64,000 nt of DNA from Octopus bimaculoides (lineage: Eukaryota). The notes under the pieces are model-generated. The model made no database searches. It was not told where the DNA came from and was given only the letters and a program-made list of their open reading frames with translations. The translations under genes were made by a program, and so were the position numbers. The stretch is from the NCBI RefSeq assembly GCF_001194135.2, contig NC_068982.1, positions 125,313,924-125,377,923 of the forward strand. The letters run 5' to 3'. Below, one piece after another: positions 1-64,000 of this stretch (positions are counted from its first letter, which is position 1; every line of letters begins with the position of its first letter).

Positions 1-189
1 GCTTGTGGGGTCGGAGCGTGGCCTGATCATCGCTTCATTTGTGTTGTCTAACGTTCTGTTAATATCATTCGATTTTTCTATTTTATATAATTTTTAAAGT
101 CATGTTTTATGTAAACCATTCGCATTACTGATCCCAATCAGTTGTTTTGTACCATTCTATGTTTGGCCCCCTGTGGGCAATAAAGAAAT

Positions 190-380
190 TGGTATTTCGT
201 CTGCCGGTATTTCGTTCTGAGTTCAAATTCTGCCGAGGTCGACTTTGCCTTTCATTCTTTCGGTGGTCGATTAAATAAGTACCAGTTATGCACAGGGGTC
301 GATGTAATCGACTTAATCCCTATGTCTGTCCTTGTTTGTCCCCTCTATGTTTGGCCCCCTATGGGCAATATAGAAATAAA
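190..380 (+). mobile_element. tRNA-derived SINE family A, partial copy
   Basis: Shares the B-box-like gttctgagttcaaatt, the core cctttcattctttcgg..gtcgat..aagtaccag and the tail ccctatgggcaat..agaaat with the full copy at 63103. Confidence 0.8.
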
Positions 381-1436
381 GTACAGCTATGCTTCTGGTA
401 ATATATAAATAACTTGTATTCATTCCAATAACACAATTCCTAATCTTCATGATTCACAACACCTTCTTGACTATCTTAATAACTGTATGCATTTTCCATA
501 GACGTTTAACATATTTCTCATCTACTTAATAATGAAGTGCTTATTGCATTGTTAGTAATGTGACAGGATGAGATGTGAAAGGATAATGCTGATCATGAGA
601 TTTCTAACATATTAAGCTTTCTAAACAATGTCTTTCTTCTTGAAATTTCAATAAAGTGCCTTGCGAGCAGTATTTACATATCGACAGTCTTAGTCTATGT
701 GCCTTTTGTTCAAACTGTTACCTACGCAAATTCTGCCCTGAAGTGATAAGCCATTATATTATATATATATGCTTCTCACACTTTATTATATACATTCCAT
801 TTTCTTGAGTCAATGTATGTATTTAAATACAATCAACTAATCACTTTTATGAAGTCCGTTGACAGTATTTCATCTCTATCTATTCAACAAGTGTTATTTA
901 TAAAAAAGGAATGGTTCACACAGCCGTCTTCTTCGAAGCACGCCTTACTCCATCGACATTTGCTGAGTTAATAAATAGCAACCTTTTCAAAAACTACTAT
1001 TTATGACATTATAGAGCAGATTTTGCCGTCGTCGTCATCGACGTCGTTGTCATGGCCATCGTCGTTGCGTTATCCTAGGTTAACCCTGATCTATTATCAA
1101 AGGCATGTCTCTCGCGACTACCCAGTTCTTCTCTTAGGTACCACTTATTATCTAACGTATTACTTCCTTCTCAACAGAGCAAAGTTCAACATGAGAGAAA
1201 TTTTGTAGCAATTTTCGTATGATTTGAAAACAAATGTTGATTGATTCAGTACTCGGTTTCTGTTTTTAAATGGTCGCGGGATGACAAAAGTAATCCATTC
1301 GTCATCCCCATCATGGTCATCGTCGCCGCCGCCGCCGCCACCGTTTGTTTTGTAGTTGAATGTCGATTGATTTAGTGCCCAGCTCTTTTCCTTTTTCCAT
1401 TCAAATGACAGCAGAATGACAAAATTGATTCACACA

Positions 1437-1473
1437 CACACACACACGCACACACACGCATACACACACACAT

Positions 1474-1548
<75 letters not shown>
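1437..1548. repeat. (CA)n microsatellite
   Basis: Direct reading. Many more (CA)n, (TA)n, (TATG)n, (CT)n and (GATA)n tracts occur, e.g. 5078-5187, 9695-9730, 12090-12218, 13710-13803, 43617-43677, 51468-51543, 54551-54610, 54815-54930. Confidence 0.98.
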
Positions 1549-1550
<2 letters not shown>

Positions 1551-1763
1551 TGCTTGTATGTGTGTGTGTGTGTACATGCATATATGTATATACATTTACC
1601 ACCATTCATTGGATTTTTTGCTAAACACTGAAGAGGTGCATTAACAAGATTATAAAATGTTTTAACAAACAATTATGTAATCCTAGCTGTCAGTTACCGA
1701 AATGAATATACGCTTTATAAAGCATAAACTAAAATATCTTTTCTGTATCTTATTATTACTACA

Positions 1764-2082
1764 GTGGAGGCGCAATGGCCCAGTGGTTAGGGCAGCGGGC
1801 TCGCGGTTGGAGGATCGTGGTTTCGATTCCCAGACCGGGCGTTTTGTGTGTTTATTGAGCGAAAACACCTAAATCTCCACGAGGCTCCGGCAGGGGGTGG
1901 TGGCGACCCCTGTTGTACTCTTTTGCCCCAACTTTCTCTCACTCTTTCTTCTTGTTTCTTGAGTAACGCTGCGATGGACTGGCGTCCCGTCCAGCTGAGG
2001 CGGGGGGGGGGGACATACGCCATAGAAACCGGGAAATTGGGCCCATGAACCTGGTTAGGCTTTAAAAAAGGCGTATAAAAAA
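1764..2082 (+). mobile_element. tRNA-derived SINE family C, variant 3' body
   Basis: A-box tggcccagtgg and B-box ggtttcgattcc. The head is nearly identical to the copies at 3748 and 15832. Confidence 0.85.
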
Positions 2083-3747
2083 ACTTCAATTAATACTATA
2101 ATGTTGCTCGTAATTCCGCACACTAACGTAGCCTATGGTTTGATGCCCCGCGTTGTACCGCACTGGATATAGTAATGGAGTGTGGGACCGTCTACTGAGC
2201 ACGAACTTCGGCTGTGTTGCACTTCATAACGGATATGTTTACACACACACACACATGGTGTCTATGCGAGTGCCTCTATATTATCTTTATGTTATCACTG
2301 TTCCACATCCGACGTTGGTTTGTTTTCATTCACCTAAACAAATACTTCGGTAAAAGAGACCGATCGAATAGGTACCAAACTCGAGAACTAAAATAAATGC
2401 ATAAATGAATAAAATGTACTGGCGAATTCGTTTTGAGCGAGTAAACCGCTCAAGGTAATATAAGTAACATGGCTGCGGCCCAATAACTTCAAGCTAATAA
2501 AAGAATTTAAGAATCTATGTAAAATAAAGACAATATTTTTTTTTTTAATCAGGCCATCCAGCCTGATAGATATATAATCTTTGATTAATAGCCACGGCCA
2601 AATTTCACTTTCTGTTATCGCTATCATGATAGACTTTACTCTGTTTTTCACATGTTCTATTCCATGGGACATACACACACGCTCGCGCACGTGCGCACAT
2701 ACATACATACATACATACATACATACGCGCGTGTGTGTGTTTGTGTGTGTGTGTGTGATGCACGTTGCTTCACGATTCGTTGGCGTGACAGTTTTTATCT
2801 TTCCCAACAAACACATTGTTGTACACAGCATTCTGCGACCTTCTGTAACTCCATATGCGGTTGCTTATCAGACTCCTCGGGATTGGTGGATCTTTATCGT
2901 GCGAAGATGAGAATTGGGTTGTTCGGTCAAATCGAATTACCTGTTCTTGTATTAACGAGCAACAGGTTACGCATTTTACAGACACGTATATTCTTAACGT
3001 GATTTGTAAGCAAAATCAGCCTGACTACATGTAAGAAGACTACAGCGGTCGGTTAAAGAAACAATCCTCAATCTAGTGGGCTTCTATGCAGTTTCCATTC
3101 GCCCAATTTCATTCACAAGGTATGGGGCGACCGAGACTATGAAAAATGACATTTGGTCAGATGCTACAAAGTGGGATCGAACGCGTCACCTATCGGCTGC
3201 AAAGCGAATTTCTTAACCATTCGATCAAAAAATTATATAAACTTCATATTTACTGTAATTATCTCATTACCTCCACACCCGTCCTATCAAGATTTGAAAA
3301 AGAATTCAAGATCGAAATGTATGTACGCATGGATGTATATATGTTTGTGTCTGTGGATGGGTGGATGGATGGATGGATGGATGGATGACCAGCTTATTCT
3401 TAAGGCTACTGGTAACATGTAATCCAGTGCAACCAGTCGCTTAGGCAAATCCTTGGTGATTAAACTTATAACGTTACTAAGCCCACTTAGTAAATAGGGT
3501 GACTTTCATTGGACACTCTATAGGATGTAAAGCAAAATCTATCCAAGAACAGATGAACAAAGTAGAGTCAATAGCCATCCAACAGCTGAGAGTGGAGAGC
3601 CTTAGTCACCATTTAGACATCTCTTTCGGAAAAGGAAATTCCAAAATAGCACACACATCATTGCCAAACCGTAGATCTTGCTTTCCTTGTTTCTGAACTA
3701 CTTAGCTTTGTCGGTGAGAGTTTTAGCGGCGTTGTGCATGATGTTAA

Positions 3748-4136
3748 GTGGAAGCGCAATGGTCCAGTGGTTAGGGCAGCGGACTCGCGGTCATAGGATC
3801 GCGGTTTCGATTCCCAGACCGGGCGTTGTGAGTGTTTATTGAGCGAAAACACCTAAAGCTCCACGAGGCTCCGGCAGGGGATGGTGGCGAACCCTGCTGT
3901 ACTCTTTCACTACAACTTTTTCTCACTCTTTCTTCCTGTTTCTGTTGTGCCTGTAATTCAAAGGGTCAACCTTGTCACACTCTGTGTCACGCTGAATATC
4001 CCTGAGAACTACGCTAAGGGTACACGTGTCTGTGGAGTGCTCAACAACTTGAACGTTAATTTCACGAGCAGGCTGTTCCGTTGATAGGATCAACTGGAAC
4101 TCTCGACGTCGTAAGCGACGGAGTACCAACAACAGC
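3748..4136 (+). mobile_element. tRNA-derived SINE family C, full length
   Basis: Pol III A/B boxes and a caacaac-type tail; collinear and highly similar to 15832-16202. Confidence 0.88.
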
Positions 4137-4324
4137 ATGATGTTATTGACGTCAAATTTCAGCGCATCGTTGGCAGCCGTTCTCTTTGACATCTAGAATA
4201 AAATCATTTATGAGTGATGGTCATACTCCTCTACTCTTTGACAGCCACCATGTATGCAAGTATGAATGCCTGTACGTATGCATGTCTGTATGTATGCCTG
4301 GATGCAAGCATGTTTGTATGTACG

Positions 4325-4800
4325 TTCTGGGTATGACATTCAACTGCATCCGGTAGTGGGACTCTGATTTAGGAGTTCCAGGGTTTCGAAGAGTGTGGAA
4401 TCATCTCTTAGTCACAGTTGTTCCCAGGTCTACTCTGAGCCGGAGTAGTAACATTTATCAGGGTCTCAACTATTGATTAACCAGCATATGAACGACGAGA
4501 TGTACGAAATACACTGGTTGGTATCCGCGGCTGCAGTAAGCCCGCTGGAGGTGAGGGACTCCTGGTCTGTGTTAAGGCATCCTTCTAGAAGAAGACTGAC
4601 TGCCACACAAAACCCGTTGCTCTACTGAGCCAGATATCTTGCACTTCGCTTGTCTCTAGCTTCTTGGTATTGCTAGTGAGAGTTTTTGTGGTACTGCGCA
4701 AACCGTACTCTACTTAAAACTCTTGCACGGGCATAGCTGACACTGAACTGTCAGCAATGGTCATGCTCATCTAACGAGTAGATGGCCATCATCATATACA
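4325..4800 (+). mobile_element. Probable non-LTR retroposon fragment ending in (CAT)n
   Basis: GC-elevated island with a repeat-like leader (gggtatgacattcaactgcatccggt...ctctgagccggagt) and a catcatcat end. There is a single copy in the window and the family is not determined. Confidence 0.35.
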
Positions 4801-5132
4801 TATGCATGTATGTATGTATGTATGTATGTTCACCAGTGCATCAGTAGGTCATGTGCATCACACGTCATATGCCAGTGCATCATGTGTTGTGGTTTTAGAA
4901 AATATTCTGTTTTAAACAAACTGCAAGGAACACATCTGAAAATAATGGGAAAAAAGCCGTCATGAGAAGGTTAAAAGCAGAATAAAGTCGCATTTTTATA
5001 CATCTGAATGTGTACTTATATATTTATAACCTAGATCCAAGGCTCTTTCATTGGAATTTCAACATTGTCAACAGGGTATGTATGTATGTATGTATGTATG
5101 TATGTATGTATGTATGTATGCGTGTGTGTATA

Positions 5133-5190
<58 letters not shown>

Positions 5191-6062
5191 CGTGTTCCAA
5201 GCCTGCAGTGTAAACTAATGTAAATTCGGAATCGTTACTATTTCTTTTTCTCTTACGGCTCTTATTACTTTTCCTTCTCTTTTATCATTCACTTGCAAAT
5301 GGATAACCAGCGATACACTGGCGAAAATGTTGGCCTGCCTATGTCGTCAATAGGGTGGCATTATTCGAAAAACTACATCAGTGTGAAGAAGCGTATTATG
5401 ACCAACTATAGCCCCGGGCCGACCAAAGCCTTGTGAGTGGATTTGATAGGCGGAAACTGAAAGACGTCCCCCACTCCACCGTTTGTCAATTAGTCTTGGT
5501 GGTTTGTTTCCGTCCCTCTAACTTAACGGTTCGGCCAAAACGACCGATCGCATAAGTATCAGACGTTAAAAAATAAGTACTAGTGTTAATTTATTCGACT
5601 AAACTCTAAGAATACGTTGTTCCAGCATGGCCGCAGTCCAGTGTCTAAAACAGTCAAATAAATAACTGAAATGTTTATTGAGATACATAAACATGCATCA
5701 AATATGCTGGCATTTTCGCTATAACAAACGATGAATGACCTTAAAGAGAAAACGACTACGAACATCAACGATTATGTCATGTGTCAAAGCAAAAAATACC
5801 TGACTATGCGACAATAACTACTTCAAAGCATTTCTGAAGTAAATATGACTATACTACACAATTGTGTATATACATACATGCATACATACATACATGTGTG
5901 GGTATGTAGATGTGTGTGTGTGTGTTTATTGACGCACATAAATATGCACACGCGCGCGCACATTATGTGAATATATGTTTATATAGTCATTGAACATACT
6001 GATAGTAATGTTCCAGTCAGTGTAACTCATTTAACCTATATATGTGCAATTGTGCATATGCA

Positions 6063-6108
<46 letters not shown>

Positions 6109-6349
6109 NNNNNNNNNNNNNNNNNNNNNNNNNNNNNNNNNNNNNNNNNNNNNNNNNNNNNNNNNNNNNNNNNNNNNNNNNNNNNNNNNNNNNNNNNNNN
6201 NNNNNNNNNNNNNNNNNNNNNNNNNNNNNNNNNNNNNNNNNNNNNNNNNNNNNNNNNNNNNNNNNNTATATATATATATATATATATATGATTACATATA
6301 CAAATATCCCCCCCCCCACACACACACAAACGTATATAATAGAAATATT

Positions 6350-6767
6350 GGACATGAAAGATAGGGTGTACTGGAAACTTTGTTTATAACAACGATTGTT
6401 TCGACACATCCTGAACCGTGGGGGGAAAACTATACAGTGAATTACAGTGCATCCCACGCACAAAGTCATAGGATACTGTCGCACAGCTCTTGAGGCAGTA
6501 GAGTCTCAGTTCTTTTAGCCTTTCCCAGTAGCTCATTTGTTCCACCGAGTCAATCTTCTTTGTGTAGTGGCGCTGGATTGCCTCAAGTTCCACCACCAGT
6601 TTGATGCTCTACGGCGACCACAGTTGGAAGTAGTAATCCAGGCGACTGAAGACAAAAGTTCTCAACAGAAATAGCAAAGTATCCTTATTTCTGGTTCTGA
6701 ATGATCTAAGAATCCATCCAGCTGCTCACCACACAACGTTGCCATCTTGGTAATATGCACATGAAAT
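6350..6767 (-). mobile_element. CR1-like LINE ORF2, 3' fragment (degenerate)
   Basis: Translates as ...WILRSFRTR...SRLDYYFQLWSP...ELEAIQRHYTKKI...SYWERLKELRLY, the typical post-RT region of CR1/L2-group LINEs. Confidence 0.85.
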
Positions 6768-7813
6768 TGTAGGAAAAGGTGATTAGCACTTGCTGGGTGC
6801 TTCACATTTCCATACATAGTTCATGGAAGGAAAAAGGTTAAATGAGTATAAGTGTCAGAAGGAAACGAGAGACACAACCAGTAGAAGGTTTAAGAGAAGA
6901 TTTTATTTATATGTTAACTTGTGTGTCTGTGTGAGTGCGACTTATAAACATAATAATAGACAGGCCGTCATGTATACAGAGTGTGTATGTGTGTGCGACA
7001 TATAAACATAATAATAGGCCGTCATGTATACAGAATGTGTATGTGTAAAACATAGATGTATGCGTGTGCGTTAGATACAGAGCATTGAAAGAGTCTATAA
7101 TATGACGTTAGAAGAAAGTCCAGACACAAGGATGATAAATACCAGTTCGTAGTCAAGGTACACAGTAGTTGAGGTGCTGTATCAAGAAGTTGAGGTGGCA
7201 ATGCAGAGCCGGGGAGAGATACTGTCGCATAAGAAGTTGTGGTTACAATGCTGCTGCCGGTCTCTTGTTACAGGTGGTTGTTGCAGGTTGTATTTGCTGT
7301 TAACCATGGTGAAGTATTTCACAAACAGTGTGGAGATAGAACCTGTGCGAGTGCTGCTGGTTGTTGTGTACGTAGTAAGAAGTTGTCGACGACGTTGAGT
7401 AGATGGAGGCAACGAAGATTGAGATTACCGTATGCTGTTAGTTAAGTGTTGAGTCTCCATGTGGCTGCTGTTGTGTCATCGCTGGAACTGGCTGTGTGCT
7501 CTGTGGTCAGTGGCTAGACCTCAGAAGGTCTGGAGCCAGAAAACGTTCTAGACAGAGTAAAGCTAGCATTTAATATCGTGGTGTCGGCTCACCGGAAGTT
7601 TAGGAAAGACTGTCTTACGTGACCTTATCTGAAGGCTGCGATTGATTGGGTTGCATCTTGGCGCAATAGAGCAAGAAACAAATTGCGCCAATACCAACCA
7701 ATCAGAGTGGTGGACACAACAGGGTCTAAAGGTGCGGCCGAAGGTTAGCTGTTATCCACTACGTCCGTATTTATGTATATATATATAACAGAGACAGAGA
7801 GAAGTATGCTACA
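6768..7813 (-). mobile_element. Solo LTR (1046 bp) inserted into the CR1-like LINE
   Basis: Termini TGTAG...CTACA with a 4-bp target-site duplication AAAT (6764-6767 and 7814-7817). Removing it restores the LINE frame D-A-T-F-H-V-H-I-T-K. Orientation is inferred from a minus-strand AATAAA near 6905. Confidence 0.85.
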
Positions 7814-9250
7814 AAATGTTGCATCATTTACCCATATTACGCACCGATTCTAACTCTGGGATTGCACTACTCTTGGTCCGGTGTATTCCAGTTATAGTCT
7901 GTTTGTGGGCTGATAGAAGAATGCTTGAAACTGCTCAGCATTGAACTGCATATTATTTTCGCCAGCGCATTTGTATATTGCATGCAAGTCATTTTGTAGT
8001 TTTAATGCATCGTTGACCTTGTTATGCGTTTGTACCATTAGCGTAGCTGGTGGGAGTGGCTGACTGTACGGCTGGGGGTATCTCTGGGAGAGCCACCACA
8101 AGCAGTAGTAGTTCCAGTATAGTTCCTTGAGGGACTCCGCTGCGGATTGATGTCTCCCCAGAGAGAGAGCACCATTAGCTGCGACTGTCTGACTTCTATC
8201 TTTTAAAAAGTCATGCAGACACTCTCTCAGTTTTCCTATGATACCAAGGTCGTGTAGTTTTATCATCAGCTTTGTCAAAGGCCTTGACAGAGTCGAGATA
8301 TATCACATCCACATATGAGTGATTGAGCTACTATTTCACTACCCAGTTGTAATGTTGCAGTTGCTATGTGATGTAGCTCTTCCCCGAGCAGAAACCATGT
8401 TCTGTGTTTGTGAATAAGTTATTCTCTTCCAGGAATCAGTCTCCAGCTGACAGTGTGGTCCATGACTTTTCTAACTTGTGAAAGTCAGAGAGATAGGCCT
8501 GTAAGTTTTAGCATCTGCTCTGCTTCCTCCTTTGTGAACAAGGCATGTGATACTTTCTTTTAACAATTTAGGAAGTTTACCACATGCAAGGAAATTCTGA
8601 AAAAATATCTGCAGTGGTTTTGCGAGAGCTTTCTTGGATGTGTTTAGAACAGCCGGAAATCCATTTGGGCCCGTTGCTGAGTTTGAGTTCATCTCATCTA
8701 TGACCTATATCACATCTTCCTCATTTATGTCTATGTAACCGATGGTTGCCTCTTTCCCATCTAGGTCTGCAATGTTGAAAAACTCTTTAGGTTCACTTAT
8801 TTGCATGTTTCTCAGTGGAGAGGCAAAGATATTCTGGAATTGTTTATTTAGCATTTCAATTATCCTATTAGTGTTTGCAGTTAGCGAGCCGTCTTCCTCT
8901 GACAGTGGCCCTATCTTGTAGTGCACTGAGGCTGATTCTTTCGCAATAGAAGGCTTTTGGATTCATTTTTATATTTCCACTGCCCTGGTTCTCTTTCTAC
9001 CCTTTCCTTTTCGTGGGAGAGTTTGAGTTTATTTTCAATCTCTAGAAGCGCCTATTTGAGGAGGGATTTTTCAGTCATTAAGTTATCTACTTAAGAGACT
9101 GGAAATCTTTATTATCTGTCTTATAAGGACTCTCCTGTCGCGGGGAAAGATGTTTTGTATGTAATGACTCTCTTCTCTGGGACAAATTTAACGCAAATGG
9201 CTCTCGTTATTGACATGAATTACTTCAGTTTCATATTACTGACTTGTAGG
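7814..9250 (-). mobile_element. CR1-like LINE ORF2 (RT region), degenerate
   Basis: Fragments NSNSATGPNGFP, YRPISLT, LHDLGIIGKL..LHDFLKDRSQTVAANG and LQNDLHAIY..A.ENNMQFNA, broken by frameshifts and stops. Confidence 0.88.
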
Positions 9251-9691
9251 GACTCCGTATTTCGTTATGCAGCCATAATATACGACAAAGTATATTAAAC
9301 GCTGTATAAGTCAATACTGTGGAATACAGTATTGACTTATAAAACGTTTAATATAGCAGGGCAGCTTTTTTGCTTTCTTTTGTTTTTGTTTTCTTTTTAG
9401 ATTTTCGTGTTCTTTCTTTTTTCGATTTCAACATCTCTATGAACCTGGGTATCTTCGTTCATGGTTGCTTTTTAGTGCCTTCCTTATTGGGTTTTCCATA
9501 TGAAGTTTCAATATTAGGACTATATATATATAATATATATGAGATATATGAGTCTGTGTATGCATATATATATATATATGAGATATATGAGTGTGTGTAT
9601 GCATATACACACACATATATATACATATGCGTGTGTGTATAGAGTGCACGCATGCGAGAGAGAAACAATGAGAGTAAGAGCTGGATGGAGG

Positions 9692-9730
<39 letters not shown>

Positions 9731-10639
9731 GTACAAGCTACGAATGTGTGTGTGTGTATTTATGTTTCAGTTTGTGTGAGTGAAAATTTTCACCACAAAA
9801 TTCGCGGTGAAAATTTTGTATCTGATCAATTAATTTTTTTATACTCACCATTGTTTTTTTTTCCTTCAGGAGGGAATCAGAATATGGAAATTAATATTCT
9901 GCGAGTTGCCGAGTTTATGTTTGGTGGTATTGTGAATAGTTTGGCTTTGTAGTCTACCTGATATTTCTGTTTCTTTGCAAGTTTCGGTTACTATTTTGGT
10001 GAAAGAGTTGCTGGTAGTACTACGATGTCCAAAATTATAATTAATTAAACCCAGAGTCCCCTCGAATTACTATCTTATGTACTTTATGTTGTTGCTTTTT
10101 TTATCTCCAAATAATACTCAAACAACCTGTCTGAACCAGTGGCATAGCTAGTGCATGTGCCGCCTGGGGCAACTATTGAGCTCCCCCATCCCTTCCCGGG
10201 CAATACAGTCTATACAGGCTTATGTAACAGATCCAAAAGGGCCACCACCACACCCATAGAAGCATCGCCTGGGTCGGACAGCCTCTTCACCATCCACTAT
10301 GAACATTACTGCAGGTAATGCATCTCCAGATTCCAAGATGTGAATATATGCGGATACACTTGCTGTCTGAGAGAAAACCTGGCCAATAGTGTTTAGTCCA
10401 TACAAATGAAAGTACAATCCGCGTGGATAACGTCTCGAACCATTTCAAGAAGCAAAACTTATAAATCACTTCTAAGATACCCAAATTACACCAGAAGCTC
10501 CACATCAATAGAATCGCCGAAAAGGCACACCAAATGTACTCAAAGAAAACTTGTAGGAAACAAAGAAAGGAAAGAATAGCAACGTCGACTAAATTGTTGT
10601 ATTAAAAAACGTAAGCTCGGTTTCTCTCCGAGTATGCAT

Positions 10640-11830
10640 TTGTAGTCTGGATCTCAGGGGCCTTTGACAAGATAGACCGTGGAGTTATCTGTCATAGGAT
10701 TTTAGTTTAACAGGAAAGCTCAATGTATAATTCTTTAACTTTTATGTGATTGGAATTAATCTGTGACTGCAAATAGTATCCTCTCTGCAAACAGTAACCT
10801 GTAATAAGTAGTGTAACACAAGGTACGGTTCTAGGACCACTATTATTTATCATTGTCCTATTAGGCATAAGCTTACAGAAACTCTCAGACAATCTAATGA
10901 GACGCCGATGACACAAAGTATCAATTGCTATCCAAACTGCAGAAGTTGCTCTCACACTCCAGAATGAGCTAAATATCTATCAATAGGAAGATGCAAATAA
11001 CTGGAAATTCAATGCACCGAAATTTCATTTCTTCATTATGGAATTGACACGCACAATACAAATTATTTGACACCAGATAACCCCGCAATTGATAGCTCTA
11101 ATAAAATACGGATTTTAGGGGTAATTATACCAAATTATGCATCATTCATCAGGCACATCACCAGTTTGGCGTCTAAATGTAGCCATCTCATAGGGTGTGA
11201 TCTGAAAACCTTCATAATAGAATCAGTAGTTATGCTGACTCTATGGAAAACTTTTGAGTAGACAAGATAATTGTCCACAGCTTTAGTCATACAAGAAACT
11301 GAAGGGTTACAAAGAACATTCACCAGTAAAATAATATCAATTAAAGGACTTGATTACTGACAACGTCTCAACTCCCTTGAATGAAGTAGAGCGAGGTACG
11401 TATGGAAGATCCTGGAATATCATTTGGCATTAAAGGAAACTTTAATGCAGGAACTGGTGGAATATAATTTGGAATTAAAGAATGGCATTTGGCTTTAGAT
11501 GCAAGACCTAGTGGAATATCACTTGGAATTAAAGAAAACTTTAACGCAAGAACTGGTAGATGCTGTCAACTTCCACATATACCGGCTTCAAAATCACGAG
11601 CAAGGACACTACACTGCAGCAATCTGGTATTTAGATGTTCTTAAGTGTTCAACTGCTTACCTAAAGAAGTCAGAAACATAAAAGGGAATTATGTCGAAAT
11701 ATTCAAGAAAACATTGAATGAACTCCAGACCAAAACACCGAACCAACCAACTTATACAAGGTTCCACTCAAGGAAGATCAGCTGCTATTAAATCATAGAT
11801 CAACGTCTAGTCATAAAACTCAACAAAACT
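10640..11830 (+). mobile_element. CR1-like LINE RT fragment, degenerate
   Basis: Remnants of AFDKID.GVICH, QGTVLGPLLFI and ADDTKV, followed by a post-RT region like that at 6350-6767; many stops. Confidence 0.82.
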
Positions 11831-14057
11831 AAAATAAAGAAATGATAACAGATAAATGAACAAAAGAGAAAATAAGGTGGTGCCCCAGCATAGCCGCAGT
11901 CCTTTAACTGAAACCACTGAAAGAATAAAAGAATATTTATTTACATTTATTCTTTTCAATTTGTTTCACATTCTACTAGCCCTTCTTTTGAAATAGACAG
12001 TCTGCCCCAACACGTGATATCTCTACCTATTGTCTGTCTACTATAATTTTGTTTTCTTCTTTCAACCCTCACATCGGCTCACTTTTTTTTCTCTCTCTTT
12101 CTTCTTCTTCTTCTTCTTCTCTCTCTCTCTCTCTTTCTTCTTCTTCTTCTTCTCTCTCTCTCTCTTTCTTCTTCTTCTCTCTCTCTCTCTTTCTTCTTCT
12201 CTCTCTCTCTCTCTCTCAGTATGTACACCTATGGTTTTCACCGCCTTTATCACTCCCACTCTGAAATCTTAAAAGTTCCCGCATTCACCTGACTTACAGG
12301 ACAATAAAACTGACAGTCACTCTACTTCCCAAATCCTACCTTACTGCAAACAAATATAATTAAGAAGAGTCTCCTATTTNNNNNNNNNNNNNNNNNNNNN
12401 NNNNNNNNNNNNNNNNNNNNNNNNNNNNNNNNNNNNNNNNNNNNNNNNNNNNNNNNNNNNNNNNNNNNNNNNNNNNNNNNNNNNNNNNNNNNNNNNNNNN
12501 NNNNNNNNNNNNNNNNNNNNNNNNNNNNNNNNNNNNNNNNNNNNNNNNNNNNNNNNNNNNNNNNNNNNNNNNNNNNNNNNNNNNNNNNNNNNNNNNNNNN
12601 NNNNNNNNNNNNNNNNNNNNNNNNNNNNNNNNNNNNNNNNNNNNNNNNNNNNNNNNNNNNNNNNNNNNNNNNNNNNNNNNNNNNNNNNNNNNNNNNNNNN
12701 NNNNNNNNNNNNNNNNNNNNNNNNNNNNNNNNNNNNNNNNNNNNNNNNNNNNNNNNNNNNNNNNNNNNNNNNNNNNNNNNNNNNNNNNNNNNNNNNNNNN
12801 NNNNNNNNNNNNNNNNNNNNNNNNNNNNNNNNNNNNNNNNNNNNNNNNNNNNNNNNNNNNNNNNNNNNNNNNNNNNNNNNNNNNNNNNNNNNNNNNNNNN
12901 NNNNNNNNNNNNNNNNNNNNNNNNNNNNNNNNNNNNNNNNNNNNNNNNNNNNNNNNNNNNNNNNNNNNNNNNNNNNNNNNNNNNNNNNNNNNNNNNNNNN
13001 NNNNNNNNNNNNNNNNNNNNNNNNNNNNNNNNNNNNNNNNNNNNNNNNNNNNNNNNNNNNNNNNNNNNNNNNNNNNNNNNNNNNNNNNNNNNNNNNNNNN
13101 NNNNNNNNNNNNNNNNNNNNNNNNNNNNNNNNNNNNNNNNNNNNNNNNNNNNNNNNNNNNNNNNNNNNNNNNNNNNNNNNNNNNNNNNNNNNNNNNNNNN
13201 NNNNNNNNNNNNNNNNNNNNNNNNNNNNNNNNNNNNNNNNNNNNNNNNNNNNNNNNNNNNNNNNNNNNNNNNNNNNNNNNNNNNNNNNNNNNNNNNNNNN
13301 NNNNNNNNNNNNNNNNNNNNNNNNNNNNNNNNNNNNTATAGTGAGAGAGAGAGAGAGAGAGAGAATCAGCAAGCAGAAAAGTCCATGTCTTCAACACGAA
13401 TTTTCTCTCATGAGCACACCGCTTTTAGAGTTTAAAAAGCCATCCCACCACCAGGTCAAACGAAGCTTTTGTACATGTATGAATTTTAGTGTCTGTGTTT
13501 CGCCCCACCATCGCTTGGCAACCGATGTTGGTGTGTTTACGTCCCTGTAACACATCAGTTCGGCAAAATTAACCGATAGAATAAGTGCTAGGCTTACAAA
13601 GAAGAAGTCCTGAGGTCAATTTCTTTGATTAAAAAACCCTTTAAGGCGGTGCTTCACCATGGCCGCAATCAAATAACTGAAACAAGTAAAAGGGTATTTT
13701 TGTGCGTGCGTATGTATGTATGTATGTATGTATGTATGTATGTATGTATGTATGCATGCATGCATGCATGCATGCATGCATGTATGTATGTATGTATGTA
13801 TGTACATTGTGCTTAGATGACTAGCTGATTATGCCCACGCCCTAATGGAGGTCATTGCAAAGTACCGTATATGTGACAAATATTTTGGTCATGAGCGTAG
13901 ACTATAGCAAATCAAAGTGGGCGTCTTTAAGAAAATGTAGAACAGACAAAAATAGAAAAATGGAATGATAATGCAAAAAGTGTATAGTTATATCGTTGCC
14001 TTAATATCAAAATGGGCTAACTGACATACATATACTAACTGACATATTTATATATAC

Positions 14058-14397
14058 ATATTTGGAAAAAGAAAAAGAATAACTTCACTGGTAGTTCTAA
14101 TCAGTTTAATTTTTTAATTTTTTAATAATAAAGATTTTAGTTCACAGATCCAGTAAGTTCTTTGTTAACTTGGGAGTGGAAGTTTTTTTTAAAGAATTCC
14201 TTGTTAACTTGTTTGGAGAACTTTCTCGCATTCGTTGTTAAACAAGGAATTCTTTAAAAAAAATCTCCACGCTCAAGTTAACAAAGAACTTACTAGATCT
14301 ATGAACTAAAATCTTTATCATTAAAAAATTAAAAAATAATAAATTAAACGGATTAGAACTACCAGTGAAGTCATTCTTCTTTTTTTTTTTCAAATAT
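14058..14397. mobile_element. Fold-back / palindromic MITE-like element
   Basis: Long imperfect inverted arms (cttcactggtagttctaa...aaagaattccttgttaa versus ttaaacaaggaattcttt...ttagaactaccagtgaag) around a short spacer. Confidence 0.8.
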
Positions 14398-14852
14398 ACC
14401 TAACTATACCAAGGATCTCACACATTTTCCAATATATATATAAACGTGAATGTCGAACAATGAAAATTCGTGGCTAATACCGCATCGGTGGATATAATTT
14501 CTTTATTTGAGAATTAAGGCTACCATTGGTTTCATGTTAAGAAAAGTAGGAAAATATCCTAGTGTCTTAACAATTTTTCAAGCCGATCACATGGAGAAAG
14601 GTGTTCGCCTCCATTTTGGAAAATACCCGCAAACTACACCAGACTATTTTATCTAAATTGGAAGCGAACGCTTTTCTCCATGTGATCGGCTCACGAGAAA
14701 CCCCGCGAACTACACGAGACTGCTGAAAAATAAGTTGTTTTGCTAGAACTGTTTGCCTATTCAAGGATTTTTAACAATGGTGAATATATAGGTAATTTGT
14801 GCTAAATTGGTCTTATCCGTTTTGCAACTATTTTTATTATTATTGACCCTCT

Positions 14853-15175
14853 TTAAGGCGGCGATCTGGTGAAATCGTTACCATGCCGGGCAAAATGTTT
14901 CTAGGCATTTCGTCCATCTTAATGTTCTGAGTTCAATTATGGCGAGGTCAAATTTGCCTCTTGTCTTTTTGGAGTCAATAAAATAATAAGTACCAGTCGA
15001 GCACTGGAATTAATGTAATCGACTTACCCCTTCTCTAAAAAATTGCTGACCTTGTGCCAAAATTTGAAACCATTATTAATCCCCTTTAGTGCGGCGAGCT
15101 GGCAGAATTGTTAGCAAACCGAACAAAATGCTCCGCAGCATTTCTTCCGGCTTTACATTCTGAGTTCTAATTCTT
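14853..15175 (+). mobile_element. SINE family A copy plus an adjacent head fragment
   Basis: aaggcggcga.ctgg head, gttctgagttcaa box and agtaccagt core. Confidence 0.75.
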
Positions 15176-15384
15176 GTAGTACAGCTTCTCATTTGACACT
15201 TATTTCACTGCATGACAATACACACAGCTTCTTTCTTAGTGAATCTTAAAAGCGAAAACGGTGTCGTTCTAACGCTGGCAAGCTTCGCAGTAAGAAGCCA
15301 GGCTCAGTCCAGCACCTGGCTTCCAAGTTTAGTGCTTGAGCCTGATGCTAACAACTCTATTCGTAAAAGTACTTTCGTTACAAA

Positions 15385-15780
15385 GACTTGTATATATGCT
15401 CTATTGTTAAGAAGTCCGTTTCTCAACCGTGTGGATTCAAGTTCAGTCCCACTGCGCGGCACTTTTTGTAAGTGTCTTCTGCTATAGCTACAGACCGACC
15501 AATACCTTGTATGTGAATTTGGTAGACGGAAATGTGAGGAGAGATCCCTCACACACACAGACGTGTGTGTGTATGTTTGTGGGTGAGTGTCTGCATCCAT
15601 ACCGCTTGACAATCGGTGAGGGTTTGTTTATGTCTTTGTAACTTATCGGCTCGGTTTACCGATAGAATAAGAACCAACTTTGGAAAGAATAAGCACTTCG
15701 ATCGATTTTTTTTTCGATTAAACCTTTTGACGCAGTACCGTAACATAACCGCAGTTAAATGGCTGAAACAAGTGAAAGAA
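15385..15780 (+). mobile_element. tRNA/CORE-like composite SINE family B
   Basis: gttcagtcccactgcgcggcac...gtgtcttctgctatagc core, an internal (GT)n tract, and a 3' module ending tgaaacaagt; matches 30030-30420. Confidence 0.75.
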
Positions 15781-15831
15781 GAACGAATGCATTTGACAAA
15801 AGTGGATATTGCTACACCGTACGTGTGCGAA

Positions 15832-16202
15832 GTGGAGGCGCAATGGCCCAGTGGTTAGGGCAGCGGACTCGTGGTCATAGGATCGCGGTTTCGATTCCCA
15901 GACCGGGCGTAGTGAGTGTTTATTGAGTAAAAACACCTAAAGCTCCACGAGGCTCCGGCAGGGGATGGTGGCGAACCCTGCTGTACTCTTTCACATTAAC
16001 TTTCTCTTACTTCCTGTTTCTGTTCTGCTTGTAATTCAAAGGGTCAGCCTTGTCACACTGAATATCCCCGAGAACTACGTTAATGGTACACGTGTCTGTG
16101 GAGTGCTCAGCCACTTGAACGTTAATTTCACGAGCAGGCTGTTCCGTTGATCGGATCAACTGGAACCCTCGACGTCGTAAGCGACGGAGTGCCAACAACA
16201 AC
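15832..16202 (+). mobile_element. tRNA-derived SINE family C, full length
   Basis: A/B boxes and a caacaacaac tail; near-identical to 3748-4136. Confidence 0.88.
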
Positions 16203-17999
16203 TAACCACGTAGAAGTTCCCTTGTTAGCCAATGCTAGAATATAAGTGTTATGCAGGTGATCTCTGTGCTGCTTGCGATAATGTAAAGTGGAGTGTTTTG
16301 TGTTCATTGTAGTTTGTGGATTTTAAGAACAAAGGAAGAGCCAGTGCAATCTATTTACTTATCGTTCACCGTTGTTTTTCAAATGTGGTGCCTTGGTACT
16401 TCAAATATGTCGGTAAAACAAGCCGAGTGATTCACAAGTGGCTATGCGTATTGCAGAGTGAAGATTGGCTGTGTTTGCTGTTAAGAAGCGAATCAAGGTT
16501 ATAAATAATATAGGAACGCGGTGCGTAATGACTGAAACAAGTAAAAGATAAAAGACAGATGGAAAAGATGTGCAGCTATATTTGAAGAATAGTAAAGTGT
16601 AAACATGATGTCATCTACACGTGATGCTGGGATGTCGTGTGGTGGTTCGGACTTCACCTTCCTGTCATCGCCCATTCTGCATGTTACTTATCTATTATTC
16701 TCAGATGAACATTTATTGTGAACAAAGGCATTCTTGCAGTGACCATCCCATTTCCCACATCCTTCTATTATGACCCCAGTATTTGTATTCATTCTATCGG
16801 TTTCTACTGCCGAACTGTTAAGGTACGTGAACATAAACAATCCAACAGCGGCTGTAAAGCGGTGGGAGGAACAAGCGCGCACACACACACACACGATAGG
16901 CTTCAAAGCAGCTTCCGTTTTTCCAAATTCACTCAGTAAGCATTGCTTAGCTCGAGAGTATAGTGGAAGACACTTGCCCAAGGTGCCGTGCAGAGACTGA
17001 ACTCGAAACCACGTTGTTGTAAAGCTAACTTCTTATCTACGCAATCGTGTCTGTGCCTTGACATTTTCAGGTCCAAACTTTAAGGTTTTGGCTTGGAAGC
17101 ATTCCTTATTAGCAAGCTCAACGTGGGGAGTGAAAGCTCTCCTCTCTCGAACTTGTATACGTCTCATTCCGAACATTATCTGCCTAGTTATGGCGCACAT
17201 AATTACTCGAGTGCATCCCGTCGAGTGTTATTCGCGTAGCTTTTGTTATTAGACTAAATAGGAAGAATAGTATTTAAGATGGCGTTGTGTTTATTTTGTG
17301 CCTTCCTCGTCTATGTGGTATGTTTATTTTGTAGACTACAGACTCTTAAACTAAGGTGTAGTCCCTCTTAGGAAAGAGTTGTGAGCTCACAAGAGGGCGT
17401 TGGTGTTTAGAGTCGTCATGATTTTTCTTAGAAATGAAATATTAAAACTAAATCTAATATATATATATATATATATTCTTAACACATTAAAAAAAAAAAC
17501 CGGCGAAGATTAGAAAACGAATAGGACATCTTTGTTAGTGAGCGAGAAACACGACTAACGAGGTGTCAATGTCCAATACAATTTCGTTAAATAAGTTTTC
17601 GCCTTCCTTCTCAATTTCTATAGAAAAGATCACTTATCCAAGTAAATAACTTGAGAAACAACCCAGATGGTTTTATAACAATAAATAATTTTGACCTTTT
17701 TCGTTTAGTAAAATAAAGGACCGAGGTGTCTGTTGTAAACCATCGTTTAATGAAAGGGAGAACCGAGGTATAAAAGGCAGGCAACCACTATTGTAAAGCG
17801 TGAAAGTTGTATCTGATAGTTTTAAAAATTTAAGAAGGGAACCAAATTTCAAGGCAGTCAATATGTTGAACCGTGCGTCAGTCTGAAAATGGTGACAGTA
17901 GGTGGTAAGAAACTGCAGGTTTCGTGGAAGTGGAGTCAGGTATAGGTTTAAAAGAAAGGTTGAGAGGATGCAACAGTTTATTTTTTCGAGAAATGACAT

Positions 18000-20900
18000 T
18001 ATGAATGTTCTTGTATTCTACATACGCTTTGTATCATAACAATCATTCATTAGCCAGCATTGTGTTTCTTAGACATGAAAAAAGGAGAGAGAGAAAGAAG
18101 GTAATTGTTACCAACCCAATGTTGAGGAATGTAATTAAATATTTTACCGATGTTGATTGTTGTTAGTATTCATTGTGTCAGTAATGACCTGAAGTGCAAA
18201 GTGGAATGAATGTATAAACGATGCCAAAAAGGAATTTTTCCAGGATTTTTGAGGGTGTGCATGGAAAAGTGATGATAACCACATAGGAGAAACTACCTGT
18301 CACTCCAGCAGCGAATTTTACAGGGTTTGAAAATGTTTGTGAGTTTGGAGGAAATTGAGCTAGAAAATTCGAGAGGCTGGGTTAAAAAGCTTGCTCCCCA
18401 TCCTTCTGGATTTGGATTCAGGTCATAGTGCAGCACATTAGGCAAGTGTTTTCCACTGTAGCTCAGGGCCCACCAACACCTTGTAAGTGGATTCCATAGA
18501 CAGTGACTGAAAGAAGCCTATCGTGTAATAATATATGTGTGTGTGTATTTCATACACATCACTTGATTGTTGTAAATAAGCATCGGTAAAAACAAGTGGG
18601 ATTCATTTCTAGTCGTCCACAAAAAACATCTCTGATCAGGGGGTTAATATTACCTTGCTTGGAGGGCATCTGGTTGTAGAAAATCTATCGAAACAAATTC
18701 CGTCTGATTCATACCATCATACAAAAGTTGTTTTGAATTAATGCATTATCCAGTGGCTTTGAGATTCTGATGACATGATTGTTTATTTTTAGAATGACTT
18801 TGTAGGGTGGGTGTGAAAGGCTGGATCTAGCTGGTGTAAACAAAACATATAGAATATTTATTTAGGTCAGATATGGCCAGTTTAAATAACCTCTAATTTC
18901 TGTTAACTTTTCCTTGGAGGAGCGTCTGGAAAGTATTCTTTTAGTCAATTTTACTAAAAGATGCAAGAGTTGCCAATGCAGAGTCAGTCTGATTGTAATA
19001 TTGGTATACCTGAAAATCTCAACTTTGTTGTATATATCATTTTGTTGAGGTTGTTAACATTTGTATTAAAAGCGAGAAGGAAACAAACCACATTGAAGTC
19101 AACTTCATGTACATGAAATCATAAACATTAATACAGAAACAAAAATATAATCTATGAAATTTATTCAAAAATAGATATTACATTAAATTTGTCTACTTGT
19201 AATAGTACAATGGAATGAGATTCATCAAATGGAAAAACTAAAATATTAAAATGAAAATTGTAGAATACGCTTTGTACATGTTTAATTTTCTACAATAACT
19301 GGTCTAAATACATGTGGCTATTTGAGGAAAGAAGGAAAAAAATTGACAAACTATCATTCATGCCATATATATACAAGTATGATAAAAAAAAAAAAAACAT
19401 TCATAAAAAGGCCAGATTAAACTGAAAGACTATGATTGGAAAAATGCTGCAGAAAAGTGCAAAATGATAGGAAGAATGTAGAGTCACAAAACAATACATA
19501 TGGATATTTATCAAAATATGAATGTCTCTAAAATGGTTAGAAAGTTTTATACTCCATGTTAGAAAATATAAAGTATTTCACAAAAATAGATATTTTCTTT
19601 CATAAAAAAAAAAAATTATTGCTTATTCAAGTGGAATGACATAGTTAAAAGGAAAAACAGAAGAGCAACTTAGTTGATGCTAAGTTGATTTTTGGCACGA
19701 TTTCATTCTTGAACTGTTTGTTTCACGTTGGTGTGAATTTATATATCCATGTTTTATTATTGTTAATTCACTACTGAAGAGAAAGATTAAAGTGAGGGGA
19801 AAAAAAATCAACTCTGTAAGTAGTAGTTATGTAACTGCAAGCATTAACTGTATCTAATAACATGATCTAGTTGTTTAGTAGGAGACCAGCTTCAACTATG
19901 TAACAATTAGTAACAAGAGGATTTACCTAATTATCAGACTGGGAATATGGAAGGCAAGTTAATAATTGCTTACTGGCATGAATGAGAATCAGCAGTTGTA
20001 TATAGGAATCCTTGTAGTAGGGAGTTATGAAACACTGAAGAATCACACAATATCGAAAATACAGTATACAAATAAATTTAACTTATGGGTCTTTTGCATA
20101 TTGCAAAAACTAGTATAAAATTAGAGGGTGGATGTAACTGTAATTTAAAAAAAAAGGGGGGGGGAGGTTTCAATTCTTGAATATTAATTATTTATGTGAA
20201 TATGTGGACCAATTTCCTCAAAGGCACCAACAGTTACTAATAATTACATTCAAATTTGGCAAAATAATGGAAGTAATTTATGAAGGTGTAGAACCCTAAA
20301 TAGTATTTAGAATAAGTTATAAATTCAATATCTGTTTCAGTAAATGTTGAGTCTTAATTCAACTGCATATGATTAACAATAAAACTAAAATTAAGTTTTA
20401 CTGCTTTTCTTATATTGTAGAAGTTTAAACTACAAATCTAGTCACTTCCCAGTAATGGAACATTTTGACTTGGGAAATAAATATAACAATAGTTTTTTAA
20501 CATGCCTCGGATCATAATAATAATGGTTTCAAATTTTGTCACAAGGGCAGCCATTTTGGGGAGAGGATAAGTCGATTACATCGACCCCATTGTTTCACTG
20601 GTACTTAGTTTATCAACCCCGAAAGGACGAAAGGCAAAGTTGACCTTGGTGGAATTTGAACTCAGAATGTAGCAATGGACAAAATACTGCTAAGCATTTC
20701 GTCCAGTATGCAACCAATTCTGCCAGCTCACTGCCATAATAACAGTGACAATAACCCTTTCTACTATAGGCGCAAGGCCCGAAATTTGAGGAGGAGGAGG
20801 GATAGTTGATAACATCGACCCCAGTGTTTCACTGATACTTAATTTGTTGATCCCAAAAGGATGAAAGGCAAAATTTGAACTCAGATCATCAAGGCAGACG

Positions 20901-23145
20901 AAATACCACCAAGCATTTCGCCTGGCATACTAACGATTCTGCCAGCTCGCCACCTTTATAATAGTAACAATAATAAAAATATTTGCTGTCACATAAGATG
21001 ATACAATAATGCTGGAGGGAAACACCTTAATAGGAAAGTTAAATAAAATGTGTATATATATATATATATATATACATTAACACAGTGAAATATTTACTGT
21101 GAAAATGAAAAACAGAAACACCCAATATTGTAATAACTAGAACGTATTACAGAAGGATATTAAGTCACAAGACTAAAGTTTGTTAAAGTGTTAATCAAAC
21201 TGCATTCACATAGAACTCCATAGATATTTTATCAATCAAGATTAAAAGTAAATTCAGTCTTTCGAAATGTGATCAACAAAGAAAAGAGAGAAATGTATTA
21301 AAATTGGTACAATGAACCATTGTCTGCAATCTTTTATATCACATCGTTTATTTTATTTTTCTAAACATCAGTAAAAATGAGTTTTATTTATATCAAGGTA
21401 TTTCAGTTGAGCATATTGCTATATCTATAAATCTAAAATGAATTATTAGGAAGACATCAAATGTTCAGGTTATGGTGGGAGGGACTGTTGTTAAAAATAA
21501 TAAAAAGAGTAAAAGCACTTTGTGATTTCTTTTTTTTTTTTAGTTTAGTAAATCATATCAGGTGACTATAAAAAAAAATTTCCACTTAGAAAATGCATTT
21601 ATTGTCTATAGATAAAAATGAGTCTATATATATGGCAGTATTTGCACTCATTGCTATGAAAATGTCAAGGCATTCAAGGAACATTAAAAGATTTCATTTA
21701 AAAACATAGTGAATTTGGGTGAGTGGTTTTCATACTATAGATTAAAAATTTAAAGACAAGATTACCAAAAAGTGTCGTAAGTATGGAATCTATCATAGAA
21801 CTATGTATGCCACTATGTTCACTCCCAGCTTAATTCAACTAGCTCTAGGATATAAAATATTAGAAGTTCAACAGAGTGACCCTTGTAAAAATGACTTGGT
21901 AGCATTTGACTGTGGATGCAAATGGCAAAGATAATCTCATGAAAAAAGAAAGCAGTCACTCTTATGAATTTTCTGTTGGCACAGAAAATATGCTCCGAAA
22001 TCACTTACATGTATAAGAATCATAAAATTCTCACGAAATGCTAAAAAGATGGTTAAATATCACAGATCTGTGTGGTGTGTTTTATGTGTTTGTGTGTGTT
22101 TACAGCTTTCTGCCTTGTTACAGTTAATTACAAACTGCATTCATTAATGTTCCAATTCATTCACCTTAAGATTAATTTGAAAAAAAAAAGAAAAAAAAAA
22201 ATCCATTAGCACTAATTACATTCATAGGATTCTTCAGATATCTGAAAAAAATAATGTTATAACTGCAAAAATAAATAAAGAATTCCAAGTAAAAATGTCA
22301 CTAATATTTACAAATTTTAATTCACATGTTCTTTGTAAGGTTAACTACTTTCAAGACATCCACAAATTGTTCTTTTTTTGTTTGCTTTTTTATGCAGTTG
22401 AGGAGAGAGTATATATGTGAAACAGTTATTTTCTGATGATTGCATAGGTTAAATGGTACAAGTAATCATGATAAAGGTGAAAGTAAAAAATAAGTTTCTT
22501 AAATAGATATGAACTATTAAGGCAAGTTAGGTTAACAGTAACAGGTAACAGGGCATACCATGGGTGGATTAAGATTTAAACCTTGGAAACAAATTCATCC
22601 AATACTATATTCTATCAGCCATTTCACCTCTCAATGCTGTAGTTTCTAATTTAGGTACAAAGCTAGCAGTTTTGAGAAGAGCAGGGTAGTCAATATCATC
22701 AACCCTAGTATTTGACTGGTACTTTATTTTATTTACTCTGGAAGGATACAAAAGCCAGACTGATCTTGGAATATGAATCCAAAATGTAAAGATTCAGAAG
22801 AAATACAAAGCCAAGGTATGCTTACAAAGGTAGTTAATATAACCATCAAACATTTTTACACCGGTTGAAATATTGTAATATATTTAGCATGGACTGAAAG
22901 AAAATAGGAAAAGTTATAATGAAGTATTAGTAAGGTATACTCTTATGCATTTAAGGTGCTGAGATTTCCCCCTCCCACCTGTTCTATTACAAACCTATAA
23001 ATGTATCTAATTCGCACTGGAAATATACATTTTTTTTTTTTTTTGTTAATCAGCCACTAACCAGGGACATAATGGAATGATAATGCCTAGATGTAATCAA
23101 AATAAACATTTGGATAGGATTATAACTAACCTAAGAGTTGTTGAT
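18000..23145 (-). other. Probable long 3' UTR / downstream region of innexin
   Basis: AT-rich and comparatively repeat-poor sequence directly after the stop codon. Several AATAAA hexamers lie on the minus strand, but the true 3' end cannot be determined. Confidence 0.3.
20520..20960 (-). mobile_element. Two tandem SINE family A copies
   Basis: Two successive reverse-complement copies, each with cgaaaggatgaaaggcaaa, atttgaactcaga and tctgccagctc. Confidence 0.82.
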
Positions 23146-24054
23146 CTACGACTTTAGAGGCTGTTTTGATGGGTCTTTTGAAATATCATCTTTGTCTAGA
23201 GTATCTTTGTAAGTGTTATTAAGATCTGGAGAGACTGCTTTCCGACCATTTTTGTTCTTGTATAAATGCCATAATTCTTTCACCAAGTCAACTAGAACCA
23301 AGTCTGTGGAGTTCTTAGAAACAAGGCGTAATACAAAAAATCCGTCATCTCGCAGATAGTCTGTTGTGAAACGATGCACCAGTTTCTTGTCTTCACTTGT
23401 GAATATATCCTCTGAAGACTTCAAATATTTAGCGATATAATTAACATGGGACTGACGGAAAATTGTGCGGTAAATCCATAACAGTAAATTGCCACATGTA
23501 ACTATAGAAATAAAGACTAACCAAAACCAAAGAAAAATGAAGATTTTTTCATTAAATAGATTAACAGGAAGAACACACTGGACAGTGAAACGTTGAATGT
23601 TCTGTAACTGCCTTATCTCAAAATCACAGAGAGTCACACGAGGGAATCTGATAGATTCTTTCCAAGGAACCTTATTACGTACCATTTCAAGAACTTCATA
23701 ACCATATACTGAAAATTGGTTAGACATAAAGGCATTCAATAAGAAAAATTGTCCAATAACATTTGCAGCATACAGAGCTTTCACACAAACATAGAACCCG
23801 ACCAAAAATGTCCCTTCTCTTTTTGAACACATCAGACAGCAAACTTTTGTCATTTTCTGTCTCATTCGTACAACATAATTCATTTTATATTCGCGGTAGG
23901 TTTCCAGCCAGCGATCCATGTAAAAAGCTATGTGTTCGATAGTTTTCTGACGGTCTTCAGGGGATCCAAGTTGAGTTTGTTCAGCCAAATCAACAACACG
24001 CTCTAAATTAACACCAGATACACTGCTTAACAACCTCCAGATTATGTTAGGAAA
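23146..24054 (-). CDS. inx: Innexin, terminal coding exon (302 aa + stop; end of TM2, intracellular loop, TM3, extracellular loop 2, TM4, C-tail)
   Basis: ORF FPNIIWR...FPRVTLCDFEIRQLQNIQRFTVQCVLPVNLFNEKIFIFLWFW...DDGFFVLRLVSKNS carries the innexin motifs FPRVTLCDF, QCVLPxNxFNEKIFxFLWFW and DG.F.LR. The acceptor tttctattttcag|TTT at 24054 is phase 0, matching the upstream donor. Confidence 0.97.
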   Translation of the reverse strand, partial: FPNIIWRLLSSVSGVNLERVVDLAEQTQLGSPEDRQKTIEHIAFYMDRWLETYREYKMNYVVRMRQKMTKVCCLMCSKREGTFLVGFYVCVKALYAANVIGQFFLLNAFMSNQFSVYGYEVLEMVRNKVPWKESIRFPRVTLCDFEIRQLQNIQRFTVQCVLPVNLFNEKIFIFLWFWLVFISIVTCGNLLLWIYRTIFRQSHVNYIAKYLKSSEDIFTSEDKKLVHRFTTDYLRDDGFFVLRLVSKNSTDLVLVDLVKELWHLYKNKNGRKAVSPDLNNTYKDTLDKDDISKDPSKQPLKS

Positions 24055-24193
24055 CTGAAAATAGAAAGAATATACATATATTAAGAAACTGAAAACTTGG
24101 AAAGCATAAATGTGTGAGAGAAAAAAAATGGTTAAAGACAACTTCAGTTTCCCTCAAATTACTTACATGACGATTTTAGAAGTATGATTCAAT

Positions 24194-24197
<4 letters not shown>

Positions 24198-24233
<36 letters not shown>
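24198..24233. repeat. Poly(A)36 tract in the innexin intron (poly-U on the pre-mRNA)
   Basis: Direct reading; about 145 nt upstream of the exon acceptor at 24054. Confidence 0.95.
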
Positions 24234-24235
<2 letters not shown>

Positions 24236-25048
24236 CATCTCTCACAAGCCTAAGGCCAAATTTTTTTGAAAGAGTGGGATGAGTGGGATACTTCATTAAA
24301 ACTAGCCCAGTACTTGAATGGTGTTTTAGTGACCCCAGAAGGCTGGCGGCTAAAATTGACTGTGAATTCAGAACGTAAAAGGAACATAAATATCAATTTG
24401 GTCAACTTGGTGCCTGAAAGCATTTAAAACTCAAACAAAAAGGCATCGATGATTTGGTAATCAATGCAGAAATATGGGCCAATAAGGTGACTTATCTGTG
24501 GTCACTTAACTTGTCATAAGTAGCAGCTAAATTTCCTTCCAATAACACCTCACCAACTCAGGAAAGAACACACTGAATAATATGGATCTAGTTTTATTCT
24601 AGATAGCAAAAATGGGATGATAGCCACAGCTAGACTCCTTGTAATAATAAGACAACTTGATTTGGGCTGCTCTGGATCTTAATAATAACAACTGCAGGCA
24701 CAAAGAAATAAATTTATAAAGGAAGAGTGTCAGGTGAGGAAATATGGATATAGAAACAGAATGTAAGAAATATTATTCTGGCTTGAATTTTAATCTTATA
24801 TAATGAGAAAAAAGGACTTATAAGCATTAAGCAAAGATTCTAAATAAATTTGCATTTTTCATTCTTTTTAAAATTTTTTTGAAATAAATAACATTGAATT
24901 GAATGAAATTTCGACTTGTAATTTGATAATTCTACTTCTTTTAGTAAGTGGCTTCAGGAGAAGCATGAACATCTAGTTTTACTTCAAATAATATGAAACA
25001 GAAACAGATTCCTTGTGTCTGGAAATCAACACTGAGACAACTATTTAA

Positions 25049-25455
25049 CCCTTTAGCATTCCCATCAAATGTAATGATTATTTATTCACATTTGTTTTGA
25101 TGCCCTTCCTAACGCCAACCACTCTGAGAGTGTAGTGGGTGGTTGGCATTAGGAAGGGCATCCAACTGTAGAAACCTTGCCAGATCAGATTGGAGCCTGG
25201 TGCAGCCTTCTGGCTTGCCAGTCCTCAGTCAAATCGTCCAACCCATGCTAGCATGTAAAGCAGACGTTAAACGATGACGATGATGATGTTTTGAATTAAT
25301 CATGCATTATCTTGTAGCTCTGAGATTTTGATGATGTGAATGTATATTTTTAGAATGATATCGTAGGGTAGGTGTAAGAGGCCAGATCTTGCCAGTTTGA
25401 ACATAAACCAGGTAGAATATTTGGGTCTGAAATGGCGGGTTTGAATACTAAAGGG
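25049..25455. mobile_element. TTAA-flanked (piggyBac-like) MITE, interrupted by an RTE-tailed SINE at about 25099-25290
   Basis: TTAA|CCCTTTAGCATT ... AATACTAAAGGG|TTGA termini; the same body occurs at 29571-29796 and 34047-34585. Confidence 0.7.
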
Positions 25456-25509
25456 TTGAATACTACTTTTATATTGTCTGTTTTGTAAAATATTACTATT
25501 TCAGTTTAT

Positions 25510-25650
25510 TACATTAGGAAGGGCATCCAGCTGTAGAAACTCTGCCAAATCAGATTGGAGCCTGGCGTAGCCATCTGGTTCACCAGTCCTCAGTCAAATC
25601 GTCCAACCCATGCTAGCATGGAAAGCAGACATTAAACGATGATGATGATG
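25510..25650 (+). mobile_element. RTE-type 3' tail element ending in (GAT)n
   Basis: ggaagggcatccagctgtagaaac...ccatgctagcatggaaagc..acattaaacgatgatgatg; other copies at 25140, 25966 (minus), 29180 (minus) and 32620 (minus). Confidence 0.8.
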
Positions 25651-25965
25651 ATTACTGTTTTGTGCCATATTTATTAGGTTTAAGTACTTGAGTTGAGTCT
25701 GAAGTACGAACTGTAGGTTTGAGTCAAAGCCATCATCACTTAAAACATCCACTTTTCAATATACACATAGGTTGGATAGAATTTTTGAGGCCGATTTTCT
25801 ACGGAAGAATGCCTTTCCTGTCTGTCATAATCCACACCCATTTTCCCATGACCAAACATGTTTTCACAGAAGTTTCATAATAAAGAGTGCTGCTAGTATA
25901 ACAGCAACACTCATTTATGACTATCAGTCCATATCAAGATAAGGAGACAGTAACCCATACGCACA

Positions 25966-26410
25966 TCATCATCGTTTAACGTCCGCTTTCCATGCTAGCA
26001 TGGGTTGGACGATTTGACTGAGGACTGGCAAGCCAGAAGGCTGCACCAGGCTCCAATCTGATTTGGCAGAGTTTCTACAGCTGGATGCCCTTCCTAATGC
26101 CAACCACTTCGAGAGTGTAGTGGGTGCTTTTACTTGCCACCGGCACGAAGGCCAGTCAGGAGGTACTGGCAACCGCCACGCTCAAAATGGTGTACTTTAC
26201 GTGCCAGCTGCACAGGAGCCAGTCCAGCGACACTGGCAACGAACTCGCTTGAATGTCTTTTCACGTGCCAGGAGGGCGATGTTGGTAACGGTCACGCTCA
26301 AATGGTGCTATTTACGTGCCCCCGGCACGGAAGCCAGACTGCTGGTGCTCTGGCAACGATCACACCCGGACGGTGCTCTTAGTGATCTACTGGTACAGGT
26401 GCCATATATA
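25966..26410 (-). mobile_element. Longer RTE-tailed SINE with internal ~70-bp degenerate repeats
   Basis: Reverse-complement (GAT)n tail plus a body of repeated ctggcaac...aaatggtg...tttacgtgcc units, shared with 29180-29460. Confidence 0.78.
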
Positions 26411-26658
26411 TATACTTGTGACAGTTTTCTGTCAACCAACTCCTTTCGCAAAGCTATAGAAGATGCTTGCCCAAGGTGCAGTGCAGTGGGACTGAACCCA
26501 AAATCATGTGGTTTGGAAGCAAATTTCTTACCACACAGTAACACCTACACTTGTGGCATGCATAAATATGGCAGGCAGTGTTCAAATTGTTTGAAACAAG
26601 ATAGATAAAGATGAAGTTAGGTATTGTTTTTATTTCATTTAAAACTATAATATCTTAC

Positions 26659-27007
26659 CTTAAAAAGAAATGCCATGAAAAGTAAAATCAAAGGGGTCCA
26701 CTGATAGTAAGTAATTTCTGCATCCGAACGTGTAGTGAGGTCTGTAGGTATGATGTCGTTCATTGATATGTAGTAGGTATTTGAAATCCAGCAGTATGAT
26801 TTCACATACTCGACATAATGTCCAGGAAATTCAGCAGGAGCCCAACAATGAATTGGGTCTCCAACATATTGTGTGGTTGTGACTACGATAGCAAATAGAA
26901 CAAGCAGAAAAACTGTCCACAAATGATTAAGCCGATCACCCCAGTCATCATTGGTGCTGCCCCGCAGTCTCGACCATGACATAAACCCACCAAGTATTGA
27001 GCCAATC
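26659..27007 (-). CDS. inx: Innexin, internal coding exon (116 codons + 1 nt; N-terminal region, TM1, extracellular loop 1, most of TM2)
   Basis: Reads (G)IGSILGGFMSWSRLRGSTNDDWGDRLNHLWT...QYVGDPIHCW.P..F...Y...YCWISNTYY...ITYYQWTP..LLFMAFLFK, with DDxxDRL, GDPIHCW and YYQW signatures. Acceptor tttatctttccag|G at 27007; donor AAG|GTAAGA at 26659. Confidence 0.96.
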
Positions 27008-29179
27008 CTGGAAAGATAAATAGAAAAATATAAATAAATAAATATGAAATATTGAAATAATAAAAGCCAAATTAGTTAAGGTTATTGCCCTAAATAATAC
27101 AATTTAGAACATGACTATTGTAAAGTACATATTTACTATTGGCATGTGAACCAACCAATTCCTTTAGTACACCATACACATTAAATTAATTTGTTGCAAC
27201 TTCTGGTTTTCTATGCTAGCATGGATTAGATGGGTACATATTTGAAATGGTAATTTACATCTGGATACTCTTCCTGTCACTAATCTATACTGGTTTTTTT
27301 TCAAGGGATTTTTTTTTTATCCCACTGGTCTCCAAAGCACAAGCAGCAAACCATAATATCAATAAGGAATGTACATATTTGCATAATACAGGTATATCTA
27401 ACACAGGCATGCCAGCATCTACAGCAATAATCATACAAAATACAAAACATCAATATTTAATATCTGGCCCTTTAAGTATTGTAATTACTGTTTGAACTTA
27501 AATTTGTAAAGCAACCCAAGCTACAAGATATGGTTACTTCAAATATGAATAAAATATGCATTATACTTGACAGAATTTGAATAATAAATAGAACATTAAC
27601 AAATTGGGGTTAGTACTAACATTTAAGAGACCATTAGTAAAGTGAAGTCAATACAAACATAGTTAACAGACCATAAAGGTAGGACAGAATATTGGCAAGA
27701 GTTGTGGTTTTTAACTTGACCCCCACCTGACCACAAATCTCACCAGTCAACTTTGTCTTTCAGCCTTCCAGGGTCAATAAATTAAGTACCTGTCCAGAGC
27801 AATGCAGGGATTGGTGAAATTTATTAGAGAACCAGATAAGGTGCATTGCAGTATGTGTGTATATCTAACTCTGTATTCTGACGGAAACATTTGTGACAAA
27901 TAATGATGTCAAATAGTTCAGCTTTTGCTTTTTCCTAGTACAAAATCAGTGGTGTGGATAAGGACACATTTGCATGCAAAGTTAACTGTTGGTCCTCCAT
28001 GAAGTTCAACAATATATTGAAGAAAAAATACCCAAATCTATCTTTATGCAAAGTGATGAGAGCTTAAAAAGGAAGACAGGGGAGATGCATGGGTACCCTG
28101 TTTGGAAGAGGAATAATGAGAAGTGGTACGACTTCATTTATTTTAACTTAACAAATATTGTAAAATGATTTTGGTATCCTTATGAGTTTTCCATAGAAAA
28201 AGATAATTAAATTAAAAAAGAGAATAGTCATAAAAATTAACATCAATTTGACTAACAGGTGTAGAAGAATAAAGTTTTCCCATGGAACAATAAAATTTAT
28301 CGTGAAAATTTTTTTTACCCCAAACCAGTTATAAAAATTCCAAAGCTGAAGGGTAAAATTAAAAGACTACTAATAAATAACTGTAAACATGAGAAAATAA
28401 TGGTATGAAATTGTTTTAGCTTTCCAGTGGGAACTACACTATTATTGTTTCATATGAATGATCAATAAAAAAACAGAAGCTCAAGATATTGAAGTATTGA
28501 TTTTGGTATTAAGAAAAGTGCTTCTTACTGTCAGAGACATTTCTAATTGTACAGGTAAATACAGAGATTGTTTCTTTGGACATTGTGCCTGTTACATAAC
28601 CTCCAGACTTTTCACCATTATCACCTGATATTTATTTTTTTTTTAACACTATTTATAATTTTCCAGATACTTTTATCTAAACACAATGCCTTCCTCTCAC
28701 ACAATACAATTACACCTACACACAATCATATCACACCCCCACTATCCCATGCCACTACACTCCTGTACTTACACACCTCCACACATCCCGTCCCACCATA
28801 CACACACCTCTCCCTGGTTAACTCTATACACAGATAACTTCCTGTATATACACACACCTACCCCACCTATGCCTTCCCTTCTAACTTCCCTCCTAACAAA
28901 CTGCTTTACTATCTGGCCCTTAACCATGCCCCCCCCCACCACTTCGCGGACTAACTTACCTAACCACCTTTTCTCATTTTTTCTGCTTTCCCCTGTATTT
29001 AAGTGTTAAACTAATACATTTATTATAACTTGTACTTCCTGTTTCATTTTTATTTTTATACTCATGTCTAAGTATAGGAATGATGCTCAATGAAACAAGA
29101 ATATTGGAATTTCATGCTAGCAGAATTAAGACAGAACTAGATTCAAATCAAAGAAAGCACAGGAAGAAGTTATCAATAC

Positions 29180-29460
29180 ATCATCATCATCATCATCATT
29201 TAACGTCCACTTTCTATGCTAACATGGGTTGGACGATTTCACTGAGGACTGGTGGACCAGGAGGCGACACCAGGCTCCAATCTGATTTGGCAGAGTTTCT
29301 ACAGCTGGATGCCCTTCCGAACGCCAACCACTCCGAGAGTGTAGTGGGTGCTTTTACATGTCAGGCGGTACTGGAGACGGCCATGCTTGAAATGGTGTAT
29401 TTTACGTGCCACCTGCACAGGAACCAGTCCATTGGCACTGGCAACGATCTTGCTCGAATG
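29180..29460 (-). mobile_element. RTE-tailed SINE copy
   Basis: (CAT)n followed by sequence homologous to 25966-26250. Confidence 0.8.
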
Positions 29461-29570
29461 TCTTTAATAAAAAGTTTCTCTAATCAGATACCTAGTCTAA
29501 CTCATGTAAATGTAGAAAATAACAAGACAGTGAGCCTTGAAAAATATAAAACTGGTAGCACAAACTTTAA

Positions 29571-29796
29571 CCCATAGCATTTAAACTGGCCACATCTGGC
29601 TTAAAATATTCTTCATGCTCTATGTACAAAGTGGCCAGATCTGATCTCTCACACCAACTCTACCTATACTATACATGTCATTCCAAAAAGTAACAGTTAC
29701 TTCATCAAAATCTCGAAGCTACAAGATAATGCATGGCGAATTCAAAACAATATGAATACATTAGCATTACGTTTGACAGAATGTGAATACTAACAG
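29571..29796. mobile_element. TTAA-flanked (piggyBac-like) MITE
   Basis: TTAA on both sides (29567-29570 and 29797-29800); imperfect TIRs CCCATAGCATT / AATACTAACAG; the body is homologous to 25049-25455 in reverse. Confidence 0.72.
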
Positions 29797-30029
29797 TTAA
29801 GTGAGAAACAATTTTGTATTAAGATTTTGCTGACATTTTCGTCTTTTTATTTTCTTAATGTTATCAATTCCTATACTAAATAATATTTTGGAACCAGTAG
29901 GAATTACCAATTTGCTTATCTGTACCCTTCTTTTACCTGTATATCATTTAATTGGTTGAAATATTATCAGATATAGGATACATATGATAAGAAATACATT
30001 TGGAAAGTATATTAGTAGAATATACACAT

Positions 30030-30420
30030 GATGCAGGAGTGGCTGTGTGGTAAGTTGCTTGCTTACCAGCCACATGGTTCCCGGGTTCAGTCCCACTGCA
30101 TGGCACCTTGGGCAAGTGTCTTCTGCTGTAGCCTCAGGCCAACCAAAGCCTTGTGAGTGGATTTGGTTGACGGAAACTGAAAGAAGCCTGTTGTATATAT
30201 GTATATATATGTGTGTGTTTATGTGTCTGTGCTTGTTCCCCCAACGTTGCATGACAACCGATGCTGGTGTGTTTACGTCCCCGTAACTTAGCGGTTCGGC
30301 AAGAGTGACCGATAGAATAAGTACTAGGCTTACAAAGAATAAGTCCTGGGGTCGATTTGTTCAACTAAATGTGGTGCTCCAGCATGGCTGCAATCAAATG
30401 ACTGAAACAAGTAAAAGAGT
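30030..30420 (+). mobile_element. tRNA/CORE-like composite SINE family B, full length
   Basis: Head gcaggagtggctgtgtggtaag...ggttcagtccc, CORE-like accttgggcaagtgtc, an internal microsatellite and a 3' module to gaaacaagtaaaagag. Further copies lie near 3060, 16930, 18370, 26420, 33470, 54610 and 61770. Confidence 0.85.
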
Positions 30421-32412
30421 ATGTCAAAAGAAATGTCATTTACAGTAAGAGAATGTTTTCTTTGATTTAATCTTGCTACTTCAACATCTTGAACTTCTGT
30501 TCCTTTATTGATCTTCCATAAAATATGGAATAATGGAATGGCTTCAACAAGGAAAGCAAAAATCTTCATCTTTTGTCATTGTCATTGGGTCAATATCCAC
30601 TTTTCTATGCTTGCATGAATCAGAATTTGTAAAAAGCAAATTTTCTATGTCAAGAAGGCCTCATTGCTGCCAATTCTAACCTATTTCCAAGCAAAGTAAT
30701 ATACACACACATATACATCTGTATGTATGCATGTGCACACACACAGTGGGCCTCTTTTTTCTTATAGTTTCCACCTGCCAAATCAAGATTTTGGTTTACT
30801 TGGGGCTGTAGTAGAAGACACTTAGCTGCAATGCAGTGGAACTCTACTTGAAACCTTGAGGTGGGAAGTGAATGACCTTAACCACATGCCCGTGTCTATT
30901 ATTAACCTCATATACACATTTTACTTTATCCTGCAAATACACCTTTCATTCTGTCGGCATTTATTCAACATAATCACTAGAGCAAAGACTACAGGCTGCA
31001 CCCATTTAACCAAGCTAAAAATAAGCAGCTCAGTTATGTCACTATAACTCAAATTATTAGCTGGAAATGTACACTCTAAACTATGGAAAATACAAAGCTG
31101 TACACAACAAATATGTGAAAGAAAATGTAGCTGCACTGCATTTTCTAATTTTTGTTTAGCAATCGTTTCTGTTGAATTAGTGGGGAAAATGTCAGCAAAG
31201 TCAAAGATTTTACTATTAAAACCCAAGTTGTGAAGATTACTCGAGGAAAAAAAAAATTTTGTAAGTTTGACAAATAGAAATTACTTTGAGGTCATTTGAT
31301 CAGCTAAATCACTTTATAAAGATTGAGTAACAAAATAAATTTAAACTGTGCATTAACCATTTTGTGATCATATTTCTAATGAAATGCTCTGCTTATACGT
31401 TTCAAATTATTGAAAATATTCAAGGATTTGGAAGGGATAAGATAGCTTAAGCCCTTTAGCATTCACATTATCAAATGTAATGCTTGTCTATTCACAACTC
31501 CTGGTCCATTGTCATTTCCTCAGTGAGGCCCAGCATCTGAAGATTCTTTCTCACCACTTCATCCCATGTCTTCCTCTTCCACAGGTTCCCTCCACTATTA
31601 GAGATCTAACTAGTAAATTATTCGGGCCAGATGCAGCCAATTTAAATGCTAATAGGTTCTTAGTTGGCACCAAACATATCAAATAGTCATAAAAATAAGG
31701 CGGTTACATAAATAATTGCCAAAATGTGCTTGTGGCTAAATACATTTTCAGTAATTATTAACCATACCAACACTGAAATAGAACTTTAGATCCACTGGCA
31801 GAATTTGAACTTGCGACCTTGAGGTCAGTAGTCTAGCATATTAATAACTTGGCTTCCACAAGATTTTTTTAAAGCTGTTTATTAAATTTTCTGCAAGAAA
31901 GCCACTTTCTTGGCAAACAAACAAAATAATGGGAATAGCTCAGACAACAAACTGTCAATTGAAAAAAATGGAACAAAAGACTAAATCTTGATTAGAATTA
32001 AGGTACCAGGGTGGGGCAGGGTAATGCGGTCAGCAGACATTCTTAAATTCTACTAGGTTAGTCTGGCCTAGCCAGCTTTCAGGAATGGACAATAAAAAAA
32101 CTACNNNNNNNNNNNNNNNNNNNNNNNNNNNNNNNNNNNNNNNNNNNNNNNNNNNNNNNNNNNNNNNNNNNNNNNNNNNNNNNNNNNNNNNNNNNNNNNN
32201 NNNNNNNNNNNNNNNNNNNNNNNNNNNNNNNNNNNNNNNNNNNNNNNNNNNNNNNNNNNNNNNNNNNNNNNNNNNNNNNNNNNNNNNNNNNNNNNNNNNN
32301 NNNNNNNNNNNNNNNNNNNNNNNNNNNNNNNNNNNNNNNNNNNNNNNNNNNNNNNNNNNNNNNNNNNNNNNNNNNNNNNNNNNNNNNNNNNNNNNNNNNN
32401 NNNNNNNNNNNN

Positions 32413-32451
<39 letters not shown>

Positions 32452-34169
32452 ACAGGTTTTAAGTACAAGTGTAAAATTTTGAAAGCTGAAGGACTAAACT
32501 GTTGCTATTATTTTCATGTCCATTTTTCCATGCTTGCATGGGTTAGATATTTGTTGAGGCAGATTTTCAATAGCTGGATGCCCTTCTTGTCACAAACTCT
32601 GACCTGTTTCACCATCATTTTAATGTCGGTTTTTCATGCTGGCATGGGTTGGATGGTTTGACAGGAGCCTCACCAGGTTCCATAGCCTGTTTTGACAGTT
32701 GCAACAGTTGGATGCCCTTCCTAATGCCAACCACTTTATAAGAGTGTGCTGGGTGCTTTTGATGTAGCACCAGCAACAGTGCCTTTTACATGGCACCAGC
32801 ACCAGTTTACAAACATATTTCTCCAAGTCTTTCAGACACAAACAGTACAATGGCATGACATGCTATCAAGGAAGGCTGCAAATGGATGACACTATTTGTA
32901 TGATGGTAACAGCAGTTAGTAATTAGCACCAATATGTCAAAACAAGCACACACACATACAAGTCTAGGGCCTGAATAGAAAACATTTGCGCAATGTGTCA
33001 TGCAGTAGGACTGAATTTGTAATCACATGGTTGCAAAGAGAATTTCTCAACCACAAAGCCGTGCCTGCACCTAATCGAGTACGTTAATCATATTTTGTCT
33101 AACAAAAATATACCAAACAACTTGTTAACTAAAAATGTATCTCATACAAAGCAGTTAATTAGCAGAATTTAGTAACTTGGTTTCATAAGACTCCATCCAG
33201 GTGTCCATGAAATACAAATTACACATACTTTCACAGATGAAATTTACTCACTAAGCATTTACAAAAATAATTAGTTTTGATTGAAACAAAACCCTATTAT
33301 AGTCAAAACCAGCATAATCCTAATAGATTAGTATTAAAAGATTTGCCGATTAACCAAGATAGGATTTAAAAATTCAAGCATATACAAAATAAGGAGCAAA
33401 ACTCTACCACAGATACCTACATACAATAATGCATCTTTATGTCACTTAAATTCAAATGCAGAGTTAAAATGCGGTGGTTTCCCATGGTTATGTGGTTAAG
33501 ATTACTTTGCAGCCATGTGGTTTAGGTTCAGTCCCACTGGGACCCTGTCTTCTGCAATAAGCCAAGGCTGACCAATGCCTTGTGAATGAATTCGGTAAAT
33601 GGAGGAGACTGTGACAGCCTGTCATGTATATGTGCGTGTAGAGAGAGACCTCCAGAAAAAGTACCAGACTTAAGAAGAAATAAGTACTGGGGTAAATATG
33701 TTTAACTGAACTTTTCAAGGTGGTCCCCAACATGGCCATACTCCAATGAGTGAACCAAGTAAAAGATAAAAGCTACAACCACCAATTTAGTACATCACAC
33801 ATCCTCTCTGTTATAGAGAGTATAGAATTTCTCATTAACATCTAATAGGCAGCTGAAAGAAGCATACAATTTGGAGAATACGCCATAATAAAAAGATCAT
33901 ATGACTGTCTAAAAGGTTAAAAGAGTTTATAGCTGTCAGCTTGTGCTTTTGGACTAAGTAAGTTGTGGAAGACCATTTATATTGACAATGCAAGGATGCT
34001 AATCATGTTAATCTTTCAAACCACAAGACTGACTTTTGCTCTTTAACCCTTCAACATTCAGATTACTTTATCAGATGTAATGCTTATACTTATTCCACGT
34101 TACTTTGGATAAATCCTGCATTATCTCATATCGTTGCAATTTTTTATTTTAACAATGTGATATTACTCT

Positions 34170-34383
34170 TTACTCTCTCTTTTACTTGTTTCAGTCATTT
34201 GACTGTGGCCATGCTGGAGCACCGCCTTTAGTCGAGCAAATCGACCCCAGGACTTATTCTTTGGAAGCCCAGTACTTATTCTATCTGTCTCTTTTGTCGA
34301 ACCGCTAAGTTACGGGGACATAAACACACCAGCATCGGTTGTCAAGCGATGTTGGGGGGACAAATACAGACGCACAAACACAA

Positions 34384-34420
<37 letters not shown>

Positions 34421-34545
34421 CACGACGGGCTTCTTTCAGTTTCCGTCTACCAAACCCACTTGCCCAAGATGCTATGCAGTGGGACTGAACCCGGAACCAT
34501 GTGGTTAGTAAGCAAGCTACTTACCACACAGTCACTCCTATTGTA
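34170..34545 (-). mobile_element. SINE family B inserted in a TTAA-MITE (34047-34585)
   Basis: Reverse complement of the 30030-30420 element, with MITE halves on both sides. Confidence 0.8.
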
Positions 34546-34865
34546 GTGTAAGAGGCCAGATCTACCCAGTTTTAATGCTAAAGATTTAAAGCATCACAGG
34601 ATAACTTGTGGTGAGGCAAGAATTTAAGTTTTTACTTTCATTAAAAAAAAACAAAAAAAAACTGAAAATAGTCTATCTCATAACCCATTCACTTAAATTG
34701 AGTAGGAGTTAAAAATATCAGCAAAGATAGAGTTCTACCATCTGCAACGATTTATAAATCTAAACAAATATCAGTCATCAGCCTTGAAATAAATTTAACC
34801 ATGAGAAAAAGTTGACTTTTCTTGAAAATAATTCAGTCAATAGCACAACTCTGTGCTGGATGGAT

Positions 34866-34908
<43 letters not shown>

Positions 34909-35943
34909 TACACAAAGGGAAGAAATTAAAACCTTTATTTCTTTCTTTTAAGGCATAGTTACTGATTTACAGACAATTAAAAAGTTGTTGACACACAGAA
35001 ATTAGATAGAGCATAGGCAGAAATAGCTGAAAGATATGAAATCATAAAGGCCTATGGTGACAAACTGGTTTGACAAGAAAACAGTAAACAAGCCCTGAAT
35101 TAGTAACTATAGAAGTTGATACAGTAGTCAGTATACAAATATACGAAGATTTTATACCTCTACCAACAGACTGTTATAGGTGTGTCTAAGAAAAGTTTAC
35201 AAGGAGATATTATGTAATAAATATCAATAACAAGCCTATACTGATAGGACTGAATAATAATGAAATAATGTCCAATAAAAGAGTAATTTCTTTTAAAGAA
35301 AGTTGACAATTGATTCTGGACATTATAAAGTGTAGTAGCAGAAGTTTTACAGCATCAGAGAAAATACCTTCAAGCTTTGAGTTCAGCTTTGTTTTTTTTC
35401 ATCCTTTCAGTATCACTAAATTATCAACCAAATCCAGTGGGTAGAGATAATGAAGAAACCCTCAGCCTTCAAAATTACTAGCCTTGTGCCTGCATAATGC
35501 CTAAACAAAGATTTTCTACTTAAATTTTCATTATCAGCTAAAATGACTAAGGCAGTGGTTGAAAGGGAACCTTTATATGTTGGAAGTCTACATTGAAGCT
35601 AACTGCTAACAAGGTTGCATTGCAAAACTAAAATTTCTGAACAGCAGAACCTTATTATTTCTATAAAATATAATAAACCATTCATTAAAAAAATTATCAA
35701 AATTTAAAAGGGAGTTTTAGAATAAGCTATCTGCATTATTAGCTAATTGATTTTGATTTTTAATGCAAGACATAGAAGTTTTTATAAAATTTGTAATTAA
35801 TTGAAAAGATAAATTTAAATATTAGATAAAAATGTATTCCAGAATAATGATTTTCCCCTCAAATGTACTTGTTTCTGAAGGTTTGTTCCACTTGCAACAT
35901 AATGGTTGGACAAGTTCAGCTACTTCATAGAAGAATAATTGGT

Positions 35944-36067
35944 AATTTTTCAGATTAACACCTGCACGATTTTCACTAGGGTGTTAGGGTTAGGGTTAGG
36001 GAATTCCGTCCCTAACCCTGACCCTAACACCCTAGTGAAGATCATGCGGGTGTTAATCTGAAAAATT
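35944..36067. repeat. 124-bp palindrome with inward-facing telomeric TTAGGG repeats
   Basis: Two 59-nt arms, 55/59 complementary, around a 6-nt loop (attccg); gttagggttagggttaggg faces ccctaaccctgaccctaac. Confidence 0.93.
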
Positions 36068-39000
36068 ATTGAATAATTTAATGCCCAGAATTAGAAAGAA
36101 TTGAAGCTGTAAAACAAAGTGCTCAGCATTCATGTCTAAATTTACATCTCACCAATAGAAAAAAAATAGTGTTCTGTCTGCATAGAATACATACAGCACT
36201 TTCTACATCAATAGCTGTAAATCATCTGCAACCAGTTTTTGCTTTTGGATCCCCTTTGAAACCCATTTTACTCTACTCAGACCCCTTTAGCCATTTGATG
36301 TTGGAAAAATCCCATTATAATTTTATAAATAAATATTATTTGAAAGTATGTATAGAAAATTGTTAAAATAATTTGTGTATTGCAAGTGTAACCAATTTAT
36401 TGCACATAATTCTTAACAATGTGGACCACTAAGGGTCATGCAGACCCCTGATTGAGAATCACTGATCAACATATTCAGAAAATCTAGTAAGGACACACCA
36501 TCTGGCCATGAGAGTGGCATGGTTCATAGCAAGCACCAAACTCACAGACCCTGTTACATTATTCACACTCAAATCTACAATCCTCTCCCAATAAGCTCAG
36601 ACAAAAAGAAATACAAATAACAGCTACCTCAATAGTGTGTCACAAAAAAACAAAAATAGTTAAGTGTTCTGAGGAATCAACCCATCTCTACTGTGCTCAC
36701 TTCCAGAAACAGAATGGACAGTAATGGCTCTCACCCAAGCAGAGGCATGGAATGCATGAAACAGGACTAAATGTGTCGCAAGTCACCTTATTAACTTAAG
36801 CATGTAAAGTATAAATCATAAAAGTGGATTATATACATGCAAATATGAATAAATATATATTTACTAATGAGTAATTTACACAAGTGGCAAGAATTATTGA
36901 TTTATTGGTTTACTAACTATTTAAATTTCATACTTTATAAAAAGCTTAAGACTTTAGATCCAATCAATACTGCATGCATACTTCTTTACTTCGTCAAATG
37001 AAGAATATTTATCAGTATAGAATACCTCTAAATCATTGATCAGATTTCCTTTTTACAGAATAGAAACGAGATCTTCCTTTATTTTAAATAAATCCAAACT
37101 CTTTTTGCTCCCAAATTAACAACTGTGGGCATCGAAGTAGGAAAGAGCAAACAGCTTCAGACCAGAGAATGACACCAAGCCCATAGAGCATTTTCACCCA
37201 ACCACACAATACTGTATGAGTGAGTCATTATTTACCCTATTTCCAACATAAATTTTTATTCTTCAGCTATACCGAAAATATATACTTCCATTCACTATAG
37301 AAGTAGTCCATGACTGCTCTGAACCATGCATGCGCCTTTGCCCAACTCTCTCTCAGCCAGCACATGATAATTCAAGATGGCACTATTTCTTCCATAACAG
37401 ACAGCAGCCTTAAATTAAACGCCTTTTCTAAAATTATCACAACAATAATAACTGATTTCTTTTTCCAAGTTATCTAAAAACCTTTTCACTTTTCAGCAAA
37501 TGAAATCTTCTCATGAGAGTGCAAAAACTTGAAGTTCACTGGATAGCTATACCACCAACAGAAAAACAAAGAACTAAGTTCCACACATTCTGGTCAAAAA
37601 GGAACTTCAGAGCTATTTACAATAATACTATTTCACGTATATTGTTTATAAAACTCTCACCTTCCAGCATCTTATTTATACATCTTGCTGGAAAATATTG
37701 ATCTATGTTGTTCTATGATTGAGAAGTTATATTATCTATAAAGGATATTGAGTTCACAGTTTAAAATGAAAAGATAAATAGTGAAATTGATACATTGATC
37801 CTGTTCTAATGTAAAATAGAATATAAAATACAAATATTGAAAAGTTAAAATTAAAAAATGAAAATTTAAACTATTAACAAATAAAGTCATCTATAAAGTT
37901 TACTTTATTCATCACTACTTATTAGTAGTTTCCAATGTACATACATATATTGTTCAAGTGATAATACTGCTATAGTTTTAATAATGATTCTCATTGTTGT
38001 TATATGGTTTCAAATATCTAACACGGACTTGTAACAATCAAGCACGCTCGCGCGCGCGCGGGCATACACACACATTATTATACATATACACAGACACAAA
38101 AGCACAATATATGTACAATGAACAAAACTCAGCCCTTGAATCAGTAACTTCTGAAGCATGCTTTTGTAGTTAAACACAAACACACACGTGTGTGTGTGTG
38201 TTTGTATTTTTAAAATAGCTAAACCTCTGTGTGTAATTGGACATATTTCAGATTACTAATTATAAAGAAGTTGATTGCAAAATACATTTTACATATGTGA
38301 GTATACGTCTATCACCAATACACATCTAAACGAACAGAGGAATTTGCTTAAAAAAAAAAAAAAAAAGATCAGGAAATCTCCTTCAAAACCAAATTTTGCA
38401 GTCGTTATTGTAGGAGACATCGGTTGAACAAAGGGAGGAATGATCACAACTGGAATGCATTTGAAGAATGTGTGCCCCAGGGCTAAACAACTGAACGTTC
38501 TCCACATCACCACGACATTTACTATGCTCTGTCGTCCCAACGAACCAAGCAACTGATCCCATTAAACTCTTGGAAATTTTGGAGGGATGGGTTTATTTTG
38601 CAAGGTCAGATTAATGGAAATTAATTAAATTATATGGCTTGAATGAGGAGTAAGAAACATATAAAGGAAATTTCAGGAGTGGCTTTTAAATAAAGGCTTA
38701 AACAAAAAAAAAAGGCGGTAGATGCAGTAATAACAGAAAAGGGGAAAGAAAGTCAGCCTTAGTGTAGGGAGCTACAGTTTGCACCAACTTAAAGCCAAAG
38801 GATAGCCAGTTTCTTACAAGAATATTTTAGTTATTCTGTATATTAATTGCTGTCAGTTTGTGATAGTTTTATATTATATTATGTCTGGAAAATTAAGGAT
38901 ATATTTCAAGTGCATTAAAAAAACAAGTCACAAAGCAATCACGTTTTCCGGTCCAACTAAATTTTTCAAAAGGCAAAATTATTTCAAGTAGTTCCAAACT

Positions 39001-39171
39001 AGGCTACAAGCAATGAACAAATGTTCATACTTTCTTGCCTCTAGTTATTTTCTTTACAAACTATTCTAGAACATACATTAAAAAGTATCTAAAAGAGAAC
39101 ATCAAAAGAATATTGTTATATTGTTAAGATTTAGCATGCAACCTCTGATTTATATAAACAATAAGTGTACA

Positions 39172-39345
39172 GATTAGCGGTATTTCGTCTGTCTTTACGT
39201 TCTAAGTTCAAATTCCGCCGAGGTTAACTTTGCCTTTCATCCTTTTAGAGTCGATAAATCAATTAACAGTTGTGTACTGTATCGATCTAATCGACTGGAC
39301 CCCTCCCCAAAAATTTCGGGTCTTGTGCCTAAAGTAGAAAAGAAT
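39172..39345 (+). mobile_element. SINE family A copy
   Basis: gcggtatttcgtc...gttcaaattccgccgagg...cctttcatcc core. Confidence 0.82.
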
Positions 39346-40059
39346 AAGCGTACAGATTACCCACATACATTAGTATATATTTATAACTATAGTGTCTATA
39401 TACGCAAGAAAAGCCGGTAAGTGGTTAAGAACAGTCACTGAGTCAGGGTTTGAACCCACAAGGTATTTTGGGCAAATATCTTTCAACATACCCTCAGATC
39501 GACCCAAGGCTTATTTATGAGTGAAAATAAAATCTGTCAGACCGACAGGATTAATATTCAAAGCGTCGACCTTTTTTCTGTTACACAATGTATCAAACTG
39601 TGCTCGAGGATTACGTGATTAAGGGTAAGAAAAAGTATATGTGGAATATTCTGTTACTTAAAGAGTGTTGATTCAACTGAGTATGTAACTCAGTTGATCA
39701 CATAAACTAGAATACTCATTGTCGAAAGCGACGGAGATCTACTTCACACACACACACATTATGAATACAGAATGTGTCCATACAGAGTGATTTTGTAGGG
39801 AGAAAGAGATGTATGATAGGCAAGCAGCAGATAGAAAAGGGAGTTACAGCAAGGATATATGAACATTACCAAAATACACAAACACCACATGTTCATAGAG
39901 GCAAAATAAAGGAAAGGTTCTCTTCACAAGAAAATTACCGGGAAAAGATGATCATTTTAAACTATGGCTATAAATAAATGATGTTAGAAAAGGCAGCTTC
40001 TAATTTGAGCTGTACAAAGCAAAGAAAAATTTTATCATAAAAGTAATTCTAAAACTTAC

Positions 40060-40076
40060 TCCTCGTCTGAACCCAT
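40060..40076 (-). CDS. inx: Candidate alternative innexin first coding micro-exon, MGSDEE
   Basis: GCT ATG GGT TCA GAC GAG GA|GTAAGT: G at -3 and +4, consensus donor and phase 2. It joins in frame to 27007 and is preceded by a plausible acceptor (cattctttctag). Confidence 0.4.
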
Positions 40077-42025
40077 AGCTAGAAAGAATGTTGAGGCACG
40101 GCTTGTCTGTCTGGTGTTTAAAGACTGGGACTGGTTATAATTTAATGAGAAAAACTTTAGTTTCACCCACAGGTTTTTGTATAGGCTATATATTTTCCAT
40201 CCTTTCAGGTATGTCAAAAATGTGTATTGAAGCATGACATGATATCAAATGTTTACAAAGAGGAATGCCCAAACAATGAAAGAAAGAAAAAAGGTGTTTC
40301 TAAGTACATAGTTCATGAGAAACAACTTCATGATCTGCTCAAAACTGAAGAGTCATTAATTTTAGAGGCGGTCAAATGATATAGAAATAAAAAAATAATT
40401 TTAAATGATATACAAACGAAAATAATTTTAAATGAACTTACATATTTATATCTGTTTGTTTAGCGCGGCTTCGGGTAATGTGATTTCCCTTAAGTCAGAA
40501 ATTAAAGGAACAAAAACAGGGGAATGAATAAATAATAATCACGTGGAGGTTTATTAAAAAGGGACCAGTAAAGTTCACTTGCAGCAATTAATTAGTTATT
40601 TTTGGTGAGGTTGAATATAATCAAAGGGGCCGACAATAATCAAAAAATTGTCGAGTTATCAAGTTTTAAAAACAAGGGAGGCGTTTAAGTGTCTTTTGTG
40701 TTGTTTTTAACTGGGATTAATAAATTATTAAAATGTTATATTGTCTATATTAACACCAATGTTGTTTTAGTACACGAGGTCCTGTAAAATTTTTTAAGTG
40801 CAGGCGAAAAATGTCTATTAGCTGCCTGAGAGTAGTAACTCCATACTGATCGTGTCAACTGAATGGTTAGAGAGAGGATTAATAACACTTAAGAGTGGAG
40901 AAAGAGACATTGAGATGATGACAATCGGACCAATGACAGAGCAGCATATCAGTGTGTGGATGTGTGTGCGGGAACAAATCTGGTACAGGGTAAGTAATTG
41001 TTTGTGTATGGCTGACTGTGACACAGAGAGAGATAGAGAGAAAAAGAAAACTTCATACACACACATAAAATAACAACACTTTCAATGGAGACAAAATGAA
41101 GTCTTGCTAAATTTTTTTCCTTTAAAGCATGTCAAAGGTTTGTTTGGCAGTGTGACGTATTTAGTTACTTGCTATTATATATATGTATATATGAAAACAA
41201 AAATACTTTTAATTTTGAGAAAGAATATTAATGCAAGTATTTTAAGTTTTAAAATAGTTGTTTTTAAACAAGAATGCAGAAATAACAGTGGTTTACAGAT
41301 AAGGATCCGGAGACGACGGCACATGTTAGATTACANNNNNNNNNNNNNNNNNNNNNNNNNNNNNNNNNNNNNNNNNNNNNNNNNNNNNNNNNNNNNNNNN
41401 NNNNNNNNNNNNNNNNNNNNNNNNNNNNNNNNNNNNNNNNNNNNNNNNNNNNNNNNNNNNNNNNNNNNNNNNNNNNNNNNNNNNNNNNNNNNNNNNNNNN
41501 NNNNNNNNNNNNNNNNNNNNNNNNNNNNNNNNNNNNNNNNNNNNNNNNNNNNNNNNNNNNNNNNNNNNNNNNNNNNNNNNNNNNNNNNNNNNNNNNNNNN
41601 NNNNNNNNNNNNNNNNNNNNNNNNNNNNNNNNNNNNNNNNNNNNNNNNNNNNNNNNNNNNNNNNNNNNNNNNNNNNNNNNNNNNNNNNNNNNNNNNNNNN
41701 NNNNNNNNNNNNNNNNNNNNNNNNNNNNNNNNNNNNNNNNNNNNNNNNNNNNNNNNNNNNNNNNNNNNNNNNNNNNNNNNNNNNNNNNNNNNTAGTACAA
41801 GACGAACGTGTCTCCTTTGTTCTAAGCTTCCAGCAGCAGCATTCTCAAAGACTCTCCAGGAAACTCAAGGAAGATACCATACATTTAGCTATGGATGTTT
41901 CGCATATTTTCATTGTATAGATATACATTCCAATTTCATATTGGGAGGCCGTTTCAAATTTATGGAATGGAAATGACAATCACAGCGTTTTTTTTGCCAG
42001 CTTTTTGCATCAACGTTAGAAATAT

Positions 42026-42066
<41 letters not shown>

Positions 42067-42995
42067 CATTCTCTTTCTTTCTGTCTTTCTTTTTCTCTCT
42101 CGCTCTCTCTTACTCACCCTCTTTCTCTTATTCTTTATCTATTTTGAATTTTCCCACTTTTTTTCCTCCTAACATTTTACGTTAAGATTAAGCAAAACTG
42201 AAGGATTCCAACAGTTGACATTTTGTATTTAAACAAATGCTAAAACAAAGTATTCCATATGCTTCTTCATATTTTCTTTTACATACATCTTCTATACACT
42301 AATACACATTCTGTTTTGGGACATCTGAACATGTGTTTTTAGTTAATTTTACCATTTCAAAGCCAAAGCTAGATTTTCTCACATAATTCCTCAATGCAGA
42401 ATGGAAATGGGAGGTATCTAGTCATTCGAGTTTAATTTGACATTTTTTGTTCTACGTCTCAGTTAAGCCAGTTATGACATAGATTTCTACAGTCTGACCC
42501 AAAATAGAATCGTCTCGACATATTTTCTAATGAAAATATATGCAAAAATATTTCACTCATATATTTAATGCAATAACTTACCAGGAAACCTAAAAAATTA
42601 TTGTCTTGTGAATGGAATACTCAGGAAAAAGTGATTGGCGGAAATATTTAGTTTGTTATTCTCGTATGATTCTACAAACCATGGTAGTCGATTGGATTGC
42701 TAGTCACTAAATGAATTGTATTTATTTTATGCCATCGGGAGTGATAAGACGTAAGTGGTCCTTTACGAGATTCGAGCTCACAGCATAGCAAAGCTAAATA
42801 GTATCTGCCGCGCTACGCCGCTCCGGGTGTTACCTTAATCATTGTTTTAATATCATCCTTTTCATGGCTCTAATATAAATATGATGCTCACATAAGATGA
42901 ACAACCAAATTAGCTAATATTTTTAGTAGTTGTTTAGTGAATTCAGTTAAATAATTGGAAGTCATCACGCAAGTTATAATATGGAGTAAACTTAC

Positions 42996-43012
42996 ACAAA
43001 AAGTTCAAACAT
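42996..43012 (-). CDS. inx: Candidate innexin first coding micro-exon, MFELFV
   Basis: ACAACA ATG TTT GAA CTT TTT GT|GTAAGT: good start context, consensus donor and phase 2. Splicing to 27007 gives MFELFVIGSILGGF and a 424-aa protein. No transcript evidence is available. Confidence 0.5.
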
Positions 43013-43364
43013 TGTTGTATCTGGAGATGGTCATTTTTTTTTCTTCAAATAACCACATGCACTATATACTCATTCTTCACTTCAGCTTGACGAAAGATTT
43101 CAGACAAAGGACACTAAAATAGGAATAAGATTAAAGCTAAAGTGCGTGTGGTTATTTGTCAAGAAAAGAAAAGAAACAAACCATCCCCGAATGCAACAAT
43201 ATCTGTTTCAACACATGGTTTCACATCAGGAATCTTGCAAAACAAATGCACAAACGTTCTACAAACACTTTTCCCTTTTATTAGTTTGGATCTCTTTCCC
43301 TCTTCATTACAAATGTATCATTACAGGTTTTGTGAAGCCGAATCTATTGAACACCTTTCTTATT

Positions 43365-43590
43365 TCTTTACTGCCCACAAGGGGCTACACACAAAGGGGA
43401 CAAACAAGGACATACAAACGGATTAAGTAGATTATATCGACCCAGTATATAACTGGTACTTATTTAATCGACCCCGAAAGGATGAAAGACAAAGTCGACC
43501 TCGGCGGACTTTGAACTCAGAACGGCTGACGAAATACCACTAAGCATTTCGCCCGGCGTGCTATCGTTTCTGCCAGCTCGCCGCCTTAAT
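43365..43590 (-). mobile_element. SINE family A, near full length
   Basis: Reverse complement of the 63103-63340 element. Further copies lie near 43935 (+), 46310 (+), 47340, 47880 (-), 49625 (-), 62690 (-) and 63760 (-). Confidence 0.87.
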
Positions 43591-43612
43591 TGAACACCTT
43601 TCTTTTAAGGCA

Positions 43613-43683
<71 letters not shown>

Positions 43684-44507
43684 CTTCCTAATAAACGGTT
43701 CCGATTTGTAGCACTACATCCTTCCTTCCGTATATATCCTGTTTTTCCCTTTGTCAACGTTTAACTACAAACTCTCTTGAGCTGATGAAACATCTCTTCA
43801 CACCTCAATCACATTTCCCACTAAATCATTCATACCAGACATACACCACATGTTTGGAAGCAAATGAGTGCACCTCAATGAAGTTGCTAGAACTGCTAAA
43901 AGTAGCGACCAAAGTAACGTCTTAAAAAGAAAAAAATGCGGTATTTCGTCCTTCTTTATGTACTGAGTTCAAATTCTGCTGAAGTCGATTTTGCCTTTCA
44001 TCCTTTCGGGGTCGTTAAATTAAGTACCAGTTGAACATTGGGGTTGATGTAGTCGACTCATTCCCTCCCCTAAAATTGCTGCCCTTGTGGCAAAATTTGA
44101 AATCATCATTATTATTATTATTAGGCAACTGGTTAACCATTTAACTTATTAACTAATCGATTGTTTGATTAATCACTCGGCCAAATCAACCAGGTTTATC
44201 AAAGTCCTTTCGTCACCATTCGCAACTTCATCAATGACATGCCCTTTTGTACTCCAAGTCAACTTCAGCCTTATTCATTTATGCTATATTATTTTTCTTT
44301 ATTATCTATTTGTCTATCCTCTCCCAGTCGTTCCTTGTTTTGTTTTTTTCTTTTCTACTACTCCTCCTTTCTCTCCCCGCCTCTGCCTTTGTGTACTTTT
44401 AGTAATTTGTAAAATTGTAGTCTCCTCTTTATCATAGAGCCTGTTCTGCTTGATTTCTGGTGCCACGATAAAATACTTCGGCCTTTTGCCGTTTTATGTG
44501 ATAAGTC

Positions 44508-44859
44508 TGTAGTAACGCCGTGCGCATGCGTAGTCTCACGCATGCGTGGAATTCAACATCCAAGCGTTCCCGCTTTATTCACTCTCTTTCTCGCCTGGCC
44601 GGCATTGAGCATGGACGCGTCAAGCCTTCTCTCCATCTTTCGAACTCACGCCAGACAGCTCACATCAACATTCCGGCGTCTCAGCAACCATGTTCTCACA
44701 CACAAAAGGCGTCTCAACAACCAAGAGTAAAGCTGTCTATTTACCACCATGAATAAATATTGTTGTGTTGATTAGTTTGGAGTTCTGCGTTCCGTTAATT
44801 TCTAATTTAATATAGGAAAGTAGGTGTACACCTAATGGTGTGTAACCACTATTCCTATA
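44508..44859 (+). mobile_element. Candidate 5' LTR of a truncated LTR retrotransposon
   Basis: Starts TGTAG (alternative start 44416) and ends CTATA (a decayed CTACA?) one base before a tRNA-Trp PBS-like sequence; CpG-rich, with AATAAA near 44753. No partner LTR was found. Confidence 0.5.
44521..44546. promoter_or_regulatory. Two GCGCATGCG-type palindromes (NRF1-like motif)
   Basis: tgcgcatgcg at 44521-44530 and cgcatgcg at 44539-44546 in a CpG-rich patch; function untested. Confidence 0.25.
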
Positions 44860-44860
44860 G

Positions 44861-44878
44861 TGGTGACCCCGACGCGAT
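44861..44878 (+). promoter_or_regulatory. tRNA-Trp primer-binding-site-like sequence
   Basis: TGGTGACCCCGACGCGAT versus the complement of the tRNA-Trp(CCA) 3' end as recalled (TGGTGACCCCGACGTGAT): 17/18. Confidence 0.75.
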
Positions 44879-45709
44879 TCAGACACGCAGCCCGCTGAGC
44901 TACAATAACAACTATTTCTATATAACTGATAACCAACATTCCTATAAGTCTAATAGACAGCATCCGGTTTAATACCGCCGACTAGAGCTTGGATGTTCAA
45001 TCTATTGCAAGAATTCGTATCAGTCATTCAGTTAAAGAACTACATAGCCTCACTTTGTAAATATATTTATTTTTATTATATTACAAGAAGTCATGAAAAT
45101 GATTCGTAGTTCTGGCTGACAAAATGACAAATGCATTATCAGAAAAACTTCGAGAGAGATATCTGGTGAAAGAGCTATTTCACCTCAAGTAGCCATCTCG
45201 TCCTTGATCATATTGAGTAGAGAAATGATTGGAGGACCCAGGACACCGGACATTTCCGCCTCTATAAATTCGAAAAGAAATGTATCAGAGAGGAGCCGAT
45301 ACTTTGTCAGTTTGTAATCCTTCACTTCTGTAACGATTTTTATGACTTACTCCCCCTTATTTTTTCAATGAAAGCTTAATGCGAGAATAGTCGTATAATT
45401 CAGCGTCTTCTTCGTAAGTTCGTAAATAAAATTTTGTTGAGCTTAGAATATCAAAAAAAAAACAAAAAAACATAGACTTTAAGCTGAAATACTTAGGGAT
45501 TGAAGCTGTGGTTACTGGCAACTTCTGTGGTACTTTTTTTTTTATCTGCCTCATGCTCAAACTAAACTTTAAAAAACAACAAAACAAATGATAAAAATAG
45601 CAAATCGGATCGAACAATTTATTCAACTCTATCCAAAGCCCATTTCTCTCTAGTAATCTACAACACACGAAGCAATCAATGTGTGTGTGCGTGCGCGTGT
45701 TTGCATGTA

Positions 45710-45780
<71 letters not shown>

Positions 45781-48700
45781 TCAAATATTCTTGTGACTTT
45801 TCAATGTCGCATACCGAACAAGGCCTATTTCGAGAAGGGACCTAATGTGAGTTGTCTCGCTTGCGTATGACTTACTTTCAGGTGTTTTAACACCAGGCGC
45901 AGTGAGAACATTTTCTCTTACGCCTAAAAACGCAGACGACCCACGAACTAACAACACACACACCTTATATATGTGTGTTCGATTTTGTTTATATACCACG
46001 AGCTGCTTCTAATTCATATTTGAATTTTTTCCGTGGCATGAAACGTTGGGACATGCCAGCAAATGGTTTTCAACCCATTTAGCATATGGTCACATTCGGT
46101 GACATAACTTGCAGCGGAGAGTCTGCCTACTGTAATTAAGTTGGACGACGTAACCGAACTTATGACAGATGAAGACGGAAAATAATAAACTGTATAAATA
46201 GAACGGTAAAATGAAACTGCGAGCTTTGGGGGGCTCGTAAGCCTTTTCATTTTAATAATTCATATTTTCATTCGTTAAAATGTACCCCACGTTTTGTACT
46301 GCATTTTGTACTTGGGCTCTTGCCGGTAGAATTGTTAGCATGCCGGAAAAAATGCTCATCAACATTTCTTCTGGTTTTACATTCTGAGTTCAAATTCCGT
46401 CGAGATTGATTTTTGCCTTTCATCCTTTCGGGGTCGTTAAAATAAGTACCGGTTGAGCACTTCAGAATTTCCGGCCTAGTGCCTATAAAAGAAAAGTTTA
46501 TTGTTGCTTAGCCTGTTAGAAATCGCAACCAAATTCTCCAGAACACCCCCCCCCCCGCCAGTGTCTTAAAAAAGAGAGCACATTGGACACTGAGTCATAG
46601 ACAAAGAGATGGGATGGTTATGTCTGGAGTATTTTGGTCATATGCCTGTGTAATTATAGTGACTAAAGGCTAAGCAACGAGTCTTGCGAAGTATTTCGCA
46701 TTTTATCACGATAAAGCTGGTGGATATTTGTTTACAAAAGTAATTAGAACACTTAAAACTCATTAAATAATATCGGCCCATGTTCAAACTGTAATTCTGA
46801 AAGAAGATATTGTTATTGAGAAATTCTTAGTTTTTTGACACTTCCAACATTAGCTGCCTCAACAGTAACTTGGTGGGTGGACACAATATTTGAACGATTT
46901 ACAATTTGTAGCTCGGTAACTTTTTAGTTTTAGGTTGCAATTATTAATTTCGTTTAATCTCTCCTAATTCGATAAAGCAATAAAATAAACTGCAGTAAAG
47001 CATGTCTTCAGAATCACACCAGTGATAAATGAGTCTGGTGGCAAACCGATTCAATAGTTTTATCAGTCAGGTAAAAACTGCAATCTGAGAAACCTGGTTG
47101 ATGGTCACCAACGCCAATAATTAATTCAAAGAATTTTTTTTTTTTTTTTTTTTTTTTGTCACATGTCACTTCTCACTTCTTGACTTGAAGGGAAGGGCAG
47201 TGCTCATAGCCCTTCACAGGGCCTCTAAGGTCAGACGAAAGAAGAAAGGAATAATCTGGTCTAAAAACTTGATAAAGGCGTCTAAGGACTAAGTAGGGTT
47301 GTTAAGCCAGGCGACGAATTAAGACTGTCATCCGAGTAAGCCATGGTGGGATTTGAACTCAGAATTCAAAAAGCTGGAACAAATATTGCAAGACGCTCTA
47401 ATCATTTCACCACTTTACCCTACTGAACTGGTGTTATAGTTATAAACCCCGAAAGGATGAATGGCACAGTTGATCCTGCCAGAGTCGACTTTGCTCTTCA
47501 GTCTTTCAAGGTTGATAAGATAAAGGTTCAGTCAAGTACAGGGCTCGATGGTATCGATTTACTCCTCTCCTCAAAATTCTGGTTTTGAGCCTAAATTAGA
47601 AACCGTAACAAAACGTATGTTACCTACCGGAGCAGATACTGCAAGGCATCTAGATAGATTCTCAGACAATTCTACCACTTGATCGCCCGATATTCCTCTT
47701 TTTAAGACAATAGTCGTGATTTGAGGACACTTTGATTGATATTTCTAGCAAATCGAACGATCACATATTTAGTTTACCTACCTACCTACCTACCTGCCTA
47801 CCTACCAGCATACCTACTTACCATGTCGTCTGCAGACGAACACCATCAACCACTTGTCTCCACAACTCCCTCTCCCCACACTGATTACAAATTTTGGCAC
47901 AAGGCCAGCAATTTTGGAGGAGTTGGTAAGTCGGTTGTATCGACCCCAGTGCTCAACTGGTCCTCGTTTGTCAACCTCGAAAGGATGAAAAGCAAAGTCG
48001 ACCTCGACAGAATTTGAACTCAGAAAATAAAGACGGGCGAAATGCGCTAAGCATTTTGCCTGGTGTGCTAGACCAGAGTCTCAACCAGTTAGTTAATAAA
48101 TATTCTGGTATTAACGTATGTTAATTATAGAATATATTTGATCATTGCAGTCTCTAAGACTAGTAGAAGGAACAGGGGAAGTTATTCTCAGATCAAAGAC
48201 CAGACCCGAATGCTTGCAACAGAAGGGAATCCGCTAAAGGCACACAAGACTCGTGCGGTGGTGATGAACCGATCGACGGATTATGGCCACTAAATACAGA
48301 AATTAATTCAAGCTTCTGTAATTCGAAAAATAAGTCACAAGCTATCTTCAGCGTGTCGACAGTGCAGATGGCTGTGTTGATAAAATACCGGAGCACTAGT
48401 GGTCCATATCCTGTAACAGGTGTGAAAATATGTGCTCAAAGTCCGAAGCACCCAACTGGAAGTAGATAACGTAGATTATGTGGTCCACTAAGTTGAAGGG
48501 AAGGGCACTAAATATGTGATCGTTCGATTTGCTAGAAGTATCAATCAAAGTGTCCTCAAATTACGACTATCGTCTTAAAAAGAGGGATATCGGGTGATCA
48601 AGTGGTAGAATTGTCTGAGAATCAAACTTGATGCCTTGCAGTACCTGCTCCGGCTCTTTTGCATTCTGACAGCAATGCTCGTGACAGCACTGGTACTAAA

Positions 48701-50527
48701 CTGTATCAGCCCAAGTCGGCGGCTTTTCCCTTGAAAAAAAAAAAAAAAACCCCATCGGTAGCGTGGAGTGGAGAGACATGCTTAGGACATTGCTAGTCTT
48801 CTTCAAGAACATCTTGCACATACCTGTACATACTTGTGCACATGCATAGTCAACATTGATCTGCGGAGATCATACGAAGATAACCTAGTTTCTAAACTTG
48901 TTTAGAAAGCGCTTTACATATGAAAACCTATTAATGTATTATTACCATTCTCTGTATTCTTTAGAATAATTGCATTGCCAAATTCTACTACTTGTCAACA
49001 GTGGGAGGTGCGTATATAAGTTGTTTTATATTTTTCAATTTATATTTTTTCAATTTTGCATACTGAAGTATAATGGTGGTGGTGGGGGGGAATTAAAATG
49101 TTTTTCCTGTCGAGTCCAGTGGTGTTTTAGTGAGAAGATTGGTGGAAGCAAGATCGTGACCCGAAACTTCCTTCCTTGAGTCATGTGACATGTGCATGTC
49201 ATACCAATTAACACACGGCTACAATTTGCTTAATCCTGCAAAACAGGTTACATTACGCACTTTTATTTATTCTCTGAGTGCATTCACTGAAAATACCAAA
49301 TTTGACAATTTATGACTCACACAAACTTACAAGGTACCTCAATTTTGACAGTCCCCTTTCTTGAGCCACTTTCGTATTCTTATTTTTATAGGACGTAAAT
49401 TTATTTCTTGGAACATTTTACTCGCAAGAAGTGCTGCAAAATATGGTAGTCGCAACATCATTGCTTGTTATATCTACAACTACTTTTAGGTTTATTCTAA
49501 CACAAATTCGTATCAGCTTGTAATGCTCGCTTGCCATCACAAACTTACAAGGCATCTCAGTTTCGACTGTTCTTTTCTTGAGCAACTTCTCGGGAACCCA
49601 AATCGTAGCTTTGCATTTATAAGACGCACAAGGCCAGCAATTTCGTGAGATTGGGTAAGTCGATTATATCGACTCTAGTGCTAAACTAGAACCTATTTTA
49701 TCAACCGCAAAAAAGGATGAAAGGAAAAGTTGACCTCAGTGGAATTTAAACTCAGTGGGTAAATACAGACGAAATGTCGCTAAGCATTTTGTTCGGAACA
49801 TTTTCCCTAGGAAAATATGTTCCTTGTAAATCCCCAATATTGTAGTTGTAACATCACTGCTTGCCTCAACAATTTTTGGTTTATTCAAACACAAATTTTT
49901 ATCAGCTTCCAACGCTCGCTTGTCAACTCATTTCCTGTGAAGGTAATTAGTAACTTTTTCTGATAATGGAAAGCATTCTGATTTGTTGGATCTGCGCATC
50001 TCGTAAGACTGTATTCTACACGCCAGTCATTTTATGAAATTCCAGATAATTAAGAACACTTTTGTTCAGGTTGTATATAGCCAGCGACTGATTTGTTCAG
50101 GTTGGCGTGTTTTTAGGCGATAGTGAAATTTAAACTATGTGTCACCACATTTTAAATGTATAGCTAGACCTATTTCTAGAATATACGTGTCTAAGGATAG
50201 TTAACCATCAGAGAGAAAGAGAAAAGAATTTAAGTCACCACTCATGAGTGAGCAGCTTACATTGAGCTTATTTGGCAATATAGTATGATAACGTCTATGT
50301 CATTGAAACAACAAATATTTCTAAAGAATCTGAAATAAAAGAGAGGGAGAGGGAGAAAGAGGGAGGGAGAGAGAAAGAGAAAGAGAAAAAGAACGAAGGA
50401 GAAAAGATTTACGGACATATGGAGTAGAGTTCTCATATAAAGAGCAATACATACATAATGTATATGTATGTGTGTGTGTGTATATACACAACTATATATA
50501 TATTCATATGCATACATTTATATACGT

Positions 50528-50560
<33 letters not shown>

Positions 50561-51130
50561 NNNNNNNNNNNNNNNNNNNNNNNNNNNNNNNNNNNNNNNN
50601 NNNNNNNNNNATGTATGTATACACATACATACATACATACAAACATCTTGCCTGGTTTTGCGAGCGAGCGGAGATTTACGGCAATGAGCACAAAAAGAAG
50701 ACAATACGAGAAGAACTAGTTTCAACACGTAATGACATACAAAATGGCGACAAGTACTGTCGGGTTTTATTATTGGATCGATCAAGTGCAGCGGTTGACA
50801 GAATAGTTTGAGTAATTTATACACATATAGAATTTATTCTTACGTAATCATTGTCGGAAAATACCAGCAAATGGTTTTTTCGCTGTTTGTATACAGTCAA
50901 AGACTGGCGATTCAGTTCGCCTCTAATTCGGTTCAGATACGTGATGTTGATAAGCCACAAAATGGCGAAACATCGATGTCCATTACTCCTGAATAAGATT
51001 TTGGGGATGAGTTGTCTCGCCTGTCTATGACTTTAATGTGTTCTAACAACCGGAGCTTTGAGAGTCATCTCTACCGCGACAAATGGCAGCCTACCGGCTG
51101 ACCACATTCGCTGAGTATGTGTGTTCGATA

Positions 51131-51162
<32 letters not shown>

Positions 51163-51465
51163 AATATTTGTTTCGTCTTTAAACTGTGGCCATGCTGATA
51201 TGTATGTTTATGTGTCTTTGGGTTTGTGCCCCATACCCCAACCACTTGACAACTGATGTTGGTTTGTTTATATCTTCGTAATAGCGGTTTGGCAAAAAGA
51301 ATACTCTAGTGTGGATCTTATTTGAGCCTTGTATATAGCCAGCGACTGATTGCAGCTGACGTATATCATGAACTCTAAAGAAAAATCCTGGTCTTTGTGA
51401 TCTAGTTAAGGCAACTTCATACATATGTGAGGTCGCCAAGACAAATAGTTAGAGATTGTGAAGTT

Positions 51466-51543
<78 letters not shown>

Positions 51544-52201
51544 NNNNNNNNNNNNNNNNNNNNNNNNNNNNNNNNNNNNNNNNNNNNNNNNNNNNNNNNN
51601 NNNNNNNNNNNNNNNNNNNNNNNNNNNNNNNNNNNNNNNNNNNNNNNNNNNNNNNNNNNNNNNNNNNNNNNNNNNNNNNNNNNNNNNNNNNNNNNNNNNN
51701 NNNNNNNNNNNNNNNNNNNNNNNNNNNNNNNNNNNNNNNNNNNNNNNNNNNNNNNNNNNNNNNNNNNNNNNNNNNNNNNNNNNNNNNNNNNNNNNNNNNN
51801 NNNNNNNNNNNNNNNNNNNNNNNNNNNNNNNNNNNNNNNNNNNNNNNNNNNNNNNNNNNNNNNNNNNNNNNNNNNNNNNNNNNNNNNNNNNNNNNNNNNN
51901 NNNNNNNNNNNNNNNNNNNNNNNNNNNNNNNNNNNNNNNNNNNNNNNNNNNNNNNNNNNNNNNNNNNNNNNNNNNNNNNNNNNNNNNNNNNNNNNNNNNN
52001 NNNNNNNNNNNNNNNNNNNNNNNNNNNNNNNNNNNNNNNNNNNNNNNNNNNNNNNNNNNNNNNNNNNNNNNNNNNNNNNNNNNNNNNNNNNNNNNNNNNN
52101 NNNNNNNNNNNNNNNNNNNNNNNNNNNNNNNNNNNNNNNNNNNNNNNNNNNNNNNNNNNNNNNNNNNNNNNNNNNNNNNNNNNNNNNNNNNNNNNNNNNN
52201 N

Positions 52202-52238
<37 letters not shown>

Positions 52239-52239
52239 T

Positions 52240-52567
52240 GCAGGAGTGACCGTGTGGTAAGCAGTTTGCTTTCCAACCACATGGTTCCTGGTTCAGTCCC
52301 ACTGCGTGGCCCCCTGTGAATGGGTTTGGTAGACGGAAACTGAAAGAAGCCCGTTGTATATGTGTGTGTGAGTCTGTGTTTGTTCACCCATCACCGGTGT
52401 TGGTGTGTTTACGTTCCGGTAACTTAGTGGTTCAGCAAAGAGACCGGTAGAATAAGTACTAGGCTTTAAAAATAAGTCCTGGGGTCGATCTGTTTCACTA
52501 AAACTCTTCAAAGAGGTTCACCAGCAGGGCTGGGGTCAAATGATTGAAACAAGTAAAAGAATAAAAG

Positions 52568-52570
<3 letters not shown>
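52240..52570 (+). mobile_element. SINE family B copy with internal deletion
   Basis: Head gcaggagtgaccgtgtggtaag and a 3' module ending tgaaacaagtaaaagaataaaag. Confidence 0.8.
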
Positions 52571-52605
<35 letters not shown>

Positions 52606-52777
52606 CAGGGTCAAAACCCCTACCTAGAAAGAATAAAAGTTCCAGAAGCATCGATGACAATTCAGAAGAAAGAAAAACTGGGAGAGGAAACAGAGAAGAC
52701 AGTCCAAAGCCGAGAATAGTAAAGAAGAGACATCAATGGCATCTGCACCAGGAGGAGCGAAGGACTTACGAAAGACA

Positions 52778-53194
52778 TACCAAGAGCAAGGTCAAGGTTG
52801 TCCTTGGTGGTTGCAGTTGGGGGTCTCCCTGGTCTTGGATCATCTTCCACACTCTTCCTGCCACGCTTGAATTCACTTACCCAGCGTTTGACTGTTGCAT
52901 ATGAAGGAGTATTGTCTGTTAAGGTTCTCACTATCTCTTCATGGATTTCTGATGGAGTCATGCCTTTCAAATGAAGGTACTTTATGACAGCACGATACTC
53001 AGTTTTCTCCATTTTCCTTGTAAACTCGAAGCTTCTTTATTCAAGAATCTGCAACAACAACAAAAATTAAAATATCAGAATCATGAAAATGAGCAAGAAT
53101 ACCCCGAAAAGATTGTACTTACCAGAAAAAATTGTTTCAACTATATAGCAGCCCTGATTCTAGGTTAGGCTCAAAACTTTTCAGACACCTCTCG
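52778..53194 (-). mobile_element. Mariner (Tc1/mariner) transposon, 5' fragment
   Basis: MEKTEYRAVIKYLHLKGMTPSEIHEE...PSYATVKRWVSEFKRGRKSVEDDPRPGRP is a mariner HTH N-terminus. It has a TIR-like end TA|CGAGAGGTGTCTGAAAAGTTTTGAGCC at about 53167-53196; the catalytic domain is absent. Confidence 0.9.
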
Positions 53195-54547
53195 TAAGTA
53201 TTATTTGCAATAGTTGTCGTTCCAGCCTGGCACGATTTTATCCTCAGATATGCAGATTATGTCAAAGTTTAATGACAAAACACGAACTGCCGTCTTCTCG
53301 GCTGATTGTTCTTGTAACCTTTGGCTATAAGGTAAGTTTTTTTGGGGTTTTTAAAGATGTTTTCGAAGAGGAATACTTTCCGTGATGTCAAGCACAGGAA
53401 CTCTAATGATATCTATCGACGTATATACTTGTTTTTATCGCTTTAACCTTTAAAATCTAGAGATTTTTTATCTGCTCAAATTTTAATAACAAAAATGTTG
53501 ACCTCTTTTTCCCGACCCACTTTAAAAACTCAAATCACCAAACACACACCACAAATGGCAGACACGGTTAAAACATGTTGCTCCAATGACATTTGACTTT
53601 TGAGGAAATTTGTTATTTTAGAGATCTCAAATGAGGAAAAAAACATCATTTTATCGGTCAATTGTCAAATTACGATTTACCCGATTATCTCTCTCACTCT
53701 CTCCCTTTCTCTCTCTTCCTCTCTCTTCCTCTCTCTTCCTCCCCCCCTCTCTCTCTCTTTTCCTCCATGTACTCCTTTTCTCTTATTCTGTATTCTTTTT
53801 CTTGCATCGCATCATTTTCTCTTTTAGAAGTTGACAAATAATCAACATCTCTTTAAAATGTATCCAACATATAATTTCGGATGTTTTAACCTTCTAAAAG
53901 CATGGAACTTTTACATAAAAAAGAGTTTCCGCCACTCAGTGTTACTACAGTGCATATCATTATACAGTCTGCAGTTTATGTTTTAGCAACGAGCTACAGC
54001 TGACATCAGAAAACTATGGCATGTCAGGGAATAGCTTTATTAAGAAATGAATGGTGAATGAACCGAAAGAATGCTAATAACTATTGACACAAAGAGCAAT
54101 CAATGCATAGCTTTAGATATATAAAGAAGACTAGGAAATGCGAATTATTGCTGTGGTGAAGGGAGCAAGAAGGAAAGTAAAAAATAAGAAAGACAGGAAA
54201 TGAGTCGGGCTTCAGAATAGGACATAATGACTTCTGATTATTCATTGATAATATTTGAATAGTAGAGTATAGTAGTTGGAATTATTAATTACCATAGTAC
54301 TGCGCTTAGAGCTAATCTACATTACATTACTTCATTATAGTAGTATTTCATCTTAGAAACTTAAAATAACACTAATAATAATGTTTCTTTCATTTACTGA
54401 TCACAAAAATCCATGCCTAACAACAACGTTTTTACTAGAAACAGAATGTACGACGATGTTCAAATATATTTATATGAAAAGGAGGAATAACATTAAAAAC
54501 GCTGTACAATATATGTAAGGACATTAAAAGTTTCAAATACATGGAAT

Positions 54548-54615
<68 letters not shown>

Positions 54616-54834
54616 GACGGACTTCTTTCAGTTTTCGGCTACCAAACTTACTCACACGACTTTGGTCAGCTCGAGGTTATAGTAGAAGACACTTGCCGAA
54701 GGTGCCACGCAGTGGCACTGAACCCAGAACCATGTGGTTGGGAAGCAAGCTTCTTACACACACACATATATATATATATGTACCTGCATACACGCATACA
54801 GACACGTGCATTCATGCATACATACATACATACA

Positions 54835-54865
<31 letters not shown>

Positions 54866-54896
54866 CATACATACATTACATACATACATACATACA

Positions 54897-54927
<31 letters not shown>

Positions 54928-55224
54928 CGTACGTACAAATATGTACATGTGTCTCTGTAAATGATGCCTCTCGAATGTCAGACTAGCTATAAATAAAGAC
55001 TCGTAATACACGAAGTTAAAAGCCCTTTGGACAGAGAAAAACAAAAAACAAAATGTAGAGAGCCATCTGCAGGACTCAAGTAACGAATTTATTCTAACCT
55101 CTGTATTTTGCTTGAATCCTATTTTTGCAATTGTCATTTGATTTTGTTGTGTTTTGTCTTTTTTCTATGTCATGTAAGTGTCCATATTTGCTAGTTTTGT
55201 TACTATGTTTTAATCTATATTCTT

Positions 55225-55430
55225 TTATTCTTTTATTTGTTTCAGTCATTTGACTGCGGCCATGCTGGAGCGTCGACTTTAGTTGAAAAAATCGACGACA
55301 TGATTTATTCTTTTTGTAAGCCTAGTACTTATTCTTTTGGTGTCTTTTGCCGAACCGCTAAGTGACGGGGACGCAAACACACCAACATCGGTTGTCAAGC
55401 GATGGTGGGATCAAACACAGACACACAAAC

Positions 55431-55463
<33 letters not shown>

Positions 55464-55630
55464 TGCGACGGGCTTCTTTCAGTTTCCGTCTACCAAATCC
55501 ACTCACAAGGCTTTCGTCGGCCCGAGGCTAAAGTAGAAGACACTTGCCGAAGGTGCCACGCAGTGGCACTGAACCCAGAACCATGTGGTTGGTAATCAAG
55601 CTTCTCACAACACAGCCACTCCTGCGCCTA
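55225..55630 (-). mobile_element. SINE family B, full length
   Basis: Reverse complement of the 30030-30420 element. Confidence 0.83.
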
Positions 55631-55649
55631 TATCAATATCTTAATAATA

Positions 55650-56075
55650 GTGATGGTTTCAAATTTTGGCACAAGGCCCACAGTTTGGAGGAGGGGAGCT
55701 AAGTCGATTAAATCGATCTCAATACTCATTATATCGACCCGGAAGGATGAAAAGCAAATTCGACAGCGGAATTTGAACTCAGAACGTACAGACGGACGGA
55801 ATGCCGTTAAACATTCTGCTCGGCGTGTTAACTATTCTACCCGCTCACTACCTTTATAATAATCCTTTCTACTATAGGCACACGGCCTGAAATTTGGGGG
55901 AAGGACTAGTCGATTACATTGACTACAGTACATAACTGGTACTTATTTTATCGATCCCGAAGGAGGAAAAGTAAAGTCGACCTCGGCGAAATTTAAACAC
56001 AGAACGTAAAGACGGACGAAATGCCGCTAAGCATTTGCCCAGCGCGGTAACGATTTTACTAGGCCGCCGCCTTTA
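55650..56075 (-). mobile_element. Two tandem SINE family A copies
   Basis: Same tandem arrangement as 20520-20960. Confidence 0.8.
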
Positions 56076-56109
56076 TAATGATAATAATCTTTTCTTTATT
56101 AACCGCTGA

Positions 56110-59100
56110 AGGTTCATGTAAAACGACTGGGAACTGTACAGGACAGTACAATACAAATAGAGTGCGATTGAAACTTGTAAATAAAGAATAACAAAGAAAC
56201 TTCTAACAAGTAAAACCCCACAAAAGAAGAAGACTTCCAAGGGCTGCTGGTGAAAAAACCCACAAAAACTCCAACTGCCCTAAGCTGTAGGGCAAGTGCC
56301 CTCTCCACTTCATCTACCATCGGGCCATTCACGCTACATTTACCTACCTTTTAACAAGATTACTGGGAGGTAGCTCTCTCCTTCCTTTTCAAGTGGAAGC
56401 TGAAAAACTTTAGCAGCATTATGGGCCTGAAATTTTCGATTTGATCCCAGCTTGTTTGGGCTCTTTCTTTCTAGTGGCAGCGCTCCTCGACTTACAGAAC
56501 TAGGAATTCTCCTGTTCTGTTGCCAATTGCAGTCTTCAGCCCTTTCAGCCTGGTTCACCACACAACCTCTTTCGCTAAGGCCACCGGACAAAGAAACATT
56601 GTCTTTCCTTCACGGCCAAAGGAAGGCAGCGGAGCGATCTTCACAATGGACTCTGATAGTCCGATTCGTCTTTCATGCGACAGCAGGTGTTCGACTGAAA
56701 CCCACAAGTAAGCAATGCTCGGGCAGTGCTCGGTCGTGCAGAGCACTTTCCCCGCTCTACACGCATCTCGGGAAATCCCGGCTGACAGTACTTCCATGCT
56801 TGTAGAGTTTATTCTCGTCGACGCCCAGAATCTCCCCAAGATCATCATCGCACTTTACCGCCACTAACCCTCTACAGAACGCCAGAGTGGAACTTCCGCC
56901 GACCGCATTACCCGACCGACAGAGGATTGCGAGCGCCTGATGATACTCTAGGTGCCATCATCGTATCCTGTATTTCTACGACTGTTATCAGCATTTTACA
57001 ACGCTCTACCCACCTTGCTGAGAATCGTGGCATGCTGTCGAGGTAGGCATTGAAATCTATCCTGCGTTCCGGACCGCCATTCGTACCAAACAGTCAGATG
57101 AAGTGCCACTGAAATGCCGCTCGGGCCCGAGTCCGATGCGCCCATTTTGGTTCACCAAAGACCGAATTGTGACTTTGTTGTCACGTTGCGCTCTGCCACT
57201 CCGATCCATCGAGCGGCTTTCGTTTCTTCTTGTCCTAGAGTATGCATCTTAGCTCTGACAATGCAACCTTCGTGTTTAGCGTTCAAGAATTGGTTCACGG
57301 CCAATCAATCCTACGGCCTGCACGTCGGTTGCAATGCCTTTCTTAAATGCCTCTTCAAAGGTTCTAAGTGACCTATTTTATTTATTTCTATCACTAATGC
57401 CTTACTAAACCTGACTGATTCTACTCTAATTGCCTTTTTCAGAGCAAACCACCATTTGTTGTTGACGATTGCCTCTTCAACGTCCGCTTAACTAACTCTC
57501 TAATCCGGTCTCTCTAAGCTTGGCACGTTGGGTTTGGCTTTGGGCTTGGCGCGTTCAGTTTCCAGTAACCGGGTCCCTGCCTTCTAAGCCTATCTGGATC
57601 GACCATACAGATCATAAATTTCTGGTCTGTGTAGCCGATGAGTTTGAAAAGTGGGCAACTTATACTATCCTTATCTGCTGGCCTACAAAATACCCTATCT
57701 AGAAACGACCTGGATGACCCGATGCAGTTCGTCCATATCCACATTGGCACATTCAGTCCGTACCTGTTAGACACTTAGAAATGTCTGAGCAGGTTTATGA
57801 GGCTCTCCCCACCCCTCTTCTATCTCCTTGCTTGACACAGTCCAAACGTGTCTTTAAGACGGCGTTCCAATCGCCCACTAACATTAAAGGTCGAGACGAC
57901 CCTAGGAAAATCTCCTGACGTCTGAAGAAATCCAGTTGCCCTGTTCTTGTCGGAGCATAAACAATCACCAGTTTGAGGGCATCCCCGTCACTACTGTTCA
58001 CATCCAGGATCTCCAACTTACCTTCTGAGTCCAGGAAGGTAGTCCTTATCTTGAGATCCAGACATCTCCGGAACAACACCGTAGTTCCACCCGCACCCCA
58101 CACCTCACACCCCTTCCCGGTTGACATGGTATTTATTACTGTGTAGTTAATGATATGGAAACCATAGATGCTCTTGAGTTCTTTGTTCTGTATGTTGCTG
58201 GTGCTTCCCTTCTTGTTGTTCTTGTTGTTGCTGATGCTACTACTGTCGGTGCTGCTGTAATTGCTGTTGCTGATACTGTTGTTTTTGGTGCTGTTGCCGT
58301 TGCTGTGGTGATGATGGTGTCGGAAAAATTGGTGGTCTTCCTTCTCTCTTTTGTTGTAGGCAAAAGGCTTTCAGCTGGTTCGTGTTCCCACACAGATAAC
58401 ACCTCCGCCTTTTACCCTCAACAATCACGTGGAGGTTGGTGTTTTCTGGTCGATTTATGACGTCTGGGATTGCTTCTAAATTTTCGTAATCCATTTACAG
58501 CTACAACTCCAAACCATACCCCAACCAGTTTTGTTTTGGGAGTTTCCACACCTGTAGGATGTTTGTTTTGTCCTCTATATCCAGGAGAAGAGCTTCCACC
58601 AACCAGCAGATGTTTATTTCTGGTGGTATATCAGGATTTATACTTTCGCTACCCAACAACCCGGTTATATGGGTACAAGAAGCAGATCTTAATTTTTTAG
58701 GATCAAAGTGCTTCCTTGCCTACTCCTCCGTGGTAAATCTCACCTCCACAGTGCCATATCACTTTCTCTTGCAACGTAGGCTTTTTTGTCCTACACTGGA
58801 CGTAGACACTTTTCAGTTTGTTACTGTGTCGGTTGTTTCAAATACGACTTTTGTTTTATATGTTATTGTTTTTCTCAGTGCACCCTGTACAGTGGCTTCG
58901 GGGATGTTGAAAGTTACTCATCTTCCATTTTTAAAAAATATGGTTTTTGCATCGTTTAAATCCTCAGAGCAGTGCCAATCACCTAGATGCGTTGTATATC
59001 CGACAGCATGATAGGGATACCCTCTACGTATGCTGACGCGGCTCTTCTGCATCCTAGCTAATATACATATGATACTTTTTGCCATTTGCAATGTTTACTT

Positions 59101-59330
59101 TTGAGGACATATCGACCATCTTCATTCTTATTTCTCTCCAGCCAAGGTAGATTAGCATGAAGGCCAGTTCGTCCCTCTTTAGGGTTTTGTGGAATACTTC
59201 CTGGCCTCATTCTCAGCTTTATGGTGTCAATTTTTACCCCTTAGCGACCAACATTTTGGTACCCCAGATGTAATTTTCTTTTTGCAGGTACCCCTGAGGT
59301 AATTTTCTTTTTGCAGGTACCCCTGAGGTA
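56110..59330 (-). mobile_element. L1/Tx1-like LINE, degenerate (ORF1 zinc knuckle, APE endonuclease, RT remnant)
   Basis: VIVEGKRRRCYLCGNTNQLKAFC is a CCHC-like knuckle; LVIVYAPT...LMLVGDWNAVL and DQKF...GPGYWKLN are APE motifs; a decayed RT region follows. Confidence 0.82.
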
Positions 59331-59337
59331 ATTTTCT
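59258..59337 (+). repeat. 29-bp tandem repeat, ~2.8 copies
   Basis: Unit ggtacccctgaggtaattttctttttgca starts at 59258, 59287 and 59316. Confidence 0.9.
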
Positions 59338-59929
59338 ATTTGCATGCTATATTTTCTGGCTTTCCAATCTTATACATTTCGTAAACGATCGTTTTATTAT
59401 TGTTTTTTTTGTTTTGTTTTTTTCTTGCTGGATGGATCCTGGGTTATTCTCGAAGTCCAAGGAGGTTTTTAGCTTTTTTTAAAAACCGGGTGTATAACGC
59501 CATACGACGTTAGTGAAACTGCCATCGATCGATTTGTTAATAGTAGTATTCTCAATTTTTGGTTGTGTTGGTGTTAATAGTGGTTGTGATGTCGGAGATG
59601 GTAGTAATTGTGATGTTGGAATTTGCAGCTGTGTTGAAGTGGCAATTTAATTTCTCGTCCTCTTGTTTTTCATTTTTCTTGTTGTTGTTTTCATTTTCAT
59701 TCTCGTTGTTATTCTTGTTTCGGGCGATATTGGGGGTGGTGATGATGGGGATTATGGTGGTGATACTCTTTCAAGTTATAATCTCTCTTTTCTGTGTTTC
59801 TGTCAAATAATTCGAAGTGATGCTTTATTAAAAATTTTGATAATAATATACTATGTCTAGTTAGGCTTATGTTATAATGCACGCACACACACACACACAC
59901 ACACGCATGAAAGCCTTTAAAATTGGAAA

Positions 59930-61310
59930 TTACAGACGATCCAAATATTATCTTTAGTAAAGCAGCATTCGTTGACATATACAACAATGTTCTCTTAACA
60001 AGTGTGCCGCCTAGTGAATGGAGGTCATCAGTCATATGAAAGGTGATCTGTGACAGATGTCCAACTATCGCAAACTTCTTTGATATACTTCTCTTAAACG
60101 GTATACGTGCAAAGATAACTATATAAGTGTCTACTAGAGTGGCTTTAGAAAGAACTGTAGTTGCATTGAACAAATTCACACGTCGAAGAGGTTACTGGAG
60201 ACCTGCGTTGAGTGGTGTCTCCCAAGAGCCGCACTGTTCAGAGACTTTCGAAAACTATTCGACAGCATCAACAGAACCACTATGCTTACGATTCTTAAAT
60301 GGATAGGGATGTCATCGAAGATAACATTGGCAGCTAGATATCTTTACGAACACCAAACAGCATATGTTCTTATTAGTGGAAAACATTCTTCTGGTTTCAC
60401 ACTTCAGAGTGGAATTCTGCAAGGTGATAATACCTTAACACCTTATCTATTTTTGGTGGTTATGGGTCATGTAATGAAAGTTGCAACCCATACGGAGGAT
60501 AGAATCTACATACCAGAATCACATAAGTTGGTCTATCTTTCATTTGCAGATGATATTGTTCTCTTTGCTCCTAACCCCATAGAAGCAGAGGACTACCTTG
60601 CTAGTGTCTTGCAAGAAGCCAAGACTGTGGAGCTAGAAACAAACGAATCTAAGACAGAATACATCACCATTAATATAAACACTGACAAAACAACAGGCGT
60701 CCTGGCAAATGGAAAGCAGCTATCCAGAGTTGATAAATTCACTTACCTAGGATCGATTGTAACTGATCTCTCTCACAACTCAAACTGTGACATCATAGAC
60801 AGTAGGAGAGCGGCATGTGAAGCAATGTCGCAGCTTCAACACCTCTGGTCATCTGACATCAACACAACAACGAAGATAAAGATGGACAAAACTTTCGACT
60901 TTTACATATGGATGAGAGACATGGGTAACAAAAACAAACCGGCAAAGGGCCATGGTGAACACTTTTACACAAGAAACCTGAGGAAAATATATCAGATATC
61001 TTATAGCGACCACGTTTCCAAAGATACATTGTACCAAATGGCTGACGAGATGTAAATGAGCACAGGGATAAAGGAACGCCGGCTGAAATAGATTGGTCAC
61101 CAACTGCAACACCCACCCAATGAATGCTATCAACAGTGTCTGCTGCTTAACACCCTACAAAGTGGAAAGAGCGAGAGGAAACAACCAAGAACGACTTACC
61201 ACCGTATGATTCGTGCAGACTGCAAGATGTTCTCACTCAATGAAATAATTCTAGCAGCTGAAGATGGAAATGAGTGGAAAGTTTTATAAACTATATCTGC
61301 CAATGACTGA
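59930..61310 (+). mobile_element. RTE-like LINE, RT and 3' end, degenerate
   Basis: FDSINR, GILQGDNTLTPYLF, LSFADDIVL, VDKFTYLGS motifs and a short gactgact tail. Confidence 0.88.
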
Positions 61311-63102
61311 CTATACCCGTTTTCTTCCTATTATTCATTTGTTGAAGTTCGAATAATAAATATTGATTGATTGATATATATGGCAATTAAAATTAGTAGT
61401 TTTCTTGAAAGCTAAAGAATAAAGGGCACATCCTCTCTAATGAGGTGACAATTATCTCTTGACCGTATCTCTGAGTAGATTTCCAGTTATATTTTATTTT
61501 ACTAAAGACAATTTTTGGATGTTTTCATATCGCCTGTAATTTCCACTTTCAAAGGCTTTCAAATAAATAAATGAACATGTTTTTTCTCGTTATACATGTT
61601 TCAGGTATATTGGAAAGATGCTCCTAAGTGTAAAAGAATTTCTCCCCACATATTCATCCCTCAAAGTAGAAAGTGTTTCTAATCTGGACTGAATGTTGGA
61701 AAATACTTTTTAACACTCACTGGCTTCAAGACTATCAGAAGACATCAGGAAAAAAGTTGAGTTCCACAGCGCAGCACTTTGAGCAAGTGTCAGCACCGGC
61801 GAAACAGTTAGGAAACCCGTCGTATATGTGTGTGTGTGTGTTTGTGTTTGTCACCCACCACCGCTTGATAATCGGAACTGGTTTGTTTACGTCTCCATAT
61901 AAAGCGTTTCCGCAAAGTGACAGATAGACTTTCAAAAACTAAGTATTGGAGTTGATTTGTTTGAATGAACACTTCAAGCAATCAATGTCTGAAACAAGTA
62001 AAAGAACACACACACACACACACACACATACACGTATATAGGCCTGAAATTATAGCAGGAGATACTTGCCCAAATTTCACGCAGTGGGACTGAACCCGAA
62101 ACCAGATGGTTGCCAAGCAAGCTTCTTAACATAGCCATCCTTGCAGCCATCTTAACACAGCCATCCTTGCAGGGCCAGGACCTAAAACGTGATGCATCGT
62201 TAGAGGTCGATAAGATTCCAGGACATCACGTGATAATATCGACTCCTTTCTTGTCTGTATTATTATTGATGGAGTTTATTTGTTATCAAACACTGCTGTT
62301 TGGTTAAAATAGCAAAAAATTATTAGAATATTTTGTTTAAAAAAAAATTGTATTTCATCTTTCAAAGTCTAGAAGAAGTCATAAAAAGAAGCATGAAATA
62401 ACTTGTAAAATAGTAACATCTTGGAATTGGTTCAGAAAAGAGATTAGAAAATGTAATTGTAGATGTGGAGGCGTTAATAGTTTTATCTTAACAGTCAATC
62501 AGTAGAAGAGTCAAATCTGTTAGTACAGAAACACACCCAGAATGATCCCAAGAAAGCAAAACACATGACAGAGAGCTGTACTAAATACTTCAAAGCAACC
62601 AACTCGTTTTATCTTACTTTGTATCAAATATCGCCGTTTATTAGATAATTCATTCTTTCTATTATATGCACATAGCTTGAATATGGGACAGATGAGCTAG
62701 TCGGTTACATCGCCACAAACGCACAACTGGCACGTATTTTATCGACCTCGAAAACATGAAAGGCAAGGTTGACCTGGGTGGCATTTGAATTAAGAACATA
62801 CAGAGCTGAAAGAAATGCTGAGCGCTTACGATTCTGATAGCTCACTGCCTTTAAGATAATAAAAGGAATAATAATTTCTTATTCTGAAATTGTTCAATGG
62901 GAAGAGCTACTCGTAGTTAACTATAATACTCCATTATAGCTATATATTTTATCCACTACTTAAGTTGCTTCTAGGGGGATAAAGACTTTAAAACACTGGA
63001 CCAGCTACTATAAAACATCTAGTCTGACTATCAGCTAACTATACTGACTCCATTATCAATTGAAATAAACAACAGCGATGTTTTGACCCTCGTAGAACTT
63101 CA

Positions 63103-63340
63103 AGGCGGCGAGCTGGCAGAAACATTAGCACGCCGGGCGAAATGCTTAGCGGTATTTCGTTTGCCGTTACGTTCTGAGTTCAAATTCCGCCGAAGTCGAC
63201 TTTGCCTTTCATCCTTTCGGGGTCGATAAATTAAGTACCAGTTACGCACTGGGGTCGATATAATCGACTTAATCCCTTTGTCTGTCCTTGTTTGTCCCCT
63301 CTATGCTTAGCCCCTTGTGAGCAATAAAGAAATAAGAAAC
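63103..63340 (+). mobile_element. SINE family A, full length
   Basis: ggcggcgagctggcaga head, B-box-like gttctgagttcaaattcc, core cctttcatcctttcggggtcgataaattaagtaccag and an A-rich tail. Confidence 0.88.
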
Positions 63341-64000
63341 TTCAAGAACTACNNNNNNNNNNNNNNNNNNNNNNNNNNNNNNNNNNNNNNNNNNNNNNNN
63401 NNNNNNNNNNNNNNNNNNNNNNNNNNNNNNNNNNNNNNNNNNNNNNNNNNNNNNNNNNNNNNNNNNNNNNNNNNNNNNNNNNNNNNNNNNNNNNNNNNNN
63501 NNNNNNNNNNNNNNNNNNNNNNNNNNNNNNNNNNNNNNNNNNNNNNNNNNNNNNNNNNNNNNNNNNNNNNNNNNNNNNNNNNNNNNNNNNNNNNNNNNNN
63601 CTTCGCCTGAGAGAAACAGTGAGGAATGAATTTAGTCTTTGCTTGCAGAAGGGTTCCACTTTTCGTTCTCGTATCAATCGTAACCACCTCGAGCTGGTTT
63701 CAGCTGTTGTGCTCCTTAGTGGCTTTTCTTCAGCTCTTTGAATTTCAGAAAAATTCAGTAGGAGGGTTAGTCGATTTAATCGACCCCAGTGTTTGACTAG
63801 TACTTTATTTTATCACGTCAAGAGAAATGGAAAGCATAGCTGATGTCGATGGAATTTGAATTCAGTACGTAAAAGCCGTAATTAAATTCGGCAAGACATT
63901 TTGCCCGATGCTTCAACGGTTCTGCCAATGCATTGCTTTTTCTAAAATTCAATAAGATATAATGAAAGATGTTAATCATGGTGGGATATAAAATGTCCAT

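Follow-up and report, generated by a model that had tools for sequence, protein, structure and literature searches.

Two alternative N-termini on one Octopus bimaculoides innexin: a split start codon and a probable 19-nt microexon switch

A constant innexin body on two exons

The window analyzed here is a 64,000-nt stretch of Octopus bimaculoides chromosome CM046602.1, in which positions are counted from the first letter. It is 100% identical to the corresponding GenBank contig (L002; GCA_001194135.2, CM046602.1) and carries on its minus strand a gene named "innexin unc-9" in RefSeq. Two exons, 27007-26659 and 24054-23146, make up the coding sequence of the channel body:

26659..27007, minus strand: constant innexin coding exon A (sequence and splice sites read directly)
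23146..24054, minus strand: last coding exon B (FPNIIWRL...KQPLKS), with the stop codon TAG at 23148-23146

Exon A follows the acceptor ttatctttccag/G ATT GGC and ends at the donor AAG/gtaaga (slashes mark splice boundaries). Its product, IGSILGGFMSWSRL...LFMAFLFK, comprises the N-terminal helix, TM1, the loop E1 and the beginning of TM2, and is 100% identical to the RefSeq proteins XP_014772958.1 and XP_052821540.1. Because exon A opens with the third base of a codon (G), a phase-2 donor is required upstream. The segment 5′ of the first Met at 26982 (IGSILGGF) is coding, as in a genomic relative (L001; DNA 79% identical) the protein is identical and the changes are synonymous. The original prediction had noted both the open frame 5′ of the first Met and the phase-2 requirement, and direct reading bears it out.

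The spliced protein matches the Pfam Innexin profile PF00876 over positions 1-331 of 333 (E = 4.6e-94; 315.8 bits, cutoff 25) and is homologous to a solved structure, that of Caenorhabditis elegans INX-6 (5h1q; E = 2.5e-49), including the N-terminal region and TM1, with query residue 17 pairing with chain residue 15; on both grounds it is a member of the innexin family. The translation also contains the YYQW motif and the extracellular-loop cysteines, and it equals the database proteins P0279 and P0280. A protein search with exon A alone returned fragments and no ortholog; the orthologs came with the full-length spliced query.

Two coding 5′ pieces upstream of exon A

Which upstream piece supplies the phase-2 donor? 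The original prediction pointed to five stop-free phase-2 segments running from an ATG to a GT in the upstream intron and proposed that they are alternative first micro-exons driven from separate promoters. All five are present exactly as described, as direct reading confirms. Two 5′ pieces that carry coding sequence are supported (40443-40442 and 40076-40060), and one of these is among the five:

40442..40488, minus strand: 47-nt internal 5′ exon, exon 2 (annotated CDS start, splice sites, transcripts of other cephalopods)
40060..40078, minus strand: 19-nt microexon CTATGGGTTCAGACGAGGA (N-terminus of isoform X1, splice sites, Argonauta homologue)

Exon 2 lies behind the acceptor ttctgacttaag, ends in ...AAATAT/gtaagt and has no ATG of its own. 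Its last two nucleotides, AT (40443-40442), form a split start codon with the G at 27007, giving M-IGSILGG, the N-terminus of isoform X2 (419 aa). The annotated CDS range of the gene opens precisely at window position 40443 (position 10001 of L002), and in O. sinensis the annotated 419-aa product includes a CDS piece of 2 nt. Transcripts of two other cephalopods point to the same start, reading ...aaaAT/GATTGGCTC with the genomic break exactly at the acceptor: transcript L003, reading AT/GATTGGC, parts from genomic L001 at this point, and six transcripts of a third species do likewise. The junction-spanning start codon is backed by both annotation and transcripts, and the 419-aa protein beginning with MIGS is present in O. 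bimaculoides, O. sinensis, O. vulgaris and Argonauta. This default N-terminus was absent from the original prediction.

Exon 2 is internal, as it carries an acceptor, and in O. vulgaris exon 2 is preceded, at a distance of about 18.5 kb, by an exon 1. The ortholog of that exon 1 was sought in the window and not found; the syntenic interval consists of a SINE insertion and an assembly gap (51544-52201). A CpG-depleted block (18-38 kb), considered as the mark of a transcription start near 38 kb, was dropped given the position of exon 2 (40.4 kb) and of the O. vulgaris exon 1.

The microexon lies 364 nt downstream of exon 2. Its acceptor, acattctttctag (also given as cgtgcctcaacattctttctag), ends 2 nt before the ATG at 40076, and its donor is gtaagt. 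The ATG opens isoform X1, MGSDEE-IGSILGG, for which annotation and in silico splicing agree on 424 aa; MGSDEE is the N-terminus of both XP_052821540.1 (O. bimaculoides) and XP_036354405.1 (O. sinensis). The acceptor is 76% pyrimidine and ends in TAG, and together with the GTAAGT donor it makes the only top-quality match in a structured scan of the intron, although on pattern alone cassettes this good occur in about 8-14% of shuffled introns. The microexon is identical in three Octopus species, acceptor included, an identity that is uninformative as positive evidence because the same 5.3-kb block contains 35 perfect runs of at least 30 nt.

In Argonauta the rest of the intron can no longer be aligned with that of Octopus. 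At the syntenic spot, 338 nt beyond the donor of exon 2 (the window has 364 nt here), Argonauta has an acidic phase-2 segment, MGKDSDDG, encoded by ATGGGCAAGGATTCTGATGATGG/gtaagt, and its differences from the Octopus microexon are mostly at third positions (TCA or TCT, GAC or GAT, GAG or GAT). Among the 20 GT[AG]AG donors of the 15.5-kb Argonauta intron, this is the single one with a phase-2 ATG, against 3.8 expected by chance. The coding part, the phase and the donor are thus conserved, in addition to a length in the microexon range (up to about 27-30 nt) and proper splice sites in Octopus, but the position of the acceptor is not: Argonauta has none directly 5′ of the ATG, and an exon there would need to start 65-79 nt further upstream. 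Direct support thus exists for both proteins, for the points at which their coding begins, for the sequences of the splice sites and for the conservation of the microexon coding part in Argonauta.

Is the 19-nt piece a cassette or a first exon? Judging by its sequence, it is probably spliced in as a cassette, flanked by exon 2 and exon A, rather than being a first exon with a promoter of its own. This fits better than the separate promoters of the original prediction because of the good 3′ splice site in front of MGSDEE, 2 nt before its ATG and kept in three Octopus species, and because of a paralogous innexin 200 kb away in O. sinensis, which shows that internal micro-cassettes exist in the same intron. 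The isoforms X1-X3 of the paralog (P0192-P0198) begin with M, MG or MSQ, which are explained by AT/gtaagt, by ...ATGGG/gtaagt and by the 6-nt exon ag/GAGTCA/gtaagt, respectively; the last, having no ATG, must be an internal cassette. The paralog resembles the present gene in intron position, phase and split AT/G default start, and in both genes tiny exons in the first large intron add residues. However, its inserts (one of 22 nt that brings an ATG, the other of 6 nt, in frame, which leaves the split ATG intact) add one or two uncharged residues, in contrast to the acidic tip found here. A search for Octopus transcripts of the MSQ and MG forms gave only a partial contig and the squid-grade M-VWG form.

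An internal promoter within the 364 nt that separate exon 2 from the ATG, which would make MGSDEE a true alternative first exon, is for these reasons unlikely, though there are points for it: the 121 nt before 40076 contain no ATG, so that a short 5′ UTR would be workable, the N-termini of shakB and unc-7 are generally described as products of alternative promoters, and the lack of an AG directly 5′ of the ATG in Argonauta is in its favor.

We consider it improbable that X1 reflects noisy splicing or an annotation error, such that only M-IGS is made and the donor at 40060 is cryptic, rarely used or reached through retention of the 364 nt. X1 and X2 are automated RefSeq models, the skipping form being annotated as X2 and the inclusion form deduced from X1; the assembled transcripts of two other cephalopods show M-IGS only, the sole form across 24 transcript contigs of a squid-grade relative; and retention would put seven upstream ATGs ahead of the MGSDEE start. 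No Octopus transcript contig over the 5′ junctions of the gene was retrieved from the collections searched, and the protein collection searched left out the O. sinensis 'isoform X2' of this gene, so that a third N-terminus may exist. Nevertheless, X1 has been modelled independently in two species, and the acidic MG-initiated phase-2 segment with its GTAAGT donor and codon-like differences at the Argonauta syntenic site counts against noise. N-myristoylation of the MG- start was also considered and dropped, as the sequence fails the PROSITE-type pattern at position 6.

The remaining segments and the chance background

The other four segments are as follows:

28773..28786, minus strand: MCGGV candidate, unsupported chance segment, absent from the annotated isoforms
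36787..36803, minus strand: MLKLIR candidate, chance segment; ATG changed to ATA in O. sinensis and O. vulgaris, donor GTGACT weak
37236..37249, minus strand: MLEIG candidate, chance segment; donor GT changed to GG in O. sinensis and O. vulgaris
42996..43012, minus strand: MFELFV candidate, chance segment upstream of exon 2; frameshift and stop in the sister species

The first of them persists in both sister species, O. sinensis and O. vulgaris, where it is shortened in frame by 3 nt and keeps its phase; it lacks a polypyrimidine acceptor, and an ATG in another frame is present at 28799. In the last, a 1-nt insertion in both sister species produces ATG TTT TGA, with a stop and a shifted phase, and the AG region upstream is lost to a 12-nt indel. 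Comparison of the intron across octopod species, a check of the kind that the original prediction had proposed, retains MGSDEE as far as Argonauta and breaks three of the five candidates in O. sinensis and O. vulgaris; no upstream conservation could be taken from the genomic relative L001, in which the intron is not alignable. A 56-nt cassette-like candidate at 35026-34971 was rejected as well (ATG to ACG, GT to AT, and indels in the sister species). None of the five candidates lies inside a repeated element according to a repeat search within the window. The assembly gaps at 32105-32412 and 41336-41792 touch neither a candidate nor a real exon; both are at microsatellites and present in GCA_001194135.2 as well, and O. 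sinensis and O. vulgaris span them collinearly with about 10 and about 250 nt, respectively.

Does the intron hold more such patterns than expected? The minus strand between 27008 and 45000 has seven GTAAGT sites, three of which follow a stop-free phase-2 ATG, in agreement with the 3 of about 7 given in the original prediction for 27 to 45 kb; another property of this set is that one of the seven (40441) is the donor of the default exon 2. Dinucleotide shuffles yield 0.9 such donors on average, and the probability of three or more is 0.067 for an ATG distance of 5-32 nt and 0.02 for 5-17 nt, reaching 0.001 solely for a window of 14/17 nt chosen post hoc. With a relaxed donor there is no enrichment: with GT[AG]A, phase 2 has 28 cases against 27 and 25 in phases 0 and 1, and with any GT, 175 against 161 and 176. 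Upstream on the minus strand there are 427 phase-2 ATG-to-GT segments, and a generic donor matrix, taken qualitatively only since it is an approximate one made for this analysis, places the five candidates well below many other chance segments. Overall, the micro-exon pattern does not clearly exceed what chance would give.

An array of alternative first micro-exons, five or more in number and separately promoted, that would give hydrophobic, acidic or basic tips is thus very improbable: although all five segments exist in phase 2 with a nominal P of 0.02-0.07 at the GTAAGT donors, one of them is real and that at 28773 keeps its phase in the sister species, only MGSDEE and M- occur as N-termini among 10 clustered proteins from four octopod species, the segments at 36787, 37236 and 42996 have lost the ATG, the GT and the frame, respectively, in O. 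sinensis and O. vulgaris, broader donor definitions give no phase-2 excess, Argonauta has a single such segment in its whole intron, and 42996 is upstream of the internal exon 2. As judged by their sequences, the four remaining segments arose by chance in an intron rich in AT and in repeats. The idea of alternative tips on one body survives for MGSDEE, the X1 start in two Octopus species, and for none of the other four; the acidic tip is the sole one supported, with no hydrophobic or basic counterpart, and no set of several first exons on one acceptor emerges. The original prediction itself warned that some or most of the segments may be spurious.

A proposed splice switch and its relatives

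An outline of the proposed mechanism, which we regard as likely, is as follows: the extreme N-terminus would be decided by one splice choice in the 13.4-kb upstream intron. By default, exon 2 (...AT) is joined to the G at 27007, so that the start codon is built across the junction and M-IGSILGG is made. Alternatively, inclusion of the 19-nt microexon between exon 2 and exon A would change AT/G to AT/C and bring an in-phase ATG, and X1 would gain five residues, three of them acidic, at the tip of the N-terminal helix. The innexin N-terminus lines the channel funnel, as the N-terminal helix does the pore funnel in innexin-6, and N-terminal isoforms in worm and fly decide the rectification of electrical synapses; an acidic tip may alter gating or selectivity. 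Neural cassette microexons of bilaterians are 27 nt or shorter and belong to an SRRM3/4-dependent programme. Like them, the octopus exon is short (19 nt), is flanked by strong canonical sites, has a TGC about 20 nt 5′ of its acceptor and belongs to a gene of neuronal type. The length of a typical microexon, placed inside coding sequence, is divisible by 3, whereas that of the octopus exon is not; the latter would destroy a junction-spanning start while supplying a new one. A literature search for innexin together with microexon gave nothing relevant.

One innexin body with several N-termini is known from C. elegans UNC-7 (UNC-7a-j), in which alternative 5′ exons give N-termini of 24 to 168 residues before TM1, falling into six groups, and heterotypic junctions owe their voltage dependence and rectification to N-terminal length and charged residues (PMC7455501). 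The octopus gene has two supported states, five residues apart. In Drosophila Shaking-B (neural, neural+16 and lethal), alternative N-terminal regions occupy the two sides of a rectifying synapse and swapping the N-terminus changes junction behaviour (summarised in PMC7455501). The Shaking-B variants replace the whole N-terminal region, including more of the protein, whereas the octopus form merely prepends MGSDE(E) to an identical helix.

Far from a large combinatorial code, the locus offers a switch of modest scope with two states. RefSeq already has both isoforms, so what is gained is a tidier mechanism rather than a new kind of system. It is a clean case, 419 against 424 aa with the acidic five-residue tip as the only difference, in a field, the diversification of cephalopod gap junctions, of which to our knowledge little is known. 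The splicing device would be a compact one, an intron-split start codon overridden by an ATG-bearing microexon, and it appears to recur in the neighbouring paralog. Octopod innexins might, more speculatively, share tiny cassettes (6-22 nt) in the first large intron that extend or replace the split start codon, as a conserved control, perhaps specific to neurons, over how long and how charged the pore-lining tip is. If so, this gene would gain three acidic residues in each subunit and, to judge from UNC-7 and connexin N-termini, the polarity of gating or the rectification of particular electrical synapses could depend on them.

The innexin gene and its split start codon

The window holds one innexin gene, on the minus strand, and the 37-kb locus of the best protein match (L002; GCA_001194135.2, chromosome CM046602.1 of Octopus bimaculoides) is 100% identical to the window, N runs included. 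The gene has two large coding exons:

27007-26659, minus strand: exon A, acceptor ttatctttccag/G ATT GGC, donor AAG/gtaaga
24054-23146, minus strand: exon B, TAG stop at 23148-23146

The spliced product matches the Pfam Innexin family (E=4.6e-94) and is homologous to Caenorhabditis elegans INX-6, the sole solved innexin found. As originally predicted, exon A is open upstream of its first Met and requires a phase-2 donor: its first base is a third codon position, and the eight residues ahead of this Met, IGSILGGF, are coding, because they are kept exactly, with synonymous changes, in a relative at only 79% DNA identity, in which the exon A acceptor is also the same.

Orthologs were found by a search with the full spliced protein, and the 90%-identity cluster consists of ten proteins from four octopod species. 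Within it, the window's gene has two N-termini: MIGSILGG... (419 aa), found in O. bimaculoides (XP_014772958.1, "isoform X2"), O. sinensis (X3), O. vulgaris and Argonauta hians, and MGSDEEIGSILGG... (424 aa), found in O. bimaculoides (XP_052821540.1, "isoform X1") and O. sinensis (XP_036354405.1). Translation of the window gives both O. bimaculoides proteins. The 419-aa form has a single residue before IGS while the phase requires two upstream bases, and thus its start codon is split. The annotated CDS range of the gene begins at window 40443 (L002 position 10001), and a 2-nt coding piece is listed in O. sinensis for the 419-aa product. The window contains the following exon:

40488-40442, minus strand: exon 2, 47 nt, good acceptor ttctgacttaag/, end ...AAATAT/gtaagt

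The terminal AT of exon 2 and the G at 27007 together make ATG. The seven GTAAGT sites include the exon 2 donor, which was passed over in the original prediction because exon 2 contains no ATG. Transcript support for the AT/G junction is drawn from two other cephalopods: a transcript contig (L003) reads ...ccaaaaAT/GATTGGCTC and parts from the genomic contig of a relative (L001) precisely at the acceptor, and six transcript contigs of a third species read ...ttaaatAT/GATTGGCTC. In a 449-aa model of O. vulgaris (CAI9718040.1), the open reading frame runs through exon 2 (…GKSHYRSRAKKAD-M; about 28540-28586 of the O. vulgaris locus L006). Relative to it, exon 2 of O. bimaculoides (40442-40488) has two indels, of 1 nt and 6 nt, and the extension therefore lacks conservation as coding sequence; 5′ UTR or an upstream open reading frame is the probable reading.

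Five candidate first exons

Five ATG-to-GT segments of the upstream region had been proposed as alternative micro first exons. All are present on the minus strand, phase 2 and free of stop codons, and the accompanying count of three ATG-bearing sites among about seven GTAAGT donors is exact, although the observation is statistically unremarkable. Over 2000 dinucleotide shuffles, GTAAGT donors carrying a phase-2 ATG at 5-32 nt average 0.9 per shuffle, and P(>=3) is 0.067, or 0.02 for distances of 5-17 nt; 0.001 is reached only with a distance window picked after the data were seen. With looser donors (GTGACT and GTAAAT types included) phase 2 shows no excess over phases 0 and 1, and the gene's strand carries 427 phase-2 ATG..GT segments upstream. 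The ATG-donor pattern is weakly above chance, under the definitions of the original prediction only.

Throughout the intron, the window can be aligned with the loci of O. sinensis and O. vulgaris at about 86-90% identity. Three candidates are broken there; MCGGV and the remaining one, MGSDEE, persist.

Four candidates and their state in O. sinensis and O. vulgaris
36787, minus strand: MLKLIR, ATG changed to ATA
37236, minus strand: MLEIG, donor GT changed to GG
42996, minus strand: MFELFV, one added base (ATG TTT TGA), phase altered
28773, minus strand: MCGGV, persists with a 3-nt in-frame deletion

At this level of divergence, survival of a short motif carries little information: several equally unsupported segments (MKW, MPLPR) are also common to the sister species, and a single 5.3-kb block of the Octopus alignment contains 35 perfect runs of at least 30 nt. 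The internal exon 2 lies downstream of candidate 42996. For candidate 28773, there is neither a pyrimidine-rich acceptor nor an isoform among the cluster proteins, and an out-of-frame ATG precedes it by 13 nt; it is attributed to chance, with small residual doubt. Of the proposed array, MGSDEE (40060) matches the annotated X1 start and the other four are taken as chance occurrences.

Origin of the acidic N-terminus

MGSDEE corresponds exactly to the fourth candidate, with its ATG at 40076 and its donor after 40060. The informative comparison is the one with Argonauta, since outside the exons its intron can no longer be aligned to that of Octopus. Among 20 GT[AG]AG donors in this 15.5-kb intron, one has a phase-2 ATG, where shuffles expect 3.8, and it lies 338 nt past the donor of the AT exon (364 nt in the window). 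The segment reads ATG GGC AAG GAT TCT GAT GAT GG/gtaagt, that is, MGKDSDDG; its differences from Octopus are codon-like (TCA/TCT, GAC/GAT, GAG/GAT), and the length difference of two codons preserves the phase. This conservation is taken as evidence, from sequence comparison, that the MGSDEE piece is functional.

How is this piece joined to exon A? The 13.4-kb intron was scanned for a short exon with a pyrimidine-rich acceptor, a GTRAGT-like donor and an in-frame N-terminus, and the sole top-quality match was as follows:

40078-40060, minus strand: proposed microexon CTATGGGTTCAGACGAGGA, 19 nt, acceptor acattctttctag/, donor /gtaagt

The one other match, 35026-34971, is destroyed in the sister species. 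Insertion of the 19 nt between exon 2 and exon A would convert AT/G to AT/C and bring in a new, correctly phased ATG, and splicing in silico with the 19 nt included yields exactly the 424-aa protein. The MGSDEE piece is most likely a cassette microexon between exon 2 and exon A. The collections searched yielded no Octopus transcript spanning the junctions of this region. In Argonauta no AG directly precedes the ATG of the MGKDSDDG segment, so its exon would begin 65-79 nt further upstream. A short first exon transcribed from an internal promoter would also work, as the 121 nt directly before 40076 are free of ATG. As a source of the MGSDEE start, simple retention of the 364-nt interval is less attractive, since seven upstream ATGs would be added. 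About 20 nt upstream of the microexon acceptor, a TGC motif (gccgTGCctcaacattctttctag; window 40079-40100, minus strand) is conserved in three Octopus species; SRRM4-dependent microexons of other animals are accompanied by similar TGC motifs.

On its chromosome in O. sinensis, the gene has a paralogous innexin at a distance of 200 kb, with the intron at the same position and in the same phase. The paralog's isoforms begin M-VWG, MG-VWG and MSQ-VWG (O. sinensis, O. bimaculoides and O. vulgaris). The CDS range starts at an exon ending AT/gtaagt (10001-10002 of L013, the O. sinensis locus in CM016860.1), and thus the default start codon is likewise split. Between this AT exon and the constant exon, in the paralog's first large intron, lies a 6-nt exon, ttttcctcag/GAGTCA/gtaagt (L013 14839-14844), which gives AT+GAGTCA+G, or ATG AGT CAG (MSQ); having no ATG, it can only be internal. 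A further piece, ...aacag/CCCTTTTAAATAAAACAATGGG/gtaagt (ATGGG/gtaagt, L013 19241-19245), accounts for the annotated MG isoform. These tiny exons support a cassette mechanism for the window's gene. A second copy of the window's innexin, more than 90% identical, is found on another chromosome (protein models P0277, P0278 and P0282; O. sinensis and O. vulgaris); its annotated isoform X4 (410 aa) starts at an internal Met (MSWSRLQ) and so lacks the IGSILGGF tip.

All exons, real or proposed, lie clear of the assembly gaps. Gap 32105-32412 is located at a (GT)n run, and in O. sinensis and O. vulgaris only about 10 nt separate the flanks of the gap. Gap 41336-41792 is represented there by about 250 nt that include a (CT)n run. 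The sister species preserve order and orientation across both gaps, and from these short spans the stated gap lengths are probably overestimates. The region to which exon 1 of the O. vulgaris model maps is taken up by a third gap, 51544-52201, and a SINE insertion, so that the true 5′ end of the gene is invisible in the assembly. Several SINE copies are present in the intron, at about 29.9-30.4 kb and 34.2-34.5 kb, and further upstream, at 54.5-55.6 kb. Transposon remains comprise a Mos1-type HTH_48 domain (52665-53036, minus strand), an endonuclease/exonuclease/phosphatase fragment scoring under the Pfam cutoff (57798-58370, minus strand) and a reverse transcriptase remnant (60138-61052, plus strand; RVT_1, E=1.4e-16). 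An open stretch, MAKSIICILARMQKSRVSIRRGYPYHAVGYTTHL followed by G/gtgatt (58983-59085, minus strand), is homologous to the N-terminal extension of P0282, the O. vulgaris model of the duplicated copy; this stretch is possibly a 5′ exon far upstream, or else transposon-derived sequence taken up by a gene predictor. A CpG-depleted block with sharp edges (18001-38000; observed/expected 0.04-0.5 inside versus about 0.6-1.1 outside), broken only by young SINE copies and coding exons, takes in both coding exons, 5 kb beyond the stop and 11 kb of the big intron at its proximal end, and stops 2 kb short of the microexon and exon 2. The block may represent a gene-body domain methylated in the germline.

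Likely consequence for the channel

In INX-6, the pore funnel is formed by the N-terminal helix. Residue 17 of the long octopus form aligns with INX-6 residue 15, and the two octopus forms are therefore normal in length; the long form adds G-S-D-E-E at the extreme tip, with three negative charges per subunit. Voltage dependence and rectification of UNC-7 are set by N-terminal length and charged residues (PMC7455501), which makes it plausible that the acidic tip would affect gating or selectivity.

The unc-7 and shakB genes are known examples of an unchanging innexin body with alternative N-termini, as in the octopus gene, whose two isoforms are both already in RefSeq. No link between innexins and microexons was found in the literature searched. 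A start codon spanning a junction and overridden by an ATG-bearing microexon, its recurrence in the paralog and its conservation in Argonauta seem to be undescribed. With one of the five candidates real, the proposed variable-first-exon code from separate promoters is reduced to a two-state switch of the innexin N-terminus, probably made by cassette splicing.
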